In this document: in pieces, positions 1 to 34,205 of the stretch | How the letters are laid out: each line of letters starts with the position of its first letter | Position numbering within the stretch: position 1 is the first letter of the stretch | Virus record (IMG/VR): IMGVR_UViG_2579778753_000004 | Direction: 5' to 3' (one strand) | Source: a virus | Lineage: Duplodnaviria > Heunggongvirae > Uroviricota > Caudoviricetes | DNA: 34,205 nt | Notes under the pieces: model-generated | Seen by the model: the letters and a program-made list of their open reading frames with translations, nothing else | Databases searched by the model: none | Told to the model about the DNA's origin: nothing | Program-made: the position numbers and the translations under genes

Positions 1-188
1 AATTTTGCGACCACGGTGCTTAACAAACTGGCGGAGAAGCTGGCCAAAGACCAGAACGGCGCAGATATTCCTGACCCGGCGCTCTTTGTCAAAAACCTTG
101 GTTTGGGAGATGCGAGCGGATACGTTGGTAGGCTGCTAAAAATACAGGTATTCACTGCCAGCGGGACAGTGACAAAAACGCCAGGCGC
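1..188. repeat. Left copy of inverted repeat (IR-L), coding, truncated by window edge
   Basis: Positions 1-188 are the exact reverse complement of 1681-1868 by hand alignment; identity stops at 189/1680. Both copies encode the same peptide NFATTVLNKLAEKLAKDQNGADIPDPALFVKNLGLGDASGYVGRLLKIQVFTASGTVTKTPGA. Confidence 0.9.
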
Positions 189-771
189 AAAAAAATGGCG
201 AATTAAATGTCTCGGTGGGGGGGGCGGCAGTTCAGCTGCACCGGCAACGGGTAGTAACGAGGTTTCCGTGAGTAACGGGGGCGGCGCAGGGGCATATGCT
301 GAGGGCATTTATGACGTATCGTCAATAACAACGGCGTCAGTCGTCATCGGTTCAGGCGGTGCAGGAGGAACGGCGGATTCAATATACGGCGCTGACGGCG
401 GAGCTAGCTCAGTTGGTTCGTTTATTTCATCGCCCGGCGGGAAAGTTGGATTACCCGCCGGCCCGGCAAACCCACCATTTCAGCCCGTGGCCAATACTAA
501 CAGCGATGGCCCGACTGGGTGGAATATTGTCGGCTCATCTGGAGCAGGGGCAGAACCAGCCGTAGCTGTTACATATAGCTATGCCGCTGGCTCGCGTGGT
601 TCAAATAGTATATTTGGGGTAGGCGGATCGATTCCTGCAATTAATGACCCGGCAAATCCCGGTGGGGGCTATGGTTCTGGAGCATCCGGCTGTTCGAATG
701 GCTCATCCCAACCAGCTAAATCAGGCGCAGCGGGACGCCCGGGAATCGTAATCATTGAGGAGCTGGCATAA
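1..771 (+). CDS. Alternative tail-fibre C-terminal module (silent orientation, 5'-partial, Gly-rich tip)
   Basis: Reading frame is open from position 1; the first 63 codons are the IR copy of the fibre constant region, then a unique Gly/Ser-rich C-terminus. No own start context; it would join the fibre N-terminus only after inversion. Confidence 0.6.
   Translation, partial: NFATTVLNKLAEKLAKDQNGADIPDPALFVKNLGLGDASGYVGRLLKIQVFTASGTVTKTPGAKKWRIKCLGGGGGSSAAPATGSNEVSVSNGGGAGAYAEGIYDVSSITTASVVIGSGGAGGTADSIYGADGGASSVGSFISSPGGKVGLPAGPANPPFQPVANTNSDGPTGWNIVGSSGAGAEPAVAVTYSYAAGSRGSNSIFGVGGSIPAINDPANPGGGYGSGASGCSNGSSQPAKSGAAGRPGIVIIEELA
85..110. other. Putative serine-invertase crossover site (hix/gix-like), left
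   Basis: TTTGTCAAAAACCTTGGTTTGGGAGA; its reverse complement shares the AAACCAAGGTTTTTGA core with hixL as I recall it (TTCTTGAAAACCAAGGTTTTTGATAA). Confidence 0.55.
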
Positions 772-953
772 TGAGTAATTATGCGCTAGTTAAAAATGGC
801 GTCGTTGAAAATGTTGTTGTATGGGATGGCACTGGAGACATTTTCGATGATTATATTACTGTGAATATTGACGACATATCGGCTGGTATCGACTGGACAT
901 ATGACGGAGAGGCATTTGCCCCTCCGCCAGAAATTACTCCGCAGGAGGCGTAG
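771..953 (+). CDS. Small protein coupled to the alternative fibre tip (putative cognate assembly chaperone)
   Basis: ATG overlaps the TAA of the upstream module (ATAATGA); 60 aa; converges on the 3' end of the minus-strand assembly gene. Confidence 0.4.
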   Translation: MSNYALVKNGVVENVVVWDGTGDIFDDYITVNIDDISAGIDWTYDGEAFAPPPEITPQEA

Positions 954-1365
954 GCCATTCAATATCTGGCGCACCGGAAGTATCGACCAGCTCCAGTGCG
1001 TCCAGATAATCCAGCCACAAATTATATTGCACCAGTTCCTCACCTTTCAGGCGACCAATCGCCGCTTTACCAGGCCATTGCTTACTGTTTATGTATTCGT
1101 TGACCTGATTAATCAATTGCTGCTTTTTCAGTTCGGCTGCGGCAATTTGTTCCTCATGAGTTGGCGGTGGAATATCAATCCATGCAGGCATTCCGTCGAT
1201 GACACCTCTGTATTTTCCTTCTGGTGCTTCCTTCATAAATTCGGCAGCAACAGTGTCGTCAATTTCGATTCCATCATCGGGCCATTCGCCGGATTCCTGA
1301 TAAGCGATTTTAAGCTCCACAGGGAAAAACGCATTTTTATCGGCACTGAAAATATATTTCTGCAT
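934..1365 (-). CDS. Tail fibre assembly protein (lambda Tfa / Mu U family)
   Basis: C-terminus ...LVDTSGAPDIEWPTPPAE resembles the conserved Tfa C-terminus; sits immediately downstream of the fibre gene. Confidence 0.75.
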   Translation of the reverse strand: MQKYIFSADKNAFFPVELKIAYQESGEWPDDGIEIDDTVAAEFMKEAPEGKYRGVIDGMPAWIDIPPPTHEEQIAAAELKKQQLINQVNEYINSKQWPGKAAIGRLKGEELVQYNLWLDYLDALELVDTSGAPDIEWPTPPAE

Positions 1366-1367
1366 TT

Positions 1368-2258
1368 CTACCGTCCTATCGAAATATAACTGAATCTGTA
1401 TTGCTGTGAGATATCACTGGTTGCCACACGCCACGCTGAATTACTGATATGTTCAAAATTTACAGACAAAACCTGCGGGGCAGGAATCGACGGGTCTGAC
1501 TGAACGGCATCAGACATAACACTGACTGAAACCATCGGCTGATTAGGGAATGGTATAGGGAAGTGTCCACTGATAAAGCGGGTCGTGTTTCCTGCAAAAG
1601 TGCCAAACTGAACAATATATCCACCTGGTAGCCTGAACCATCCCGAACCAGAAGCGAATGCTCCCATATCCGGTATCTGAGCGCCTGGCGTTTTTGTCAC
1701 TGTCCCGCTGGCAGTGAATACCTGTATTTTTAGCAGCCTACCAACGTATCCGCTCGCATCTCCCAAACCAAGGTTTTTGACAAAGAGCGCCGGGTCAGGA
1801 ATATCTGCGCCGTTCTGGTCTTTGGCCAGCTTCTCCGCCAGTTTGTTAAGCACCGTGGTCGCAAAATTCGGATCGTTACCGAGGGCATCCGCCAGCTCTT
1901 TAAGCGTATCCAGCGTCTCAGGGGCGCTGCCTGCAAGCGCTGCAAGTGCTTTGGCCACAAACTCAGTCGTCGCCAGCTTCTTGCTGTTATCGCTATTTGC
2001 AGGCGTGGGCGCTGTTGGCGTGCCGGTGAATGTCGGGCTGGCTTTCGGTGCGTACTGGGTATGCGGGTCTGCTGCCGCGATGTGTTTCGCAAGATCAGAA
2101 CCGCCTTTTTCAACCTGTTGCTTCAGGTACAGCGTGCGGCTGGCCAGTTGTTTACCCTGACGGTTAGAAATTCCGTCAGGCCCACCCAGAACGGGGTCAG
2201 AGACCTCAATCTGGTAGATGCCTTCTTCCCACTGCGGGGTTTCAGGTAGGTTTGCCAT
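1368..2258 (-). CDS. Tail fibre protein, currently expressed variant
   Basis: 296 aa; contains the TLDTLKELADALGNDPNFATT motif typical of fibre shafts; spans IR-R and a unique C-terminal tip. Confidence 0.8.
   Translation of the reverse strand: MANLPETPQWEEGIYQIEVSDPVLGGPDGISNRQGKQLASRTLYLKQQVEKGGSDLAKHIAAADPHTQYAPKASPTFTGTPTAPTPANSDNSKKLATTEFVAKALAALAGSAPETLDTLKELADALGNDPNFATTVLNKLAEKLAKDQNGADIPDPALFVKNLGLGDASGYVGRLLKIQVFTASGTVTKTPGAQIPDMGAFASGSGWFRLPGGYIVQFGTFAGNTTRFISGHFPIPFPNQPMVSVSVMSDAVQSDPSIPAPQVLSVNFEHISNSAWRVATSDISQQYRFSYISIGR
1681..1868. repeat. Right copy of inverted repeat (IR-R), inside the expressed tail-fibre gene
   Basis: Reverse complement of 1-188; may extend past 1868 because the partner is cut by the window start. 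Confidence 0.9.
1759..1784. other. Putative serine-invertase crossover site (hix/gix-like), right
   Basis: TCTCCCAAACCAAGGTTTTTGACAAA, the inverted partner of 85-110, lying inside IR-R. Confidence 0.55.
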
Positions 2259-2260
2259 AA

Positions 2261-2839
2261 TTAACTGCTCCCGTGGTTATAGCTACCGTCATAGTTGACG
2301 GTGTTGTTGTAGCGAATGGCGACAGACTGATACTCAAGGCTCGCCAGATGGCAGCGGGCCGGAGCAAAGGCAGCGAGCGTCTGGCGTAAAAGTGCTGCCT
2401 GATCGTTAGTAATGGGCTGCTGAAGGATGACGCGATAGACCGCCCAGGCTTCTGCATCGCCATGGACGAAAAGCCCGTTGTACGTGTGTTTGCCGTCGTA
2501 GCCAATCTGGCCAGTGCCTTCAATCAGATCCACTTCGCCGAAGCCGAAACGGCGGATAATTTCCCGGATTGACCACGGCGTCCCTTTATAGCGGTGCAGC
2601 TCGATAGCAGATTTGATAAGCATGCGGCGTACATCGTCCGATTCCGCCAGCTCCCAGCCATCGCCAAACAGCGAGAACTGCTCGCCCAGCCATGGCAGCG
2701 CGGAACTGTCGACGATATCGACGAGATAGACCATCAGTACGCTCAGGTCGATGTTATCCAGCCGCCCGGCCAGTTTTCCCAGCGTTCTGAGGCTGATATC
2801 ACCCTCAAGCGGCGGCGGGAGTTGTAGCGGCTCAGCCAT
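2261..2839 (-). CDS. Tail protein I-like (P2 gpI / Mu gp48 family)
   Basis: 192 aa between baseplate J-like and fibre genes, the conserved P2/Mu order. Confidence 0.65.
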   Translation of the reverse strand: MAEPLQLPPPLEGDISLRTLGKLAGRLDNIDLSVLMVYLVDIVDSSALPWLGEQFSLFGDGWELAESDDVRRMLIKSAIELHRYKGTPWSIREIIRRFGFGEVDLIEGTGQIGYDGKHTYNGLFVHGDAEAWAVYRVILQQPITNDQAALLRQTLAAFAPARCHLASLEYQSVAIRYNNTVNYDGSYNHGSS

Positions 2840-3935
2840 CGGACACCCCGGTCATGTTAAGAGTGATCGCCGTGCAGTTTGCCCATTCGTTTTCTGCCAC
2901 CACCTTCAGCACCGGTGTCACCAGTTCGACCTGGTAGACCCCGGCAACGGACAGCACGCTGATAATCTGGCTGGGGACAATATCGCGCCCCAGCGTGGCG
3001 GTACGGGACGCTACCCAGTTCTGTATGGCGCTGTTGGCGTTGTCCTTTATAGAGTTAGCATCCTGGTCACGATAGATAGTGATGTTGGCTTCAATGGCGT
3101 AATCCACCTGCACAGGTGTTTTAGCCCGCACGGTATCAGTGAGCGGCCTGACTTTTTCGTCCGAGCATAAACTCTCTACAAGCGTAAGGATGCTGTCGTC
3201 CGGCAAGCCGGTGCTGAGCAGCGGATACAGTTCTACAGTGCCGGGAACCGGGGAAAGCACGGCAACATCGACAATATTGGGATGGGCCTGCATGGCATGA
3301 AAGCGGTATGCCATACGGCTTCCGGCGTTGGTGAATGATTCCGGGGCCAGTTTGATACGCTCGCGGAGCCTGTCATTGTCTTCCTGCTCAGAACCGCCAG
3401 AACTGGCCGCCATATTGGTCACCTGCAGGTCGACGTTATCAATCTCATCGAGCAACTGACGGACCTGCGCAGGCTGCCAGCCGTTGCCTGCGGCTCCCGG
3501 CTCGGTACAGGTGGCCGTGGCATTGACAAGCAGCAATCCGGCTTTCAGCACTACGTCCGTATCGGTTGCAAAAATAATGCTGTCGGAAGCGCTGACGCGG
3601 GTACCTGCCGGAATCAGCACATCAATGGCCAGTTCCTCATCCACGGAGAACTGGAGCGTGGTGGTGGCAGGCTGCGCGGCCAGTCGGTATACACCAACCA
3701 GTTCACCGAGGTAATCAATCATCGGCTCACGGGCAAAGGCGACCAGATTCTGTTTGGCCGCTTCCTGCGCCGCCACCCTGACCAGCATTTCGCGGTATGC
3801 CCACAGGTCAATCAACAGGCGCTCAGCCTGAGCGGGGTATAGCGTCTTGCCAGTTGCGGCTTCGTACTGTGCAATCATTTCAGCCGTGATTTTGTCAGCA
3901 TCACGTTCAATAAAATCGGGTTCTGTCAGCGCCAT
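2832..3935 (-). CDS. Baseplate J-like protein (P2 gpJ / Mu gp47 family)
   Basis: 367 aa, position and size; overlaps neighbours by a few nt. Confidence 0.7.
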   Translation of the reverse strand: MALTEPDFIERDADKITAEMIAQYEAATGKTLYPAQAERLLIDLWAYREMLVRVAAQEAAKQNLVAFAREPMIDYLGELVGVYRLAAQPATTTLQFSVDEELAIDVLIPAGTRVSASDSIIFATDTDVVLKAGLLLVNATATCTEPGAAGNGWQPAQVRQLLDEIDNVDLQVTNMAASSGGSEQEDNDRLRERIKLAPESFTNAGSRMAYRFHAMQAHPNIVDVAVLSPVPGTVELYPLLSTGLPDDSILTLVESLCSDEKVRPLTDTVRAKTPVQVDYAIEANITIYRDQDANSIKDNANSAIQNWVASRTATLGRDIVPSQIISVLSVAGVYQVELVTPVLKVVAENEWANCTAITLNMTGVSDG

Positions 3936-4273
3936 AGCAACTCCTGAGTCCGGGGTTGTCCGTCAGAGCCTTTCCAGCTCACCCGGAGCGTAAGATGTTC
4001 GCCGTCGACGGCGGGTTTAACCGACATAAGCTGGCAGCGAGGCTCCCAGCGGCGAATGGCATCGACGGATTCGCGCACCACATGCGGAATAGCCCGGTCA
4101 ATAGGCCAGTCGATATAAAGGTGCAGATTGCTGCCGAACTCCGGGCGATGCGGGTCGCTGCCGCGAGGAGTACGCAGGATGATTTGAATGGCCTGCCAGA
4201 TATCATCCAGCCCCCGGACGATTTCGCCAGGGGCCTGCAGAGCCGGTTGCCAGAATACTGAGGTTGTTTTCAT
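3926..4273 (-). CDS. Baseplate wedge protein, GPW/gp25 family
   Basis: 115 aa, gp25-like size and synteny between V-like and J-like genes. Confidence 0.7.
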   Translation of the reverse strand: MKTTSVFWQPALQAPGEIVRGLDDIWQAIQIILRTPRGSDPHRPEFGSNLHLYIDWPIDRAIPHVVRESVDAIRRWEPRCQLMSVKPAVDGEHLTLRVSWKGSDGQPRTQELLWR

Positions 4274-4327
4274 GGGGGCAGTATTGCCCCTGTGCGGGAA
4301 CGCCGATATTAAAGGCGTTTAAGAAGG

Positions 4328-4840
4328 TCAGTGGGAATGGTGATTAGAGTTCGGGCCGTCAGAGAGCATGCTGCCTGTCGAGTGGGCATTGCCGTTGATT
4401 TCAAGGTTGCCGTTCACCGTGGTGGTGTCAGCGGTCAAATCAATGGTTTTCCCCTTCAGGCTGATACCCACTGCAACCTCGATCACCACATGCTCGATAC
4501 CACCTTTGACTGTCAGCGTATGGGTCGCACGGTTATAGCTGAACTCTGCGCCATCCGCGTATTTCGTGCCCCGGACATGTTTGTCGCTGAACGGCGGTTT
4601 ATCGACTTCTGAGTACACCGCGCCCAGAATGACACCATCCTCGCCGTTGGCATCGAGCAGCACTTCAACCTGCTCCCCCACGTCAGGGAGCCAGTAATCC
4701 TTGTTATCCTGGGTATTGCGCTGCAGCACGTTAAGCCAGTTAGTGCGCAGGTTATCGCATTCCGGCAGACGAACGCGGGCCTGAACCTTGTCGGCATCGA
4801 CGGCGCTGACCGTACCGACCTGACGAGTGACGCCTGTCAT
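4328..4840 (-). CDS. Baseplate spike/assembly protein V-like
   Basis: 170 aa, gpV-like, followed by W and J homologues. Confidence 0.7.
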   Translation of the reverse strand: MTGVTRQVGTVSAVDADKVQARVRLPECDNLRTNWLNVLQRNTQDNKDYWLPDVGEQVEVLLDANGEDGVILGAVYSEVDKPPFSDKHVRGTKYADGAEFSYNRATHTLTVKGGIEHVVIEVAVGISLKGKTIDLTADTTTVNGNLEINGNAHSTGSMLSDGPNSNHHSH

Positions 4841-6009
4841 TATTTTTTCTCCTTTATTACCGTGGACGTGCTGCCGTCCGGTTTATAGACGGTCAGCGTC
4901 TGGGTTTTTCCGGTCTTTTTACCTTTCTTCGCTTTGCCCTGCGTAACCGGCCCTCGTGCCACTTCCAGTTCGGTGATGTAGCCGCTGTTACGGTCAAACG
5001 CATGGCGGGCAGTAGTTATCAGCCATGGCCCGGATAACTGACCAAAACCCACCAGTTCAATTTTGTTGCCTGCAGTCAACTGAGGCGTCCCCATCAGCGT
5101 CAGCGAGCCGTTCTGCTGGTATTCGTTATGCCTGGCCAGCGCCGAATCTGCTTTAATCCGGGCGCTGTCCGGATCACTGACGCGGCTGTTGACCTTCAGT
5201 GAGTCGGCACTGGTGACCTTACCGCCTTTGGTTTGTTTGTCGCTTTCGCTGGTACCGCCATCAGCTTCATAAACGATCAGCTTTTTATCGCTGCTCTTCT
5301 GGTGTTTTACCTTCGCGGATTTGTAGACGCGGTTGATGGTGTCACGCAGGGAAAAGCTGTCCACATCCTGCGGCTTTAACTGCCTGATCGGCTCCTGACC
5401 GCGTAACGTGGCAAGATGAGAAAAAACCAGCTGGTCGCTGACCACTTTCACGGCATAACCATACTCGCTGGCCAGTCGGCGCAGGAAGCCCACGTCCGTT
5501 TCAGCATACTGGGTCACCCGGTCAATTTTGATGGACTCAATACTGCCAACCAGCTTCAGCTGATGCTTTTTGGCAATCCGTCCGGCGATGGCCGCCAGCG
5601 TGGTGCTCTCGAAACCACGACTGGATTTTGTCCGCAGGGCGTTGTTGACCGACGTGGCCACGCCCCGGATAGCGACAACGGACGCGGGCGAACTCACCTC
5701 GATCTCGTCTATAGAGAACGTACCGCAGGACAGCAGCTTCTCGCCCTGATAACCCATTTTCAGCGTCAGCGTGTCACCCTTGCCCGGATACCACTTATCC
5801 AGCCAGCGGCCATCGGTGTCGTCCAGTTCCACCTCAATGGTATCGGACTCGCTTTTGATGTTATCGCTGTAGGTTACGCGGGTGACATAGGGGGCGATAT
5901 CGGTGGTGATGTTCTTCTGCAGATACCATAGCGTGAACACCGGACTCAGAACATCGCTGACGCCGGTTAACGCTGATGCGGCTTGTGCAGGGCTGTTTAT
6001 CTCAGCCAT
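4840..6009 (-). CDS. Late control D-like tail protein (P2 gpD / Mu P family)
   Basis: 389 aa, downstream of tape measure and U/X-like genes as in P2/Mu. Confidence 0.7.
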   Translation of the reverse strand: MAEINSPAQAASALTGVSDVLSPVFTLWYLQKNITTDIAPYVTRVTYSDNIKSESDTIEVELDDTDGRWLDKWYPGKGDTLTLKMGYQGEKLLSCGTFSIDEIEVSSPASVVAIRGVATSVNNALRTKSSRGFESTTLAAIAGRIAKKHQLKLVGSIESIKIDRVTQYAETDVGFLRRLASEYGYAVKVVSDQLVFSHLATLRGQEPIRQLKPQDVDSFSLRDTINRVYKSAKVKHQKSSDKKLIVYEADGGTSESDKQTKGGKVTSADSLKVNSRVSDPDSARIKADSALARHNEYQQNGSLTLMGTPQLTAGNKIELVGFGQLSGPWLITTARHAFDRNSGYITELEVARGPVTQGKAKKGKKTGKTQTLTVYKPDGSTSTVIKEKK

Positions 6010-6212
6010 GGGGCAATATCCTCTTCTGTACTGGCTTCTTCAGCCTCGATAACCGGAATCAGTAACAACAGCCCGGAGGGCAGCACCGGCGTGATGGCCA
6101 CGTGTGGATTGGCGGCAATTATCCGGGGATAGCCCAGCGGGTCGCCGTAGTACTGCCATGCGAGAGAGTCCCAGCGCTCTCCGTCACGGGTGACATGTTC
6201 AAGAAACATCAC
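5997..6212 (-). CDS. Tail protein X-like (LysM-like)
   Basis: 71 aa, ...ERWDSLAWQYYGDPLGYPRIIAANPHV... resembles the P2 gpX family. Confidence 0.6.
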   Translation of the reverse strand: MMFLEHVTRDGERWDSLAWQYYGDPLGYPRIIAANPHVAITPVLPSGLLLLIPVIEAEEASTEEDIAPWLR

Positions 6213-7093
6213 ACACTCCTCGCCAGAATTTTGGCTGCCATGGTGCTTAACCCCGGCGACATACGGGTGAAGGTGGTGCTGGCGGAGTTAAGCTGCCCGG
6301 AAACGGCATCCAGCGCCGCTGCGATATTGCTGCCGTCCACGCCGCTCAGTGAAGACTGTGCCTGTTGTACATACGTGGCCGCATCACTGGTGGCTCTGGC
6401 CAGACTGATGGCATCAGGCATGGATTCAGAAAGCGCATTAAATGCCGGAACGCTTTGACCCAACGCCCCGGACACGTTGCCCAGCCCGCTCATCAACCCC
6501 GGTACGCGGGTCAGTGCAACGGCGGGGTTATCCTTCATTTTCTGCGCCACCCGAACGGCACTGATGGTGGTCTGGAGAACAGACTGCGCCTGTTTGGCGT
6601 AGTTGACGCCGTCGCGGACGTACTGCGCTACCCCGGAAGGTGAAGGAACGGCACCGGAGACCGCCCCGACGCCGGGAACCTGCGTGCGTATTGCGGGTGG
6701 CTGTAGCGGGTTTTTCGGGTCGCCGATGTACTCCCGGAGAGACGCGGTGGCATTGACGGCCAGCACGTTGCCGGTGCTGTCGGTCTGCTCGCTGGTCGCA
6801 GTAACATCGGTAATCACGAACCAGCCGCGATAGTCACCGTTGCCGAAGACCAGCGCCAGCGCTTGATGGGCCTTCATGGCCGTTCGCAGTCTCGCCAGCT
6901 CCACGTCGGGCACACAATAGTGCTGATGGAAGACCAGGCTTATCTGGATTTCGTCCAGCTTATCGCCAACGAACTGCAGGCCGGGCTTACCCTCGATACG
7001 GGGATGCTCCGCATAATCGACGCCGAACGTGACCTCGAAGCCGTCCCAGTAGGTAATCAGTTCAAACTCAATATCACCCAATACTGCAAACAT
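6209..7093 (-). CDS. P2 gpU-like / Mu N (DNA circularisation)-like tail protein
   Basis: 294 aa directly after the tape measure gene; stop/start overlap with neighbours. Confidence 0.55.
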   Translation of the reverse strand: MFAVLGDIEFELITYWDGFEVTFGVDYAEHPRIEGKPGLQFVGDKLDEIQISLVFHQHYCVPDVELARLRTAMKAHQALALVFGNGDYRGWFVITDVTATSEQTDSTGNVLAVNATASLREYIGDPKNPLQPPAIRTQVPGVGAVSGAVPSPSGVAQYVRDGVNYAKQAQSVLQTTISAVRVAQKMKDNPAVALTRVPGLMSGLGNVSGALGQSVPAFNALSESMPDAISLARATSDAATYVQQAQSSLSGVDGSNIAAALDAVSGQLNSASTTFTRMSPGLSTMAAKILARSV

Positions 7094-9558
7094 CAGCTGT
7101 ACCTCCTGCGTTGTTGCTGAGCCAGCAGACGCTCCAGCATTTTCTCCAGCTCATGCAGGCTCATATTCAGTACGCCGGTCAACCCGTCAGGCGCTGCGGT
7201 TTCTTTGCCATTGAGGAAAAACTGAGGATTAAAGCTGACCTGGATACCGCCAGATGTTCCGCTGCCAGTTGCAGCTGCGCCACGACCTGAATATCCCGCC
7301 GCCATGATTTCCGGCGACGGGATACGGGGAACATCCGGTGTCATTTCAGTGGCCAGACGCTGCCCGGCCAGTGCAGCAAGTGGTGTGGTGCGCTGCAGGC
7401 CGATAGCGGCCCCCTGCGCAATGTTGTCACCAAAGCCTATAAACACACGGCTCGGCGAATGAATGCCCAGCTTTTCCTTAAACCAGCCGCCAACACTGTC
7501 GCCCATGTCTGTGACGGTAGTTTTGAGCGACTCCCATTTGTTTTTGATGCCGTTTATTAACCCGTCGATAAGATGGCCACCGAAGTCGGTGAACTTCGCT
7601 GGCAGATCAACACCGAGGTATTTCAGCGCAGCCGCAAAGGCTTTATAGAGCAGACCAACCGGCGACCAGTTAATCAGCAGCTTACCAATCCCCACGACAC
7701 CGCCATTAAACGCCTCTTTAATGTCAGCCCAGCGCTGTTTAAACCAGCTACTGACTGCGCCCCAGTTGCGATAAATAAGGTAAGCTGCTGCCGCGACGGC
7801 GGTGATGGCGAGACCAATGGGATTCATCAGCAGCGCCCGGCCAATCCAGAGAACGGCCCGCCCGGCGATCATAATGCCGCGAACCAGCCCACCTGACAGC
7901 ACACCACCCAGTGTTCTGGCTCCTCTGGCGACGGCGCTGAAGCCGGTCACCAGCCAGCGGAGCTTACCGCCTTCACCGAGTGCAAGCGACAGTCGAAGCC
8001 AGTTGGCCCGCAGTAAAACGGCATTTTTCCAGACGTTAACAAAGGGGGAAATAAGGAGATTCAGCCCCAGCTTGAGACCGATAGTGGCCATCTTGAAAGC
8101 GAGTAATGCTCCTACAACCTTTATGGTGCCGCTGACGATTTGCGGGTTTGCCGCTATCCATTTGCCGACACTGTCCATTAAAGGAATAAAAGTCTCACCC
8201 AGTTGGATCAAGGCCGGGCGTAGTGACTCACCAATGCTGATGGCTGCCTCGTTAAAACCAATCTGAGTTCTGCGCCAACGACCTTCGAGCGTATTATTTT
8301 GTTTTGCAGCATCCTTATCCAGCGTAGACATTGCTGACGGGGTATTCATTTCCTGCTTGCTGGAAAGGTATTTATCCCAGCCCTGACGCATTGACAGTAA
8401 ATGGTTAACGGTCTGAATATCAGTGAAGACTTCTGCCAGACCAAATGACTCCATTAGCTTCTGCTGGCCTTCCTGATCGCCTCTTGAGCCTGCTGCTTTC
8501 CATTGCTGTAAAAACGCCTTACCTTTACCGTCGATAAAACGGTTGGCAATCATCAGTGAGGCTTCATACTGTGAGAAGCCCTGAGCGACGTAATTCTGCA
8601 TTGACCCCTGGTAATCCACCCCGGCTTTAGCATATTTCTGGATGGTATCTCCGCGCCCCATCGCCGCCAGCCAGTTTGACATATTGGTGACGGCCTCTTC
8701 CGCTGAGCCGCTGCCTTTACCAACTTCCAGACTGGCGACGATCTGGGTAATCGCATCTTTTCCATAAATACCACGAGCAGCGAAGGCTTTAGCCATACCG
8801 GGTAATGCTTTTGCCATATCCTTCAGCTCAAATGACCCAAGTTTGGCTCCTGTTGCCGCAATACCAAATGCCTGTTCAAGTTCTTTCGCATCAGTGATTC
8901 TGAGTGCATCGCTGAAGGCATAAGTCATTTTGGCAAGGTCGGTCATATCGGCTTTGGTTGCTGTAGCGGTCTTTCCAAGCATCTCTGCAAACGTTGCTGC
9001 CCGTTCGGGGGCCATACCATCAGCAACTAATTGTCCGACTCCCCCTAACAGAGACTCCTGCAGTTGGTTAACCTTCAGCGAGGCCTGTCTGATAGCCAGG
9101 CCAATTGCACGTTCCTGCCTTGAATCCAGATCACCAGTGACACTGATATCCCGCAACTGCGATTCAAACGAGGCATATTGTTTGACTGAGGCCATGACCG
9201 GTGCACCCAGCGTTCGGGCGATGCCGTAAGTCTCTGCTCCCTGACCATAGAGCGCCATACGGTTGGACTTCAGCGCATCACTGGTGGCCGACACCGCCGA
9301 CAGACGGCGCTGCTGGCGCTCAATTTGCTCCATTGTGCGGCTTACCCGCAGCAGGTCGCTGTTGAGGCGCTGCATCCGGGAAGAACCCAACTGACCATAG
9401 CGTTCTGTTGCACGGGTTAAGGCGTTTTGGCGTTCCTGCAGGCGGCGCGATGTATCGCCCAGGGAATCAAGGGCGCGTCGGGTACCGCTGACGGCTGAGC
9501 GGAAGCTACTCCCGACAATGCCGCCAATAATGACGCCGACTGAAAATTCACTGGCCAC
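7093..9558 (-). CDS. Tail tape measure protein
   Basis: 821 aa, Ala/Gly-rich with hydrophobic segments, downstream of the chaperone; RBS AGAGGA before ATG. Confidence 0.85.
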   Translation of the reverse strand: MASEFSVGVIIGGIVGSSFRSAVSGTRRALDSLGDTSRRLQERQNALTRATERYGQLGSSRMQRLNSDLLRVSRTMEQIERQQRRLSAVSATSDALKSNRMALYGQGAETYGIARTLGAPVMASVKQYASFESQLRDISVTGDLDSRQERAIGLAIRQASLKVNQLQESLLGGVGQLVADGMAPERAATFAEMLGKTATATKADMTDLAKMTYAFSDALRITDAKELEQAFGIAATGAKLGSFELKDMAKALPGMAKAFAARGIYGKDAITQIVASLEVGKGSGSAEEAVTNMSNWLAAMGRGDTIQKYAKAGVDYQGSMQNYVAQGFSQYEASLMIANRFIDGKGKAFLQQWKAAGSRGDQEGQQKLMESFGLAEVFTDIQTVNHLLSMRQGWDKYLSSKQEMNTPSAMSTLDKDAAKQNNTLEGRWRRTQIGFNEAAISIGESLRPALIQLGETFIPLMDSVGKWIAANPQIVSGTIKVVGALLAFKMATIGLKLGLNLLISPFVNVWKNAVLLRANWLRLSLALGEGGKLRWLVTGFSAVARGARTLGGVLSGGLVRGIMIAGRAVLWIGRALLMNPIGLAITAVAAAAYLIYRNWGAVSSWFKQRWADIKEAFNGGVVGIGKLLINWSPVGLLYKAFAAALKYLGVDLPAKFTDFGGHLIDGLINGIKNKWESLKTTVTDMGDSVGGWFKEKLGIHSPSRVFIGFGDNIAQGAAIGLQRTTPLAALAGQRLATEMTPDVPRIPSPEIMAAGYSGRGAAATGSGTSGGIQVSFNPQFFLNGKETAAPDGLTGVLNMSLHELEKMLERLLAQQQRRRYS

Positions 9559-9753
9559 GGTGGTTATCCTCTGAAAGCGGAAAAACGGAAGGAAAATGTC
9601 TGAGAGCCATGCAGAACAGCCGCGAGTAGCGGCTGTTAAGTGATGAGGAGTTAATGATTATCGCCGAACTCGCTTCTGATTTGCACTTCAGCCTGCTCCA
9701 GCCACATCTCCAGATCGTCAGTATCGAGGGCATCAATCTCCCCCGGCTGAAAT

Positions 9754-10068
9754 CTAAACCACCTCGCCAGCAGCCCCTGCGCCTGCATCAGCGTTTTCGT
9801 CGCTCTTGCCCAGCCCAGTGACTTGCTGAAATCGTTTCTGCAGCTCCATGTAGTCGGCAAGATCCATATTATCGAGGTCTTCCGGAAGAATACCGGTGCT
9901 ACGGGCAATCAGCGGCTCGTCCCAGTCAGCCGGGTCTTTACTGATTTTGCGCACCTGCTTCAGGTCTTTGACCGTCAGGCGTTTCAGTTCAACCTGCTCA
10001 ACTCTGGTGCCAGCAGCGGTGGTGAAGGGGTAAGACAGCTTAAAAGTATCGGATTGGGTTTGTGACAT
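9754..10068 (-). CDS. Tail assembly chaperone (lambda G / P2 E analogue)
   Basis: 104 aa acidic protein between tube and tape measure genes; a +1-frame ORF continues to 9651 (see findings). Confidence 0.7.
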   Translation of the reverse strand: MSQTQSDTFKLSYPFTTAAGTRVEQVELKRLTVKDLKQVRKISKDPADWDEPLIARSTGILPEDLDNMDLADYMELQKRFQQVTGLGKSDENADAGAGAAGEVV

Positions 10069-10135
10069 GATCGTGCTCCTGTGTAAGTTCAGAGCAGTAT
10101 GTCTGGTGGTGGGACTGGCAGATATTAAAGGGGAT

Positions 10136-10160
10136 TAAGAAGAAAGGGGCCGAAGCCCCT
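10136..10160 (-). terminator. Candidate intrinsic terminator after the small tail-operon ORF
   Basis: On the minus strand AGGGGC-UUCG-GCCCCU followed by UUUCUUCUUAAU, 6 nt after the stop of ORF 10167-10448. Confidence 0.5.
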
Positions 10161-10166
10161 GTGATA

Positions 10167-10448
10167 TCAGTGAGTGCGAAAGCCTTTGCAGTTACGCAGG
10201 AAGGCGATAAGAAGTACCTTTCCTTCAGATTTGCCGATGCCGGTGAACCAGTGGTCAGGTGGCTCCCATGCCTCAATCAGGTCAGCGAGCTTTCGTGCTT
10301 TGGAGCGTGTGCAGTCAATCGGGTCATTGGTTTTCTGGGTATTAAAAAGGTTTTCCACCCCTGAAATATCAAGGATGGTAAACCACGTACCATTCCCCAT
10401 GCCAATCGAACCACAGTTCCCGCCTTTATCTTCAATCTCGACGGTCAC
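10167..10448 (-). CDS. Hypothetical protein (possible moron between tube and chaperone genes)
   Basis: 93 aa from a GTG start with GGGGG RBS inside the tube gene 3' end (internal ATG gives 77 aa); no family recognised; followed by its own terminator. Confidence 0.5.
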   Translation of the reverse strand: MTVEIEDKGGNCGSIGMGNGTWFTILDISGVENLFNTQKTNDPIDCTRSKARKLADLIEAWEPPDHWFTGIGKSEGKVLLIAFLRNCKGFRTH

Positions 10449-10450
10449 CG

Positions 10451-10972
10451 TCAGCCCCCGATGTTGATGCGGTAGTCGGTCAACTGGTCAATGCCGCCGA
10501 CGCGGAAGATGTTGGCCAGATAGTCCAGCTCCAGCAACTCTTCACCATCCAGTACCTGCTTGATGTACGTGCAGGTGAAGCTACTGGAGAACTCGGCGTT
10601 CTCATGCTGTTTGAACGTCCCCAGCGGGTTCTTCTTAAACATGATCGTCAGGAAAGTGACCAGCGGAATTTCGTCAATCAGCCCCTGCGAGCTGTAGCGC
10701 TGAACGCTGGAACGGCACTGCAGCGCCAGCGACTTATACGGGTTCGCGGCAGACAGCATCGCGTCGCGGTAAAAGCTGTTCCACTTGATCTCGCCCTCAA
10801 GCTTGTCGAAGCCAGCAGGGAGTTCCACCTTGCCCACCATCCCCAGCGCCTTATGCTCCTGCATGGTCATGGAGACGTCAGGCAGTTTGACCTCCTCGGC
10901 CCGGCCCAGCAGGTTAGCGCCATCCAGGTAGATGTTGGCATTCGTGATGCGGTTGATCTCAATCTTTGCCAT
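10451..10972 (-). CDS. Tail tube protein (Mu M / P2 FII family)
   Basis: 173 aa immediately downstream of sheath gene. Confidence 0.8.
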   Translation of the reverse strand: MAKIEINRITNANIYLDGANLLGRAEEVKLPDVSMTMQEHKALGMVGKVELPAGFDKLEGEIKWNSFYRDAMLSAANPYKSLALQCRSSVQRYSSQGLIDEIPLVTFLTIMFKKNPLGTFKQHENAEFSSSFTCTYIKQVLDGEELLELDYLANIFRVGGIDQLTDYRINIGG

Positions 10973-12399
10973 CAGCTATTCCCCTTCAGGGTTAACAGGT
11001 ATTCCGAGGTGATCTCGGTCTCAAACGTCAGTCGCTCCAGCGGCGGTGGCGGCGTGTATTTGTAGCTCAGCAACAGATGACCGGCGGCCAGCTCCATCTC
11101 TTCATTACGGGCCGGATCAAACCAGCAACTGAAGCCCAGCAGTGCACCGTCGCCAATCAGCTTGCGACCGTAGGCGTTGACCGACTCCGTCAGCGCATCA
11201 ATCAGTGCCTGGGTAATCGGCATGTCGATGTACTGCTGGCTGAAATAACGCAGGGACTCGTTGATAACATCACCGGTGCGGCGAACGTTCTCAAAGTTGC
11301 GCATATGGGTGACCGTTGGCCATGCTGCCGTCCGGTTGCCCCACAGACGCAGGCCGCTGCCGTAGCTGCTGAAGACCGTAGTGATGCCCTGTTCGTTGAG
11401 CAGGTTCACCTCGCTCTGCGGGTCATCAATCATTGCCGACAGCTGGCGCTCCACGCCGGTGATACCCAGAATCTCCTGGTTGGAGGACGACCACCAGTAG
11501 CCCTTGTCCAGGTCGACCTTGGCACGCAGACCTGCAGCACGCTGGCTCAGCGGCTCCAGCCGTTCGCTGTTGGTGGCCGCGTCGTACACCTTGACGTGCG
11601 GATAGCACAGACGGACGCGGTCGGAGCTGGTATTGAAGTTAATGGTGCCTTCCGGGCCACGCCCCGCCAGAGCCTGCGCAAAAGTGGTACCAATCGGCGC
11701 GTCGATGTAGGTCACCGCGCCCAGCTTCTCAGCCATGGCGATAAGCTCAACCGAGACGCTGTTCTGGGTGCAGAATACCGGGGCAATCAGAATTTTGGCG
11801 AAGTAGCCAAACAGGTTGAAGCTGTCGTTAAGCAACTTCATGCCGGTACGGTTGCCTGCCGCGTTAACGGTACCGATGATATCAGCCGGGGTGACTTTGG
11901 TCGGATCGGCATAGTTATAGCTGGCCTTCACCGTTGCATCTGCAGCAATGCTTTTACCAAGATTAGTAATCACCCCGGTCTGCGCATCAAGCGAGTAGTC
12001 CTGACCTTCCACATAAGGCTGACCGTCGCTGTCCGGTTTCAGTACCAGCTGCGCGATCACCGGATTAGCCAGCTGTGCCTTGCCCGTCGCCTTTTCGAAT
12101 GTTACGTCTTCATCGGCCACAGCGGTTTTATGCACAGCCGGATCAAGCACGTTAATGACCAGAACGGTGCCTGCCCCATGGTCGTAGATCGCATCCAGTG
12201 CCTGCGGAATGGTAAAGCCAGTGAGCTGGCTGCCAAACGCCGCTGCATCTTTCTCAGACAGGCACTGCACCAGCGTATTGACGTCTCCCATTGGGGCGGT
12301 ACCAATCAGGCCAATGACGGCGGATTTCACCGTTTTAACCGGGCGGGCACCGTTTTCCACCTCAATGGTTTCGACGCCATGCAGATAGTTAGCTGACAT
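10972..12399 (-). CDS. Contractile tail sheath protein (Mu L / P2 FI family)
   Basis: 475 aa, sheath-like size and synteny. Confidence 0.85.
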   Translation of the reverse strand: MSANYLHGVETIEVENGARPVKTVKSAVIGLIGTAPMGDVNTLVQCLSEKDAAAFGSQLTGFTIPQALDAIYDHGAGTVLVINVLDPAVHKTAVADEDVTFEKATGKAQLANPVIAQLVLKPDSDGQPYVEGQDYSLDAQTGVITNLGKSIAADATVKASYNYADPTKVTPADIIGTVNAAGNRTGMKLLNDSFNLFGYFAKILIAPVFCTQNSVSVELIAMAEKLGAVTYIDAPIGTTFAQALAGRGPEGTINFNTSSDRVRLCYPHVKVYDAATNSERLEPLSQRAAGLRAKVDLDKGYWWSSSNQEILGITGVERQLSAMIDDPQSEVNLLNEQGITTVFSSYGSGLRLWGNRTAAWPTVTHMRNFENVRRTGDVINESLRYFSQQYIDMPITQALIDALTESVNAYGRKLIGDGALLGFSCWFDPARNEEMELAAGHLLLSYKYTPPPPLERLTFETEITSEYLLTLKGNS

Positions 12400-12643
12400 G
12401 GGAGTCCTCCGTTTTCACATCGCTGTCGCCGCCGTTCCTGCGCTTTGGTGACTGCACAGCCGGTATGCTGGCGGGTTTAGTCTCTTCAGATACCGGCGTC
12501 AGATGCTTCAGCGCCACCAGTACCTTCACATAGTCATGCTCCTCCGGCAGGGAAACATTCTTCCCCGGCCAGAGCAGGATTTCGGTTCCGTCCGACAGCG
12601 TGACGCCGCTGGCCGGGCCGGAATAGCGGTATTCTTTCATCAC
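12389..12643 (-). CDS. Small conserved Mu-like protein upstream of sheath
   Basis: 84 aa, overlaps both neighbours by a few nt. Confidence 0.5.
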   Translation of the reverse strand: MMKEYRYSGPASGVTLSDGTEILLWPGKNVSLPEEHDYVKVLVALKHLTPVSEETKPASIPAVQSPKRRNGGDSDVKTEDSHVS

Positions 12644-13104
12644 TCGCTTTCCTCATAGTTCACTTCGGTTAACAGCGGGCCGGACGGTAAATCGCTGTCT
12701 TCGATAAAGACGCTTTCGGTTGCGAAGTCGAGAGCGTACTGCCACAGCCCCTTGGCCTCACCGATAAACACCTCACGGGTCAGCCAGATACGGCGGCGGC
12801 AGTTCGGCGGGGTGTAGCCGCCGAGTATGCGGCGGACTGCATCCAGAACGTCAATCGCACCTCTTTTACCGTTGAGCTGGCGGAAGACCACCGTGACGCA
12901 GAGCTGGATAGTCTGAGGCTGGATCACCGCACCAATATCATCGGGTTTGTCGAAGCGTGAACCGGCATAGCTCAGCAGCAACGCCCCGACAGGATGATTC
13001 AGACGGTATTCGGACGGCTTTTCCGGGAAGTACTCCACCTGCAGCTGGGGCAGCTTCTCGCGCAACCGGGCCAGCACAGCATCGAGGACGGGCAGAACGT
13101 TCAT
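12640..13104 (-). CDS. Mu gp37-like head-tail joining protein
   Basis: 154 aa, synteny between gp36-like and sheath genes. Confidence 0.6.
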   Translation of the reverse strand: MNVLPVLDAVLARLREKLPQLQVEYFPEKPSEYRLNHPVGALLLSYAGSRFDKPDDIGAVIQPQTIQLCVTVVFRQLNGKRGAIDVLDAVRRILGGYTPPNCRRRIWLTREVFIGEAKGLWQYALDFATESVFIEDSDLPSGPLLTEVNYEESE

Positions 13105-13550
13105 CAGTATTTCTCCAGTAAGCCGTCGCGCCCGCCAAAGGTGGGGCGACGTGCCCGCGCCCGGATTTCACCGGACTCAGGTACGTCTTTTTGAGTGGAC
13201 TGCAGCCCCAGCGTCAGCTTCCCGTCGCGGATAGCCTCAAGCTGACGCCGGGCCTCTTTGTTGTCGTCTTTGACGGTGTCAGGCAGATCACCTTCAGGAC
13301 GACGGACATACAGGCGGTAACGCACCAGCGTGATGGCAATATCCCGCAGAACGGTAGGCACTTCTGCCAGCGGCAGGGTATAGCGGCCACGAAGGTGCGC
13401 ATCAATCAACTCCCCGGCGTAGCGAACACAGCTGTCCACAACCGTCACATTCACCGTGGCAGGGGTGTCGAAATCCACGACCTCGTTAGTGAGCTGAATC
13501 AGCGTTGACTCAGGCACTTGTTCCTGTAAATCCGCCAGGGTGCAGTACAT
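13104..13550 (-). CDS. Mu gp36-like protein
   Basis: Start reassigned to ATG at 13550 (MYCTLADLQEQ...), 2 nt after the upstream TGA; the ORF-track start at 13679 would overlap the previous gene. Confidence 0.6.
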   Translation of the reverse strand: MYCTLADLQEQVPESTLIQLTNEVVDFDTPATVNVTVVDSCVRYAGELIDAHLRGRYTLPLAEVPTVLRDIAITLVRYRLYVRRPEGDLPDTVKDDNKEARRQLEAIRDGKLTLGLQSTQKDVPESGEIRARARRPTFGGRDGLLEKY

Positions 13551-13551
13551 G

Positions 13552-13908
13552 TCACACCCCGCGCAGGATGCGGATAACATCGCCTTCGGCCAGTGCTTCA
13601 TCCAGCGCAATCCCGGCTGAAATACCTGCCGGGGTGTCGCCTGATGCTGCTGTCTGGGGAACGGCGCAGGCATTTGCATCCGACTGAACGTTCAGCCCCC
13701 TGGCAATCGCGGCACCGGCCTCGACGGCAACAATGCCCAGTACGTTGACCGGGGTTACATCACCGGCTGCGGCATCCACCTCTGCCACGCCGAGCGCGAC
13801 GGCTCCGGCCTGACAGGGGGCGTTATCGGCACCGACAAAGCGCTGTTGCGTCAGCGCCGCACTGGCCGTCACGGTAGTGGTCAGAATGACCTGCTGTGTT
13901 GTACCCAT
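13552..13908 (-). CDS. Gly/Ala-rich small head-region protein
   Basis: 118 aa immediately downstream of the major capsid gene. Confidence 0.5.
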   Translation of the reverse strand: MGTTQQVILTTTVTASAALTQQRFVGADNAPCQAGAVALGVAEVDAAAGDVTPVNVLGIVAVEAGAAIARGLNVQSDANACAVPQTAASGDTPAGISAGIALDEALAEGDVIRILRGV

Positions 13909-13918
13909 GACCGTCTCC

Positions 13919-14872
13919 TTATTTCACGATGTTGGTGACGAGATACCCGGCATCGCCACCGACCACGGCGACTTTGTAGATATCGGTATAACGGCAGTAC
14001 TTCACCTTGCCGCCGACGCCGTCGTATTTATCCGCCACCGGCATCCCTTTACGGCGCAGGGTGTAGCCGAAGGACGGCTCGTTTTCGTCGGCGCTGTCGG
14101 TGCCCGGCTGGGGTTTGCCGACGTAATGCAGCATCAGGTTGTCGCCCCAGATATCAGCCGGGACTTTGTCCTTGTTCTGCGCATCTTTCATGGAGGCCAT
14201 AGAGACCGGCTCGCCGATCACCACATCTTCCAACTGGAAAAGGTCTTTCAGAATTTCGATGGTGATACGCTTGCGCTCGTTGGCTCCAATCGCGGCCTGA
14301 ATCGCCGGGTGGAACTTCAGCAGCGACATGACGCTGGCCCCCATGGTCATCAGGTTTGGGCGCAGGCCGGTTTTGTTACGTACCGCCTCAATGCCACCTT
14401 CAATGATGCCAATTGGATCACCTTTACCACCGACCCAGCGTTCAGCAGCTGCCAGTGCTTTAACGGACGATGCCGGGTAAACGTTTTTGTCCTGCGCCAG
14501 ACGGGCCGCATACAGTTCGCGCTTCAGGTTGACGCCACTGGTCACGCGACGAATGGCCTTGGCCTCTTCGTTGAACATCGACTCCGCCTGCTCGCGGTAG
14601 TCCACCGGCGCGGCCAGATCGTGCTCGTTAAGAACCAGATCCAGTTTGCCGGTCTTCTCACGTACCAGGACGTTACTGTCAGCCCCCACGGCACGCTCGG
14701 TGTCGTACTCAACAAAGGCGGATTTACCGAAGGTCGGGACGGTCACACCTTCCTTATCGGTCTGGACAATGGGGAAGATGCGTTCGCCGATAAATGCGGC
14801 ATTTTTATAACCGCGAGCGATGCTGGTCAGCACCGGGTCAACAACGCGCTTACCCTTTAAATAGTCAGACAT
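13919..14872 (-). CDS. Major capsid protein (Mu T family)
   Basis: 317 aa, N-terminus MSDYLKGKRVVDPVLTSIARGYKNAAF..., downstream of protease/scaffold gene. Confidence 0.85.
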   Translation of the reverse strand: MSDYLKGKRVVDPVLTSIARGYKNAAFIGERIFPIVQTDKEGVTVPTFGKSAFVEYDTERAVGADSNVLVREKTGKLDLVLNEHDLAAPVDYREQAESMFNEEAKAIRRVTSGVNLKRELYAARLAQDKNVYPASSVKALAAAERWVGGKGDPIGIIEGGIEAVRNKTGLRPNLMTMGASVMSLLKFHPAIQAAIGANERKRITIEILKDLFQLEDVVIGEPVSMASMKDAQNKDKVPADIWGDNLMLHYVGKPQPGTDSADENEPSFGYTLRRKGMPVADKYDGVGGKVKYCRYTDIYKVAVVGGDAGYLVTNIVK

Positions 14873-14885
14873 GTTCTCTCCTTAA

Positions 14886-15983
14886 TTACAGGCAGCGGGA
14901 GACAGCAGCGTCGTAGCTGATGCCTTCTTTTTTCGACAGTTCCAGCGCTTTCTGATGCAGCGCCAGACGTTCCGGGTCGGCTTCAGCGAACTCTGCTGAC
15001 GTCGTTTTGATCTCCGTGTTCACGCGGTCTTTGGTCGCGTGCTCACTGAAATTCAGTACCGGCTCAGTGCTGTCCAGCAGCGTCTTAAACGCCGTGGCCA
15101 GAGGGGTGCGGATATCGCCTTCGGCAAACTCAACCGGCTTGTCGCCTGCAGAGACCGCGTCCAGAATGGCCACGACAACCGACTTCGCTTTAGGAGCCAG
15201 TCGGCCATCGCCAACCAGCTTCTCGGCAAAGGAGACGTTGTCCGCGTGCAGTTTGTCCTGCTTAGCCTTCGCTTCCTGTTCCGCCCGCTGGGTGGCTTCC
15301 GCTTTCAGACGCGTGTTTTCCGCCTGAAGCGCTTTGATTTCGTCTTCAGTCATGGTGCTGTTCTCTTTTTGAGGGGTGGGATTGTGTTCACTGAAGTCCG
15401 GTTCAGACTTCCCGGTGTCGCGGTAAGCCTCTTCACGCAGGGAGTCCACCTGCCATGAAGGAAGCACCTTGTCGGTCTCGTCCAGCCCGAACTGGGCGAT
15501 CAGAAAATCGCGCAGACGGCCCCATAAAGAGGCATTGGTGATATCACTCCAGTCGGCAAACTCCACGACGCCTTCTTCTTTCTCACCAAACGAAACCTGC
15601 TTAAGCCCCTTAATGGACGGTGGCTGCGCCCCCAGAAAGCCGACATGACGCAGGTAAAGCGTGCCGGGCTTCGGGTTGTTCGGTGAGTCCGGGAGATAGA
15701 ACGAGGCTGAGACCTTCTTGAAGCGCCCGTTGCCCACCAGTTCGGCAAACTGCGGGTCGAGCTGGTCAGGCTCAGCCAGCAGATCGCCGCCGTTAAGCGA
15801 CAGGGATTTCACCCAGCCCCACGCCGGGTCTTCCGTTTTGGGGTGGCCAATAACGAGTGGTGCTTCATGGACGGACGGGTCATAGGCTTTCACGCAGGCG
15901 GCAAGATCGCTTTGCGTGAACGGCAGTTTCGTGCCGTGCATATCGGTATGAGTACCGGCTTTAAAAATGTGAATGGCTGGCAT
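14886..15983 (-). CDS. Prohead protease / scaffold (Mu I family)
   Basis: 365 aa; coiled-coil acidic C-terminal half with an in-frame internal ATG at 15353 (MTEDEIKALQ...) that could give a separate scaffold as in Mu I/Z. Confidence 0.8.
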   Translation of the reverse strand: MPAIHIFKAGTHTDMHGTKLPFTQSDLAACVKAYDPSVHEAPLVIGHPKTEDPAWGWVKSLSLNGGDLLAEPDQLDPQFAELVGNGRFKKVSASFYLPDSPNNPKPGTLYLRHVGFLGAQPPSIKGLKQVSFGEKEEGVVEFADWSDITNASLWGRLRDFLIAQFGLDETDKVLPSWQVDSLREEAYRDTGKSEPDFSEHNPTPQKENSTMTEDEIKALQAENTRLKAEATQRAEQEAKAKQDKLHADNVSFAEKLVGDGRLAPKAKSVVVAILDAVSAGDKPVEFAEGDIRTPLATAFKTLLDSTEPVLNFSEHATKDRVNTEIKTTSAEFAEADPERLALHQKALELSKKEGISYDAAVSRCL

Positions 15984-16116
15984 TTTGCTGTCCCGCGTTA
16001 CGTTGTCGGGGACAGTCTGTGGAAAAAGCGTCAGCAGCGCTTTTAATCTGCTTTAGAAAAAATCGGGGGTATCAGTACGGGGAATGTCACGCTGCGGGCG
16101 AATAGTGGTGCAAAGC

Positions 16117-16152
16117 GGGGGCTGTAAAGCCTTTATAAAGGTAATACAGCCC
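16117..16152. promoter_or_regulatory. 36-bp imperfect palindrome in the G-I intergenic gap
   Basis: GGGGCTGTA-AAG-CCTTTATAAAGG-TAA-TACAGCCCC: 9-bp outer arms plus a perfect 12-bp inner palindrome, in a 214-bp non-coding gap of an otherwise overlapping operon. Confidence 0.45.
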
Positions 16153-16197
16153 CTCAGCGGCTGGCAATGATAAATCACCCGCCTGCAGAGACAAAAC

Positions 16198-16656
16198 TCA
16201 GCGACGGGCCGCTGCTTCAAGATGGCGGACAATCGTATCGAGGATAGGGACAACCACTTCAGGCTGCAGCTCACCGTCCCCCGTCAGCGGCAGGAACGGA
16301 CGGGCAGGAAGTTCAACGGACTCATTACGCCCCGTTTTACCCCCAAACTGGTGAATCGGCCCATAAACGACATTAGTGCCAACCGCTGCCTGCCGGTCGT
16401 CATGGTCGGTTGATACCGACCCCATCAGACGCCCGGTATCCTGCAGCGTTTGCCCGTCGCGCTCCTGCGCTGCCAGCGAGGGAGTCCACCCCGGACGCCC
16501 CTCATCGAGAAAGTTAAACTGCGTTTCCGCCAGCAGGGTTCCGGCGATTTTGCGCATCGCGGGTTCCAGGTCTGTGGCAGCAAGATCCAGCGCACGGAGG
16601 CTCCGGCGCAGGGATTCATCGTTAATGGTGACATTGACCAGGTTATCGGAAGCCAT
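16198..16656 (-). CDS. Virion morphogenesis protein (Mu G family)
   Basis: Start reassigned to ATG at 16656 (MASDNLVNVTINDESL...) with RBS GAGAGGA; the ORF-track start at 16923 lies inside the F gene. Confidence 0.75.
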   Translation of the reverse strand: MASDNLVNVTINDESLRRSLRALDLAATDLEPAMRKIAGTLLAETQFNFLDEGRPGWTPSLAAQERDGQTLQDTGRLMGSVSTDHDDRQAAVGTNVVYGPIHQFGGKTGRNESVELPARPFLPLTGDGELQPEVVVPILDTIVRHLEAAARR

Positions 16657-16658
16657 CG

Positions 16659-17480
16659 TTATCCTCTCAGTTCCTGCTGTGCCAGCGGTTGAAGCGTCCC
16701 CTGATAGCGGGCAAGGTCGGGACGGTATGCTGCCCCCGGCGCATAAGACCAGCCGACGTCGGTAGCCACCTTCGTGGTGCCGGTATTGAAGGTGGCGACG
16801 TTCTGCATCTCGCCGGTTTTCTCTGAGACCAGCTTCAGCTCCCATCCCAGAGCTGCGCCAGAACCTGACACCTTCAGGCCACGGGCACGCACATCCGCCG
16901 CGCTCAGGGCAATCACGCCACAACGGCAGCGCCAGCCGTTCGGCGGATAGAACGCCTGCCAGAACGGGTCATCATAGCGCAGCACCAGACCATGCAGCGC
17001 CAGATGGCTCTTGCGGGTATGGCTGTCGTTGATGCCGGTATACATCCAGTACGGCCTGTCGTCGACGTTCTCCATCTGCTCAGCCCAGCGACCGGCGCTG
17101 TAGAGTACGGACATATTTGTGCGAAAGATGGTGTCGAGACGCCATGGGCTGCCCTGCTGGATGGTGACCGGCTCGCCCGTTACCGGGTCGGTGGTGTCAC
17201 GTGACCCCCACCATCCCTTGCGCTGCAGCTCCGGCTCCAGCTCCTGCCGGAACCAGCGGCCTGTTTTTCCTTCATCGACAGCCTGCTGCAGTGCCCCGCG
17301 AATATCTTCCAGGATATCAAGGCGGGTCACTTTGGCGACGGTAAAGGCGCGGGCATGGGCATCCTGCCACATCTCCTCCCAGTCCCACGTGAAGCTATAC
17401 CCTTTGGACTTCAGGTAACTGATAGCCCGTTTGGGGGGCAACGTCATGCAGTACGCCAGTTCAGCCGTTGTCACGCTCAT
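16659..17480 (-). CDS. Head morphogenesis protein (Mu F family)
   Basis: Start taken as ATG at 17480 (MSVTTAEL...) with GGGGG RBS; overlaps the portal 3' end. Confidence 0.75.
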   Translation of the reverse strand: MSVTTAELAYCMTLPPKRAISYLKSKGYSFTWDWEEMWQDAHARAFTVAKVTRLDILEDIRGALQQAVDEGKTGRWFRQELEPELQRKGWWGSRDTTDPVTGEPVTIQQGSPWRLDTIFRTNMSVLYSAGRWAEQMENVDDRPYWMYTGINDSHTRKSHLALHGLVLRYDDPFWQAFYPPNGWRCRCGVIALSAADVRARGLKVSGSGAALGWELKLVSEKTGEMQNVATFNTGTTKVATDVGWSYAPGAAYRPDLARYQGTLQPLAQQELRG

Positions 17481-18957
17481 GCAGACGCCCCCAGACAGTT
17501 GCAACAAACATAATCCGTGCCAGCCGTTCCTGCAGGTCTTCAGCGTTCATCTGCGGGTACAGCTCGGCCAGTTCGCCCAGCAGCTCAGACGGATTGACGC
17601 CATCTTCAACCCGCTTAAACAAAGGAGCCAGTACGGGTTCCAGCGTGCCATTTAACGCGCCTCCGTTCATCAGAATATCCAGCGCGTCGTCCAGGGCCTG
17701 CTGTGCCTGAATATCGGCATCAATAGCTTCGGCAAATGACAGCGGCAGCATGTTCTTCTGGCGTTCTGACGGTGGTGTCTCGTCAATATCACCGTCCTGC
17801 AGCTGGTACTCACGCTTGAAGTATTGCGGGGTGAAGACCACACCGGCGCGGCTGAGTTTCTCGTCGCGGGTTGCCTGGGTATCGTCGACCGTTCCCTGTT
17901 CCCACATCTTCCAGACGGGGCTGGCCACGTCGCCAAAGTTCATTGATACCGCCATCCTGATGGCCTGATTCACCGCGCTTTCCACGATATCAGCGTCAGC
18001 GTCACGGATATCATCAGTAACCTCCAGTCCGGCCTGCGCGGAGGCGCGGTTACTGTTGGCCTCGGTGGTCTGGTTCTGCCCCAGCAGGGCGATGGAGATT
18101 TCACTGCGGGCAAGCGTTATCAGGTTCTGATAAATATCGCTGCTGTCGGCCTTGCCTGCGGCCTCCTTAATTTCAATGGAGGAATCGTCGGGGATAGCGG
18201 CCACCGCGTCTTCCACCATTGCCTCCATGGAATCCAGCAGCAGGTCAATCTCACCCTGAGCGGTACCGCGCGGATGCTTGCCGATAACCCACGGTGAGCC
18301 ATATTTCTCGGCAAAGCGCACCCAGAACTTCATGCCGCCTTTTTTGAAGGTCACGGGCCAGAAGCACATCGACAGGTCAGGGAAGCCATACGGGTTATCG
18401 TAGGTCGCGTCCTGACGCGGTACCACAAACTTGTTCAGCGGTACCGGCTCGCCTTCCAGCCCGGCGTCCTTGGCGCGAAAGCGCAGCAGGTTGTCGTTGT
18501 CGAACTGGAACCACTCAGGGGGTTTACCTACGATATCGGCAATGGCCCAGGATTTAACAGAGCGTCCCCACATGATCTCACAGGGCTGATACCCGTAGAG
18601 AACGGCGTCGGTCATCTCGCCGATGATGCGGGACAGATCCAGATCGTCGAGCATATCCCGGATGAAGCTGAATACCCGCGCCGGGGCATGACCACGTTCA
18701 AGACCGCGCTCCAGCGATTTGACCGCCGCCTTACGCCTGCGGATGCAGCCACCGACCAGCGGGTCGGTACGCAGCTCGCGATAGATGCGGATATCCCGGC
18801 CCTGAGATTTCAGAATGGGGTCAGGGTTAGGCAGGTACATCCCCAGCCCGAAGAAGTCGATGGAACGGCTGCGCGAGGCGATCTGCTCCGTCAGTGTTTT
18901 ATTAGGTTCGGCAAATTTGACGAACTCACTGGGTGAAACCCAGAGTCCACGGGCCAT
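17461..18957 (-). CDS. Portal protein (Mu gp29 family)
   Basis: 498 aa between terminase large subunit and F. Confidence 0.8.
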   Translation of the reverse strand: MARGLWVSPSEFVKFAEPNKTLTEQIASRSRSIDFFGLGMYLPNPDPILKSQGRDIRIYRELRTDPLVGGCIRRRKAAVKSLERGLERGHAPARVFSFIRDMLDDLDLSRIIGEMTDAVLYGYQPCEIMWGRSVKSWAIADIVGKPPEWFQFDNDNLLRFRAKDAGLEGEPVPLNKFVVPRQDATYDNPYGFPDLSMCFWPVTFKKGGMKFWVRFAEKYGSPWVIGKHPRGTAQGEIDLLLDSMEAMVEDAVAAIPDDSSIEIKEAAGKADSSDIYQNLITLARSEISIALLGQNQTTEANSNRASAQAGLEVTDDIRDADADIVESAVNQAIRMAVSMNFGDVASPVWKMWEQGTVDDTQATRDEKLSRAGVVFTPQYFKREYQLQDGDIDETPPSERQKNMLPLSFAEAIDADIQAQQALDDALDILMNGGALNGTLEPVLAPLFKRVEDGVNPSELLGELAELYPQMNAEDLQERLARIMFVATVWGRLHERDNG

Positions 18958-20480
18958 CAGTAATCCTCCAGCATACGGGCCGCCTGACGACGACGGCGTG
19001 AGCTTGCCTTCACCGGCCCTTTGTTAATTTCACGACTGGCGAAGTACGCCAGCGCCAGTGCGATGGCTGAATCCCCGTGACGCTTGCCACTGTCAGACTT
19101 CGCTTTTGAGCGCTGTTCCGGCACGCGGGGAACGCCGTTTACCACCTGAACGGCCCGCAGGTCATCCAGCGTATCTTCATCCTTCGGTAAATCCACCAGG
19201 TTGCCATCTTCCAGCGCAGCCTTGACCGGCGGCATATGCTCGCGATACCAGTTTTCAGTTGGCATCACCTGCTTAACCCGGCTGGAGCCGTAGCGCTGCA
19301 TGGCGTATTCGGCGAGGTAAGAGCCGTTACCACGGGCATCAAGCGCCGCGCCCATCAGGTTTGGCAGGCCATCCATCAGGTACCAGGCGATTTGCTCCTG
19401 CTGTTTGAACGGCACGTTGCGCAGCTCCAGCACGAACGGCACGCGGCGAACCAGGTTCTTCTCCTGCAGCAGGGGATAGTCCACCGACAGGTCACCGCTG
19501 CGGCCAAAGTCGCGACCCAGGAAAGAACGTGCGTCAGCGGGGAGCGCCTCCAGCAACGGTTTCAGATGTGTATCAAGCCACTCCTGCGTCTCGCTCCAGC
19601 GGACATCATCGGGCTTCAGCTCGTAACCCTCCGGGCAGGTCAGACGCAACACCGGCGTGCCAGCCGACATACGGGACTCAATCAGGGCGCGGGACAGCCA
19701 GGCTCCGCCACCGTTGGCCGGAACACAGTCAAGCTCCTCCGATGCACCGGCACCGTAGAATTTGTACACCGATGCCATCCACGCCTGCTCGGATGCTTCC
19801 GACCATTCTTTCCCGGTACGCAGGCAGACGCGGTGGAACAGCCCTTGGGACACAGCCTCCTGAAAAGTAATGCGATGTACGCTGCCCCCCTGACGCCCGG
19901 CCCGGATATCACCGATAAGCGTATTGAACGGGTTATCGTCACCGTCATGGGTGGAGATAACGCGCACTTTACCGCCCCAGATAAGCATCGCCAGCGCCGC
20001 CTTCAGCAGTTCGTCCAGTTGCTCATGGAACGCCGCTTCGTCGATAACGATGATGCCCTGACGGCCACGCAGGTTAGACGGACGGCTGGAGAGCGCGACA
20101 ACGCGGAAGCCGGAGTCAGGGAATTTGATGGTGTAGGTCTTGATATGCTTGTCGTCTTCGTCCTCTTCCCAGAAACCCTCTTCGATTTCACTGGCGGCAT
20201 AGTTGAATGCCCGCGCCCACATCGCACACGCCTGGATATATTCGACGGTCATGTCCTGGTTATAGGCGATGTAATACACGTTCATCCCACCCGCAGGGGC
20301 TGAAGAGGCTGCGGTCAGCACGTCATCGGACGCCTCAGCCCAGGTGATACCGGTTCGGCGGCTCTTCTCAATCACCTTGAGCGGAGACGTGTCAGCCACC
20401 CAGCGCTGCTGGTAGGGCATCAGAACGGCGGGGATATCCAGCGCCGAGGTGTCAGGCAAAACAGGAGCAAGCTGGCTCAT
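18957..20480 (-). CDS. Terminase large subunit (Mu gp28-like)
   Basis: 507 aa; N-terminal ATPase and C-terminal nuclease regions; start/stop overlaps with neighbours. Confidence 0.85.
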   Translation of the reverse strand: MSQLAPVLPDTSALDIPAVLMPYQQRWVADTSPLKVIEKSRRTGITWAEASDDVLTAASSAPAGGMNVYYIAYNQDMTVEYIQACAMWARAFNYAASEIEEGFWEEDEDDKHIKTYTIKFPDSGFRVVALSSRPSNLRGRQGIIVIDEAAFHEQLDELLKAALAMLIWGGKVRVISTHDGDDNPFNTLIGDIRAGRQGGSVHRITFQEAVSQGLFHRVCLRTGKEWSEASEQAWMASVYKFYGAGASEELDCVPANGGGAWLSRALIESRMSAGTPVLRLTCPEGYELKPDDVRWSETQEWLDTHLKPLLEALPADARSFLGRDFGRSGDLSVDYPLLQEKNLVRRVPFVLELRNVPFKQQEQIAWYLMDGLPNLMGAALDARGNGSYLAEYAMQRYGSSRVKQVMPTENWYREHMPPVKAALEDGNLVDLPKDEDTLDDLRAVQVVNGVPRVPEQRSKAKSDSGKRHGDSAIALALAYFASREINKGPVKASSRRRRQAARMLEDY

Positions 20481-21025
20481 GAGGCAATCCCCAGAATTTC
20501 ACGACGCAGCGCCTGTACCGCATCGGTTGACAGTCCACCCTTACGGGCAATTTTCTCGGCGTTGCTGGCCGCCTGCTGCGCTCTGGCCCGGACTTCAGAC
20601 TGGAACTTCTTGAGGTTGACGGAAGCGCGGGACAGCGTGGCCACGTTCTTTGCCACCTTCGACAACAGCGCCACGCGCTCTTTGGGGTCGACTTCGCCTT
20701 CTTCCGCTTCCTGCAGCTGGACGATGCTCTCGAACAGCTCGGTCTGAATCAGGGCGATCACCGCCTCCGAACGTGCATCCTGATCGTCAGCCGCACCTTC
20801 GGTCAGCATCCGGGCCGCTTCAGTGGCTGCACGGATAGCGCCATAGCGGCGCTCAATCTTCTGGCCATAGCGATGGATAGCCGATTTGCTGATGACATAA
20901 CCCTGCTCACGCAGCAGGGACTCCAGCTCGTTATACCCGCTGAAGCCGGATTCAGTCAGCGCCCGCTCAAGCCAGCGACGCACGTCTTCCGGCAGCTTTT
21001 CTATCGTGCTGCGTCTGGCCATCAT
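20477..21025 (-). CDS. Terminase small subunit-like protein (Mu gp27-like)
   Basis: 182 aa immediately upstream of large subunit, ATGA overlap. Confidence 0.65.
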   Translation of the reverse strand: MMARRSTIEKLPEDVRRWLERALTESGFSGYNELESLLREQGYVISKSAIHRYGQKIERRYGAIRAATEAARMLTEGAADDQDARSEAVIALIQTELFESIVQLQEAEEGEVDPKERVALLSKVAKNVATLSRASVNLKKFQSEVRARAQQAASNAEKIARKGGLSTDAVQALRREILGIAS

Positions 21026-21333
21026 TCACTCCAGTACTTTTCCGGGCGGGCGATACCGGGGCCGCATTCCACGGTATATTCCACCAGGTCAACGCCGAGG
21101 CGGGTCAGGTCGGCAAACCAGTCGCCGGAGGGTTTTTTCTCCAGATCAACCATCTTGCGGTCGGACAGATAATCCAGCTCACGGCGCAGCTCCAGCGGAG
21201 TGGTGTCCGGGTAGATGGCGCGGGACACGTCCAGCAGCAGCGTCTCGCTGGCGGTGTACGGGCGGGTTTTGTTCAGAGCAACCAGCAGACTCCAGCGCAG
21301 GGATTCCCGGCGCACGCGGGCGATATCAACCAT
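21022..21333 (-). CDS. Hypothetical protein
   Basis: Start at ATG 21333 (MVDIARVRRESL...) with AGGAGG RBS. Confidence 0.5.
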   Translation of the reverse strand: MVDIARVRRESLRWSLLVALNKTRPYTASETLLLDVSRAIYPDTTPLELRRELDYLSDRKMVDLEKKPSGDWFADLTRLGVDLVEYTVECGPGIARPEKYWSE

Positions 21334-21658
21334 GGTGACCTCCTGTATGACGATACTGCTGTACCACTTCCAGTTTGTTGTAGAGTGCGTCCAGCTTGGC
21401 CTCGATGACCGTCTGCCCACGGATGTAATCCTCGCGGCGGACGTAGTTCAGCGGTAAATCCGCCTTAAACCGCATAAATTCTTTTTCCAGCTCGCCCCAG
21501 TTGGAAGCGGACTGTTGCAGCGACTGCTCAAGAGAGGCGAACCGCGCCGCCTGGCGCTCCTCCGCTTTACTGAACAGCCACTTGGCCATACCGCCGACAA
21601 AGCTCATGAAGGTGATGAGAAAGCCCACCACCGTCCAGAATTCAACCTGCAACGTCAT
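21326..21658 (-). CDS. Membrane-anchored coiled-coil protein
   Basis: Start at ATG 21658 (MTLQVEFWTVVGFLITFMSFVGG...), one transmembrane segment then coiled coil; ATGA overlap with the spanin stop. Confidence 0.5.
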   Translation of the reverse strand: MTLQVEFWTVVGFLITFMSFVGGMAKWLFSKAEERQAARFASLEQSLQQSASNWGELEKEFMRFKADLPLNYVRREDYIRGQTVIEAKLDALYNKLEVVQQYRHTGGHHG

Positions 21659-22308
21659 TTCTGTAATCCTTCCCGTTCGTCCAGCAGCCCGTTTATCTGG
21701 CTGCGCCAGATGCGGCACTGCTTCGCGTTGTCGATGATGTTGGCGAGGACATCACGCTGGGAGACGCCTGAGTTGCGTAGCCAGGCGTCAGCGGCTTCAG
21801 GTTGCCCGGACGCTGCGCCAGTGCCGGTGCCAGCGGCGGCAGTTGCGTCTGAATGACCGGTGTCGACGGATGCGTTGTCATATCCGAGCGCGGCGTTGTA
21901 CTGGCGCACGAAACCGCGAGTAAACACGCACTCAATGGGATGGCTCTTACCTTTTTCATCAATCCAGCGCTGTGTGACATCGTTAATTTGCCCCTGTAGT
22001 TGTTTGTTCTGGCTCTCCAGTTGAGCAATCTGCTCAAGGTAACTGGCTTCAGCCTGCTGCCCGGCGGCTACCTGTTCCTGATACCGTTTCGCCCAAGCCC
22101 GCAACGCAGCGTTCTCAAGCGTTGCCTGCTCCGTTTTGTACGTGTCGAATGCTGACTGCAACTCACTGACCGCCTTATCGCCGTCGCGCGTGGCGTTTTC
22201 ATGCCCGCTTTTGTAGCCCAGGTAATAAAGCCCAATCAGAAAAGCATTTATGACCACCGCCAGCAGCAGACTGCGCCACGGCAGATTTTTTAGCAGGTTA
22301 GTCCACAC
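21655..22308 (-). CDS. Rz-like inner-membrane spanin
   Basis: GTG start with GGAGG RBS overlapping the endolysin stop; N-terminal transmembrane segment WRSLLLAVVINAFLIGLYYLGY, then coiled coil. Confidence 0.6.
   Translation of the reverse strand: MWTNLLKNLPWRSLLLAVVINAFLIGLYYLGYKSGHENATRDGDKAVSELQSAFDTYKTEQATLENAALRAWAKRYQEQVAAGQQAEASYLEQIAQLESQNKQLQGQINDVTQRWIDEKGKSHPIECVFTRGFVRQYNAALGYDNASVDTGHSDATAAAGTGTGAASGQPEAADAWLRNSGVSQRDVLANIIDNAKQCRIWRSQINGLLDEREGLQK
21693..21959 (-). CDS. Rz1-like outer-membrane lipoprotein spanin, embedded in the +1 frame of Rz
   Basis: MKKVRAIPLSACLLAVSC... signal and lipobox-like Cys, then a Pro-rich mature region; wholly inside the Rz-like gene. Confidence 0.55.
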   Translation of the reverse strand: MKKVRAIPLSACLLAVSCASTTPRSDMTTHPSTPVIQTQLPPLAPALAQRPGNLKPLTPGYATQASPSVMSSPTSSTTRSSAASGAAR

Positions 22309-23035
22309 AGCTGCCGCCTCCCCAGGTGAGATAACGCGGGGCCAGTTCGTGCAGGATGCGCTGCGGATAATGACGGTTCTCCCGCCAGTTGGCAGTGCTG
22401 CGTCCGGCATTCACCGTGGCGACATGACCAAACCAGCGGGTGCTGTCCAGCCCCTGCTGCGAGGCCAGCCGTTTGTCCCGCTGTACCCAGCCCAGACCAC
22501 CGTTATAGCCTGACAGCGTCATGGCCATACGCTCGCAGTCATTGACGGCGCTGACGCGTTGCCACAGCCAGCGGTCATAGCTGACCAGCGCCCGGATGGC
22601 CCAAGACGGATTAAACGGTTCACGGCTGTTAAGCCCCGGCATCAGCTGACTTATCCAGTCAGCGGTGGTGGGCATAAACTGCGCCAGTCCCTGAGCGCCA
22701 ACCGGCGAGACCGCATCAGGTCGCCAGCCGCTTTCCTGATGCAGCTGCGCGGCGAAGTCGGCCACCGGCGCAGACATTCCCCATTCAAGCCGGGCATTAC
22801 GGATCACATCGTCGCGATACTGCAGCGCGGTCTGCGGTGGCTGGGCAGCGCGGGCCTGACTGAAGAAGCCGCCACACCAGAGCAGCCAGGCTACCGTTAC
22901 TGAACCAAAGAGCTGCCACCAGAAACTGTGCTTACCCGTTCGGGCCTGCCCGTGGCGGGCCAGTTCGATGCCCAGCCCCAGCAGTACCAGCACGGCCCAG
23001 ACAACCTGAGGCCAGTACATATAGAGGGTCATCAT
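22298..23035 (-). CDS. Lytic transglycosylase endolysin (SLT domain) with hydrophobic N-terminus (possible SAR-type)
   Basis: SLT catalytic motif ...QESGWRPDAVSPVGAQGLAQFMP...; about 60 N-terminal residues with two hydrophobic stretches. Confidence 0.8.
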   Translation of the reverse strand: MMTLYMYWPQVVWAVLVLLGLGIELARHGQARTGKHSFWWQLFGSVTVAWLLWCGGFFSQARAAQPPQTALQYRDDVIRNARLEWGMSAPVADFAAQLHQESGWRPDAVSPVGAQGLAQFMPTTADWISQLMPGLNSREPFNPSWAIRALVSYDRWLWQRVSAVNDCERMAMTLSGYNGGLGWVQRDKRLASQQGLDSTRWFGHVATVNAGRSTANWRENRHYPQRILHELAPRYLTWGGGSCVD

Positions 23036-23385
23036 TAAAGCCCCATCGCTACGGCCAGACAGACTGCAGCAACAATCAGCGCACGGCGGATTAGCGCAGC
23101 AGAAAAGACCAGGTGAAGGCCAGTCTGGACAGGGAAGCGACCATCAGCCATCAGCCTGTCATCATGCTTCAGGTACTGACCGGGACGGGCTTTGGGGAAA
23201 AGCGAACGGTCAAGCCAGTAGCCCAATACTGCCGCCAGCGTGATGAGTGATAGCTTGTAGACAACCACCGGCAGCTGCTGGGGCGATACCAGACCGATGG
23301 TGCCGAGCAGCAGCACAGCGGTCAGCAGCCAGCCGCTGAGACGTGGCTTTTTAACAGGGGGAATGAATTTTTTCAGGTTTTTCAT
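23035..23385 (-). CDS. Putative holin (three predicted transmembrane segments)
   Basis: Start at ATG 23385 (MKNLKKF...) with RBS AAGGAGA; first gene of the late operon, just upstream of the endolysin. Confidence 0.5.
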   Translation of the reverse strand: MKNLKKFIPPVKKPRLSGWLLTAVLLLGTIGLVSPQQLPVVVYKLSLITLAAVLGYWLDRSLFPKARPGQYLKHDDRLMADGRFPVQTGLHLVFSAALIRRALIVAAVCLAVAMGL

Positions 23386-23497
23386 GAGCGTCTCCTTGTG
23401 TAGTGGAGACAGCATCACAAATGGTCGGGGAAAGGGATTTTAAACAGCGTTAATAGTGAGGATGCAGACGTGAACCGCATGATGGCTTTGAAAGAAC

Positions 23498-23529
23498 GAC
23501 CAGCCCGGTGCGGTAACACCAGGCTGGTC
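23498..23529. promoter_or_regulatory. 32-bp palindrome in the divergent late/dam control region
   Basis: GACCAGCCCGGTG-CGGTAA-CACCAGGCTGGTC, 13-bp arms with one mismatch; GACCAG recurs in direct orientation at 23558 and 23583. Confidence 0.4.
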
Positions 23530-23632
23530 ATCAACCCACAGGTATGCACTGTGAGCCGACCAGGGTTCAGTCAGTCTCGCGAGACCAGACTAGCCTGCCA
23601 TATTTTCATTGATTGCAAAAGGCTTACGGATA

Positions 23633-24403
23633 ATGAAAGAACAATCTTTACCCATCGTCCCATGGATTGGCGGTAAACGTCGTCTGGCGAAGCATATTTT
23701 ACCATTGTTTCCGGCCCATACCTGCTATGTGGAGCCGTTCTGCGGGGCAGCTGCGCTCTATTTCCTAAAGACTCCCAGCAAGACCGAAGTCATTAACGAT
23801 ATCAACGGGGAACTGGTGAACCTCTATCGGGTGGTCAAGCATCATCTGGAAGAATTTATTCGCCAGTTCAAATGGGCGCTGGTCAGCCGTCAGATTTACA
23901 AATGGTTGCAGGATACGCCGGAAGAAACGCTCACCGACATTCAGCGGGCGGCCCGGTTCTACTACCTGCAGAAACAGGCATTTGGCGGCAAGGTCGCCGA
24001 TCACACATTCGGTACCTCTACAACCAGTGCGCCGCGCTTCAATTTGCTGCGTATTGAGGAAGAACTGTCGATGGCACACCTGCGCCTGTCGAGAACGCTG
24101 ATAGAGCATCTGGACTGGCACCAGTGCATAGAGCGATATGATCGCCCGCATACGCTGTTCTACTGTGACCCACCGTACTGGGGAACGGAAGGCTATGGTG
24201 TGGAGTTCGGGCTGGAAAACTATGATCACATGGCAGATTTAGCGCGAAGGATCAAAGGGAAGATGATTATATCAGTGAACGATATCCCGGAAATGCGGCA
24301 GGTATTCAACGGTCTGAACATGCAGTCGGTTGATATCAGCTACAACCTTAAGGTAACAGGCAAACCCAGCCCGAAGAAAGAGCTGGTAATTTGTAATTTT
24401 TGA
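23633..24403 (+). CDS. DNA N6-adenine methyltransferase, Dam-like (orphan)
   Basis: N-terminal PWIGGKRRL and catalytic DPPY (YCDPPYWGTEGYG) motifs; start taken at ATG 23633 (the ORF track starts at a TTG at 23609). Confidence 0.8.
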   Translation: MKEQSLPIVPWIGGKRRLAKHILPLFPAHTCYVEPFCGAAALYFLKTPSKTEVINDINGELVNLYRVVKHHLEEFIRQFKWALVSRQIYKWLQDTPEETLTDIQRAARFYYLQKQAFGGKVADHTFGTSTTSAPRFNLLRIEEELSMAHLRLSRTLIEHLDWHQCIERYDRPHTLFYCDPPYWGTEGYGVEFGLENYDHMADLARRIKGKMIISVNDIPEMRQVFNGLNMQSVDISYNLKVTGKPSPKKELVICNF

Positions 24404-24420
24404 AAGAGGTAGTTAAAGGT

Positions 24421-24443
24421 GGTGGTGCATCTGCAGCACCACC
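24421..24443. terminator. Candidate terminator hairpin between convergent dam and lipoprotein genes
   Basis: GGTGGTGC-ATCTGCA-GCACCACC, 8-bp GC-rich stem; on the minus strand it is followed by UUUAACUACCUCUUU. Confidence 0.4.
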
Positions 24444-24450
24444 TAAACAT

Positions 24451-24984
24451 TTAATCCTGCCTTGGACAAGTCCAATAATCATTATCTGGCTCTGGTGAAT
24501 AAGCTTTCAAACAACCTGCTCGCGGGGTCTTACCATCATCTGTCATAGGAACTTTTTCCTTATCAAGTTTCACGGTCAGGTCTCCACCAGGAACATCCGT
24601 TTTATCGAAAAAAACAGCCTGACATGCTGATTTAGATATTTTCACTTCGTGGGCATTATTTGATATGAACAAATAACAATTATGACCAGAGGCTATGTAG
24701 TCACTTGGAATATTATTTTCGTCTTTAATATGAAACTGCACCGTTGTCACCGGGCGTTCGCTATCCTCGGATACTTCGACTTTTTCAAAACTGTCCGCGT
24801 ACTTATCCAGGCCGGGGAGTTGTTGGCGAATAAACGGTAATTCGCGATTTACAACCGGATTATCTGTTTCAACGCTAAAAACCGCGTGCTCCTTAGCTGT
24901 GGTGGACGTATCAGCAGGATCGGTATTATCTCCACACCCAGATAAAACAAATATCAACGGTAAAAATAATTTGCGCATAGTCAT
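24451..24984 (-). CDS. Secreted lipoprotein, low-GC accessory gene downstream of the repressor
   Basis: MTMRKLFLPLIFVLSGC lipobox LSGC; a hand count over 100 nt gave about 44% GC versus visibly GC-richer flanks; same strand as, and 36 bp downstream of, the repressor gene; RBS GAGGT. Confidence 0.7.
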   Translation of the reverse strand: MTMRKLFLPLIFVLSGCGDNTDPADTSTTAKEHAVFSVETDNPVVNRELPFIRQQLPGLDKYADSFEKVEVSEDSERPVTTVQFHIKDENNIPSDYIASGHNCYLFISNNAHEVKISKSACQAVFFDKTDVPGGDLTVKLDKEKVPMTDDGKTPRAGCLKAYSPEPDNDYWTCPRQD

Positions 24985-25019
24985 GTCCTTATACCTCTAA
25001 TGTTCTTAATAGGAACAGA

Positions 25020-25430
25020 TTAACCCGTATTTTTTAATCTTTCGAACGCTGCGGACAGCTCCTTAAGCTGTTTTTCCATATCAATCATTCGCTGTTTTTC
25101 CTCAGCGCCTCGCAGCAACTCTTTTCGCACCTCTGGCTCCAGTTGGTTGAGCAGCTCCAATAACTTCAGATCAGACTGGTTGAAATGCTGCTCCTGATTA
25201 GCTGGCTGTGCTTTCTCTACCCCAACAGCTTCCCCTTTACCAGTAAGTAGCCAATCTATTGATATGTTCAAATGGGTGCTTAGCGCAACAAGAGCCTCTG
25301 CATTAGGTTCTCTCTCTCCACGCAGATAGTTTTGAAGTGAGCGATATGGAATTTTTGACAAGTCTGACAATGCCTTAATTGTCAGACCCTTAGCATCCAT
25401 CGCTTCGCGCAATCTCTCTTTTATACTCAT
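25020..25430 (-). CDS. Prophage repressor (XRE/Cro-CI type HTH, C-terminal coiled coil)
   Basis: Start at ATG 25430 (MSIKERLREAMDAKGLTIKALSDLSKIPYRSLQNYLRGE...); divergent from the early operon. Confidence 0.75.
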   Translation of the reverse strand: MSIKERLREAMDAKGLTIKALSDLSKIPYRSLQNYLRGEREPNAEALVALSTHLNISIDWLLTGKGEAVGVEKAQPANQEQHFNQSDLKLLELLNQLEPEVRKELLRGAEEKQRMIDMEKQLKELSAAFERLKNTG

Positions 25431-25446
25431 TTGAACATATCTCAAT

Positions 25447-25474
25447 TTGACATACCCGTTTGGGTGCGTACAAT
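25447..25474 (+). promoter_or_regulatory. Early promoter (Pe-like) with overlapping operator repeats
   Basis: -35 TTGACA (25447-25452), 16-bp spacer, -10 TACAAT (25469-25474); inverted TTGGGT/ACCCAA pair brackets the -10 and a further ACCCAA lies downstream. Confidence 0.6.
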
Positions 25475-25518
25475 AGACCCAATAGAGTACATCATAACCC
25501 AACAGGAACACGGTGCAT

Positions 25519-25743
25519 ATGAACAAACAACAAGTTCGGGCACGGCTGGTTGAAAGAGGCAGTAGCTTGCGCCAGTTCGCGCTTAACGCGGGCTATGAGC
25601 CACGAACAGTCACCCAGGCTGTCAGCCGCTGGGCAGGCAAAAGCGAACTTCCACGCGGTCGTTTGACTTATCGGATTTTGCGAGACCTTTCGGTCGCAAT
25701 AGGCAAAGAAGTTACCCCCGGCATCCTCAAGGAGGCGTCATGA
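25519..25743 (+). CDS. ner: Ner-like DNA-binding protein
   Basis: 75 aa ...LRQFALNAGYEPRTVTQAVSRWAG...; first gene of the early operon, RBS AGGAA. Confidence 0.7.
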   Translation: MNKQQVRARLVERGSSLRQFALNAGYEPRTVTQAVSRWAGKSELPRGRLTYRILRDLSVAIGKEVTPGILKEAS

Positions 25744-26045
25744 GTAAACCAAATACATCAAGCTCAGGTACCCGTATTTTGCGTGTCCTTAAGGCTTTAC
25801 GCGGTCACGCTCTGAACGGTGTTTCTAACGGCGAGCTGGCGTCAGCTCTGGGCGAGTCCCCGGCGAATATCAATCGGGCGCTCAATACCCTTATCGAAGA
25901 AGGACTGGCCCTGAAACTGGATAACGGGCGTTTTGCCCCAGGAGTCCAGCTCTTACAAATCGCCATGGCGCACAGTACCGAAATGGCGCGGGCGCAGGAT
26001 CGTATCAATGAAATTAACCAGCGTGTTATGGCTGGTAGTCGCTAA
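25740..26045 (+). CDS. Small winged-helix DNA-binding protein
   Basis: 101 aa, HTH-like ILRVLKALRGHALNGVSNGELASALGESPANINRALNTLIEEGLA; ATGA overlap with ner; RBS AAGGAGG. Confidence 0.55.
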   Translation: MSKPNTSSSGTRILRVLKALRGHALNGVSNGELASALGESPANINRALNTLIEEGLALKLDNGRFAPGVQLLQIAMAHSTEMARAQDRINEINQRVMAGSR

Positions 26046-26054
26046 GGAGTTGAA

Positions 26055-26963
26055 ATGGGACGCACAAAATCACAACCAGTTGAACTAGTGGAAGATGCAC
26101 CGCTGACCGATGGTCTCAGTGTCAGTCTTAATGCTATGTCCGAACATCGCCTCGAAATCATGCAGCAGTTTGGTGATGGCCTGCCGTATGAACGTGATCG
26201 TATTGTCCATGAAACACGTTTTTATATGGCTCAGAGTGCTGAAGCCATGCTGGAGGCGGGTAAACGACTGGTAATTCTCAAAGAAAATGAACCACATGGT
26301 GACTTCATCGACATCGTTGAGTCTCAGTTGTCCCTATCCAAACGTACCGCGCAGGTGATGATGCAAGCATCCCTCAAATATTTGTCTCCCAAGCTTGAAC
26401 CAAAAGCGCAAGCGCTTGCGCTTTTGGGTAAAACAAAGCTGTTTGAGTTGATGACGGAAGATGACGAAGACCTCGTCGAATTAGCCGATGGCGGCACGAT
26501 TGCTGGTATGAGCCTCGATGATATTGATCGCATGACAAGCCGCGAACTGAAAGCGGCCCTACGCGAAGCGCGTGAAACCAACGCAGCACAACAGCGCGTG
26601 CTTGCCGACAAAAACGAAAAAATCGACTCGCTCTCCACAAAACTGGAGAAGAAATCCCGTATCCAACCGCCCAAGCCTGACGAAGAGGTGAAGAAGCTGC
26701 GTGCGGAAGTTACAGCGTTAGCGGTTGAGGCGGAATCTGCCATCGCCGTTCGACTGTCCAGCGCCTTTGAGACCCTGTGCGCATACTGTGCTGAAAATAT
26801 GATTGATACCCCCAGAGACTTTATGGCCGGTCTGGTCTGCCAGTTGGAAAGCACCGCGCGTAGCCTGCGCTCCACATTTGACCTGCCGGACGAGCCGACA
26901 GGCAACGCCGCCCCTTCATGGCTGACTGACCCGACGCCAGAGATTAACGGGCAGGAGGCATAA
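26055..26963 (+). CDS. Conserved early protein of unknown function (DUF3102-like, from memory)
   Basis: 302 aa, coiled-coil middle region, RBS AAGGAG; lies between Ner and transposase. Confidence 0.5.
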   Translation: MGRTKSQPVELVEDAPLTDGLSVSLNAMSEHRLEIMQQFGDGLPYERDRIVHETRFYMAQSAEAMLEAGKRLVILKENEPHGDFIDIVESQLSLSKRTAQVMMQASLKYLSPKLEPKAQALALLGKTKLFELMTEDDEDLVELADGGTIAGMSLDDIDRMTSRELKAALREARETNAAQQRVLADKNEKIDSLSTKLEKKSRIQPPKPDEEVKKLRAEVTALAVEAESAIAVRLSSAFETLCAYCAENMIDTPRDFMAGLVCQLESTARSLRSTFDLPDEPTGNAAPSWLTDPTPEINGQEA

Positions 26964-26966
26964 CCC

Positions 26967-28736
26967 ATGAGTGCCGCCCTGACTGAACGACTGGTTTATG
27001 TTGCCCGCGCGGCACGTGACGCGGGGCATGGTAAGCGTGGTGCGATATATGATGCCGCCTGCGCCGAACTGGGCATTTCCCGCGCCACCCTGCTGCGCAA
27101 GCTGAAGGAGGTATCAGTGACTGACAAACGTAAAAAACGCGCCGATGCCGGGCGCAGTGCCCTGAGCCGCGACGAAGCCGCGCTGATATCTGCCACGCTG
27201 CGCGAGGCCACCCGTAAGAACGGTAAGCGCCTGTATTCCATCGCGGATGCGGTGGAGACCCTGCGGTCAAACGGCTTTATCACTGCTGGCAGAACGGACG
27301 AGGCCACAGGCGAGTTTTTCCCGCTGTCCGAGGACACCATCAGCCGCGCCCTGCGGAACTATGGTCTGCACCCGGAACAGCTTGACGCACCGGCCCCGTC
27401 GTCCGAGATGGCCAGCCTGCATCCCAATCACGTCTGGGAGATTGATGCCTCACTTTGTACGCTTTACTACCTGAGCAACGGCCATAAAGGGTTGCAGGTG
27501 ATGGACAGCTCGAAGTTCTACAAGAACAAGCCTGCCAACATCGCCCGCATCGCCAGTGACCGCGTGTGGAGTTACGAGATTACCGACCATACCAGCGGCT
27601 GGATTTACGTTGAGTACGTGATGGGTGCGGAATCTGGTGAGAACCTCTGTTCTGTGCTTATCAACGCCATGCAGGAGCGCGGCGGCGCGGACGTGCTGCA
27701 CGGCGTGCCGAAAATACTCTACCTTGATCCCGGTTCGGCGAACACCGCTGGCATGACGAAAAACATGTGCCGCTCGCTGGGCATCAATCTGATAGCGCAC
27801 AAGCCGCATAACGCCCGCGCCACCGGGCAGGTGGAAAAGGCCCGTGACATTATCGAACGTAAACTGGAGCCGGGTCTCAAATTCCAGCCGGTTCATAGCC
27901 TGGACGAACTGAACGCGCTGGCGGTGAAATGGCGCAGCCACTTTAACGCCACGGCGGTCCACAGCCGCCACGGTAAAACCCGCACGGATATCTGGCTGAA
28001 GATTACTGCTGACCAGCTGAAAAAAGCGCCATCCGTTGAGGTTTGCCGCGAACTGGCGGTGGCCGCACCGGAACTCCGTAAGGTCACACCAAAACTGCGC
28101 GTCTCGTTCCGGGGCAATGAGTTTGACGTTTCGACGGTACCGGGCGTACTGGTCGGCGAAAAACTGATGATTACCCGTAACCCGTGGCGCAGCGATGTGG
28201 CGCAGGTGGTGCTGACCGGTGAGGACGGTCACGAGACGTTCTTCCTGGTCGAGGAGGTCAGAAAGAACGAGTTCGGCTTTGCCGAAAGCGCGGCGGTATT
28301 TGGCGAAAACTACAAAGCCCTGCCGGAGACCCCGGCGCAGACGGCGGCAAAAGAAATCGAAGAGCTGGTTACGGGCACCGATAACGCCACCGATGCAGCT
28401 GCTGCACGCAAGGCGAAGGCGCTGCCGTTCGGCGGGCGACTTGACCCGTACAAACATATCGACGACACCACGCTTCCTGCCTATATGCCGAAGCGCGGTC
28501 AGGCTTCAGACGTGCGCGGGCCGCGTATTGAGCAGCGTCCGCTGACCCATGTGGAGGCGGCGAAAGCCCTGCGCGAGAAGTTTGGCGCTAACGGCCATAT
28601 CTGGACGCCGGAACATTACCGCCAGTTAACGGCGCAGTACCCGGATGGCGTACCTGAAGCCGCGCTGGATGAGGTGATGGTTACCCTGACCACTCCGGCC
28701 CGCAACAGCGTTATCAGCATCGTTAACGGTAACTGA
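26967..28736 (+). CDS. DDE transposase (MuA-like)
   Basis: 589 aa; candidate catalytic Asp at ...VWEIDASL... and ...LYLDPGSANT...; followed by the ATPase gene; RBS AGGAGG. Confidence 0.85.
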   Translation: MSAALTERLVYVARAARDAGHGKRGAIYDAACAELGISRATLLRKLKEVSVTDKRKKRADAGRSALSRDEAALISATLREATRKNGKRLYSIADAVETLRSNGFITAGRTDEATGEFFPLSEDTISRALRNYGLHPEQLDAPAPSSEMASLHPNHVWEIDASLCTLYYLSNGHKGLQVMDSSKFYKNKPANIARIASDRVWSYEITDHTSGWIYVEYVMGAESGENLCSVLINAMQERGGADVLHGVPKILYLDPGSANTAGMTKNMCRSLGINLIAHKPHNARATGQVEKARDIIERKLEPGLKFQPVHSLDELNALAVKWRSHFNATAVHSRHGKTRTDIWLKITADQLKKAPSVEVCRELAVAAPELRKVTPKLRVSFRGNEFDVSTVPGVLVGEKLMITRNPWRSDVAQVVLTGEDGHETFFLVEEVRKNEFGFAESAAVFGENYKALPETPAQTAAKEIEELVTGTDNATDAAAARKAKALPFGGRLDPYKHIDDTTLPAYMPKRGQASDVRGPRIEQRPLTHVEAAKALREKFGANGHIWTPEHYRQLTAQYPDGVPEAALDEVMVTLTTPARNSVISIVNGN

Positions 28737-28746
28737 GGAGGAAGGC

Positions 28747-29913
28747 ATGCTGGTACTGAAGCAACAACTGAAAGAGGCCCGCATCCCGCAGGCGGTGGTG
28801 GCAAGAGCCGTCGCCGTTTCCGAGGCCACGCTGGCCCAGATTGTGAACCATAACGAGTGGCCACGCACCAGCCCCGAAGAGGTACGCCAGCGTCTGGCGT
28901 TGTATCTGGAAAGTAAGGGGATTGATACAGCGAAAAGTTTTGATGCTGCACAGGGCGCTGTCACGCCCCGTACAGCGGGTACTACCGATAAAACCAACCT
29001 CAGTGAGGAAGAGAACATGTTACTCAAAAAGCAGGTGTTATTTCCAGCAACCAAAAAAGCGTTTGGCCTTTTCCGTGATCCGTTCGCCGATGAAGCCATG
29101 CAGGGCGCGGACGATGTGTTCACCACGCCGGATATCCGCTACGTGCGTGAGGCGCTGTTCCAGACCGCCCGCCATGGTGGCTTTCTGGCGGTTATCGGCG
29201 AGTCCGGTGCGGGTAAATCCACGCTGCGCCGCGACCTGATTGAACGCGTCAACCGCGAGAACGCGCCGGTGATTGTAATTGAGCCATACATCATCGCCAT
29301 GGAAGACAACGACGTGAAGGGCAAAACCCTGAAGGCGGCAGCTATCGCCGAGGCCATCATCAGCACCATCGCGCCGCTGGAGAGTATCAAACGCAGCCAG
29401 GACGCCCGCTTCCGCCAGTTGCACCGCGTCCTGAAGGACAGCAGTCAGGCGGGTTTCAGCCACGTTCTGGTGATTGAGGAGGCCCACAGCCTTCCCATTC
29501 CGACGCTGAAGCACCTTAAACGCTTCTTCGAACTGGAGTCCGGCTTCAAAAAACTGCTGTCCATCGTGCTGATTGGCCAGCCTGAACTGGCGGACAAACT
29601 GTCCGAACGCAACATGGAAGTCCGTGAGGTCGTCCAGCGCTGCGAGGTGGTTGAATTGCTGCCGCTGGACAACAGCCTCGAAGAGTTTCTGACGTTCAAA
29701 CTGCAACGTGCCGGTAAGCAGCTGGCCGACATCATGGACGCCAGCGCAGTGGAAGCCATCCGCGCCCGTCTGAGCAATCTGGGTGGTAGCCGTAAAAGCA
29801 TGGTCAGCCTGCTGTATCCGCTGGCCGTCAGTAACCTGGTGATAGCCGCCATGAATCTGGCTGCTGAAATCGGGGTTCCGCAGGTCAACGCCGACGTCGT
29901 CAAAGGAGTTTAA
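28747..29913 (+). CDS. Transposition helper AAA+ ATPase (MuB-like)
   Basis: 388 aa, Walker A GESGAGKST, Walker B-like HVLVIEEAH; immediately downstream of the transposase. Confidence 0.8.
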   Translation: MLVLKQQLKEARIPQAVVARAVAVSEATLAQIVNHNEWPRTSPEEVRQRLALYLESKGIDTAKSFDAAQGAVTPRTAGTTDKTNLSEEENMLLKKQVLFPATKKAFGLFRDPFADEAMQGADDVFTTPDIRYVREALFQTARHGGFLAVIGESGAGKSTLRRDLIERVNRENAPVIVIEPYIIAMEDNDVKGKTLKAAAIAEAIISTIAPLESIKRSQDARFRQLHRVLKDSSQAGFSHVLVIEEAHSLPIPTLKHLKRFFELESGFKKLLSIVLIGQPELADKLSERNMEVREVVQRCEVVELLPLDNSLEEFLTFKLQRAGKQLADIMDASAVEAIRARLSNLGGSRKSMVSLLYPLAVSNLVIAAMNLAAEIGVPQVNADVVKGV

Positions 29914-29915
29914 TC

Positions 29916-30185
29916 ATGAAATCCATCGCCGATATCAACCAGCAGATGAACAAGGTGCAGTCCGCCATTATGGCGCTCAACGCCATGAACACTACCGTGC
30001 AGAGCGTCATGATTGCTGGCAGTAAGCCGGTTATCCGTATCGCCCGCAACGGGCACTGTGCCCGCCTGCTGGAGCAGGGCAAAGCGAGTTATACCCATGT
30101 TGGCCATGACGGCTCAGGGCGCTTCCGTCAGGGCGTCTTTGAGTTGCATGGCTGCCGTATTACCTGGTCAGAGTCGTTACATTAA
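29916..30185 (+). CDS. Hypothetical early protein
   Basis: 89 aa, RBS AAAGGAG, tightly coupled to B. Confidence 0.5.
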   Translation: MKSIADINQQMNKVQSAIMALNAMNTTVQSVMIAGSKPVIRIARNGHCARLLEQGKASYTHVGHDGSGRFRQGVFELHGCRITWSESLH

Positions 30186-30202
30186 CCATAAGGTGAACAG
30201 AG

Positions 30203-30814
30203 ATGAGCGAAGTAAATAAAGAAAACTACATGAAAGACCGCAAGGGGCGTCTGGTGCCGGTTGACCAGGTGTCTGACTATGACCTTGCGATGGACTCTTT
30301 CGTTAAAGAACAGGTTGTCGCCGCGAAGGTTAAACGCGATGAACTCAGTGACTTCAAGCGTCGTGCCTTTGACGAGTGCTATGCCTGGCTTGACCTTGTG
30401 GCCGAGAAGTACGGCAGAACGCGTGGCGGTGCCAAAGGCAACGTGACCTTCAGCAGCTTCGACGGTGCTCAGCAGATCACCATCCGCGTGCAGGAAACCC
30501 TGACCTTCGGGCCAGAGCTGCAGATTGCCAAAGACCTGATAGACGAGTGCGTCACCGAGTGGTCGGAAGGCGCGAACGCCAACCTGCGGGCCATCATCAG
30601 CGATGCTTTTCAGGTGGACAAAGAGGGCCAGCTTAATACCGGACGTATTCTTTCCCTGCGCCGCGTCAAGATTCAGGACGAGCGCTGGAACCGGGCAATG
30701 GAGGCCATATCGGAATCACTGCAGGTGGCAATGTCCAAAACCTATATTAATTTCCGGGAGAAAGATAAACACGGGAAGCTAATTAATATTCCGTTAGATA
30801 TCGCTGCCATTTAA
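30203..30814 (+). CDS. Conserved Mu-like early protein (DUF3164-like, from memory)
   Basis: 203 aa, RBS AGGTGA. Confidence 0.5.
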   Translation: MSEVNKENYMKDRKGRLVPVDQVSDYDLAMDSFVKEQVVAAKVKRDELSDFKRRAFDECYAWLDLVAEKYGRTRGGAKGNVTFSSFDGAQQITIRVQETLTFGPELQIAKDLIDECVTEWSEGANANLRAIISDAFQVDKEGQLNTGRILSLRRVKIQDERWNRAMEAISESLQVAMSKTYINFREKDKHGKLINIPLDIAAI

Positions 30815-30892
30815 TTTTAATTCAATTTCTTTTTATTTCGGCGTCAGTGCCGTGGGCTTCTGCACGCCGAAAACAGCATTAAGGAATAAATC

Positions 30893-31081
30893 ATGTCCAT
30901 CAAATGTATCAACTGCCAGAAAGGTATCACCACCCTGAAGTTCAGCGACGCCAGCGTCATTTCCTCCGGTAAGTACCGCGTACCAGCCGTCCTCATCACG
31001 CTGGTATGCCCACACTGTAGCCAGCATTACTACACCGAAGTCCCGGCCATGGAATTCATCCCTTGTGAGGCAAAGAAATGA
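30893..31081 (+). CDS. Small zinc-ribbon protein
   Basis: 62 aa with C-x2-C ... C-x2-C (CINCQ ... CPHCSQ); RBS AAGGAA. Confidence 0.5.
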   Translation: MSIKCINCQKGITTLKFSDASVISSGKYRVPAVLITLVCPHCSQHYYTEVPAMEFIPCEAKK

Positions 31082-31179
31082 TTACTGCAAAAGAAGCCGA
31101 AAAACGGACCCGTGAAATTGTCGCGGAATATATCAGTGAATGTGGTTGTGAAAATCCCAACCATATCGGCAGGTATTAA
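31078..31179 (+). CDS. Micro-ORF (33 aa), translationally coupled
   Basis: ATGA overlap with the upstream stop; MITAKEAEKRTREIVAEYISECGCENPNHIGRY. Confidence 0.3.
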   Translation: MITAKEAEKRTREIVAEYISECGCENPNHIGRY

Positions 31180-31193
31180 TCAAATTAATCAGC

Positions 31194-31349
31194 ATGGCTT
31201 CACACGCCATCGTAGCAACAAATGGCCTAGATCAGGCTATTTACGTTCTTCACGCCACCAGTGACCACCTGAGAAAAATGCCGCCGCTGTACGAGCTGGA
31301 AATTACTGAGGACGGCCACGTGAAAGTTATCGGCGTATCACGCCATTGA
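31194..31349 (+). CDS. Micro-ORF (51 aa)
   Basis: ATG-initiated frame in a gene-dense operon; weak RBS. Confidence 0.3.
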   Translation: MASHAIVATNGLDQAIYVLHATSDHLRKMPPLYELEITEDGHVKVIGVSRH

Positions 31350-31364
31350 TTTGGGGAAGATAAG

Positions 31365-31661
31365 ATGAAAGGCATGAAATTATATAACCGTTCGACGATC
31401 TACAATCTGGCCCTCAAAACCTTCGGCCCAGAAGCTCAGGCTCTGAAGCTGATGGAAGAAGCTGCCGAACTGGCCGCTGCTGCTGCCCGCAACATGAACG
31501 GACTGGGCAATGAAGTTGATCTGGCAGGCGAACTGGCTGACGTTGAAATCATGATTGAACAGTTCCGCCTAAACGGGATGGGCCTGATGATTGATTTTCA
31601 TAAGCAGAAAAAGCTGGAACGCCTTGCCGAACGCCTGGGGGTGACTTATGCCGCAGAATAA
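31365..31661 (+). CDS. MazG-like nucleotide pyrophosphohydrolase-type small protein (tentative)
   Basis: 98 aa; acidic helix motifs LMEEAAELAAAAA and LAGELADVEIMIEQ; RBS GGGGAAG. Confidence 0.45.
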   Translation: MKGMKLYNRSTIYNLALKTFGPEAQALKLMEEAAELAAAAARNMNGLGNEVDLAGELADVEIMIEQFRLNGMGLMIDFHKQKKLERLAERLGVTYAAE

Positions 31662-32337
31662 TGAAAAGCTGCTGGAGAAGTTAAAAAAGCTACTTGCGCT
31701 GGCTAAATCCGATAACCCCCATGAAGCGGCACTGGCACTGCAACGCGCCCAGAAACTGATGCAGGCCTATAACATCACCCAGGCTGACCTCGCACTCAGT
31801 GATATTGATGAAAGCGTCAGTAACTACTGGGCTGCAGGTAGCGTTAATCCGCCGCGTTATATGCTGGGTCTGCTGGATATTATCCAGGTGGCATTTGGCG
31901 TTAAGTCTATTATTCACTCCGGCTTTAAACCCGGCGTTGGCTTTTACGGTAATAAAGACCGGGTTGAACTGGCCTCATATACATGGGAGGTACTGGCCAG
32001 ACAGTTAATCATGGCCCGTAAAAACTATATTCGACAGCAGAATAAAAGAATCAAAAACACGACCAAGACCAGCCGTGGTGACAAATTTGCCGAAGGGTGG
32101 GTTCTGGCCGTGCGTAGCGAGGTTCATTTATTTGCTATGTCCCGCGAAGAACGGGAGCTGGCAAACCTCTGGCTTGAACAAAAATACCCTGATTCAGGAA
32201 CAACCTCTGGCCGCAAAGCCGGTAAATCCCGTGACGCGGACATGTCCCGCCACATCGGTTACAGAGAGGGAGAAAACGTCCGTCTACATCAGCCTGTCAG
32301 CGGGCAGGAACAGCGGAAGCTGGGGAGTGGCTTATGA
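31648..32337 (+). CDS. DUF2786-like protein
   Basis: 229 aa; N-terminal KLLALAKSDNPHEAALALQRAQKLM as I recall for DUF2786; RBS GGGGGTGA. Confidence 0.5.
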   Translation: MPQNNEKLLEKLKKLLALAKSDNPHEAALALQRAQKLMQAYNITQADLALSDIDESVSNYWAAGSVNPPRYMLGLLDIIQVAFGVKSIIHSGFKPGVGFYGNKDRVELASYTWEVLARQLIMARKNYIRQQNKRIKNTTKTSRGDKFAEGWVLAVRSEVHLFAMSREERELANLWLEQKYPDSGTTSGRKAGKSRDADMSRHIGYREGENVRLHQPVSGQEQRKLGSGL

Positions 32338-32549
32338 TGGCTGAATCAATTGTATGTGCCTTGTTCTGGTATGGTCTCGTGGGGTGGTGTACTGCTGAAC
32401 TGCACCGCCGTTCAGGGTTTTACTCACGTTACAGCGGTACCGGACACTGGATCAGTTGGGCCGTTATGTTCCTGTGCTGGCCTGTCGCGCTTCCTTTATA
32501 TGTCGACTATATCGGTGGCGCAGGTAAAAGGAGTGGCAATGATGACTAA
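32334..32549 (+). CDS. Small membrane protein (two predicted transmembrane helices)
   Basis: 71 aa; ATGA overlap with the upstream gene; RBS GGGGAG. Confidence 0.5.
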   Translation: MMAESIVCALFWYGLVGWCTAELHRRSGFYSRYSGTGHWISWAVMFLCWPVALPLYVDYIGGAGKRSGNDD

Positions 32550-32967
32550 GCAGCGTCTTATTCAACTCATTCATATTGCCCGCAGCGACCTCCAGATGGA
32601 TGAGGACACCTACCGCCAGATGCTACAGGGGCTGACCGGCAAAGCCTCAACCAAAGGGATGGATACCCCACAACTAAACCGCGTGCTGGAATCAATGAAA
32701 AAGAAAGGCTTTCGCATTAAGCCTGCCGGGAAAGCCAAGTCCGGCTTACCGCTCGACAGCCATCCGCAGTCAAAGAAAATCCGTGCGCTATGGCTTGAAA
32801 TGGCTGCCGCAGGCATCGTCCGTGACAGTTCAGAGCAGGCGCTGGCGCTGTGGGTTAAACGGGAAACCGGCATCAGCGCGTTACGCTGGCTCAGCAATGA
32901 GCAGGCAAGTAGCGTGATTGAGAAACTGAAGAAGTGGCAGCGCAGAGCTGCGGGAGTGAAGCAATGA
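32539..32967 (+). CDS. gemA: GemA-like protein (Mu gp16 family)
   Basis: Start at ATGATG 32539 with RBS AAAGGAG; ...LIQLIHIARSDLQMDEDTYRQML... aligns with Mu GemA as I recall it. Confidence 0.65.
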   Translation: MMTKQRLIQLIHIARSDLQMDEDTYRQMLQGLTGKASTKGMDTPQLNRVLESMKKKGFRIKPAGKAKSGLPLDSHPQSKKIRALWLEMAAAGIVRDSSEQALALWVKRETGISALRWLSNEQASSVIEKLKKWQRRAAGVKQ

Positions 32968-33353
32968 GCGACCTGAATCAGTTTCGTAGTAAAGGGCCGG
33001 AACTGTTGGTGGAACTGGCACAGCATACCTCTGAGACTGTCCGCGAGATTATTGATATCGAACCCGCAGTTGCCGACCAGATTGGTCAGGCCGTCGCGAA
33101 CCGCATGATGCAGGTCTGGGGTGGGCAAAACGTCTATTTTCCGATGGGCATGGTCTGGAAGGTCAGCCAGCGCGACCGGGAAATTTTCCTGGAGTTTGAC
33201 GGGCGCAACCATCACGAACTGGCCCGCAAATTTGGTGTTTCACTACAGTGGGTTTACAGCGTGGTGAAGCGGGTCAGAAAAGAAGAACTGGATCGGATGC
33301 AGGGCAAACTGTTTGATGGCGAACCTGATGCCGATACAGGGAAAAAGGAGTAA
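32964..33353 (+). CDS. mor: Mor/C-family transcriptional activator
   Basis: ...VWGGQNVYFPMG...FDGRNHHELARKFGVSLQWVYSVVKR... aligns with Mu Mor (GGQ.VYIP ... FNGRN..EL...YGV....VY) from memory; ATGA overlap with gemA. Confidence 0.75.
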   Translation: MSDLNQFRSKGPELLVELAQHTSETVREIIDIEPAVADQIGQAVANRMMQVWGGQNVYFPMGMVWKVSQRDREIFLEFDGRNHHELARKFGVSLQWVYSVVKRVRKEELDRMQGKLFDGEPDADTGKKE

Positions 33354-33382
33354 TATCTGCAATCAGGCTGGTGCGAGTTCTG

Positions 33383-33434
<52 letters not shown>

Positions 33435-33443
33435 ATCCAGTCT

Positions 33444-33514
33444 CTTCCCATGTTGACCCAGTACTTCCCATAATTATCTCACTTATCCCCTGTCATTTAT
33501 CTCAAGTCTAATCA
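33444..33514. repeat. Prophage right terminus with subterminal direct repeats (putative transposase-binding sites)
   Basis: CTTCCCAT at 33444 and 33464 (20-bp period); TTATCTC at 33475 and 33498 (23-bp period); element ends ...AATCA at 33514. Confidence 0.55.
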
Positions 33515-34205
33515 GCTCACGGCCCTGATAGATAACGCCTTTTGAATCGCAAACCACGATGTTATGTTTTTGCAGACCCAGCGCTACCAGCAGGTTCATA
33601 CAGGCGATTGCTGCGGCACCCGCGCCGGAAACCACCATCCGCACGTCGGAGATGTTTTTCTCCACCACGCGCAAGCCGTTGAGGATGGCGGCAGTGCTGA
33701 TGATTGCCGTGCCGTGCTGATCGTCGTGGAATACCGGAATATTCATCCGCTCGCGCAGTTTCTGTTCAATATAGAAACATTCTGGCGCTTTAATGTCTTC
33801 GAGGTTGATTCCGCCGAAGGTCGGTTCGAGCGCAGCGACAACTTCAATAAATTTGTCCGGGTCGAGTTCATCAACTTCAATGTCAAATACATCAATCCCG
33901 GCGAATTTCTTAAACAGAACGCCCTTGCCTTCCATCACCGGTTTGCCAGCCAGCGCGCCAATGTTGCCTAACCCCAGCACCGCCGTACCGTTAGAGATCA
34001 CCGCCACCAGGTTACCGCGCGCGGTATATTTGTAGGCTTTTAACGGGTCTTTTTCGATTTCAAGACAAGGTGCGGCAACGCCTGGTGAGTAGGCCAGCGC
34101 CAGATCGCGCTGCGTTGCCAGAGGCTTGGTTGGAGAAACCTGGATTTTCCCTGGAACTGGAAATTCATGGAAATCAAGTGCACTTTGTTTTAACTGGTCA
34201 TCCAT
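33483..34205 (-). pseudogene. maeB: maeB 5' fragment (NADP-dependent malic enzyme) interrupted by the prophage
   Basis: The translation matches the N-terminal ~229 residues of E. coli MaeB as I recall them ([53 protein letters not shown]...GVIYQGRE), then diverges into [10 protein letters not shown]-stop read from phage DNA. Host-derived DNA is 33515-34205. Confidence 0.8.

Follow-up and report, generated by a model that had tools for sequence, protein, structure and literature searches.

The DNA analysed here, which we refer to as the window, is a stretch of 34,205 nucleotides carrying a BcepMu/B3-type transposable prophage in E. coli that is not a close relative of Mu. Its homologous rve transposase, its AAA+ transposition protein and the order of its early genes were all matched to those of BcepMu/B3-like phages, and the transposase (589 aa, rve) shares 68% identity with its BcepMu counterpart, 69% with the one in phiE255 and 57% with those in B3 and Fc02. 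As assigned with Pfam and PHROG, the rightward genes encode a small HTH protein, an IclR-like HTH protein, a DUF3102 protein, the rve transposase (TnpA) and the AAA+ transposition ATPase (TnpB), with the repressor gene on the left, and this is the gene order of BcepMu/B3-type phages. The host maeB flank begins at 33515, about 8 kb to the right of the early promoter, and marks the early end of the prophage; the other end is outside the window, at a distance of more than 25 kb from the control region. Positions 25431–25518 are exactly the 88-bp gap between two divergent ATG codons, that of the repressor gene at 25430 on the minus strand and that of the next gene at 25519 on the plus strand.

The leftward gene (25020–25430, minus strand) encodes the immunity repressor, a protein of 136 aa that was assigned from Pfam and PHROG matches, PDB relatives and alignment. 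The N-terminal part, about residues 1–65, is an XRE/HTH_3 domain (Pfam HTH_3 at 3e-12 and Phage_CI_repr at 2e-6, also HTH_19), so that the protein is of the XRE/HTH_3 type instead of belonging to the Mu c family. It matches PHROG transcriptional repressor families, and its sequence relatives in the PDB are ImmR, DdrO and P22 C2. The C-terminal 60 residues form a conserved helical segment that is common to repressors with different HTH types, and this domain is probably a coiled coil. The repressor has no match to Pfam Peptidase_S24, and since the S24 peptidase domain is missing, RecA-driven self-cleavage is unlikely. The protein shows distant homology to B3 ORF18 (26% identity, pairwise E of 1e-5), and its similarity to BcepMu gp17 is confined to a 36-residue stretch with 33% identity. 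Close homologues occur in Pantoea, Enterobacter, Citrobacter, Salmonella, Serratia, Pectobacterium and other genera. The counterpart in the B3-like phage Fc02, RepC, has been shown genetically to be the immunity repressor, in that a ts mutation induces the prophage (PMC9936078). We treat RepC as the corresponding protein, the sequence homology computed here being to B3 ORF18.

The first early gene (25519–25743, plus strand, with an alternative GTG start at 25513) follows directly after the early promoter and encodes a small HTH protein of 74 aa, for which the first-pass annotation had used the name ner. The protein matches phrog_8503 at 5e-35, a family of unknown function, and its score against Pfam HTH_35 (16.7 bits) lies below the cut-off of 25. 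When 13 family members were compared with Pfam, weak HTH_35 matches were obtained for two of them, and searches of PDB sequences, made both with the single sequence and with a 13-member profile, gave no Ner or Nlp match. The protein aligns weakly with B3 ORF17 and BcepMu gp16, and related phages have a small DNA-binding protein at the same first position of the early operon, divergent from the repressor. With the HTH_35 match sub-threshold and no Ner match in the PDB, the name describes a positional analogue only, and it is in this sense that we call the protein Ner-like.

The early promoter, Pe, had been described as TTGACA-16 bp-TACAAT between the divergent genes, and this was confirmed at 25447–25474 on the plus strand. 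The −35 element TTGACA (25447–25452) and the −10 element TACAAT (25469–25474) are separated by a 16-nt spacer and together match the sigma-70 consensus at 11 of 12 positions. In a loose promoter scan of 25400–26300 this was the sole plus-strand site scoring at least 8/12, and no other site in the region resembles a strong promoter. Judging from the spacing, transcription would start at A25481 or A25482. The promoter elements are conserved in relatives. Among the 13 aligned loci whose repressors have the same type of HTH domain as the window (type A, alignment A3), TTGAC is retained in 12 as aligned, the exception (meta_P0082) looking like an alignment shift, and the −10 element is conserved as TAnnnT. 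The TTGAC of the −35 element is also retained in BcepMu, phiE255 and B3.

Short repeats overlap this promoter. The hexamer TTGGGT lies within the Pe spacer (25460–25465) and its complement ACCCAA is found at 25477–25482, 2 nt past the −10 element, and again at 25497–25502. The last copy had been placed 15 bp downstream of the other; it is present, but the gap between the copies is 14 nt, with 20 nt from start to start. Counted on both strands, ACCCAA/TTGGGT occurs nine times in the 34,205 bp, which is rarer than the 15.9 copies expected, and three of the nine fall within 43 bp (Poisson P of about 1e-7, calculated post hoc). Taken alone, this clustering is weak and only suggestive, because some hexamer is present at least three times on the two strands in 3.7% of all 88-bp segments of the real sequence (1.2% for shuffles of the region); the real support for the sites comes from relatives.

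The repeats are resolved by treating the putative operator unit as a 14-bp dyad, nACyC-N4-GrGTn, with a 12-bp core of ACyC-N4-GrGT. Operator O1, TACCCGTTTGGGTG (25453–25466), contains the dyad ACCC-N4-GGGT and fills the Pe spacer from −28 to −15. Operator O2, GACCCAATAGAGTA (25476–25489), contains the dyad ACCC-N4-GAGT and extends across the predicted Pe start from −5 to +9. The respective cores are ACCCGTTTGGGT in the spacer and ACCCAATAGAGT at +1, and the centres of the two sites are 23 bp apart. The pattern ACYCNNNNGRGT has exactly two matches in the 34-kb window, at 25454–25465 and 25477–25488, and these are O1 and O2. The left half of O1 is ACCC (within ACCCGT, 25454–25459) and its right half is the TTGGGT hexamer, while the left half of O2 is the first ACCCAA and its right half is GAGT at 25485–25488. 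A third site, O3, TACTCATTTGAACA (25424–25437), spans the start codon of the repressor gene (CAT, 25428–25430), with its centre 29 bp from that of O1. The left half of O3, ACTC, fits the consensus, and the right half, GAAC, has two mismatches to GrGT. In the window, O3 is thus a weak site and a candidate only, its left half being constrained by coding.

The same letters had previously been grouped in another way, with TTGGGT-N11-ACCCAA as a single inverted-repeat operator around the −10 element and the ACCCAA at 25497–25502 as a further repressor operator. Both hexamers are indeed present and perfectly complementary, and an 18-nt imperfect inverted repeat with 72% complementarity is centred on the −10 element. 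On the other hand, each hexamer has a nearer dyad partner at a distance of only 4 nt: TTGGGT matches the ACCC at 25454, and ACCCAA the GAGT at 25485. The bracketing pair is thus made up of the O1 right half and the O2 left half, from two adjacent palindromes.

For comparison we assembled 22 related loci from E. coli genomes, from one genome per species (by alignment of repressor homologues) and from exact-protein look-ups. The repressors fall into at least three types according to their N-terminal HTH domain. Type A, to which the window belongs, comprises repressors that are 46–99% identical to that of the window and have the recognition helix PYRSLQNYLRGEREP or small variants of it, such as PYRTLQNYLLGEREP in loci L016–L019; 12 of these loci were scanned for dyads. 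The −35 element, the −10 element and both dyads are found at the same offsets in most type A loci, against a background of about 0.1 hit per 95 nt. The O2 dyad ACCC-N4-GAGT is exact in 10 of the 12 loci and within one mismatch in one more. At the O1 position these same-HTH relatives have the dyads ACTCGTTTGAGT, ACCCATTCGAGT and GCCCGTTTGAGT, and the half-sites there vary (ACCC, ACTC, GCCC, GTTC and GCTC), which gives a loose consensus; one locus, L097, has a different-looking palindrome at this position. In relatives with a type B repressor (recognition helix SYSSLQNWAGGHREP), TTCCC-N4-GGGAA is found at the offsets of O1, O2 and O3. The type C relatives, of which five were examined, have a repressor with a CI_repr-type HTH (NRQTLASWRKRDSVPYS) and carry TTATTCA-N3-TGAATAA at these offsets, with TTATTCA replacing ACCC at the position of the O2 left half. 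In none of the three types, across the 22 loci, was a dyad of another type seen at the three offsets.

The start-codon position behaves in the same manner, with a cognate dyad there in all three repressor types. The match is exact or near-exact in two type A loci, L093 from Serratia and L098 from a metagenome, in the type B loci L023, L025, L029 and L036 (TCCC-N4-GGGA), and in the type C locus L021 (TTATTCATTTTGAATAA). The first codons of the repressor differ by type (MS/MG/MN-I, MGIG and MNK) in step with the operator half-site.

Two sets of loci separate the repressor from its surroundings. The window has a Ner-like protein near-identical to those of AR_0067, L020 and L022, which differ from it in HTH type and palindrome, and the same is true of a second pair, L092 and L021. 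The C-terminal domain of the repressor is common to types A and C. Since types A and C share this domain, and near-identical Ner-like proteins are accompanied by different palindromes, the palindromes track the N-terminal HTH domain of the repressor specifically, and not the Ner-like protein or the rest of the phage. At the same position in the spacer, BcepMu, phiE255, B3 and PhiKM also carry palindromes, a different one in each. This co-variation is the main evidence for O1 and O2 as repressor operators and is comparative rather than biochemical in kind. The related loci are not independent samples, so conservation within type A could partly reflect shared ancestry, and the argument from the switches of type is the stronger one.

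These comparisons also bear on the choice between the groupings. In relatives, the right half of O1 changes from GGGT to GAGT while the ACCC of O2 is invariant, which breaks the complementarity required by an operator spanning the −10 element, and types B and C show compact, perfect palindromes of 14–17 bp and no long-spacer repeats. The third ACCCAA is retained in all five type C loci examined, whose repressors have another HTH, and is lost in the type A loci L015, L095, L097 and L098. We therefore consider the single long operator, with its additional downstream copy, to be quite unlikely. What holds from the first-pass annotation is that an early promoter between the divergent repressor gene and early operon appears to be overlapped by repressor operators; the anatomy proposed for these operators does not, the third ACCCAA is unlikely to be one of them, and the site over the repressor start codon had been missed.

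Chance clustering of motifs within an AT-rich promoter region has been given the least weight of the explanations considered and is extremely unlikely. The frequency of hexamer triplication in 88-bp segments of this sequence speaks for it, as does the fact that the dyad consensus was derived after the data had been seen. It would not be expected, however, to leave the dyads at fixed positions across 22 loci while their sequence switches in step with the HTH type of the repressor, nor to put both ACYCNNNNGRGT matches of the window only 23 bp apart.

Downstream of the dyads, and beginning inside the right half of O2, lies a conserved early-leader block, GTACATCATAACCCAACAGGAACAC (25487–25511, plus strand), which holds the third ACCCAA and a likely Shine-Dalgarno sequence, AGGA (25504–25507). 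The block is retained in heteroimmune relatives from E. coli and Serratia and, more loosely, in those from Pseudomonas prophages. Within it, the third ACCCAA is present in five of five type C loci and is replaced by GCTCAG, ACGGAG or ACGAAT in several type A loci. Because it does not track the HTH type of the repressor, this copy is unlikely to be a repressor-specific operator; it may instead belong to a leftward repressor promoter or to a site for the Ner-like protein. An Rfam scan of 25000–26100 gave no match at E ≤ 1, the predicted early leader showed no notable RNA structure on folding (z = −0.98), and no match to the IHF-type consensus was seen in the leader by eye.

In Mu, Ner has its own binding site close to Pe and Pc, separate from the operators of the repressor. 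The repeated motifs of the window could in principle be sites of the small Ner-like early protein and not of the repressor. The leader block is conserved wherever the Ner-like family is found, independently of repressor type, which makes such a role possible for the block, and the region also contains a gapped direct repeat, GTACA-ATAGACCCAA and GTACATCATAACCCAA, with a spacing of 19–20 bp. For O1 and O2, this explanation meets the difficulty that loci with almost the same Ner-like protein have different palindromes when their repressors differ in HTH, and the 74-aa protein is not a demonstrable member of the Ner family. As an account of the repeats as a whole we find it decidedly improbable, and we retain the assignment of O1 and O2 to the repressor.

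The other possible occupant of the leader block is a repressor promoter, Pc, which we propose as a candidate on the minus strand at 25491–25519. It would consist of a −35 element TATGCA (25519–25514), a 17-nt spacer and a −10 element TATGAT (25496–25491), with a predicted start near 25484, and would face Pe. At 8/12 it is the sole minus-strand site to reach the threshold of at least 8/12 in 25400–26300, and its −35 element is poor and overlaps a start codon. Of the 22 related loci, about 18 have TAnnAT as the minus-strand −10 element and three have TATTGT; in L028, where the conserved block is missing in its usual form, TAGAAT was judged by its position. If the leader block does serve as Pc, O2 would lie over both predicted start sites. 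In Fc02, the short intergenic stretch has been reported to have overlapping predicted pE and pC2 promoters, with the lysogenic repressor transcript coming mostly from a distal promoter (PMC9936078). An equivalent of this distal promoter, pC1, was not found in the promoter scan of 25400–26300 at the threshold of 8/12 or better. A leaderless repressor transcript from a back-to-back promoter, in the style of lambda PRM, was also considered and rejected, the only upstream −10-like sequence, TATGTT (25439–25434), being 3 nt from the ATG.

Taken together, the region is likely to control immunity (lysis/lysogeny) in a BcepMu/B3-like transposable prophage, and is built around Pe with overlapping dyad operators for an XRE-type repressor. 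The sequence and its comparison with relatives show Pe, the dyads, the constancy of their positions and the way they co-vary with the HTH domain, and from these we infer repressor binding, repression, both start sites and Pc. In the proposed mechanism, the strong sigma-70 promoter Pe would drive the early operon rightwards, and the 136-aa repressor would bind the 14-bp dyads nACyC-N4-GrGTn, probably as a dimer formed through its C-terminal helical domain. Occupation of O1 in the Pe spacer and of O2 over the start site would repress Pe, and the weaker O3, which overlaps the first codon of the repressor gene, may contribute cooperativity or autoregulation. O2 would cover the start of Pc as well, if this facing promoter is real.

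The distribution of conserved and variable parts suggests a further reading, which we put forward tentatively and with rather less than even confidence: that the switch consists of swappable halves joined at a fixed point inside O2, with the leader block as a control element independent of the repressor. The left half would comprise the N-terminal HTH of the repressor, O3, O1 and the left half of O2, and would exist in at least three specificities. An operator within the first codons of the repressor gene would mean that the N-terminal codons (MS/MG/MN, MGIG or MNK) co-evolve with the operator type. The right half would comprise the 25-bp leader block at 25487–25511, with the third ACCCAA, and the Ner-like gene, the block acting as an operator for the Ner-like protein or as the −10 element of the facing promoter, and would be common to heteroimmune phages from E. 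coli to Pseudomonas.

By analogy, the regulation would work like that of the lambdoid OR regions, set within the genome layout of B3 and BcepMu. As in OR of lambda and P22, a divergently transcribed repressor with an XRE/Cro-CI-type HTH is accompanied by two clear dyads and a third candidate, and the operators lie over the lytic promoter. The centres of lambda operators are 23–24 bp apart, and those of O1 and O2 are separated by 23 bp. Heteroimmune relatives differ in operator sequence and repressor HTH in both cases. There are also differences. The repressor of the window is without the S24 peptidase domain of the lambda CI, P22 C2 and LexA-like proteins, the dyads are shorter (14 bp) and one site lies over the repressor start codon. 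In addition, the candidate repressor promoter faces Pe, whereas those of the lambdoid region are back to back, and the first early product shows no obvious Cro-like sharing of the operators. Phages 186 and P2 have face-to-face switch promoters, and if the TATGAT at 25496–25491 is real the window would share with 186 (pR/pL) and P2 (Pe/Pc) facing lytic and lysogenic promoters with overlapping starts. The switch could then operate in part through promoter interference. The predicted starts are, however, only about 3 nt apart here, and the repressors of 186 and P2 are unrelated to that of the window.

Closer relatives share more of the arrangement. With B3, Fc02 and BcepMu the window has in common a transposase that is 57–69% identical, the same gene order, and a short intergenic region in which a palindrome in the spacer directly follows TTGACA. 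It differs from these phages in operator sequence, and its repressor, as noted above, is only 26% identical to B3 ORF18. Compared with Fc02, the window is without the gene 10/olg region in which the distal pC1 resides. For Fc02, the repressor has been verified by the ts mutant, and RNA-seq shows pE firing at the ner-like gene (PMC9936078).

The first-pass annotation had also drawn on Mu, suggesting that the equivalent region acts there as the transposition enhancer. The Mu O1–O3/Pe/Pc region is indeed also a transposition enhancer (IAS), and the general plans are alike: a repressor gene diverges from an early operon in which the gene for a small DNA-binding protein comes first and which also contains the transposase genes, several operators are present and, if Pc is real, the promoters for the early genes and for the repressor point towards each other. 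The two differ in that the repressor of the window is not a homologue of Mu c, the transposase is without a repressor-like domain, the distance to the nearest prophage end is about 8 kb as against about 1 kb in Mu, and the intergenic region, at 88 bp, is much more compact. The Mu enhancer works through homology of MuA domain I-alpha to the DNA-binding domain of the repressor. In the window, a BLASTP comparison of repressor and transposase gave nothing better than an E value of 5.6, and Pfam identified only rve and a weak HTH_8 match in the transposase, with no Mu-type N-terminal domains. Since the XRE-type repressor has no similarity to the transposase, Mu-style enhancer logic does not carry over to this phage. 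A cluster of operators that doubles as a transposase-bound enhancer would be suggested only by functional analogy, the phage being transposable and the operators lying upstream of the transposase operon. Besides the dissimilarity of the two proteins and the distance to the nearest end, the free swapping of operators among heteroimmune relatives, whose transposase genes have the same RefSeq annotation and position, argues against it, and we regard an enhancer role as very unlikely and the region as a control region for immunity.

No operator mapping was found in the searchable literature for BcepMu, B3, Fc02 or the BcepMu-like prophages of E. coli. The analysis provides a testable map of the immunity switch of a BcepMu-like prophage, with Pe, O1, O2, a possible O3 and a candidate Pc, and it corrects a tempting transfer of Mu biology (c, ner and the enhancer) to phages that have the Mu lifestyle with other regulatory proteins. 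The type of switch itself is standard and will not surprise phage biologists; the map of three operator types is the useful addition. The three pairings of repressor HTH and palindrome predict which prophages are heteroimmune, and the pairs could serve as orthogonal repressor/operator parts. The region is 100% identical to two GenBank records, Klebsiella phage KP12 clone KP12_2 and Escherichia phage Phi06_2974 B, and of 5,426 complete E. coli genomes at least 39 contain most of it.

Aligned with its relatives, the repressor (25020–25430, minus strand) belongs to a set of proteins in which at least three N-terminal HTH types, unrelated in appearance, are carried on one conserved C-terminal helical domain reading LLELLNQLDPEVR..AEEKQR..ME, and judged by these sequences the family is modular. 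An S24 peptidase domain is absent, and for this reason RecA-driven self-cleavage of the repressor is probably not the route by which the prophage is induced.

Immunity modules of type A and type C, each type having its own repressor N-terminus and palindrome, meet at the same place in two diverged lineages (window 25482–25486 compared with related loci L003, L020, L022, L021 and L026). This junction falls within the predicted operator dyad O2 (25476–25489) and separates the left half from the right half, TGAGTAC, which partially fits both the type A and the type C operator.

A direct repeat is present at the starts of both divergent genes, CATTTGAACA (25428–25448) and CATATGAACA (25516–25536), with 71% identity over 21 nt, and GTGCATATGAAC at the start of the Ner-like gene bears a loose likeness to the dyad of O3, a weak operator candidate at 25424–25437; the repeat and the O3-like match may be due to chance. 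The start of the Ner-like gene itself reads as ambiguous between the annotated ATG 25519 and an alternative GTG 25513, located 11 and 5 nt, respectively, past AGGA (window 25504–25521). In a Pectobacterium relative, the ATG of this gene is found at the 5-nt spacing. In L003 (2450–2758) and L007 (E. coli AR_0067, HSP60), the RefSeq annotation leaves the stretch from the repressor to the IclR-like gene empty; a 74-aa Ner-like ORF is nevertheless intact in the DNA of both and differs little from that of the window.

Just downstream of the repressor is a 177-aa ORF (24451–24984, minus strand) with no Pfam match, the N-terminus of which, MTMRKLFLPLIFVLSGC, looks like a lipoprotein signal peptide. 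The same slot is filled in FAM21845-type relatives by a nucleoid-associated protein gene, named NA37 in a different relative, and looks like a position for moron or accessory cargo. A D12-class DNA adenine methyltransferase gene (23609–24403, plus strand) separates the immunity region from the lysis cassette and is on the strand opposite to the late genes.

Host DNA begins at 33515 with maeB (window 33515–34205), a gene present in essentially every E. coli genome, which places the early end of the prophage at about 33514 and the prophage itself within maeB; such a location is what transpositional integration would be expected to give. The GenBank relative L001 (OM835952.1, Klebsiella phage KP12 clone KP12_2) is classified there under Vequintavirinae with Klebsiella as host, yet across the 1.2 kb compared it matches a BcepMu-like prophage of E. 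coli with 100% identity; the record probably stems from a prophage that was co-induced or a contaminant, and its taxonomy is probably mis-assigned.

Follow-up and report, generated by a model that had tools for sequence, protein, structure and literature searches.

An IclR-type winged helix gene and a DUF3102 gene with an intragenic palindrome ahead of the transposase gene in BcepMu/B3-type prophages

What are two genes doing between a ner-like gene and the transposase gene of a transposable prophage? The window analysed here, a stretch of 34,205 nucleotides from a Caudoviricetes record (IMGVR_UViG_2579778753_000004), carries in that place a gene for a 101-aa protein followed by one for a 302-aa protein. 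A preliminary description took Mu as its reference, and saw the two genes as inserted, as tightly coupled to the operon, and as possible extra regulators or accessory transposition factors. The features discussed below are collected in Table 1.

Both open reading frames are real: the ORF list gives each on the + strand with an ATG start, and RefSeq and GenBank records that are 100% and 98% identical annotate both genes likewise. The tight coupling is borne out by three short junctions, from the Ner/Cro-position gene to the transposase gene. At the first, the TGA of the 74/76-aa gene overlaps the ATG of the 101-aa gene (ATGA, 25740-25743), with AAGGAGG directly 5'. At the second, 9 nt separate the stop of the 101-aa gene from the start of the 302-aa gene, and AAGGAG lies across the stop. 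At the third, only 3 nt lie between the stop of the 302-aa gene (26961-26963) and the transposase ATG (26967), which AGGAGG precedes. No terminator-like site was found on the + strand inside the operon, and the promoter-like site of Table 1, directly upstream of the first early gene, is the sole sigma-70-type match within 24900-30300. Judged from this layout, both genes are co-transcribed and translationally coupled with the transposase gene. The upstream gene had been called ner. It does hold that position, but it is only a positional Ner/Cro analogue, its product scoring below the family cut-offs (Pfam HTH_35, Ner-type, 17.6 bits versus 25; TIGR04111 BcepMu_gp16, 29 bits versus 34) and being nearer to BcepMu gp16 than to HTH_35. 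The divergent repressor is RstR/DicA-like by NCBIfam, and an HTH protein in the RefSeq annotation.

Table 1. Features of the early region, in window coordinates.
Feature	Coordinates	Strand	Basis or remark
Divergent prophage repressor, 136 aa	25020..25430	-	Xre/cI-type HTH_3 and helical C-terminal region; Pfam HTH_3 5e-12
Early-promoter-like site TTGACA-16-TACAAT	25447..25474	+	11/12 positions
Ner/Cro-position gene, 74 aa, BcepMu gp16-like HTH	25519..25743	+	phrog_8503 5e-35
Stand-alone IclR-type winged helix-turn-helix (wHTH), 101 aa, long C-terminal helix	25740..26045	+	HTH_IclR 1.2e-6
DUF3102 protein, 302 aa	26055..26963	+	PF11300 30.2 bits, cut-off 24.4
Predicted helix-turn-helix of the DUF3102 domain	26295..26381	+	Helix 81-91, turn, recognition helix 96-109
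Mosaic "specificity island", about aa 82-168	26300..26560	+	Helix-turn-helix, palindrome and helices after the palindrome
Perfect 28-bp palindrome, arms CCAAAAGCGCAAGC and GCTTGCGCTTTTGG	26400..26427	.	Within the DUF3102 gene, codons P116-G125
SAP/HeH-like motif (LDDIDRMTSRELKAALREA), tentative	26508..26564	+	Weak SAP and DUF6887 matches
Antiparallel coiled-coil hairpin	26538..26795	+	Helices 162-203 and 208-247, AF2 model
PxW motif, conserved, in disordered C-terminal tail	26913..26921	+	Alignments
DDE transposase, rve core, Tn552/IS481-like	26967..28736	+	rve 2.3e-7
AAA_22/ExeA-like ATPase, MuB analogue	28747..29913	+	AAA_22 3.4e-20; phrog_296 "DNA transposition protein"

The transposable prophage of the window, from Enterobacterales, belongs to the BcepMu/B3 type, not to the Mu type. 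The wHTH and DUF3102 genes adjoin the 5' side of the transposase gene and are divergent from the HTH_3 repressor gene, and an rve-type DDE transposase (Tn552/IS481-like) is followed by an ExeA/AAA_22 ATPase. Transposase and ATPase have 88.9% nucleotide identity to those of PhiKM, which is classified in Bcepmuvirus. The similarity of the transposase to the IS481 family (1.3e-18) is below the cut-off, and its match to phrog_310 begins at profile position 129 of 696. The Mu-specific N-terminal DNA-binding domain was not found in it, the matches at E <= 0.1 being rve and a weak HTH_8. Related prophage DNA is present in 640 of 5,426 complete E. coli genomes.

Every intact relative examined keeps the order wHTH, DUF3102, transposase, ATPase. 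It was found in nine phages and in 59/59 loci where all four genes could be called, which cover Gamma- and Betaproteobacteria and one phage deposited as infecting Microcystis. The DUF3102 gene is directly 5' of the transposase gene in 57 of these 59 loci, one ORF intervening in PhiKM and L071. The pair is found in B3 (ORF14 and ORF13), BcepMu (gp12 and gp10), PM105, phiSHP3, JBD25 and Mae-JY22. The B3 and BcepMu genes are direct orthologues in the same position and order, with amino acid identities (tblastn) of 58% and 50% for B3, and of 35% and 40% for BcepMu. BcepMu differs by an extra small gene, gp11, between the pair, and both phages differ by additional genes between the ner-like and wHTH genes, and by palindrome and recognition-helix types of their own. 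Both genes are a conserved core of the early operon in B3/BcepMu-type transposable phages. As the synteny is invariant, a reading of the pair as an insertion or a moron is ruled out: the genes that looked inserted relative to Mu are ancestral and invariant in a lineage that is not of the Mu type. MuA-type phage D3112 itself has three ORFs between ner and A. KS10, with a D3112-like transposase, carries a BcepMu gp10-like gene directly 5' of the transposase gene (PMC2628397).

The smaller protein had been described as a winged helix, rightly so. It scores 28.7 bits against HTH_IclR (cut-off 22), and its AF2 model (pLDDT 92.8) shows three helices (8-19, 30-37, 41-53), a wing (57-67) and a further helix (69-99). 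It matches phrog_1368 at 1.6e-44, and the best match of a PDB profile search is the TtgV/IclR N-terminal domain (2.7e-6). Like the IclR-family protein TtgV, it has a DNA-binding wHTH domain and then a long helix; unlike TtgV, it stops at 101 aa. No C-terminal IclR effector domain was found in it by Pfam, and only helix 69-99 follows the wing. The protein is an IclR-type winged helix with one long helix and without effector domain, and is predicted to bind DNA as IclR-like winged helices of the dimer type do. Since its recognition helix hardly varies, its target should be conserved. No conserved palindrome comparable to that of the DUF3102 gene was found in or near the wHTH gene; the recurrent inverted repeats near it were confined to the operator region about 300 nt upstream. 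We found no literature linking transposable phages with IclR.

The larger protein had been called a coiled-coil protein. This is roughly right: residues 162-247 are modelled as a hairpin of long antiparallel helices, whereas the DUF3102 domain, globular and helical, makes up the N-terminal half. The PF11300 match spans residues 64-171 and is shared by 51 of 56 aligned relatives; phrog_1748 is matched at 4.5e-133, and the DUF3102 family comprises about 1,500 clusters at 50% identity. The AF2 model, for which alignments of database representatives were used, is all helical with a pLDDT of 92.2, dropping below 75 beyond residue 280. As modelled, a helix-turn-helix is followed by a coiled-coil hairpin, and the chain ends in a disordered tail. 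In the PxW motif, P287 is invariant in one family alignment, and the P-x-W pattern is visible in a second. Residues 173-279 are kept in JBD25-type proteins too, despite an unrelated N-terminal half, and the modelled hairpin is presumed to be a dimerisation or partner-binding module. Among 56 family members, three match SAP (best E 0.05) and ten DUF6887 (best E 2e-4), these matches being placed on the window by eye from the motif. By eye, the protein appears rich in Asp and Glu.

Profile and structure comparison, suggested at the outset for both proteins, assigned the IclR winged helix and DUF3102, but left the DUF3102 protein without a PDB match. Searching PDB with a sequence profile from the DUF3102 alignment yielded no meaningful match, Foldseek against PDB nothing significant, and a BFVD structure search only uncharacterised DUF3102 proteins. 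Longer homologues (430-545 aa) carry only Cys-rich N-terminal extensions without a Pfam match, and no informative fused domain was found in them. As first stated, the literature assigns no function to either protein. The titles and abstracts of the three papers found to mention DUF3102 say nothing of its function, and in an RNA-seq study of Fc02 most ORFs of the pE operon are unassigned, except transposase A and B and the gemA and mor homologues (PMC9936078).

Within the DUF3102 gene lies the longest perfect palindrome of the window (arm 14), the sole one with an arm of at least 8; in 200 Markov simulations the arm never exceeded 11. No further half-site copies were found in the window, right end included, at up to two mismatches. 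From the palindrome it is about 950 bp back to the promoter-like site, about 550 bp forward to the transposase gene, and about 7 kb to whichever prophage end is nearer. A palindrome with an arm of at least 11 is present at the aligned codons in 136 of 151 homologous genes, including those of Firmicute phages and plasmids, and is the longest perfect one of its locus in 100 of 145 loci. Its outer arms are, family-wide, an A-tract (CAAAA/TTTTG). The arms are CAAAACGGACAAC and GTTGTCCGTTTTG in B3, and TTCAAAAGCGGCGTT and AACGCCGCTTTTGAA in BcepMu; the L016 type reads AAAACGGACAGC and the L015 type CAAATGTGCCAGC. It is degenerate or relocated in PM105, in Lonsdalea, in Staphylococcus and S. thermophilus phages, and in the JBD25 type. 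The literature match for BcepMu and palindrome is a paper on the Sodalis genome.

In an alignment comprising only genes with a palindrome of arm at least 10, 94.1% of the palindrome cells are symmetric, versus 71.1 ± 1.2 in shuffles; 10 of 13 pairs vary on both sides, with 126 compensatory cells, and the dyad covariation score is 0.564 versus 0.156 (0/500 shuffles), slid controls giving 0.04-0.09. Pairing kept by compensatory changes is also what an RNA element would show, that is, an mRNA hairpin acting in stability, processing, pausing or translation and unrelated to the binding specificity of the protein. Such a hairpin would have a 12-bp stem and a GCGC loop, at -22.1 kcal/mol (z = -3.1 versus shuffles). 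The stem is not followed by a U-tract, however, and the symmetry goes through the dyad centre (100% at position 1, 99% at position 2), where a hairpin loop needs no pairing. Moreover, 69 of 70 haplotypes have G as the third base at the dyad centre, although that position is four-fold degenerate, and mismatches at positions 1-12 show no G.U preference (about 12 G.T, 8 A.C and 17 others by hand count). Finally, the bases of the palindrome are predicted by recognition-helix residues encoded at least 45 nt upstream. We consider an RNA element improbable.

In this relation between protein and bases, residue 100 predicts base -7 in 76/76 haplotypes: Q100 goes with xCG (41/41), R100 with CGG/CGC (19/19) and V/A100 with (G/A)TG (9/9). 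Normalised MI is 0.94-1.00 for aa100/base -7, 0.90 for aa97/base -6, 0.89 for aa101/base -4 and 0.74 for aa98/base -5, values that common descent and close linkage within a single island can inflate; as a control, wHTH residues reach at most 0.39 against the palindrome. The covarying residues occupy positions 1, 2, 3, 5 and 6 of the predicted recognition helix and are of types Q, R, H, S, T and Y, and residues 161-167 co-vary with base -2. Serratia, Iodobacter and Brenneria prophages have ERTARL(M/V)MQA and CGGCAAGC in common, despite a differing neighbouring helix. That R100 accompanies a palindrome Arg codon in all its haplotypes argues against an intramolecular contact. From the protein-base covariation we infer that the 302-aa protein is likely to bind the palindrome at 26400-26427.

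Helix and site also travel together. In L014-L018 and L064, nucleotide identity is 53-86% within the island (26300-26560), and the flanks are mostly 87-100% identical; L019 and L026 have the reverse pattern. Neither the rep/ner region nor the wHTH gene assorts with the island, and no second region partitioning the prophages in the same way was found within ±6 kb. Recognition helix and site swap as one cassette between near-identical prophages. An alternative is that DUF3102 is a specificity module between proteins, for example as an anti-repressor or by oligomerising with the repressor, and that the palindrome is bound by a host protein or by the wHTH protein. Antirepressor genes do adjoin the DUF3102 gene in Firmicute phages, the Asp/Glu-richness would fit, and the repressor fusions described next, with their within-phage identity, could reflect hetero-oligomerisation. 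However, wHTH residues co-vary with the palindrome at background level only, prophages with different palindrome types still have wHTH proteins 97-100% identical, and the covarying residues belong to a predicted recognition helix and to types that typically contact bases. This alternative seems to us very improbable.

In four prophages (L043, L045, L051 and L054), of Arsenophonus, Symbiopectobacterium and related prophages (candidatus Pantoea), the repressor consists of DUF3102 and HTH_3. The DUF3102 domain of this fused repressor shares 80-86% identity with the accessory protein of its own phage, versus 57-70% with accessory proteins from elsewhere. The same palindrome recurs in the fusion genes of three (L045, L051, L054); the fourth, L043, has two degenerate copies (arm 7). 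The window's repressor is HTH_3 only. Outside the transposable phages, a palindrome occupies the equivalent position in the DUF3102 gene of Bacillus phage 250 (24 bp, perfect), of a Lactiplantibacillus plasmid (32 bp, perfect) and of an Alicyclobacillus plasmid (12-bp arms); no relatives of the two plasmid proteins were found in viral contigs. In non-transposing Firmicute phages, DUF3102 gene and palindrome come directly after cro and before antirepressor or replication genes. Since DUF3102 genes of non-transposing phages and of plasmids have the same palindrome, the basic function is not transposition-specific.

These contexts would suit a purely transcriptional system, in which DUF3102 sits on an intragenic operator or roadblock and, by negative feedback and perhaps looping, limits transcription running on into the transposase and ATPase genes; the wHTH protein would be a second early regulator, and neither would touch the transposition machinery. 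The site does lie within the early operon, past the promoter-like site and 5' of the transposase gene, and the slot held by the gene in Firmicute phages is a typical regulatory one. The second palindrome copy in the L045, L051 and L054 fusions, about 1.5 kb away, would give a classic repression loop, and IncP plasmids offer a precedent for regulation in their pair KorA (about 101 aa) and KorB. On the other hand, transcription alone does not readily explain cassette exchange between prophages 97-100% identical, whose repressor lacks the domain. It also leaves unexplained that the DUF3102 gene adjoins the transposase gene in nearly all four-gene loci, also with an unrelated transposase type, and that the C-terminal coiled coil and PxW tail are kept where the N-terminal domain is replaced. 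A purely transcriptional operator or roadblock role is possible, but we regard it as doubtful.

Rather, we propose, with confidence a little above the midpoint, that the gene pair is the front end of the transposition module, both products binding DNA and the DUF3102 protein reading its own intragenic site. That protein would be a sequence-specific helix-turn-helix protein, probably dimeric via the coiled-coil hairpin. It would bind the single 28-bp palindrome within its own coding sequence, recognition-helix residues 96-101 reading half-site positions -4 to -8. Its most likely role would be to mark the phage genome in cis for the phage's own early machinery: the DNA-protein complex 5' of the transposase gene would act enhancer-like, or as a specificity factor of the lambda O/ori kind, serve the co-translated transposase and ATPase, and replace the enhancer-binding domain I-alpha absent from the transposase. 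Where the repressor has acquired a DUF3102 domain, the palindrome would double as an operator. Dimerisation, like any effect on transposition or transcription, is something we infer. Several observations count against this proposal: the window has one site only, a Mu-type enhancer being more complex; the nearest prophage end is some 7 kb away; the protein appears Asp/Glu-rich; DUF3102 genes with the palindrome also occur in non-transposing phages and on plasmids; some lineages have degenerate or relocated palindromes; and the repressor of the window's lineage lacks the DUF3102 domain. A positive enhancer or specificity role for DUF3102 and its palindrome is one that we hold tentatively, at less than even odds. 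The first guess of extra regulators or accessory transposition factors named the right class, both proteins being predicted DNA binders and the larger having a candidate cognate site, but the genes are not an insertion.

The proposed system can be compared with several known ones. As in Mu, a cis site lies within the element, in the early region. Mu c and MuA share the operator/enhancer-binding domain, and in the four prophages with fusions the lysogenic repressor and a transposase-adjacent early factor likewise share a predicted DNA-binding domain of the same specificity. Unlike in Mu, the DNA-binding domain is here a protein of its own outside the transposase, it has the DUF3102 fold and not the Mu winged helix, one palindrome lies inside a coding sequence, and the transposase is Tn552/IS481-like.

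A likeness to lambda O/ori-lambda is that the dyad site is inside the gene of its presumed binder, that an N-terminal specificity region and the site co-vary among phages, and that a more conserved C-terminal part precedes the machinery gene. In lambda, the site is in the O gene itself, the specificity region co-varies with it, and the gene for the recruited machinery is downstream. Lambda O differs in having four iterons instead of a single palindrome, and the present phage replicates by transposition, without an origin.

The candidate palindromic site also resembles those of ParB-parS and KorB-OB. In B. subtilis, a parS site lies within spo0J, the own gene of a ParB-type protein, much as the DUF3102 site does, and the small HTH partner beside the DUF3102 gene recalls KorA beside KorB. 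Unlike ParB, the DUF3102 protein starts with a single helix and the DUF3102 bundle, without a ParB/Srx CTPase domain, has no ParA partner, and carries a coiled-coil hairpin in place of the C-terminal dimerisation domain; the likeness is without Foldseek support. No ParB/KorB Pfam match was among the matches listed for the window's protein and for 56 members (the 25 most frequent families, E <= 5, a range in which HMMER filters drop most matches above about 0.1). In architecture, the protein resembles KfrA of IncP/IncU plasmids, which has an N-terminal DNA-binding domain and a long alpha-helical coiled coil and belongs to the maintenance/control region. KfrA binds repeats in its own promoter, whereas the DUF3102 candidate site is inside the gene, and Pfam scans of the 302-aa protein and 56 family members gave no similarity to KfrA_N.

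DUF3102 is widespread, on plasmids as well as in temperate phages that infect Proteobacteria and Firmicutes, where its genes lie in the early region; it was previously without an assigned function. The family gains a concrete candidate activity, a helix-turn-helix reading a palindrome in its own gene, with an apparent rule linking residue 100 to base -7. To our knowledge, the transposition biochemistry of the B3/BcepMu group is essentially unstudied. For this large group, whose transposase lacks Mu's enhancer-binding domain, protein and palindrome are candidates for the missing specificity factor and cis element. More speculatively, and at a likelihood we rate as low, they would form a two-part transposition enhancer or a lambda O/ori-like system, in which coiled coil and PxW tail recruit transposase and ATPase and replace MuA domain I-alpha and the IAS. 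The cassettes would then define compatibility or immunity groups and so decide which of the prophages sharing a host can be mobilised by a superinfecting phage, and the family would be one of self-site DNA binders. The exchanged cassettes and domain-capturing repressors suggest a second immunity-like layer beside the classical repressor, and the palindrome type may serve as a typing marker for such prophages. If true, DUF3102 as a whole would stand for a class of DNA-binding proteins not recognised so far in phages and plasmids, every member carrying a binding site in its own gene.

Nearly the whole window is a single prophage: its late genes occupy the minus strand as far as ~23.4 kb, and on the plus strand an early operon begins at ~25.5 kb. 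Segment 25000-30200 matches E. coli chromosomes such as CFS3292 at 100% identity, "Escherichia phage Phi06_2974 B" at 99.9% and a contig deposited as Klebsiella phage KP12 at 98.2%; its identity to Escherichia phage PhiKM (classified in Bcepmuvirus) is 88.9%, counted from the transposase on. The transposase, with an rve core, shows IS481/IS21-like similarity, no Mu-specific DNA-binding domain was found in it, and the ATPase downstream is ExeA/AAA_22-like. On sequence grounds, the element is a member of the B3/BcepMu lineage. The two open reading frames of 101 and 302 aa were recovered with exactly the limits given in the preliminary description (see table), and their tight coupling to the operon was confirmed: the stop of the ner-position gene overlaps the ATG of the 101-aa gene (ATGA), and spacers of 9 nt and 3 nt, with Shine-Dalgarno sequences, precede the 302-aa and transposase starts. 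A single strong promoter-like site was detected, and no plus-strand terminator-like site within the early operon.

Locations of the features discussed
Feature	Location	Strand	Remark
D12-class (Dam-like) adenine methyltransferase gene	23609-24403	+	
177-aa lipoprotein-like gene	24451-24984	-	
17-nt inverted repeat	25261-25277 / 25425-25441		GATATGTTCAAATGGGT / ACTCATTTGAACATATC, arms 94% complementary
Third, partial copy of the 17-nt repeat	25516-25525		
Perfect 10-bp inverted repeat	25362-25387		GTCTGACAAT-6 nt-ATTGTCAGAC
Single strong promoter-like site	25447-25474		
101-aa protein gene	25740-26045	+	
302-aa protein gene	26055-26963	+	
Perfect 28-bp palindrome	26400-26427		codons P116-G125; arms CCAAAAGCGCAAGC and GCTTGCGCTTTTGG
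N-terminal helix	302-aa protein		model
Globular bundle	aa 47-145		model; includes helix-turn-helix-like pair (81-91, 96-109)
Short, tentatively assigned SAP/HeH-like motif	302-aa protein		
Long antiparallel hairpin	helices 162-203, 208-247		model; then a last helix
Disordered C-terminal tail	302-aa protein		conserved PxW motif
DUF3102 + HTH_3 fusion gene	L043:1172-2302	-	
DUF3102 + HTH_3 fusion gene	L045:4199-5179	-	
DUF3102 + HTH_3 fusion gene	L051:4199-5179	-	
DUF3102 + HTH_3 fusion gene	L054:4198-5115	-	

The two genes had also been described as inserted, relative to Mu, between ner and the transposase gene, a view that the lineage comparison does not sustain. Orthologues lie directly upstream of transposase ORF12 in Pseudomonas phage B3 (ORF14 and ORF13) and upstream of gp09 in BcepMu (gp12 and gp10), and the order is unchanged in PM105, phiSHP3, JBD25 and a phage deposited as Microcystis phage. 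Among 60 genome loci retrieved with the 302-aa protein, copies too short to judge being left out, every copy showed the order winged-helix gene, DUF3102 (302-aa) gene, transposase, ATPase. All four genes are present in 59 loci (genome loci and phage records), and the DUF3102 gene abuts the transposase gene in 57 of them, PhiKM and a Klebsiella plasmid-borne prophage (L071) having one intervening ORF; the repressor, the ner-like gene and small downstream genes vary. Because the order is constant, the pair is regarded as an ancestral, conserved part of such early operons. In D3112, three ORFs separate ner from A, and in KS10, whose transposase is of the D3112 type, the equivalent place is taken by a distant gp10-like gene (PMC2628397). 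The pair is treated as unassigned in the literature (PMC9936078). The small ORFs of PhiKM (105 aa, L003:3656-3973, between the DUF3102 and transposase genes), BcepMu (gp11, L005:7449-7661, minus strand, between the pair) and L071 (238 aa, 5932-6648, preceding the transposase) are lineage-specific extras.

Around the repressor, ~24300-25750 (lipoprotein, repressor and ner genes) is a separate mosaic region, the rest of such prophages being near-identical, and the methyltransferase and lipoprotein-like genes are flanked by the lysis cassette and the repressor gene. One arm of the 17-nt repeat lies within the repressor gene and the other at its start, and the partial copy is found where the ner-like gene begins; all are probably repressor/Ner operators. 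The 10-bp repeat lies in the 5' part of the repressor gene. The CFS3292 prophage (L075, 100% identical) is inserted within gadC, which continues there on the plus strand, and the right flank of the window (33483-34205) carries a minus-strand ORF and looks different, which would imply another insertion site. At the tail-fibre-side end of the CFS3292 prophage (record 2587178-2588734; window 1-1400), a recombinase-family gene adjoins tail-fibre-assembly genes in opposite orientations, which suggests an invertible host-range segment.

The 101-aa protein, described as winged-helix, does match HTH_IclR above threshold, and its AlphaFold model (pLDDT 92.8) comprises three helices, a beta wing and a long C-terminal helix (69-99). 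In the PDB, its family profile finds TtgV and further IclR and MarR proteins through their N-terminal domains. It has no effector domain and is therefore a stand-alone IclR-type DNA-binding domain rather than an IclR family member in the full sense. Since its recognition helix is almost invariant from E. coli to Pseudomonas, its DNA target should be conserved; a search for conserved palindromes in or near its gene found none. The 302-aa protein matches DUF3102 (PF11300, above threshold), a family of ~1,500 clusters at 50% identity. Its model (pLDDT 92.2) contains helices only, and the coiled coil first attributed to it corresponds to the long antiparallel hairpin, to which a globular helical bundle has to be added. 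Three DUF3102 proteins of 526-537 aa (P0183, P0213, P0219) carry N-terminal extensions of 200-280 residues that have no Pfam match and contain many CxxC-like cysteine pairs.

During examination of a mosaic segment of the DUF3102 gene, we noticed a perfect palindrome, the only one in the window with arms of at least 8; across 200 simulated windows (first-order Markov), the longest arm was 6-11. It is single-copy, no further half-site being found in the window at up to 2 mismatches. Palindromes occupy the equivalent codons in B3 (CAAAACGGACAAC and GTTGTCCGTTTTG), BcepMu (TTCAAAAGCGGCGTT and AACGCCGCTTTTGAA) and PhiKM (CCAAAACGCTCAGC and GCTGAGCGTTTTGG). With the sample extended by 80 viral contigs, arms of at least 11 were present at the aligned site in 136 of 151 homologous genes, and the palindrome was the longest perfect one of the entire locus in 100 of 145 loci (mean length 9 kb). 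The family shares the outer arms, CAAA[A/T].., and varies in the inner bases. In 47 distinct 32-mers, selected for having a palindrome, 94.1% of symmetric positions were complementary versus 71.1 ± 1.2% in shuffles, 10 of 13 positions had changed on both arms (126 compensatory cells), and the dyad covariation score was 0.564, against 0.156 in shuffles (0/500) and 0.04-0.09 with partner columns slid.

The inner bases co-vary with the protein. Mutual information (MI) was computed over 76-79 distinct haplotypes, excluding palindrome-encoded residues. Of any protein column against any half-site base, the top values fell on the first residues of the predicted recognition helix: normalised MI was 0.94-1.00 for aa100 with base -7, 0.90 for aa97 with -6, 0.89 for aa101 with -4 and 0.74 for aa98 with -5, figures surely inflated by shared ancestry and linkage within one island. 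These are helix positions 1, 2, 3, 5 and 6, which usually form the base-contacting face. For residues of the 101-aa protein, the maximum was 0.39. Gln at aa100 accompanies GCG or ACG at bases -8 to -6 (41/41 haplotypes), Arg CGG or CGC (19/19), and Val or Ala GTG or ATG (9/9). Serratia, Iodobacter and Brenneria prophages share ERTARL(M/V)MQA together with CGGCAAGC, their preceding helix being different. Packing of residue 100 on residue 118 is an unlikely cause, because Arg100 always coincides with an Arg codon there. Despite the inflation, this position-specific covariation matches the expectation for a recognition helix and its operator. A protein-protein role of the DUF3102 domain appears very improbable.

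As RNA, the palindrome could form a 12-bp stem (-22 kcal/mol, z = -3.1), but we think an RNA element improbable. A hairpin loop needs no symmetry at its centre, and here symmetry is kept through the dyad (100% at position 1, 99% at position 2); a third base that is free to vary, in the codon across the centre (GCG or ACG), is G in 69 of 70 haplotypes. There is no G.U bias among the mismatches, and the palindrome bases are predicted by residues encoded at least 45 nt upstream. These three features favour a double-stranded site read by a symmetric dimer. The 302-aa protein is likely to be a dimeric, sequence-specific DNA-binding protein, with the palindrome inside its gene as predicted cognate site.

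Helix-turn-helix, palindrome and following helices (~26300-26560, aa 82-168) vary as one unit. In Intestinirhabdus, Mixta, Trabulsiella, Pseudocitrobacter and Symbiopectobacterium prophages this cassette has 53-86% nucleotide identity between flanks mostly at 87-100%; conversely, residues 80-125 of Brenneria and Lelliottia prophages are 91-96% identical in amino acids, versus 65-85% elsewhere. Neither the repressor/ner region nor the winged-helix gene assorts with the cassette. Palindrome and recognition-helix types differ between co-resident, intact-looking prophages of Pectobacterium colocasium CSR2 (L023/L025) and Serratia sp. Ag1 (L032/L033), two anecdotal pairs; in Photorhabdus tasmaniensis (L053/L058) both have one type, but in L058 the transposase and ATPase are present only as fragments.

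In four prophages of Arsenophonus, Symbiopectobacterium and "Candidatus Pantoea" (L043, L045, L051, L054), the divergent gene in the repressor position encodes a fusion of DUF3102 with an Xre-type HTH_3 domain. The DUF3102 part shares 80-86% identity with the accessory DUF3102 protein of its own phage, the HTH segment being identical or nearly so, and only 57-70% with those of the other three. A second palindrome copy is present in the fusion gene of L045 (copies ~1.5 kb apart), L051 and L054; in L043 the palindromes of both genes are degenerate (arm 7). The arrangement resembles Mu, where repressor c and transposase MuA have an operator/enhancer-binding domain in common.

Outside transposable phages, the equivalent DUF3102 codons hold a perfect 24-bp palindrome in Bacillus phage 250, a perfect 32-bp one in a Lactiplantibacillus plasmid and 12-bp arms with one mismatch in an Alicyclobacillus plasmid; 11 of 14 positions are retained in S. 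thermophilus and Streptococcus prophage genes, and a 14-bp core in a Staphylococcus phage gene. In Firmicute temperate phages the gene directly follows cro and precedes antirepressor or replication genes. JBD25-type proteins (L009:3428-4405, L071:5001-5939, L072:5001-5957) have a different N-terminal half and only the C-terminal coiled coil in common with the 302-aa protein; in their genes an insert that precedes the HTH holds an AAAA..G..TTTT palindrome (spacer of 1 nt), and the same principle would apply with the palindrome elsewhere in the gene. L072 is an Enterobacter hormaechei IncFIB plasmid, also with phage tail genes, in which a DUF3102 gene (3930-4661, minus strand) and the JBD25-type relative (plus strand) form a divergent pair beside a Mor-family gene; no annotated transposase lies within the 10.9-kb stretch examined.

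A purely transcriptional role, the complex acting as operator or roadblock, would fit the position of the palindrome within the operon, the Firmicute gene context and the repressor fusions; we hold it possible, and little less likely than the reading that follows. Our tentative preference goes to an enhancer-like or lambda O/ori-like complex that may act as specificity factor for the adjacent transposase and ATPase, because the gene so regularly abuts the transposase gene, conservation of the coiled coil and tail extends to proteins with a different N-terminal half, the transposase lacks an enhancer-binding domain, and a factor choosing which genome replicates should have diversifying, exchangeable specificity. 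Occurrence beyond transposable phages implies that the basic DUF3102 activity is general to the family, and any role in transposition would be a lineage-specific application.

Follow-up and report, generated by a model that had tools for sequence, protein, structure and literature searches.

A four-gene accessory block behind the transposition genes of a Mu-like prophage, with a DUF3164 gene in the slot of gam

Which genes lie directly behind the transposition genes of this prophage, and what could they do for the phage? The window, meaning the whole stretch of 34,205 nt that was analysed, carries between positions 29916 and 31349 a run of small open reading frames. The original prediction described them as five early accessory genes, with an 89-aa protein, a 203-aa protein, a 62-aa C4 zinc-ribbon protein and two micro-ORFs, and assigned them to host takeover and anti-defence. 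Our own reading is a four-gene accessory block in the promoter-proximal early region, with the gene roles proposed below, and we give this overall reading a probability of roughly 0.7.

We identify the element as a transposable (Mu-like) prophage of the BcepMu/B3 type, sited in maeB, and host DNA begins at 33515. At 99.97% identity, the prophage is also found in csgC (HH107) and in gadC (CFS3292), and a near-identical one lies inside a P2-type integrase gene in NCTC 13148. Near-identical prophages at maeB, csgC and gadC point to varied, non-specific insertion, as expected for transposition.

Upstream of the block, and in the same operon, are transposase A (26967-28736, + strand) and the B-type transposition ATPase (28747..29913, + strand; 388 aa, ExeA/AAA_22), which forms the upstream edge of the block. 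The B product matches Pfam AAA_22 (E 3e-20) and phrog_296, “DNA transposition protein” (E 3e-89), and a near-identical protein is labelled “ExeA family protein” in RefSeq. The next gene after the block encodes a 98-aa MazG-like NTP pyrophosphohydrolase (o98; 31365..31661, + strand; phrog_2245, E 5e-31). More distally lie a gp16/GemA-family gene (32539-32967) and Mor (32934-33353; PF08765, E 1e-42), which together make the distal boundary. This order of A, B, block, GemA and Mor is that of the semi-essential early region in Mu-like phages (contents in PMC4553209 and PMC3325207); within it the block forms the promoter-proximal part, and the position originally proposed for it is confirmed.

The SE/SEE region of Mu (kil ... 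gam ... gemA, mor; Mup05-Mup17) and the present block both follow immediately after A and B on the early transcript, and in both a Kil-like first gene precedes the slot that takes Gam or a substitute for it. The block's region ends in GemA and Mor homologues, with 35% and 30% identity to those of Mu (tblastn). Together with a remote Kil, these are the only Mu SE proteins with counterparts here. The SE genes of Mu are dispensable, the whole region having been deleted in PMC3325207. The transposition genes are of another type, with a DDE transposase plus ExeA-like ATPase as in BcepMu and B3 and not MuA/MuB; neither transposase nor B has a match in the first 11 kb of Mu (tblastn, E 1e-3). Unlike in Mu, the late genes are transcribed divergently.

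All five open reading frames are present as first described, at 29916-30185 (89 aa), 30203-30814 (203 aa), 30893-31081 (62 aa), 31078-31179 (33 aa) and 31194-31349 (51 aa). They had been called all overlapping or closely spaced. This holds for the 2 nt between B and the 89-aa gene (o89), the 17 nt between o89 and the DUF3164 gene and the 4-nt ATGA overlap of the zinc-ribbon gene with the following one, but not for the 78-nt gap (30815-30892) between DUF3164 and the zinc-ribbon gene. Promoter-like and terminator-like sites in the block are no more frequent than in shuffled sequence. The accessory genes would be co-transcribed with A and B, and most of them are probably translationally coupled.

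The block is four genes rather than five, as the 33-aa and 51-aa “micro-ORFs” are halves of one gene broken by a 1-base deletion. Gene 4 (31078..31349, + strand), a pseudogene here, has its intact form of 90 aa in WP_016246284.1. The two ORFs match positions 1-30 and 40-90 of the 90 in phrog_3691, in different frames. The deletion site is 31167 on the + strand, with a single C where relatives have CC, and past it the frame reads GGC AGG TAT TAA. This C is the only difference in 1434 nt between the window and phage Phi06_2974 B. Gene 4 is intact in 10 loci (at least 10 relatives), where variable sites fall 18/11/54 by codon phase. The intact gene is annotated by RefSeq in NCTC 13148, and the frameshifted form is left unannotated in CFS3292 and HH107, which both carry the deletion allele, as does IMG/VR locus L023. 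Scans of the 90-aa protein against Pfam, NCBIfam and PADLOC returned nothing.

Of the 24 E. coli copies of the block, 11 lack gene 4 altogether, and so do most loci in other species. In most relatives the MazG-like gene directly overlaps the zinc-ribbon stop codon, because gene 4 is missing. Two further loci, L011 and L100, have it disrupted differently and independently. The presence of the frameshift allele in prophages at three insertion sites, together with the absence of the gene from many relatives, indicates that the phage has spread without gene 4. The gene appears to be optional in this phage group, and its inactivation here by the 1-nt deletion creates both “micro-ORFs”.

It could still be argued that the micro-ORFs are real small genes, or that the 90-aa product is made through programmed -1 ribosomal frameshifting. 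The 33-aa fragment retains the ATGA coupling to the zinc-ribbon gene, the 51-aa fragment begins with ATG, and the deletion allele is stable, being seen in four independent sequences. We regard this as highly improbable, since ten relatives have an uninterrupted 90-codon ORF differing only by the extra C, and most relatives do not keep the fragments as separate ORFs. Besides, no slippery heptamer occurs near ...CCAACCATATCGGCAGG..., no Shine-Dalgarno sequence precedes the ATG at 31194, and both the unlike disruptions in L011 and L100, which show repeated decay, and the frequent absence of gene 4 speak against a maintained product. A sequencing or assembly error at 31167, with an intact gene in the real organism, is very unlikely as well. 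Errors of one base in the length of a short C run are typical, but here the run is merely CC reduced to C, and the identical deletion recurs in four sequences: the window (maeB), two complete genomes that come from separate laboratories (prophage at gadC and at csgC), and an IMG/VR contig. The rest of the 31.7-kb prophage differs from that of HH107 by a single gap. The two “micro-ORFs” are best annotated as one frameshifted pseudogene and are not micro-proteins to pursue.

Compared with about 35 related loci, the three intact ORFs give NG86 dN/dS values of 0.086 (o89), 0.080 (DUF3164) and 0.093 (the zinc-ribbon gene), with 0.064 for B, and their variable sites fall preferentially in third codon positions. 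Both results mark them as real genes and not chance ORFs. The order B-o89-DUF3164-zinc ribbon is found in 12 of 14 species-level Enterobacterales loci and in about 35 IMG/VR loci. The block is present in 24 of 5426 complete E. coli genomes, and genes 1-3 occur throughout the close group. Lack of conservation across related prophages had been named as the outcome that would speak against the proposal; what we found for the three intact genes is strong conservation. Synonymous divergence is several-fold higher in the downstream genes (o62, the zinc-ribbon gene, and o98) than in the upstream ones (o89, DUF3164), which points to a mosaic boundary at the DUF3164 slot and the hairpin that follows it. 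Taken as it stands, the block is routine prophage anatomy, with identical or near-identical copies already deposited in RefSeq and GenBank, where the products are called hypothetical or DUF3164 proteins.

Gene 1 (o89; 29916..30185, + strand, 89 aa) belongs to phrog_2041 (E 3e-33) and also matches the Kil-annotated phrog_6381 (E 0.005), which Mu Kil itself matches with an E-value of 1e-9. When an HMM of the o89 family, for which the profile search gave 96 relatives, was run against 15 Mu early proteins, Kil was the sole pick, with 13.8 bits and an end-to-end alignment. Comparison of the o89 family with a Kil alignment by hhalign gave a probability of 76.5% (E 2e-5, 70 columns). The reverse search, with a Kil HMM against representatives of the o89 family, reached 10.8 bits at most, and in BLASTP the alignment of o89 with Kil is limited to the C-terminal 8-residue motif LxGCxIxW. 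Scans of o89 against Pfam, NCBIfam and PADLOC returned nothing. A protein 100% identical to it, WP_000835317.1 (tblastn), is named “HI_1482 family protein” by RefSeq (PGAP) in NZ_OZ510750.1.

Like o89, Mu Kil (Mup05, 74 aa; phrog_2743) is the first gene after B, and the two can be aligned at profile level over their full length. Both have a (R/K)P-hydrophobic-hydrophobic-x-I strand motif, and both end with a C-terminal L-x-G-C-x-(I/V)-x-W motif. Compared with Kil, o89 has 15 more residues and an additional segment of helix and strand. The likeness is confined to profile level, so that a killing or division phenotype of o89 is putative. The o89 family occupies the first position after B in every related locus that has B, and it also provides the first post-B gene of a FluMu-like Mannheimia phage (30.5 bits). 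Among 80 Gam-bearing loci, Mu-type Kil was found in 54 and the o89 type in 9, with no overlap among the loci listed, and the two types appear to be alternatives there.

This weak profile-level similarity makes a distant homology of o89 to Mu Kil probable. The small alpha/beta protein (AF2 model, pLDDT 93.9) is most likely a diverged counterpart of Kil, and it carries no catalytic signature. It may bind a host protein and so arrest growth or division early in lytic development. Host takeover, which had been proposed for the block as a whole, gains some support for this Kil-like gene in the Kil slot, and for this gene only. The ubiquitous first post-B gene of BcepMu-like and FluMu-like phages thereby receives a provisional link to Mu Kil, and with it a testable phenotype. 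We also considered a Pol-beta-like nucleotidyltransferase for o89 and rejected it, as the conserved G[GS] motif and the catalytic acidic residues were not found.

Gene 2 (30203..30814, + strand, 203 aa) is a DUF3164 protein. PF11363 matches over its full length (E 7e-80), with 267.6 bits against a Pfam gathering cut-off of 23.7 and profile positions 1-193 of 194 covered, and the protein falls in phrog_846 (E 1e-81). In Mu this genomic slot holds Gam (Mup10), a Ku-like double-strand-end binding inhibitor of host nuclease, which DUF3164 replaces here. Gam also sits in the DUF3164 slot in PhiKM and in a Brenneria prophage. Between LPB1 and D3112 the DUF3164/gam cassette is exchanged with flanks 95-97% identical, and between B3 and H72 the swap is precise, the flank being 96% identical up to the boundary. 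One-for-one exchange of DUF3164 and gam is seen in three phage lineages. The two do not co-occur: none of 80 DUF3164 loci has Gam, none of 80 Gam loci has DUF3164, and phage records with DUF3164 (209) and with Gam (139) do not overlap among the rows listed.

This precise interchange, together with the non-co-occurrence, suggests a Gam-like role for DUF3164 by gene displacement. The proteins are similar in size (174 aa for Mu Gam). A Ku/Gam-like relationship of DUF3164 was sought in sequence and in fold, and neither sequence nor structural-model comparisons gave any similarity; hhalign of DUF3164 with Gam gave a probability of 0.1%, both profiles being shallow, and the DUF3164 model has no Ku-like structural match. 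Our literature search returned no paper that gives DUF3164 a function. The mechanism we prefer is that of a non-homologous substitute for Gam, which would keep the host exonuclease (RecBCD) from degrading linear phage DNA during infection or transposition. Tentatively, DUF3164 could then be an unrecognised and structurally unrelated Gam replacement, forming a new DNA-end-protecting or RecBCD-neutralising family in gam-less transposable phages, and the hairpin downstream could be a Mu-like early-operon punctuation that these phages share. The strict exchange with gam gives a widespread DUF a specific and cheaply testable hypothesis, namely protection of phage DNA ends from RecBCD.

It is also possible, though doubtful, that DUF3164 is no Gam analogue at all, and instead assists transposition or replication, or is unrelated cargo at a recombination-permissive junction. 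Even in the distant transposable phages of Bacteroidetes the gene adjoins those for a DDE transposase and an ATPase (PMC7761591), it is highly conserved, and its lack of fold or sequence likeness to Gam or Ku fits such a role. In addition, its slot borders the conserved hairpin at a mosaic boundary, and displacement in a shared slot might equally mean a recombination hot spot that takes unrelated cargo. However, the swaps involve the same two families, one for one, in three separate lineages, with co-occurrence in 0 of 160 loci. From a neutral cargo slot one would expect a variety of genes, and at times DUF3164 and gam together. A broader proposal, that the block is chiefly an anti-defence island whose zinc-ribbon, 90-aa and DUF3164 proteins inhibit restriction, abortive infection or other immunity, seems unlikely to us. 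Its genes are early-expressed, small and accessory, and gene 4 is variably present, all of which is typical of counter-defence loci; Gam, the alternative occupant of the DUF3164 slot, does inhibit a host nuclease. Against this, no gene of the block matches a characterised inhibitor, the dN/dS values of 0.08-0.09 indicate ordinary purifying selection and nothing resembling an arms race, and the lower identity of the zinc-ribbon gene follows from overall divergence (dS 0.3-0.7) and mosaicism. The anti-defence part of the original prediction received no direct support: PADLOC, which covers defence systems and not anti-defence proteins, gave no matches for the four proteins. The only lead is an indirect one, the presence of DUF3164 in the slot of the host-nuclease inhibitor Gam.

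The 78-nt spacer behind DUF3164 contains a conserved hairpin (30836..30872, + strand), with the sequence TTTCGGCGTCAG[TGCCGTGGGCTT]CTG(C)ACGCCGAAA. Its predicted RNA fold has an energy of -22.9 kcal/mol (z -2.8). The spacer varies at 17 of 78 positions, compared with 54% of the third codon positions of DUF3164. We found the hairpin in 74 related loci, representing 44 distinct sequences; in their alignment 87.8% of cells pair, and 5 pairs are changed on both sides. There is no T-run after the stem on either strand, no Rfam match, and nothing in the terminator scan. We guess that this hairpin, placed in the only real intergenic gap of the block, marks a point of mRNA processing or stability, and it is also a module boundary. 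Mu likewise has a hairpin-bearing spacer of about 80-100 nt after its Gam slot. The arrangement is analogous; homology of the two spacers was rejected, their 56% identity being not significant (BLAST E about 1-3).

Gene 3 (o62; 30893..31081, + strand, 62 aa) encodes the C4 zinc-ribbon protein (phrog_3401, E 9e-32). Its C5, C8, C39 and C42, which make two CxxC pairs, are invariant in 16 homologues, some of them only 30-56% identical, and the zinc-ribbon label stands. No Pfam zinc-ribbon model scores above its cut-off, the best being zf-LITAF-like with 18 bits against 23.8, and scans with NCBIfam and PADLOC returned nothing. Positive selection on this gene was considered and rejected, as its lower protein identity comes from high dS and mosaicism, with no excess of amino-acid change. 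An antisense ORF of 64 aa (30833-31027), whose counterpart is an annotated CDS in PhiKM, shows no third-position bias and was rejected as coding, while the sense zinc-ribbon ORF has a dN/dS of 0.09 and invariant cysteines. In terms of relatives in phage B3, the cysteine pattern of ORF7 is suggestive, although the pairwise E-value is 0.3-5 and the PHROG is a different one.

Lastly, the early module order of the window is common to Pseudomonas phage B3 and to Bcepmuvirus (PhiKM and BcepMu-like prophages): HTH, DUF3102, DDE transposase, ExeA-like B, small genes, DUF3164 or Gam, DUF2786, GemA and Mor. These phages also share with the window the divergent late genes. Some variations of this order were found. 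The first post-B gene of B3 (ORF10) matches the o89 family with just 7 bits, PhiKM has Gam instead of DUF3164, and B3 carries three additional small genes between B and DUF3164.

The block (29916-31349) belongs to a known kind of region and is an ordinary example of it. The window covers most of a prophage of ~34 kb, with late genes of the P2/Mu myovirus type on the minus strand and an early operon on the plus strand, in the order HTH, DUF3102, DDE transposase, ExeA-like B, block, MazG-like, DUF2786, small ORF, gp16/GemA and Mor. Bcepmuvirus (PhiKM) and Pseudomonas phage B3 have the same early/late organisation. Prophage sequence runs to 33514 and is followed from 33515 by maeB (NADP-malic enzyme); this junction was not found in any complete E. 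coli genome of the collection. The same phage, 99.97% identical across 31.7 kb, sits in csgC of HH107, and it is also present in gadC (CFS3292) and in a P2-type integrase gene (NCTC 13148), which indicates insertion at varied, non-specific sites, as transposition predicts. Because of this insertion behaviour and the layout of the early operon, the block corresponds positionally to the semi-essential early region of Mu. The original prediction, which read it as a Mu-like early region for host takeover and anti-defence, is supported in part, namely in this position. In Mu, the killing caused by replication-defective phage is relieved when the semi-essential early region is deleted (PMC3325207).

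The leftover N-terminal frame of maeB continues for some 10 codons into the end of the phage, where it meets a stop (33483-34205).

All five predicted ORFs were found in the ORF listing, on the plus strand. They follow a 589-aa DDE transposase gene and B (28747-29913, plus strand, 388 aa), an AAA_22/ExeA-type ATPase matching phrog_296 “DNA transposition protein” (E 3e-89). The ATG of o89 (29916-30185, 89 aa) lies 2 nt after the B stop, with GGAG upstream, and that of the DUF3164 gene (30203-30814, 203 aa) 17 nt after the o89 stop, with AAGGTG upstream. The stop of the Zn-ribbon gene (30893-31081, 62 aa) overlaps the next ATG (ATGA), which opens a 33-aa ORF (31078-31179); a 51-aa ORF (31194-31349) is separated from the next gene by 15 nt. 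The description of these genes as overlapping or closely spaced holds for most junctions, but not for the 78 nt between the DUF3164 stop and the Zn-ribbon ATG. From these distances, the block is tightly packed save for one real intergenic spacer.

The product of the second gene is a full-length match to DUF3164 (PF11363, E 7e-80), for which no function was reported in the literature searched. DUF3164 has been described beside transposase and ATPase genes in Bacteroidetes transposable prophages (PMC7761591). In PhiKM and a Brenneria prophage, gam lies between the o89 and Zn-ribbon homologues, exactly where the window has DUF3164. The same exchange is seen in the D3112 group, where both flanks of the slot share 95-97% identity between LPB1, which has DUF3164 (ORF12.1) in it, and D3112, which has gam, and in the B3 group, where identity between B3 (DUF3164) and H72 (gam) is 96% as far as the boundary. 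In 80 DUF3164 loci there was no Gam match within 8 kb, and in 80 Gam loci no DUF3164 match (three diverse queries). Among GenBank phages, DUF3164 is found in 209 records and Gam in 139, with mostly different genera and no accession in common among the rows listed.

This is the pattern of classical non-orthologous gene displacement, and we therefore propose that DUF3164 has a Gam-like role and stands in for Gam. In principle, a junction permissive for recombination could also yield such a pattern. No similarity between DUF3164 and Gam was detected by hhalign (probability 0.1%, with shallow profiles).

For the first gene, homology to Mu Kil is probable, at about two in three. Close homologues of o89 are limited to Enterobacterales. 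Among 1.84 billion cluster representatives, a profile search picked out 96 relatives of 80-115 aa, with the consensus L..G..V..V...PTI.I....C..LI..G.A.Y..G...G..R.GQF...GCRVVW.E; the RefSeq protein identical to o89 is named “HI_1482 family protein”. Both o89 and Mu Kil match the Kil-annotated phrog_6381 (E 0.005 and 1e-9, respectively). Against 15 Mu early proteins, the o89 family HMM scores only with Kil (13.8 bits, end to end), and hhalign of the family with a Kil alignment gives a probability of 76.5% (E 2e-5, 70 columns). Both proteins have a (R/K)P-hydrophobic-hydrophobic-x-I motif and a C-terminal LxGCxIxW motif, and both are encoded by the first gene after B. Mannheimia phage 3927AP2, which is FluMu-like, has its o89 family member (30.5 bits) in that place too. 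Searching in the reverse direction gives weak scores, 10.8 bits at best. A Mu-type Kil is present in 54 of 80 viral loci that carry Gam and the o89 type in 9, with no locus in common among those listed, as would fit two alternatives for a single slot.

The AF2 model of o89 is confident (pLDDT 93.9, pTM 0.83) and consists of a helix, two strands, a helix and three strands. In the PDB it best matches nucleotidyltransferase-fold cores (Z up to 5.7). Such an enzyme was considered and rejected: no conserved acidic residues were found in the core among the 96 relatives, which makes an enzymatic role unlikely. We favour a protein-binding role. The analysis yields two functional leads, a Kil-like first gene and the possible substitution of Gam by DUF3164.

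The Zn-ribbon protein matches phrog_3401 (E 9e-32) and no curated family in Pfam or NCBIfam above threshold. Its four cysteines are invariant across 16 homologues, with identity down to 30%. The gene is found alongside either DUF3164 or Gam. In PhiKM (PQ738613), the plus-strand frame 4926-5120 encodes a homologue with 56% identity and all four cysteines; GenBank has a minus-strand hypothetical CDS there (4839-5060), probably a strand mis-annotation. ORF7 of phage B3 (3197-3397, minus strand, 66 aa), the gene just before DUF3164 in that phage, also has a CxxC...CxxC pattern and aligns over its full length with the Zn-ribbon protein, with a non-significant pairwise E-value and a different PHROG. 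An association between Zn-ribbon and DUF3164 genes is possible.

The two micro-ORFs proposed as genes proved to be one broken gene. They lie in different frames and match positions 1-30 (33-aa ORF, E 2e-12) and 40-90 (51-aa ORF, E 7e-21) of the 90-residue family phrog_3691. Over 1434 nt, the sole difference from Escherichia phage Phi06_2974 B (KM389306) is C instead of CC at 31167, a 1-nt deletion; adding back this C restores an unbroken 90-codon ORF. Ten other loci have the gene intact at 80-100% amino-acid identity (RefSeq WP_016246284.1), and PhiKM at 45%. Variable sites are spread over the codon phases as 18/11/54, which marks it as a true protein-coding gene.

The same deletion is found in E. 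coli CFS3292 (gadC), in HH107 (csgC) and in one IMG/VR contig. A sequencing error is thus unlikely, with four independent sequences at different insertion sites carrying it, and by the same token phages with the dead gene still spread. Different, independent lesions break the gene in two further loci (L011 and L100). Of the 24 E. coli copies, 11 lack it altogether, as do most of those from other species; in these, the MazG-like gene directly overlaps the stop of the Zn-ribbon gene. On reading the sequence, no slippery site for programmed frameshifting was seen near the break and no Shine-Dalgarno ahead of the ATG at 31194. All of this fits an optional gene.

The one real spacer in the block (30815-30892, 78 nt) contains a conserved non-coding hairpin at 30836-30872, TTTCGGCGTCAG[TGCCGTGGGCTT]CTG(C)ACGCCGAAA, with a predicted RNA fold of -22.9 kcal/mol (z -2.8). 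Across 16 sequences, 17 of the 78 spacer positions vary, compared with 54% of third codon positions in DUF3164. The hairpin occurs in 74 related loci (44 distinct sequences), including PhiKM, where gam stands in for DUF3164, and a Klebsiella-type group (L053-L068) that has no Zn-ribbon gene downstream. Its stem base TTTCGG/CCGAAA changes to ATCCGG/CCGGAT or TTCCGA/CCGGAA, which are compensatory; 87.8% of cells are paired against 31-49% in slid controls, and five pairs show changes on both sides. There is no T-run after the stem on either strand, and Rfam gave no match. In Mu, gam is likewise followed by an AT-rich spacer with a GC hairpin, an analogous arrangement without significant sequence similarity. 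Our preferred reading of the hairpin is an element for mRNA processing or stability, one that would also act as a module junction.

Of 5426 complete E. coli genomes, 24 carry the block, which is also present in genomes of 14 other Enterobacterales species (Pantoea, Mixta, Erwinia, Brenneria, Trabulsiella and others) and in dozens of IMG/VR contigs. Twelve of these 14 species loci, and the close IMG/VR group, keep the order B-o89-DUF3164-Zn-ribbon. All these genes and the MazG-like gene are under ordinary purifying selection, with dN/dS (NG86, summed across ~35 non-redundant comparisons) of 0.064 for B, 0.086 for o89, 0.080 for DUF3164, 0.093 for the Zn-ribbon gene and 0.042 for the MazG-like gene. 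In the same loci (L002-L073), dS is 0.2-0.7 for the Zn-ribbon and MazG-like segment (30893-31661) against 0.0-0.2 for o89 and DUF3164 (29916-30814). This several-fold higher synonymous divergence accounts for the lower protein identity of the Zn-ribbon, and points to a recombination (mosaic) boundary at or near the hairpin spacer. Positive selection on the Zn-ribbon gene was rejected on these grounds.

One record, OM835952.1 (“Klebsiella phage KP12 clone KP12_2”), is classed as Vequintavirinae and has a BcepMu-like early region 96.7% identical to the block. It is probably co-purified or induced prophage sequence and no part of the KP12 genome.

Further conserved early genes downstream are those of the MazG-like NTP pyrophosphohydrolase (31365-31661, 98 aa; phrog_2245, E 5e-31) and of a DUF2786/DUF7168 protein (31648-32337). 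In B3 and H72, the DUF2786 gene also adjoins DUF3164 or Gam.

At the other end, the window begins within the tail-fibre segment, with the left prophage end outside it. The tail-fibre and tail-fibre-assembly segment (1-118, 944-1680) is inverted relative to the otherwise 99.97% identical HH107 prophage, where a recombinase-family (invertase-like) gene adjoins it. This suggests an invertible host-range switch like the G segment of Mu.

Follow-up and report, generated by a model that had tools for sequence, protein, structure and literature searches.

The 98-residue protein encoded upstream of a DUF2786 gene in this Mu-like prophage is probably a stand-alone, single-domain nucleoside triphosphate (NTP) pyrophosphohydrolase of the MazG/HisE superfamily, expressed from the early operon and independent of its downstream neighbour. 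We treat the fold class, the conserved acidic residues, the purifying selection and the operon position as the observed parts of this reading. The substrate is not readable from the sequence, and the biological role set out below is one that we infer. Viewed more broadly, the MazG-like gene is an ordinary accessory early gene of a large phage family that already has a name. What is mildly new is limited to the reusable coupling junction at its 3′ end and the cassette variability of the slot in which it lies.

The gene pair lies among the early genes of a Mu-like prophage

The window (the whole stretch of 34,205 nucleotides that was analysed) represents a transposable, Mu-like E. coli prophage. 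A 3.5-kb segment that includes the gene pair is 100% identical in the chromosomes of E. coli CFS3292 and HH107; used as a query, it matched at least in part 640 of 5,426 complete E. coli genomes, of which only 23 matched at least 80%. The early operon was delimited from domain and PHROG matches and from the PGAP annotation of the identical prophage. It begins with a Ner-like wHTH protein, DUF3102, transposase A (rve), the AAA+ protein B, PHROG 2041 and DUF3164, and continues with a 62-residue zinc-ribbon protein, a 51-residue protein, the MazG-like protein, the DUF2786 protein, a 71-residue protein, GemA and Mor. The features of the operon and of the region around the gene pair are as follows:

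25740..33353, plus strand: early operon
30893-31081, plus strand: 62-residue CxxC...CxxC zinc-ribbon protein, PHROG 3401
31194-31349, plus strand: 51-residue protein, PHROG 3691
31353..31359, plus strand: Shine-Dalgarno-like GGGGAAG, 5 nt before the MazG-like ATG (read from the sequence)
31365..31661, plus strand: MazG-like gene, 98 residues, ATG start (from the open reading frame list), PHROG 2245, MazG-superfamily NTP pyrophosphohydrolase-like
31648..32337, plus strand: DUF2786 + DUF7168 gene, 229 residues, ATG start, PHROG 421 (domains from Pfam)
32334..32549, plus strand: 71-residue hydrophobic protein, PHROG 6436, overlapping the DUF2786 gene by 4 nt (ATGA)

The 51-residue gene is confined to some of the relatives, which makes the slot ahead of the MazG-like gene variable too. 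A CI-type repressor gene is divergent from the early operon, and the lysis and structural genes (1-25526) are on the minus strand, for example those for a holin (23035-23418) and an SLT protein (22298-23035). This layout differs from that of phage Mu in having late genes on the minus strand against an early operon on the plus strand, with Mor at the extreme right end. Such a divergent arrangement probably resembles that of BcepMu-like prophages (the annotation of phage KP12 cites S. Typhi STY1594). A D12-class N6-adenine DNA methyltransferase gene (23609-24403, plus strand; Pfam E = 1.2e-27) also stands between these lysis genes and the region of the repressor. The prophage ends just past Mor: the remainder of the window (33354-34205) holds a truncated maeB on the minus strand (33483-34205), whose frame is broken after approximately 232 residues, where it passes into the phage sequence at a junction near 33516. 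The corresponding end of the prophage in CFS3292 is bordered by a truncated gadC, and these differing flanks are consistent with random, Mu-type transpositional insertion. A search of the whole window against Rfam gave no match.

The 98-residue protein belongs to a MazG-superfamily phage family

Both members of the gene pair are genuine genes and not chance open reading frames. The 98-residue gene is under purifying selection, with dN/dS values of 0.03-0.23 against nine relatives at 67-97% amino acid identity. Its product is a secure member, by sequence profile, of PHROG 2245 ('nucleoside triphosphate pyrophosphohydrolase'), which matches residues 4-96 with 109.3 bits and covers profile positions 116-210 of 218; three further MazG-like PHROGs match weakly. 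The Pfam families score less well. PRA-PH (PF01503) gives E = 1.3e-3 and 19.6 bits, below its curated cut-off of 21.3, and MazG (PF03819) gives E = 0.09 and 13.5 bits, below a cut-off of 22, so that by Pfam's own threshold the protein does not reach membership of the MazG family. NCBIfam offers only a weak, sub-threshold HisI/HisE match. When 46 distant family members were searched singly, Pfam MazG was found at E < 0.01 for 18 of them (best 6.2e-5). Membership of the all-alpha MazG/HisE NTP pyrophosphohydrolase superfamily is well supported. The preliminary description had proposed a MazG-type protein from its acidic helices, and this holds at the level of the superfamily (PHROG 2245, invariant acidic motifs and dN/dS), although the Pfam MazG and PRA-PH scores fall just under their cut-offs. 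The profile search it had called for gave E = 4.7e-31 for PHROG 2245 and non-significant values of 0.018-1.3 for profile alignments to PDB entries.

The family is very large and extends to many types of phage without a DUF2786 gene. A word-indexed search recovered homologues in 85 clusters, nearly all from Enterobacterales, and an exhaustive profile search found 16,376 clusters (at 50% identity) at E ≤ 1e-3 and 7,810 at E ≤ 1e-10. Close homologues have already been named 'NTP pyrophosphatase (non-canonical NTP hydrolase)' or 'nucleoside triphosphate pyrophosphohydrolase family protein' by two sources; the RefSeq/PGAP label for the gene in the identical prophage is 'hypothetical protein'. In a tblastn search of 50,697 phage records the protein had four matches at E ≤ 1e-3. 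Some family members are longer. Those of 169-170 residues (P0025, P0026) carry a C-terminal extension of approximately 70 residues, and longer open reading frames ending at 4510 occur in four of the viral contigs (L027, L028, L032 and L072); two others of 168-171 residues (P0082, P0084) have a cysteine-rich, zinc-ribbon-like N-terminal extension of approximately 75 residues.

Several searches returned little. With the single 98-residue sequence, a PDB search gave nothing significant, its matches being limited to one designed repeat protein and one hydrolase of an unrelated kind; the PADLOC defence models gave no match, and neither did PF04447 at E ≤ 1 in the Pfam search. In the literature we found no enzymatic or genetic data for members of PHROG 2245, whose family name is an annotation, and only generic discussion of MazG in Mu-like prophages.

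Conserved acidic motifs and predicted structure

The acidic helix motifs that first drew attention to this protein are indeed present, as E31-E32-A-A-E35-L and E56-L-A-D59-V-E-I-M. A sequence of the form EExxE ... ExxD is the metal-binding signature of MazG-type enzymes, and the two predicted sites are placed as follows:

31455..31469, plus strand: EExxE, predicted first metal-binding motif (codons E31-E32-A-A-E35), from conservation and alignment to EEMGEL of 5ie9
31530..31541, plus strand: ExxD, predicted second metal-binding motif (codons E56-L-A-D59), from conservation and alignment to EELGD of 5ie9

Conservation was assessed in an alignment of 46 distant homologues at 32-51% identity. Within it G21, Q25, E31, E35, E56, D59, I62, Q66, K83 and L87 are invariant, and E32 (at least 90%) and R86 nearly so. 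Alignment of the family profile to Bacillus MazG (5ie9) pairs EEaaEL with EEMGEL and EelADv with EELGDV, which corroborates the assignment to the MazG-type signature. The same profile also lists iMazG, YpjD, PRA-PH and Sso MazG, all of these matches, including that to 5ie9, being non-significant at E = 0.018-1.3. Around the gene pair, a repeat search detected only short, chance-level repeats, of which one (31461-74 and 31524-37) reflects the like A-E-L-A coding of both predicted catalytic helices.

An AlphaFold2 model of the monomer (pLDDT 93.2, pTM 0.80) shows a compact all-alpha fold that can be superposed on solved MazG-type domains, with two long helices as against four discrete ones according to DSSP. 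The top Foldseek matches were 5ie9, iMazG, DCTPP1, HisN2 and 1vmg, at probabilities of 0.77-0.90; their E-values of 0.3-0.9 and TM scores of 0.45-0.56, with large rmsd, are non-significant when taken alone. Structure comparison had been named earlier as a means of recognising a MazG fold; MazG-type domains rank first in it, but with Foldseek E-values of 0.3-0.9 and TM scores of around 0.5.

Proposed function and alternatives

Our favoured explanation can be cast as a mechanism. The MazG-like gene would be expressed with the early operon, in which it lies between the transposition genes A and B and GemA/Mor, and its product would assemble, as do the solved small MazG proteins, as a dimer or tetramer. 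E31, E32 and E35 on one helix, together with E56 and D59 on the next, would bind Mg2+, while the conserved K83, R86 and R90 probably hold the phosphates. The predicted enzyme would then cleave a substrate resembling a nucleoside triphosphate at its alpha-beta phosphoanhydride bond, yielding NMP and pyrophosphate. Its likely role would be to reshape the host nucleotide pool in lytic growth by removal of an unwanted (d)NTP or an alarmone.

An alternative that is possible, if on the unlikely side, is a more specific version of the same explanation, differing in substrate and purpose only. By analogy with the phage protein Atd1, the enzyme might hydrolyse an immune or stress nucleotide, be it (p)ppGpp, (p)ppApp or a chain-terminating or signalling nucleotide, and so keep abortive infection from killing the cell before the phage is completed. 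Atd1 depletes (p)ppGpp, blunts TIR-based abortive infection and protects cells against the toxicity of TIR-STING and retron-TIR (bioRxiv 10.1101/2022.06.09.495361); it is the sole phage MazG-like protein with a demonstrated anti-defence effect that we found in the literature. The location of the gene within a variable accessory stretch of the early operon would suit such a purpose, as would the fact that the next slot in relatives can hold matches to PHROG 1518 ('host nuclease inhibitor') or a PF04447 pyrophosphohydrolase; moreover, Mu-like phages do not encode a DNA polymerase, which would make a pure replication-fidelity role less obvious. Against this, the Atd1-encoding phage PcCB7V is not among the tblastn matches at E ≤ 1e-3, so any kinship with Atd1 is probably at the superfamily level only, and PADLOC returned no match. 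Furthermore, a cyanophage MazG is reported to be unable to hydrolyse magic-spot nucleotides (PMC6850273), and the fold therefore does not predict the substrate.

It is very unlikely that the protein is instead a catalytically inert, MazG-shaped helical protein that binds a nucleotide or another protein and acts as a sponge or regulator. The sub-threshold Pfam scores, the moderate structural scores and the very small size of the protein would fit such a role, but the five acidic metal-site positions and K83/R86 are invariant or near-invariant in the 46 homologues even at 32-51% identity, as would be expected if the active site is functional. We also rejected the idea of a dNTP-depleting prophage defence effector, comparable to the rare PUA-MazG-HAD systems mentioned elsewhere (bioRxiv 10.64898/2026.01.15.699771), given that the gene follows those for the transposase within the lytic early operon and does not occupy a place expressed in lysogeny.

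The MazG-like and DUF2786 genes are neighbours and probably not a functional pair

The 229-residue neighbour had been described as DUF2786-like, an identity that is confirmed with a wide margin over the cut-offs. DUF2786 (PF10979) matches residues 7-45 (E = 2.1e-13, 50.4 bits against a cut-off of 23.9) and DUF7168 (PF23771) residues 47-190 (E = 1.5e-24, 86.7 bits against 25.5), both above the gathering score and in the expected N-to-C order. PADLOC gave only a chance-level Cmr5 match to this protein. The literature that we found contains single incidental mentions of DUF2786 in five papers and none of DUF7168, PF10979 or PF23771.

The two genes overlap by exactly 14 nt, as had been reported, and the boundary is built as follows:

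31637..31661, plus strand: coupling junction, comprising a Shine-Dalgarno sequence GGGGGTG (31637-43), the downstream ATG (31648-50) and the MazG-like stop codon TAA (31659-61) (read from the sequence)

The GGGGGTG is thus situated four bases ahead of the ATG of the 229-residue gene, inside the 3′ end of the MazG-like gene. A scan found no plus-strand promoter and no convincing terminator between the two genes; a plus-strand terminator-like site at 31332-31344 was disregarded (5-bp stem, poor T-tail). Translational coupling across the 14-nt junction is plausible from this arrangement. The overlap is not distinctive of the pair, however, because successive genes overlap throughout the stretch from the MazG-like gene to Mor: the 71-residue reading frame overlaps GemA, and GemA overlaps Mor.

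The same junction is moreover used by other genes. The sequence CTGGGGGTGACTTATGCC precedes unrelated downstream genes in four of the loci (L001, L011, L019 and L024), and the genes that start at its ATG encode, for example, a 128-residue protein (in KP12), proteins of 89 and 159 residues, and a 163-residue PF04447 dATP/dGTP pyrophosphohydrolase. Upstream of 152-155-residue proteins that match PHROG 1518 stands a close variant, CTGGGGGTGGAATATG. Since unrelated cassettes share the same junction, the overlap is a property of the genomic slot, and the 3′ end of the MazG-like gene, judged by these sequences, provides any cassette that follows with its start codon and the site at which ribosomes bind.

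Some of these cassettes deserve comment in their own right. The 152-155-residue proteins (L030:4284-4742, L033:4275-4736 and L067:4266-4733) match PHROG 26321 as well as PHROG 1518, and DUF2786 is absent from these loci. The 163-residue PF04447 protein (E = 4.7e-44) is encoded at the same 14-nt overlap in two contigs (L024:4284-4775 and L025:4284-4775), with DUF2786 following, so that two different nucleotide pyrophosphohydrolases are found there in tandem. An hhalign comparison of the MazG-like family with the L024 protein gave no significant sign of tandem paralogy (probability 0.2).

Distribution was followed from both genes. The MazG-anchored set comprised 81 loci (80 viral contigs with relatives, and phage KP12), to which the early proteins of the window were mapped. 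DUF2786 is adjacent to the MazG-like gene in 32 of them, separated from it in 34 by another gene or by a MazG-like C-terminal extension, and absent from 15, including loci (L001, L011, L014 and L019-22) whose MazG-like protein is 95-99% identical. Conversely, an HMM search found no MazG-like reading frame within 3 kb in 28 of 78 DUF2786-anchored loci. The gene is missing from four of these (L098, L100, L101 and L137) despite a DUF2786 protein of 87-94% identity, and from every one with a DUF2786 identity of 45% or less. Distant MazG-like members belong to non-Mu phages that have no DUF2786 gene; there they occupy early or replication modules, surrounded by small early genes or beside genes for DnaB, DNA polymerase A, VRR-NUC or terminase. 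One such non-Mu contig also encodes, in the same early region and approximately 5 kb upstream of its MazG-like member, an MBL-fold protein with a weak Pfam match to Apyc1 (anti-Pycsar) (L165:1-686).

A functional link between the two genes, as implied by the preliminary description, is not supported by these comparisons: adjacency in just 32 of 81 loci, 28 of 78 DUF2786 loci lacking the MazG-like gene, and a shared junction. It is accordingly highly improbable that the MazG-like and DUF2786 proteins, made in a fixed ratio through translational coupling, act together as a two-gene module in which, for example, one would target or regulate the other; the 14-nt overlap with its internal Shine-Dalgarno sequence and the presence of DUF2786 downstream, at whatever distance, in 66 of 81 loci (32 of them with the two genes side by side) speak for such a module, but it is largely refuted by distribution, given the 15 loci without DUF2786 (close relatives among them), the 28 DUF2786 loci without a MazG-like gene, the 34 with intervening sequence, the unequal numbers of phage records with homologues (205 for DUF2786 against four for the MazG-like protein), and the use of the same junction by unrelated genes in an operon that overlaps all the way from the MazG-like gene to Mor. 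On sequence grounds, then, a pair is not supported, and the DUF2786 + DUF7168 gene appears to be an independent neighbouring cassette that is linked to the MazG-like gene by operon position and not as part of a two-gene system.

Implications

In a phage early operon, overlap and adjacency alone are no indication of a functional pair. If the enzyme class that we favour is right, the gene for the 98-residue protein is a further example of how phages edit the nucleotide pool of their host, here in an abundant prophage family, and the RefSeq label of 'hypothetical protein' could be improved. Knowing the substrate of one member of this family of approximately 16,000 clusters would bear on thousands of phage genes, and would decide between house-cleaning and anti-immunity as the purpose of the small MazG proteins of phages. 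A broader proposal, which we consider rather doubtful, is that PHROG 2245 enzymes might be widespread phage counter-defence hydrolases directed against an alarmone or immune nucleotide, and that the stretch from DUF3164 to GemA in Mu-like prophages of this kind might be an anti-defence cassette site whose SD-ATG junction would let newly acquired genes be expressed by translational coupling.

Comparison with known systems

The closest family is PHROG 2245 itself, which has the same domain and motifs as the 98-residue protein, although the window protein lacks the first half of the profile. Solved small single-domain MazG proteins include Sulfolobus SSO3215 (1vmg), the integron-encoded iMazG (2q5z/2q73), Bacillus MazG (5ie9) and B. 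subtilis YpjD (2gta), with which the 98-residue family shares an identity of only 18-28% at E = 0.018-1.3. Compared with the phosphoribosyl-ATP pyrophosphohydrolase HisE (PRA-PH, PF01503), the protein scores below the cut-off of 21.3, and its place in a phage early operon without a histidine-biosynthesis context suggests that this likeness reflects a shared fold with a different function. PF04447 (dATP/dGTP pyrophosphohydrolase, formerly DUF550) is likewise phage-borne and adjoins the MazG-like gene in L024 and L025, but it is distinct from the 98-residue protein, with no Pfam match between them and an hhalign probability of 0.2 against the L024 protein.

Of the phage proteins, Atd1 from Pectobacterium phage PcCB7V resembles the 98-residue protein in consisting of one MazG catalytic domain and in having twin acidic motifs. 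Its phage is of another type, and none of the four tblastn matches at E ≤ 1e-3 among 50,697 phage records is PcCB7V. The cyanophage MazG is reported to be a pyrophosphohydrolase without magic-spot nucleotide hydrolysis (PMC6850273). The published phage MazG proteins differ among themselves, Atd1 depleting (p)ppGpp and the cyanophage enzyme leaving magic spot unhydrolysed.

For the downstream neighbour, the relevant comparison is with the DUF2786 + DUF7168 proteins of PHROG 421, of which it is a full-length member. Two distant homologues of 364 residues (P0162, P0164) carry in addition an N-terminal SprT-like domain (PF10263) that the window protein lacks, and this fusion is a possible hint that the DUF may act on DNA or DNA-protein complexes. 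Homologues of the DUF2786 protein are common in Pseudomonas transposable phages (JBD25, LPB1 and H72) and are also found in phages of Ralstonia, Xanthomonas and Stenotrophomonas.

Follow-up and report, generated by a model that had tools for sequence, protein, structure and literature searches.

The locus considered here raises the question of whether a 71-codon open reading frame (ORF), lying directly before the genes gemA and mor of a Mu-like phage, is a real gene, and what its product may do to the host. The window (the whole stretch of DNA that was analysed, 34,205 nt of the Caudoviricetes record IMGVR_UViG_2579778753_000004) carries this ORF at 32334..32549 on the plus strand, stop codon included. 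A first-pass annotation had described a 71-aa protein with two hydrophobic helices, placed just upstream of gemA and mor and translationally coupled within the early operon, and each of these points is borne out: the ORF and its hydropathy agree with the protein and its helices, the Pfam matches of both neighbours agree with its position, and overlaps of start and stop codons are seen in the sequence on both sides. The small gene belongs, as a genuine accessory gene, to the early genes of the BcepMu-type (Mu-like) transposable prophages of enterobacteria, and we are highly confident that it is a real early-operon gene for a membrane hairpin. With regard to function, it is an ordinary conserved hypothetical phage gene with a modest lead.

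Gene structure and layout of the early operon

The ORF starts with the ATG at 32334 and encodes MMAESIVCALFWYGLVGWCTAELHRRSGFYSRYSGTGHWISWAVMFLCWPVALPLYVDYIGGAGKRSGNDD; its assignment to the PHROG 6436 family draws on the ORF itself, a profile match, homologues and dN/dS. The upstream cistron (31648..32337, plus strand) encodes a 229-aa DUF2786/DUF7168 protein (Pfam E-values of 2e-13 and 1.5e-24; phrog_421), and its TGA (32335-32337) overlaps the ATG of the small gene as ATGA. In the sequence, a Shine-Dalgarno-like GGGGAG (32322..32327, plus strand) lies 6 nt before this ATG, within the 3′ end of the upstream gene, and whichever of the two upstream contexts the ATG has, a DUF2786-type gene or a 76-aa-ORF-type one, it is preceded by a purine-rich (G-rich) tract of the GGGGAG/GGGAGG type. 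At the other end, gemA (32539..32967, plus strand, 142 aa; PF06252, E = 3.7e-41; a gp16 family protein with the same start in PGAP) begins inside the small gene: its Shine-Dalgarno sequence AAGGAG (32528-32533) and its ATG (32539) fall within the C-terminal codons of the small gene, with an overlap of 11 nt in the window. The gemA stop and the ATG of mor at 32964 form a second ATGA overlap; mor itself (32964..33353, plus strand, 129 aa; PF08765, E = 1.3e-42) has the start given by PGAP in an identical locus.

The gene mor is the final gene of the early operon, and the small gene is the third-from-last cistron of this rightward operon, the order of which reads Ner-like, transposase, MuB-like, DUF3164, MazG-like, DUF2786, small gene, gemA, mor, with a repressor gene at its head. 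No promoter-like site was found on the plus strand between 31300 and 32750, and a Mu-style semi-early promoter before gemA is thus absent; nor was a promoter or terminator of the small gene's own found.

Conservation and selection

The size of the ORF alone is not beyond chance, and its status as a gene follows from its conservation. The small gene is protein-coding and under purifying selection: its third codon positions are the most variable, and the median dN/dS over 100 locus pairs is 0.12, similar to that of GemA. More specifically, dN/dS is 0.04-0.18 against 15 of the 16 homologous loci (the 16th, that of PhiKM, is saturated at synonymous sites and so falls outside this range), compared with 0.04-0.17 for GemA in the same genomes. 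The ORF is intact across the Enterobacterales, where homologues are 66-99% identical and all of about 71 aa. It is present in 208 of 5426 complete Escherichia coli genomes (~4%), and the exact protein occurs in at least 1000 contigs from E. coli, Salmonella, Citrobacter and Klebsiella.

The small gene adjoins gemA in every phage or prophage locus examined: the two overlap by 4-11 nt, or else the small gene stops 1 nt short of gemA. This adjacency is unchanged across the alleles of the prophage loci, which are 35-99% identical. Base 32334 is exactly where DNA homology to the main allele class of E. coli (~83-87% identical) sets in, and the small gene therefore travels as a module with gemA-mor.

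An alternative gene call, in which gemA would start far upstream as a 205-aa ORF (32350-32967) and the small ORF would be spurious, was considered and rejected, the frame not being conserved. Among the 18 loci compared, stops interrupt this longer frame 3-17 codons ahead of the gemA ATG in 13, and only the window with its four closest relatives keeps it open; the Pfam and Mu GemA alignments begin at the short gemA start. Faster or positive selection on the small gene, which a protein identity below that of its neighbours had suggested, was likewise rejected, as its dN/dS equals that of GemA; wherever the small gene looks more diverged its synonymous divergence is higher too, which points to allele replacement.

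Family membership and database searches

The protein matches PHROG 6436 (annotated as of unknown function) with an E-value of 8.3e-15, residues 1-60 aligning to profile positions 1-60 of 68. The place typical of this family, at the prophage's right end and directly before gemA-mor, was found in the window and in all prophage loci fetched. Phage relatives include proteins of Escherichia phage Phi06_2974 B (100% identity), Klebsiella phage KP12 clone 2 (97%) and Escherichia phage PhiKM (43%), all of the same length and all encoded directly before gemA. Records name the product ‘hypothetical protein’; database records elsewhere already label the family ‘Membrane protein’ or ‘Prophage membrane protein’.

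General searches returned little else. The 71-aa protein has no match in Pfam at E ≤ 0.1, nothing beyond PHROG 6436 in PHROGs at E ≤ 0.1 and no family in NCBIfam at E ≤ 1, and a sequence-profile search of the PDB gave no match; the PADLOC defence-system profiles had no match at E ≤ 1 for four family members, and Rfam had none at E ≤ 1 on either strand of 31500-33600. Fold searches with the two-helix models gave an empty result in the PDB and only noise in BFVD (all E > 1), as is to be expected of a 71-aa hairpin modelled at a pLDDT of 65-69. A literature search for the family, its accessions or a small protein beside a TonB paralogue found no paper.

Predicted membrane hairpin

The product is very probably a helical hairpin in the inner membrane, with helices at about residues 5-21 and 39-57. 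Hydropathy, AlphaFold2 and conservation together place the first hydrophobic helix at codons 5-21 (32346..32396, plus strand; SIVCALFWYGLVGWCTA), with an invariant G17 and a near-invariant W12, and the second at codons 39-57 (32448..32504, plus strand; WISWAVMFLCWPVALPLYV), with an invariant W49-P50 and a near-invariant P54. Between them lies a basic and aromatic loop, delimited by charge and conservation, at codons 22-38 (32397..32447, plus strand; ELHRRSGFYSRYSGTGH), and the protein ends, judging by its sequence and by comparison with homologues, in a variable C-terminal tail at codons 58-71 (32505..32546, plus strand). The Kyte-Doolittle (KD) means are 1.56 at residues 5-21, 1.65-1.67 at residues 39-55/57 and -1.39 in the loop; hydrophobicity is marginal for membrane insertion (KD ~1.6; +1.4 to +3.4 kcal/mol by a simple Hessa-scale sum). 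Two AlphaFold2 runs gave helices at residues 2-27/34-65 and 2-26/36-66, with a moderate mean pLDDT of 65-69. Shuffling the same residues yields two such separate hydrophobic windows in only 24 of 20000 cases, and among the 49 ORFs of 60-100 aa in the six frames of the window the pattern occurs twice, the second case being an out-of-frame ORF inside the DUF2786 gene.

Among the polar stretches the loop is the best conserved, with the motif ELHRRxGFYSRYxG (E-L-H-R-R-x-G-F/Y-x-S-R-Y-x-G). Across 41 family members the loop has a mean of 3.0 K+R vs 0.85 D+E, and in 40 of the 41 its net charge exceeds that of both termini combined (a positive-inside pattern), from which an N-out/C-out topology is predicted: the conserved positive, aromatic loop would be cytoplasmic and both short ends periplasmic. 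This prediction depends in part on the C-tail, and there the charge is governed by the start signals of the overlapping gemA. Indeed, the composition of the tail is partly set by gemA translation, since its codons double as the gemA Shine-Dalgarno sequence and ATG, and members in which the gemA start is differently arranged have C-tails that range from acidic (...NDD) to basic (...KKRR).

Homologues in chromosomal uptake operons

Distant homologues exist in bacterial chromosomes, where they are the last gene of nutrient-uptake operons. Three of them (P0050, P0069 and P0072, from Kluyvera and Pseudocitrobacter) lie 18 nt after the gene for a TonB paralogue, downstream of a haem-type TonB-dependent receptor, in an operon preceded by a Fur-box-like site (14-15 of 19 matches); the gene of a fourth, P0034, sits inside an alginate-lyase, KdgM and SSF operon. 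A profile built solely from phage members matches chromosomal ones at E = 4e-14 and 3e-5, and hhalign gives a probability of 96.9% (E = 1.4e-10). Like the phage protein, these homologues have 60-71 aa, the hairpin, the ELHRRxG(F/Y) loop and an FWP motif in helix 2, but they are only 25-37% identical to it overall, lie outside prophages and lack gemA nearby; the loop motif is thus retained at this low overall identity. The TonB-linked genes have a dN/dS of ~0.35, which is looser than that of the phage copies but still purifying. The chromosomal subfamily is tiny, consisting of three 90% clusters (from Kluyvera, Pseudocitrobacter and relatives) and one alginate-operon cluster, and its genomic context is a weak guide to the phage target. 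With the TonB-linked subfamily as seed, a database search yielded its own three clusters and no others, and a plasmid search with a chromosomal homologue gave no match.

What the product may do

The first-pass annotation had added that small membrane proteins at this position in phages are often host-killing or division-inhibiting factors, a generalisation that fails in Mu, BcepMu and the three other Mu-like phages sampled. No small membrane protein precedes gemA in Mu, BcepMu, Pseudomonas phage Bise, a Vibrio phage or a Pasteurella phage; the gene before gemA encodes the SSB-like gp03 in BcepMu, and soluble or larger proteins in the Vibrio, Pasteurella and Pseudomonas phages. A small hydrophobic early-operon product from an accessory (‘semi-essential early’-like) region might still depolarise the inner membrane or block a divisome component, halting host growth in lytic development. 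Mu-type phages carry a Kil function in the same operon (according to the Mu annotation), and some phage division inhibitors, e.g. SPO1 gp56, are small membrane proteins. Such an activity is nevertheless unlikely here, as the protein has no similarity to Kil, Hok/type I toxin, holin or known division-inhibitor families and Mu kil lies at the opposite end of the region from gemA; neither a match to a Kil family (of the Mu or lambda kind) nor a position after B was found in Pfam, PHROGs or the Mu map. With respect to type I toxins (Hok, Ldr, TisB), no toxin family and no Rfam RNA was matched, and the protein has two helices rather than one. Moreover, purifying selection preserves homologues as the last gene of uptake operons in chromosomes, which argues against an intrinsically lethal fold and favours a specific modulator, and conservation of the polar loop is suggestive of a specific contact, not of membrane damage of a generic kind. 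A part in the timing of lysis, as a two-helix class II holin, pinholin or antiholin-like protein, is highly improbable in spite of a similarity of form. Class II holins and the pinholin S21-68 have ~70 aa, two modestly hydrophobic transmembrane helices and a charged C-terminus, and the small protein, with 71 aa (the class ranges over ~65-95 aa), two predicted, weakly hydrophobic helices rich in Gly, Ala and Cys, and a charged C-terminus, resembles them. Against this, no holin model was matched in Pfam or PHROGs, there is no dual-start motif (the second residue varies among M, T, I, V and A), and the gene belongs to the early operon, ~9 kb from a lysis cassette on the minus strand (21655-23418); as this separate cassette encodes a Holin_2-3 holin (PF13272, E = 1.5e-41), an SLT endolysin and an Rz-like spanin, the small protein is not the holin. 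Close to refuted is the view that the ORF has no functional product and is a translated leader delivering ribosomes to gemA. The tight overlaps on both sides and a C-tail composition set by gemA signals would be in keeping with it, but dN/dS is ~0.12 across the first 60 codons, outside the gemA overlap, residues and a motif are conserved or invariant, and non-phage homologues exist without gemA.

The protein could be a superinfection-exclusion or immunity protein of the lytic cycle, like T4 Imm, which would block DNA entry or the uptake route of rival phages or colicins, possibly by way of TonB/ExbBD. Early expression and a membrane location, both inferred, are consistent with this, as are cellular homologues next to a TonB paralogue and the existence of several divergent alleles; in some prophages synonymous divergence is far above that of the flanking gemA and mor, which suggests allele swapping, common for exclusion genes. 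We regard exclusion as decidedly unlikely, since neither Imm nor another known exclusion family was matched (Pfam and PHROGs at E ≤ 0.1, NCBIfam at E ≤ 1) and PADLOC gave no hit, lysogens would be unprotected because their early operon is repressed, dN/dS shows no sign of diversifying selection and the TonB link comes from one narrow chromosomal lineage. The small protein could also serve GemA (or the DUF2786 protein) as its partner or tether in the membrane, the genes being coupled because their products cooperate, e.g. by holding GemA at the membrane. That gemA is the invariant neighbour in all prophage loci, for alleles 35-99% identical, and that the module boundary falls exactly at the start of the small gene would both fit. 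Cooperation with GemA is quite improbable all the same: GemA homologues of Mu, BcepMu and the Pseudomonas, Vibrio and Pasteurella phages work without such a neighbour, alleles of the two proteins do not co-vary (small protein vs GemA identity is 43% vs 87% for PhiKM and 76% vs 95% for L015), and the chromosomal homologues have no GemA nearby.

Proposed mechanism

The reading that we prefer, tentatively and as possible rather than probable, is that the small protein is a specific modulator of a host inner-membrane complex. Its product would be made only after induction or infection and in fixed proportion with GemA and Mor, since no promoter-like site precedes the gene and a repressor gene heads the operon. 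The protein would then dock, by way of its two helices and loop, on a complex of host inner-membrane proteins and change some function of the envelope in lytic growth, acting otherwise than through pores or general membrane damage. The sole clue to the target is that homologues end TonB-receptor/TonB-paralogue and polysaccharide-uptake operons, which may point to envelope uptake or energy-transduction machinery. A more specific version, to be regarded as a long shot, holds that the phage captured a member of a family that natively provides a dedicated TonB paralogue with its partner within a Fur-regulated receptor operon, and that the phage copy docks on TonB-ExbB-ExbD (or TolQR) and stops TonB-dependent uptake in lytic growth. 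If so, it would be an inner-membrane inhibitor of a kind new among phage proteins, one that shuts out TonB-dependent phages and colicins or remodels the energetics of the envelope.

Significance

The main outcomes are that the small gene is real and the overlapping 205-aa gemA-frame ORF is not, that its product is not the holin, and that the label ‘host-killer’ is unsupported. The gene is common, being found in the ~4% of complete E. coli genomes given above, although PHROG 6436 has no assigned function. Should the product modulate a host inner-membrane complex, it would (i) lengthen the short list of small phage proteins whose membrane targets are defined and (ii) possibly open a way into the uncharacterised small gene that some Enterobacterales carry behind a TonB paralogue.

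Comparison with known systems

In phage Mu, Kil and Mu_54 are, like the small gene, encoded by accessory genes of a transposable-phage early operon. Mu kil (4315-4539) directly follows B, far from gemA, whereas the small gene directly precedes gemA, and the Mu kil record has no transmembrane annotation, unlike the records of Mu gp19 and gp20. Mu_54 (55 aa) does lie before gemA, but it has no clear hydrophobic pair (KD ≤ 1.16) and no similarity to the small protein; moreover, Mu has a semi-early promoter before gemA, which the window lacks. A plausible analogue in function is T4 Imm, which is small and expressed early and has a hydrophobic, hairpin-like part that sits in the inner membrane; no sequence or profile similarity to it was detected. 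T4 is lytic and its imm has no coupled regulator genes, in contrast to the small gene, which is coupled to gemA-mor in a prophage. Modulators of the AcrZ, MgtS and KdpF type are often encoded by the terminal gene of a transport operon and bind a larger membrane complex. They have a single helix as opposed to two and are unrelated in sequence, but, like the family described here, they are very small and hydrophobic, and the genomic context of the chromosomal homologues matches theirs.

Prophage setting and operon structure

The window covers the greater part of a Mu-like transposable prophage (BcepMu type), whose relative PhiKM, a deposited phage, has been assigned to Bcepmuvirus. The late genes lie on the minus strand and include those for a Holin_2-3 holin (23035-23418), an SLT endolysin (22298-23035) and an Rz-like spanin (21655-22410). 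The endolysin has two N-terminal hydrophobic stretches matching a separate function-less PHROG (phrog_5479, residues 6-59), and may be of the membrane-tethered or signal-anchor-release type. The lysis cassette and the repressor are separated by two moron-like genes (23609-24403, plus strand; 24451-24984, minus strand). One product (264 aa) carries a DPPY motif (YCDPPYWGTEGY) typical of N6-adenine DNA methyltransferases and is putatively methyltransferase-like; the other (177 aa) has a lipobox-like N-terminus (LSGC) and matched the function-less phrog_10002, and no Pfam family.

Next to the CI-type repressor gene (25020-25526, minus strand), a Ner-like gene (from 25513) heads the rightward early operon, which continues with a transposase (26967-28736), a MuB/ExeA-like ATPase (28747-29913), DUF3164 (30203-30814), a MazG-like gene (31365-31661) and DUF2786/DUF7168 (31648-32337), followed by the small ORF (32334-32549), gemA (32539-32967) and mor (32964-33353). 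The right prophage end falls at about 33512/33513 within maeB, where the MaeB frame resumes at 33514 after ...GVIYQGRE; a truncated maeB ORF (33483-34205, minus strand) runs 10 codons into phage DNA. An identical copy of the early region is found in E. coli Ecol_542 at another chromosomal site, in a disrupted aldolase gene (pseudogene), as expected of a phage that inserts by transposition.

The small ORF had been described in the first-pass annotation as translationally coupled within the early operon, just upstream of gemA and mor, and the junctions agree with this. Its ATG (32334) is preceded by GGGGAG (32322-32327) and overlaps the upstream TGA (32335-32337), while the Shine-Dalgarno sequence of gemA (AAGGAG, 32528-32533) and the gemA ATG (32539) are located inside its own final codons. 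The gemA TGA likewise overlaps the mor ATG at 32964, the MazG-like and DUF2786 genes overlap too, and no promoter-like or terminator-like site was found on the plus strand between these early cistrons; coupling can therefore be soundly inferred from the arrangement. The start signals of gemA also encode the C-terminal tail (GKRSGNDD). This tail shifts from acidic to basic where that junction is arranged differently (e.g. ...KKRR in PhiKM) and is probably not the part of the protein that carries its function.

Conservation of the small gene

The small ORF is a real gene. At E<=1e-3, a large protein database yields 30 clusters, all from Enterobacterales, 66-99% identical and nearly all 71 aa long; the identical protein is encoded on at least 1000 contigs, and the gene's DNA in 208 of 5426 complete E. 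coli genomes. Variation is greatest at third codon positions, and dN/dS is 0.04-0.18 wherever computable against 16 homologous loci (median 0.12, 100 pairs), with 0.04-0.17 for GemA in the same genomes. Disrupted copies are found only in Erwinia tracheiphila and Apirhabdus apintestini (L017:4001-4199 and L018:4001-4215), where the gene is frameshifted or truncated and gemA is broken too, in what look like decaying prophages of host-restricted bacteria.

Nearly all of the small gene is overlapped by a 205-aa ORF in the gemA frame (32350-32967, plus strand, TTG start). This longer ORF is limited to the window and its four closest relatives, and in 13 of the 18 loci compared the extension is closed by stops 3-17 codons before the gemA ATG, so that it can be dismissed as a local accident, at which gene callers might wrongly lengthen gemA.

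Among profiles, only that of PHROG 6436, a function-less family, is matched (E 8e-15); nothing was obtained from Pfam, NCBIfam, PADLOC, PDB sequences, PDB and BFVD folds or Rfam, and a literature search found no paper on the family. Public records label the protein as 'hypothetical protein', 'Membrane protein' or 'Prophage membrane protein'. In general terms the gene is of a familiar sort: phage-borne, conserved and hypothetical.

Synteny and modularity

The comparison drew on the loci of KP12 and PhiKM, on three E. coli genomes and 14 from other genera, and on three metagenome or genome records. Throughout the phage and prophage loci examined, the small gene adjoins gemA, by overlap or a 1-nt gap, and its upstream neighbour varies: either DUF2786 directly, as in the window, or an extra 76-aa soluble ORF found in many related prophages (L006:3281-3511, L003:3781-4011, L002:3781-4011), which the KP12 record equates with 'STY1594' of S. 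Typhi CT18. In E. coli CE10 (L005:2132-3511) an IS3 element inserted upstream of the small gene truncates this ORF. For the E. coli allele class that is most frequent, similarity to the window at the DNA level starts exactly at 32334, which indicates that the small gene and gemA-mor travel together. The product of the small gene often shows lower identity than the neighbouring proteins do (in PhiKM, 43% against 87% and 95%), and since this reflects higher synonymous divergence, replacement of alleles is indicated, not relaxed or positive selection. The KP12 record (OM835952.1, Klebsiella phage KP12 clone KP12_2, 35 kb) is filed under Vequintavirinae; KP12_2 belongs among the BcepMu-type transposable phages and has about 96% identity with the early region of the window over shared parts, and it looks as if either the taxonomy line is in error or the clone represents a co-purified prophage.

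Predicted structure and topology

Two hydrophobic helices had been proposed for the 71-aa product, and several lines of evidence uphold them. Residues 5-21 and 39-57 have Kyte-Doolittle means of 1.56 and 1.65-1.67 and flank a polar loop, and two AlphaFold2 runs (alignments of 26 and 36 sequences) each returned two long helices with moderate confidence (pLDDT 65.5 and 69.1). Composition does not account for the way in which hydrophobic residues are segregated, as just 24 of 20000 shuffles reproduced it and only one other 60-100-aa ORF in the six frames of the window, out of frame, has the same pattern. Trp, Gly and Cys abound in the segments, whose simple Hessa-scale sum is marginal (+1.4 to +3.4 kcal/mol), so that membrane insertion is a prediction.

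Across 36-41 members G17, H24, G28, W42, W49-P50 and P54 are invariant or nearly so, and the loop reads E/Q-L-H-R-x-x-G-F/Y-x-S-R-Y-x-G. Among 41 members it contains on average 3.0 Lys+Arg and 0.85 Asp+Glu. The N-terminus, four residues long, almost always includes an acidic one, and the C-tail too is acidic on average; the net charge of the loop exceeds that of both termini combined in 40 of 41. Under the positive-inside rule, this bias predicts a hairpin with a cytoplasmic loop and both ends periplasmic.

Chromosomal homologues

A profile built from prophage members only matches two non-phage proteins, P0034 (E 4e-14) and P0050 (E 3e-5). The latter forms a tiny subfamily with P0069 (Kluyvera ascorbata) and P0072 (Pseudocitrobacter corydidari), which aligns to the phage family (hhalign probability 96.9%, E 1.4e-10), shares ELHRRxG(Y/F) and FWP with it, and has a dN/dS of about 0.35. 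In Kluyvera, Pseudocitrobacter and relatives these homologues (60-71 aa; loci L025, L026, L027, L032, L033, e.g. L033:3501-3683, and L034) are the last gene of an operon. The gene starts 18 nt after a 244-253-aa TonB paralogue in 6/6 fetched loci, preceded by a haem/haemoglobin-type TonB-dependent receptor with a Fur-box-like site (GATAATAGATCTCATTATC, 14-15/19 matches) before it. P0034 (67 aa; L028:4001-4204, L029:498-701; GCA_016756775.1) is flanked by genes for an alginate lyase and an oligoalginate-lyase-like protein; a KdgM porin and an SSF transporter are encoded beside them, and the locus is not part of a prophage. The location beside a TonB paralogue is one modestly interesting lead on function; because the P0050 subfamily is very narrow, it is a clue and not a demonstration.

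Possible role and comparison with other phages

Our preferred reading, held at somewhat less than even odds, is that the product would be an accessory early inner-membrane hairpin, made only during lytic development in step with GemA and Mor, whose helices and cytoplasmic loop would bind a specific host inner-membrane complex. Within this reading the gene, its operon and the coupling are established, the membrane location, topology and timing are deduced from sequence, and the mode of action is a proposal. Bacterial small proteins that tune membrane complexes are known, and the operon context of the chromosomal homologues resembles theirs. A host-killing or division-blocking factor, as guessed in the first-pass annotation, comes next but is unlikely: the guess gains nothing from the comparative data, and a fold that is retained at the end of operons for nutrient uptake is not likely to be lethal by nature.

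An exclusion protein acting in the lytic cycle seems slightly less probable still, and a partner of GemA would be a long shot. A lysis-timing protein is very improbable, as a complete lysis cassette exists separately, and least credible of all is a mere translated leader, which is contradicted by the dN/dS values and by homologues without gemA nearby.

The killing guess had leaned on the generalisation that small membrane proteins at this position are often host-killing or division-inhibiting, and the phages compared do not bear this out. In Mu, gemA is preceded by Mu_54 (55 aa, with no pair of hydrophobic segments) and by the semi-early promoter, and kil adjoins B; BcepMu has the SSB-like gp03 in that place, and proteins of other kinds occupy it in Pseudomonas phage Bise, a Vibrio phage and a Pasteurella phage. 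A small membrane protein is therefore no general feature of gemA neighbourhoods.

Follow-up and report, generated by a model that had tools for sequence, protein, structure and literature searches.

The window analysed here is a stretch of DNA of 34,205 nucleotides whose right-hand edge coincides with the start codon of the malic enzyme gene maeB. Everything to the left of the gene fragment, from position 1 to position 33514, is the part of a BcepMu-type prophage that falls inside the window, as delimited with the help of a near-identical prophage in gadC of E. coli strain CFS3292. The window is 100% identical to its source, scaffold KK736492.1 of E. coli MGH 57 (GCA_000692755.1), and likewise to Logan contig SRR1204059_40. 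The gadC prophage of CFS3292 is 34,463 bp long and shares 99.98% identity with the MGH 57 prophage over 31.8 kb. At the invertase-proximal end, approximately 0.8 to 2.6 kb of the prophage is located outside the window, on the far side of a scaffold gap next to position 1, and the insert as a whole measures approximately 34 to 36 kb. That the prophage is continuous in MGH 57 is deduced from the scaffold and from the CFS3292 prophage, which is complete and near-identical.

The early arm of the prophage is encoded on the plus strand between approximately 25.7 and 33.4 kb and comprises genes for an HTH regulator, a DUF3102 protein, the transposase, an ATPase, a DUF3164 protein, a DUF2786/DUF7168 protein, GemA (PF06252), and Mor. 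The transposase (26967..28736, +) is a DDE (rve) enzyme of 589 aa that belongs to the Tn552/B3/BcepMu family, as judged by Pfam rve and tblastn; its Pfam rve score of 31.4 bits is slightly below the gathering score of 32.6 bits. Directly downstream of the transposase gene lies the gene for its transposition partner, an AAA+ ATPase of the ExeA family (28747..29913, +; 388 aa; Pfam AAA_22, 3.4e-20), which carries the RefSeq name ‘ExeA family protein’. The last gene of the early arm encodes a Mor-family transcription activator of 129 aa (32964..33353, +; Pfam PF08765, 1.3e-42, and RefSeq annotation); it reads towards the prophage terminus and is convergent with the truncated maeB. The middle of the prophage encodes a Dam-type methylase and a CI-type repressor, the latter divergently transcribed, and the minus strand carries the lysis genes, Mu-like head genes, and P2-like tail genes. 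The insert looks like a complete myovirus prophage.

The methylase gene, which encodes a D12-class N6-adenine DNA methyltransferase (Dam-like), stands alone at 23609-24403 (+) between the lysis cassette and the repressor region, and BcepMu has no counterpart of it at the same position. Base composition also varies along the window. Within the structural arm (2000-23000), G+C content is 56-61% in most 1-kb intervals and 49% in one, and it is 51% in the last 1-kb interval, which is half phage and half maeB fragment. The G+C content of E. coli is approximately 51%. Such a difference would be in keeping with kinship to phages that infect Burkholderia and Pseudomonas, hosts of high G+C content.

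At the left edge, the window starts directly after a 100-N gap in KK736492.1, in a region that corresponds to window positions 1-1868 and to positions 10391-14038 of locus L003, taken from the MGH 57 scaffold. Positions 1-188 and 1681-1868 of the window are 188-bp perfect inverted repeats inside tail-fibre genes, beside a Gin-like invertase. The two flanks of the gap, 1,680 bp each, are perfect inverted copies of one another, and the flipped copy of the segment abuts the invertase side without a 188-bp repeat. Most likely, the segment is invertible, determines host range, and entered the assembly in both of its orientations.

The two halves of maeB

The 5ʹ fragment of maeB occupies positions 33515..34205 on the minus strand and consists of nt 1-691 of the gene, that is, codons 1-230 and the first base of codon 231. 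Its identity is evident from megablast and Pfam. The 691 nt hit annotated maeB in 5,425 of 5,426 complete E. coli genomes, with 691/691 identities (E = 0) to maeB of strain E2863 and many other strains, and all megablast matches to maeB end at window position 33515. The junction between maeB and phage DNA is absent from all 5,426 complete genomes by the same method. The break follows maeB nt 691 and turns codon 231 into a hybrid, C|TG, that replaces proline by leucine. Read directly from the sequence, the phage-derived tail (33483..33514, -) supplies two nucleotides of this hybrid codon, nine sense codons that encode IRLEINDRG, and the stop codon TAA at 33483-33485.

Together, these parts form a fusion ORF of 240 codons on the minus strand (33483..34205), whose ATG begins at the last base of the window and whose product is MaeB residues 1-230 followed by a 10-residue tail. 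An exact match to the protein is encoded on the Logan contig and on an NCBI scaffold of more than 1 Mb, and it has been deposited, from E. coli MGH 57, as KDG63638.1 with the annotation ‘NADP-dependent malic enzyme’. The initial annotation had described a truncated malic-enzyme fusion ORF at these positions, interrupted at about codon 230 and extending 11 codons into phage DNA. The ORF and the maeB origin of the fragment were borne out, the exact site of the break is codon 231, and the figure of 11 holds when both the hybrid codon and the stop codon are included. The alignment to an uninterrupted maeB that it had called for fixes the junction to the nucleotide, with host sequence extending to 33515 and the phage terminus ending at 33514.

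Pfam assigns the malic N-terminal domain (PF00390, 1.8e-33) to the 5ʹ fragment, in which PF03949 is represented by just positions 3-77 of its 258-position profile (approximately 30%). The maeB promoter is located outside the window, and the talA-maeB intergenic region is intact on the source contig. Other truncated MaeB N-terminal proteins fall into the same 90% cluster as the fusion protein, but those inspected are frameshift variants or partial genes and not this phage fusion. Several, from other public E. coli assemblies, are truncations of 252-253 aa with frameshifts at approximately codons 222-228, near the insertion point; they may reflect sequencing errors at a short homopolymer or independent maeB pseudogenes.

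The remainder of the gene, which the initial annotation had proposed to seek beyond the left prophage end, is indeed there: maeB nt 686-2280 directly adjoins the other end of the prophage on scaffold KK736492.1. Beyond this 3ʹ part comes the eut operon, beginning with eutS and eutP, and talA and tktB lie upstream of the 5ʹ fragment, the same neighbourhood that surrounds the intact maeB of strain E2863. The two fragments overlap by a 6-bp target-site duplication. One copy is located at 33515..33520, reading GCTCAC on the plus strand and GTGAGC in the sense of maeB (nt 686-691), and the same hexamer recurs at L003 14819-14824, where it abuts the other prophage terminus.

When the prophage and one copy of GTGAGC were removed in silico, the locus aligned with that of E2863 without gaps over 4,267 bp at 99.88% identity. 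The reconstructed maeB is open over 759 codons with a single substitution (I273M), and the two fragments joined are 99.9% identical to full-length MaeB. Its domain set, consisting of the malic N-terminal, NAD(P)-binding, and PTA-like domains, is whole only with both fragments. Since in-silico excision restores a colinear locus and an intact maeB, the event is a clean, simple insertion. E. coli genomes contain a single copy of maeB.

The far side of the insertion has a fusion of its own. Next to the invertase-proximal prophage end is the gene for a 193-aa serine recombinase (Resolvase and HTH_7 domains). This invertase gene, in the region L003 14159-14818 beyond the left edge of the window, reads outward and stops 78 nt before the terminus. 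The maeB 3ʹ fragment that follows lies in an in-frame ORF of 555 codons, made up of 24 phage codons and MaeB residues 230-759. This ORF starts with a TTG at L003 14746, 6 nt past the invertase stop, and has in-frame ATGs at codons 16 and 29; inspection of the sequence before these candidate starts revealed no good Shine-Dalgarno motif. Its domains are PF03949 positions 96-230 and a complete PTA-like domain (PF01515, 1.2e-104), and the 3ʹ fragment matches PDB 8jzo over residues 229-759. At the invertase-side terminus, one frame stays open over 24 codons, for which the chance expectation is approximately 30%, and at the Mor-proximal terminus all three entering frames stop within 0-10 codons.

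Terminator scans were made at both ends. Between the invertase stop and the phage end, nothing exceeded the expectation from shuffled sequence, and a host gene downstream of the invertase end could receive read-through transcription. From the fusion-ORF stop to mor, the scan likewise gave nothing above the shuffled expectation; because no terminator-like site was found in this interval, a transcript of the 5ʹ fragment would be predicted to run antisense into mor. Two weak sigma-70-like matches at 33405-33474 (+) face outward, antisense to the maeB fragment. With three promoter-like sites found compared with 0.9 +/- 1.0 expected in shuffled sequence, such matches are barely above chance.

Prophage termini and other insertion sites

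The Mor-proximal terminus (33354..33514) is non-coding and ends in ...TCTAATCA, which gives 5ʹ-TG when read inward; similarity among copies of the prophage stops at 33514. The ends were defined from four insertions, located in maeB of MGH 57, gadC of CFS3292, rlmC of 21KM1392, and dsdA/dsdX of S12. In these, the prophage extends from 5ʹ-TGATGCG to TCTAATCA-3ʹ and thus has TG...CA termini. All four insertions are flanked by 6-bp duplications, and all of these differ: GCTCAC in maeB, CGTTGC in gadC, CTATGG in rlmC, and AATGTG in dsdA/dsdX. In KM389306.1, this terminus is followed by yet another flank, the fifth, which is unrelated to the others. A 5-bp duplication of the Mu kind was considered as well. 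The maeB and gadC insertions are ambiguous on this point, as a C precedes the TG in both, and the rlmC and dsdA/dsdX insertions rule it out. The base before TG is C, C, G, and G in the four insertions, and in every case it is identical to base six of the flank on the other side.

Near the Mor-proximal tip are two related motifs, GAGATAAATG at 33494-33503 and GAGATAATTA at 33471-33480, located 12 and 35 nt from the end. The other prophage terminus has a motif resembling G(A/C)GATAAATG at the same two distances, 12 and 35 nt. These motifs are presumably transposase-binding sites, because both ends of BcepMu carry a similar motif, GNGATATTTC, at the same two distances.

The same phage end (33354-33514) is present in 640 of the 5,426 complete E. 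coli genomes (approximately 12%), at up to three places per genome and once on a plasmid. Two of the copies elsewhere are 100% identical to it, and further ones are at least 95% identical. At least a dozen host genes or gene fragments adjoin the phage end among the matches listed, including gadC, rumB/rlmC, dsdX, gspL, irp2, and gcd. A 6-bp duplication combined with TG-CA ends is the recognised footprint of phage transposases of the B3/Tn552 family (PMC8705779), and BcepMu-type transposases are Tn552-related and go with TG...CA termini (PMC2628397). Because the varied insertion sites, the 6-bp duplications, and the TG-CA ends match this footprint, the phage entered maeB by transposition and not by site-specific integration. 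The random transposition that the initial annotation had read from the interruption of a coding gene gains support from the DDE transposase with its AAA+ partner, the TG...CA ends with their 6-bp duplications, the copies at many sites, and the fact that no integrase was found among the early-arm ORFs scanned with Pfam or among the gene names of near-identical annotated prophages.

Mode of insertion and predicted consequences for malic enzyme

The reading that best accommodates these observations, to which we assign a probability of roughly 0.93, is that maeB of E. coli MGH 57 was split when a temperate, transposable phage from the BcepMu/B3 lineage transposed into its codon 231. By this mechanism, the transposase would cut the target with a 6-bp stagger, as expected from its family, and repair of the gaps would duplicate GTGAGC. 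The promoter-proximal fragment would then run 32 nt into the phage terminus and yield the 240-aa product, and the distal fragment, devoid of a promoter, would be left at the other prophage end.

Two other accounts concern the junction itself. Were maeB the attachment site of a temperate phage of the integrase type, the position would be programmed, and the prophage does encode one site-specific recombinase, the 193-aa serine enzyme near its invertase-proximal end. However, in both size and location this protein corresponds to a Gin/Hin-type invertase, beside the tail-fibre segment with its 188-bp repeats, and an integrase is missing from the early-arm ORFs and annotated gene names just described. 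Moreover, near-identical prophages reside in gadC, rlmC, dsdA/dsdX, and elsewhere with unrelated duplications that share no att core, and the phage is found in maeB in 0 of 5,426 complete genomes; programmed integration is thus vanishingly improbable. It is also conceivable that maeB is truly intact and that the junction represents a chimeric join in the draft or a minority product of transposition, given that induced transposable phages create many new junctions and that, within the prophage, this draft scaffold has both a gap of 100 N and an inverted duplication of 1,680 bp that is apparently an artefact. Such an artefact is extremely unlikely, as the two junctions correspond through an exact 6-bp duplication, excision restores the reading frame, native neighbours flank both sides, and the junction was assembled independently in Logan SRR1204059 (a contig in four samples) and in the NCBI assembly.

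A different question is whether the split gene still functions, either through association of its fragments or through a C-terminal fragment expressed from the invertase transcript with a role of its own. The native promoter region upstream of the 5ʹ fragment is intact, the 555-codon ORF lies in frame behind an outward-facing invertase gene with no terminator-like site found between them, and the PTA-like domain is complete. Against retained function, the Rossmann fold itself is cut, the 24-codon phage frame would be open by chance in approximately 30% of cases, and the ORF has no good Shine-Dalgarno motif. Furthermore, the PTA-like domain of MaeB lacks transferase activity; in the full-length enzyme, it is a module for allostery and oligomerisation. 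Taken together, these points make retained function very unlikely. A more specific version holds that the insertion rewires the gene, with a constitutive invertase gene driving the 555-residue product, which would act alone or reassemble with the 240-residue fragment. If this were true, the lysogen would have a form of malic enzyme under phage control, and the 555-residue product does contain the complete acetyl-CoA-sensing PTA-like domain; we nevertheless regard it as a highly improbable scenario.

Disruption of maeB by transposition, the favoured reading, has a direct bearing on the enzyme. In the solved structures of E. coli MaeB, the malic-enzyme module comprises residues 1-439 (9m2i), the PTA-like module was solved as a separate construct (9ks0), and the latter accounts for the C-terminal approximately 370 residues. 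With the break located in the NAD(P)-binding Rossmann domain, Malic_M positions 3-77 go to the 5ʹ fragment and 96-230 to the 3ʹ fragment. Judging from this division, catalytic competence is not expected of either piece, and the lysogen is likely to be without NADP-malic enzyme, because neither fragment holds a complete catalytic domain. With the native upstream region kept, the 5ʹ fragment is probably expressed as the short 240-aa protein, which is likely to be unstable. Separate expression of the remainder, for which the initial annotation had allowed, is physically possible, and the distal fragment could give rise, at a low level, to a C-terminal polypeptide of 530 MaeB residues.

E. coli also has MaeA and Pck. 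We infer a mild rather than a marked growth phenotype, with little effect on growth on C4-dicarboxylates, because MaeA, Pck, and other parts of central metabolism should buffer the loss. Both Delta-maeB and Delta-maeA Delta-maeB strains of E. coli are routinely constructed and are viable (PMC6048880).

Relatives of the phage and significance of the insertion

By transposase, gene order, and termini, the features on which the comparison was based, the prophage resembles the Burkholderia phage BcepMu (Bcepmuvirus), which, like phiE255, is a transposable myovirus with a Tn552-related transposase. In tblastn, its transposase is 68% identical to that of BcepMu and 69% identical to that of phiE255, in each case over 98% of its length, and 57% identical to that of B3. 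Starting from the Mor-proximal end, the genes for Mor, GemA, the DUF3164 protein, the ExeA-like ATPase, the transposase, and the divergent repressor are colinear with BcepMu, and this order continues through the holin/SLT endolysin, the Mu-like head genes, the P2-like tail genes, and the tail fibres. The ‘DNA transposition protein’ gp08 of BcepMu occupies the same position as the AAA+ ATPase of the prophage. The two phages also share TG...CA termini with two repeated motifs approximately 12 and 35 nt from each end. They differ in host, that of the MGH 57 prophage being a member of the Enterobacteriaceae (E. coli), and in accessory genes: in the MGH 57 prophage, the tail-fibre segment is invertible and accompanied by genes for a Gin-like invertase and a Dam-type methylase, whereas BcepMu has an acyltransferase instead.

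When searched against a phage collection, the early-arm DNA matches only three enterobacterial phage records. These related deposits are Escherichia phage Phi06_2974 B (99.9%), Klebsiella phage KP12 (97%), and Escherichia phage PhiKM (88%); the KP12 genome, which is 97% identical to window positions 23000-33514, is that of a Klebsiella pneumoniae phage. Because a 97% identical genome has been deposited as a Klebsiella phage, the lineage appears to cross genus boundaries within the Enterobacteriaceae.

B3 is a siphovirus, and it reportedly represents the other of two genomic organisations found among phages with Tn552-related transposases. This Pseudomonas phage has in common with the MGH 57 prophage the transposase family, the 6-bp duplication, and TG-CA ends (PMC8705779). 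The prophage also resembles Escherichia phage Mu. Both phages are temperate, transpose almost at random, and inactivate the gene in which they land. Each has genes for a Mor/C-type activator and GemA together with Mu-like head genes, and in each the tail-fibre segment is invertible and accompanied by a serine invertase. However, Mu relies on the MuA transposase and generates a 5-bp duplication, whereas the MGH 57 prophage has a Tn552-related transposase and a 6-bp duplication. In addition, the early operon of Mu reads away from its adjacent end, in contrast to the early arm of the MGH 57 prophage, which reads towards its end. The transposase family and the 6-bp duplication rule out Mu proper. 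The transposase matches 69 phage records; the best 40 of these include no Mu record, and those listed are of the BcepMu or B3 type. The prophage therefore belongs to the BcepMu/B3 group, whose transposases are Tn552-related, and is Mu-like in lifestyle, because it combines the transposase and ATPase of that group with TG...CA ends, 6-bp duplications, insertions at many sites, and the Mor and GemA genes.

Relative to intact E. coli MaeB, a hybrid ME-PTA enzyme (PDB 8jzo), the MGH 57 gene retains its native locus but is split at residue 230/231, and each of its fragments is fused to phage-derived codons.

Gene disruption by transposable phages is the classical property behind the name of Mu. The maeB insertion is a textbook case of insertional disruption in an already described phage family and is not novel in kind. 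It matters mainly for annotation, in that KDG63638.1 should be flagged as a pseudogene fragment. The interpretation in the initial annotation was right in its essentials, and the picture is corrected by the 6-bp duplication, the exact codon of the break, the second in-frame fusion, and the expectation of a mild phenotype. As a naturally occurring maeB mutant, E. coli MGH 57 could also serve in studies of how much MaeB contributes to NADPH supply. Since the end of this phage is common, occurring in approximately 12% of complete E. coli genomes, and often lies within genes, the lineage appears to act as a recurrent natural mutagen of E. coli.
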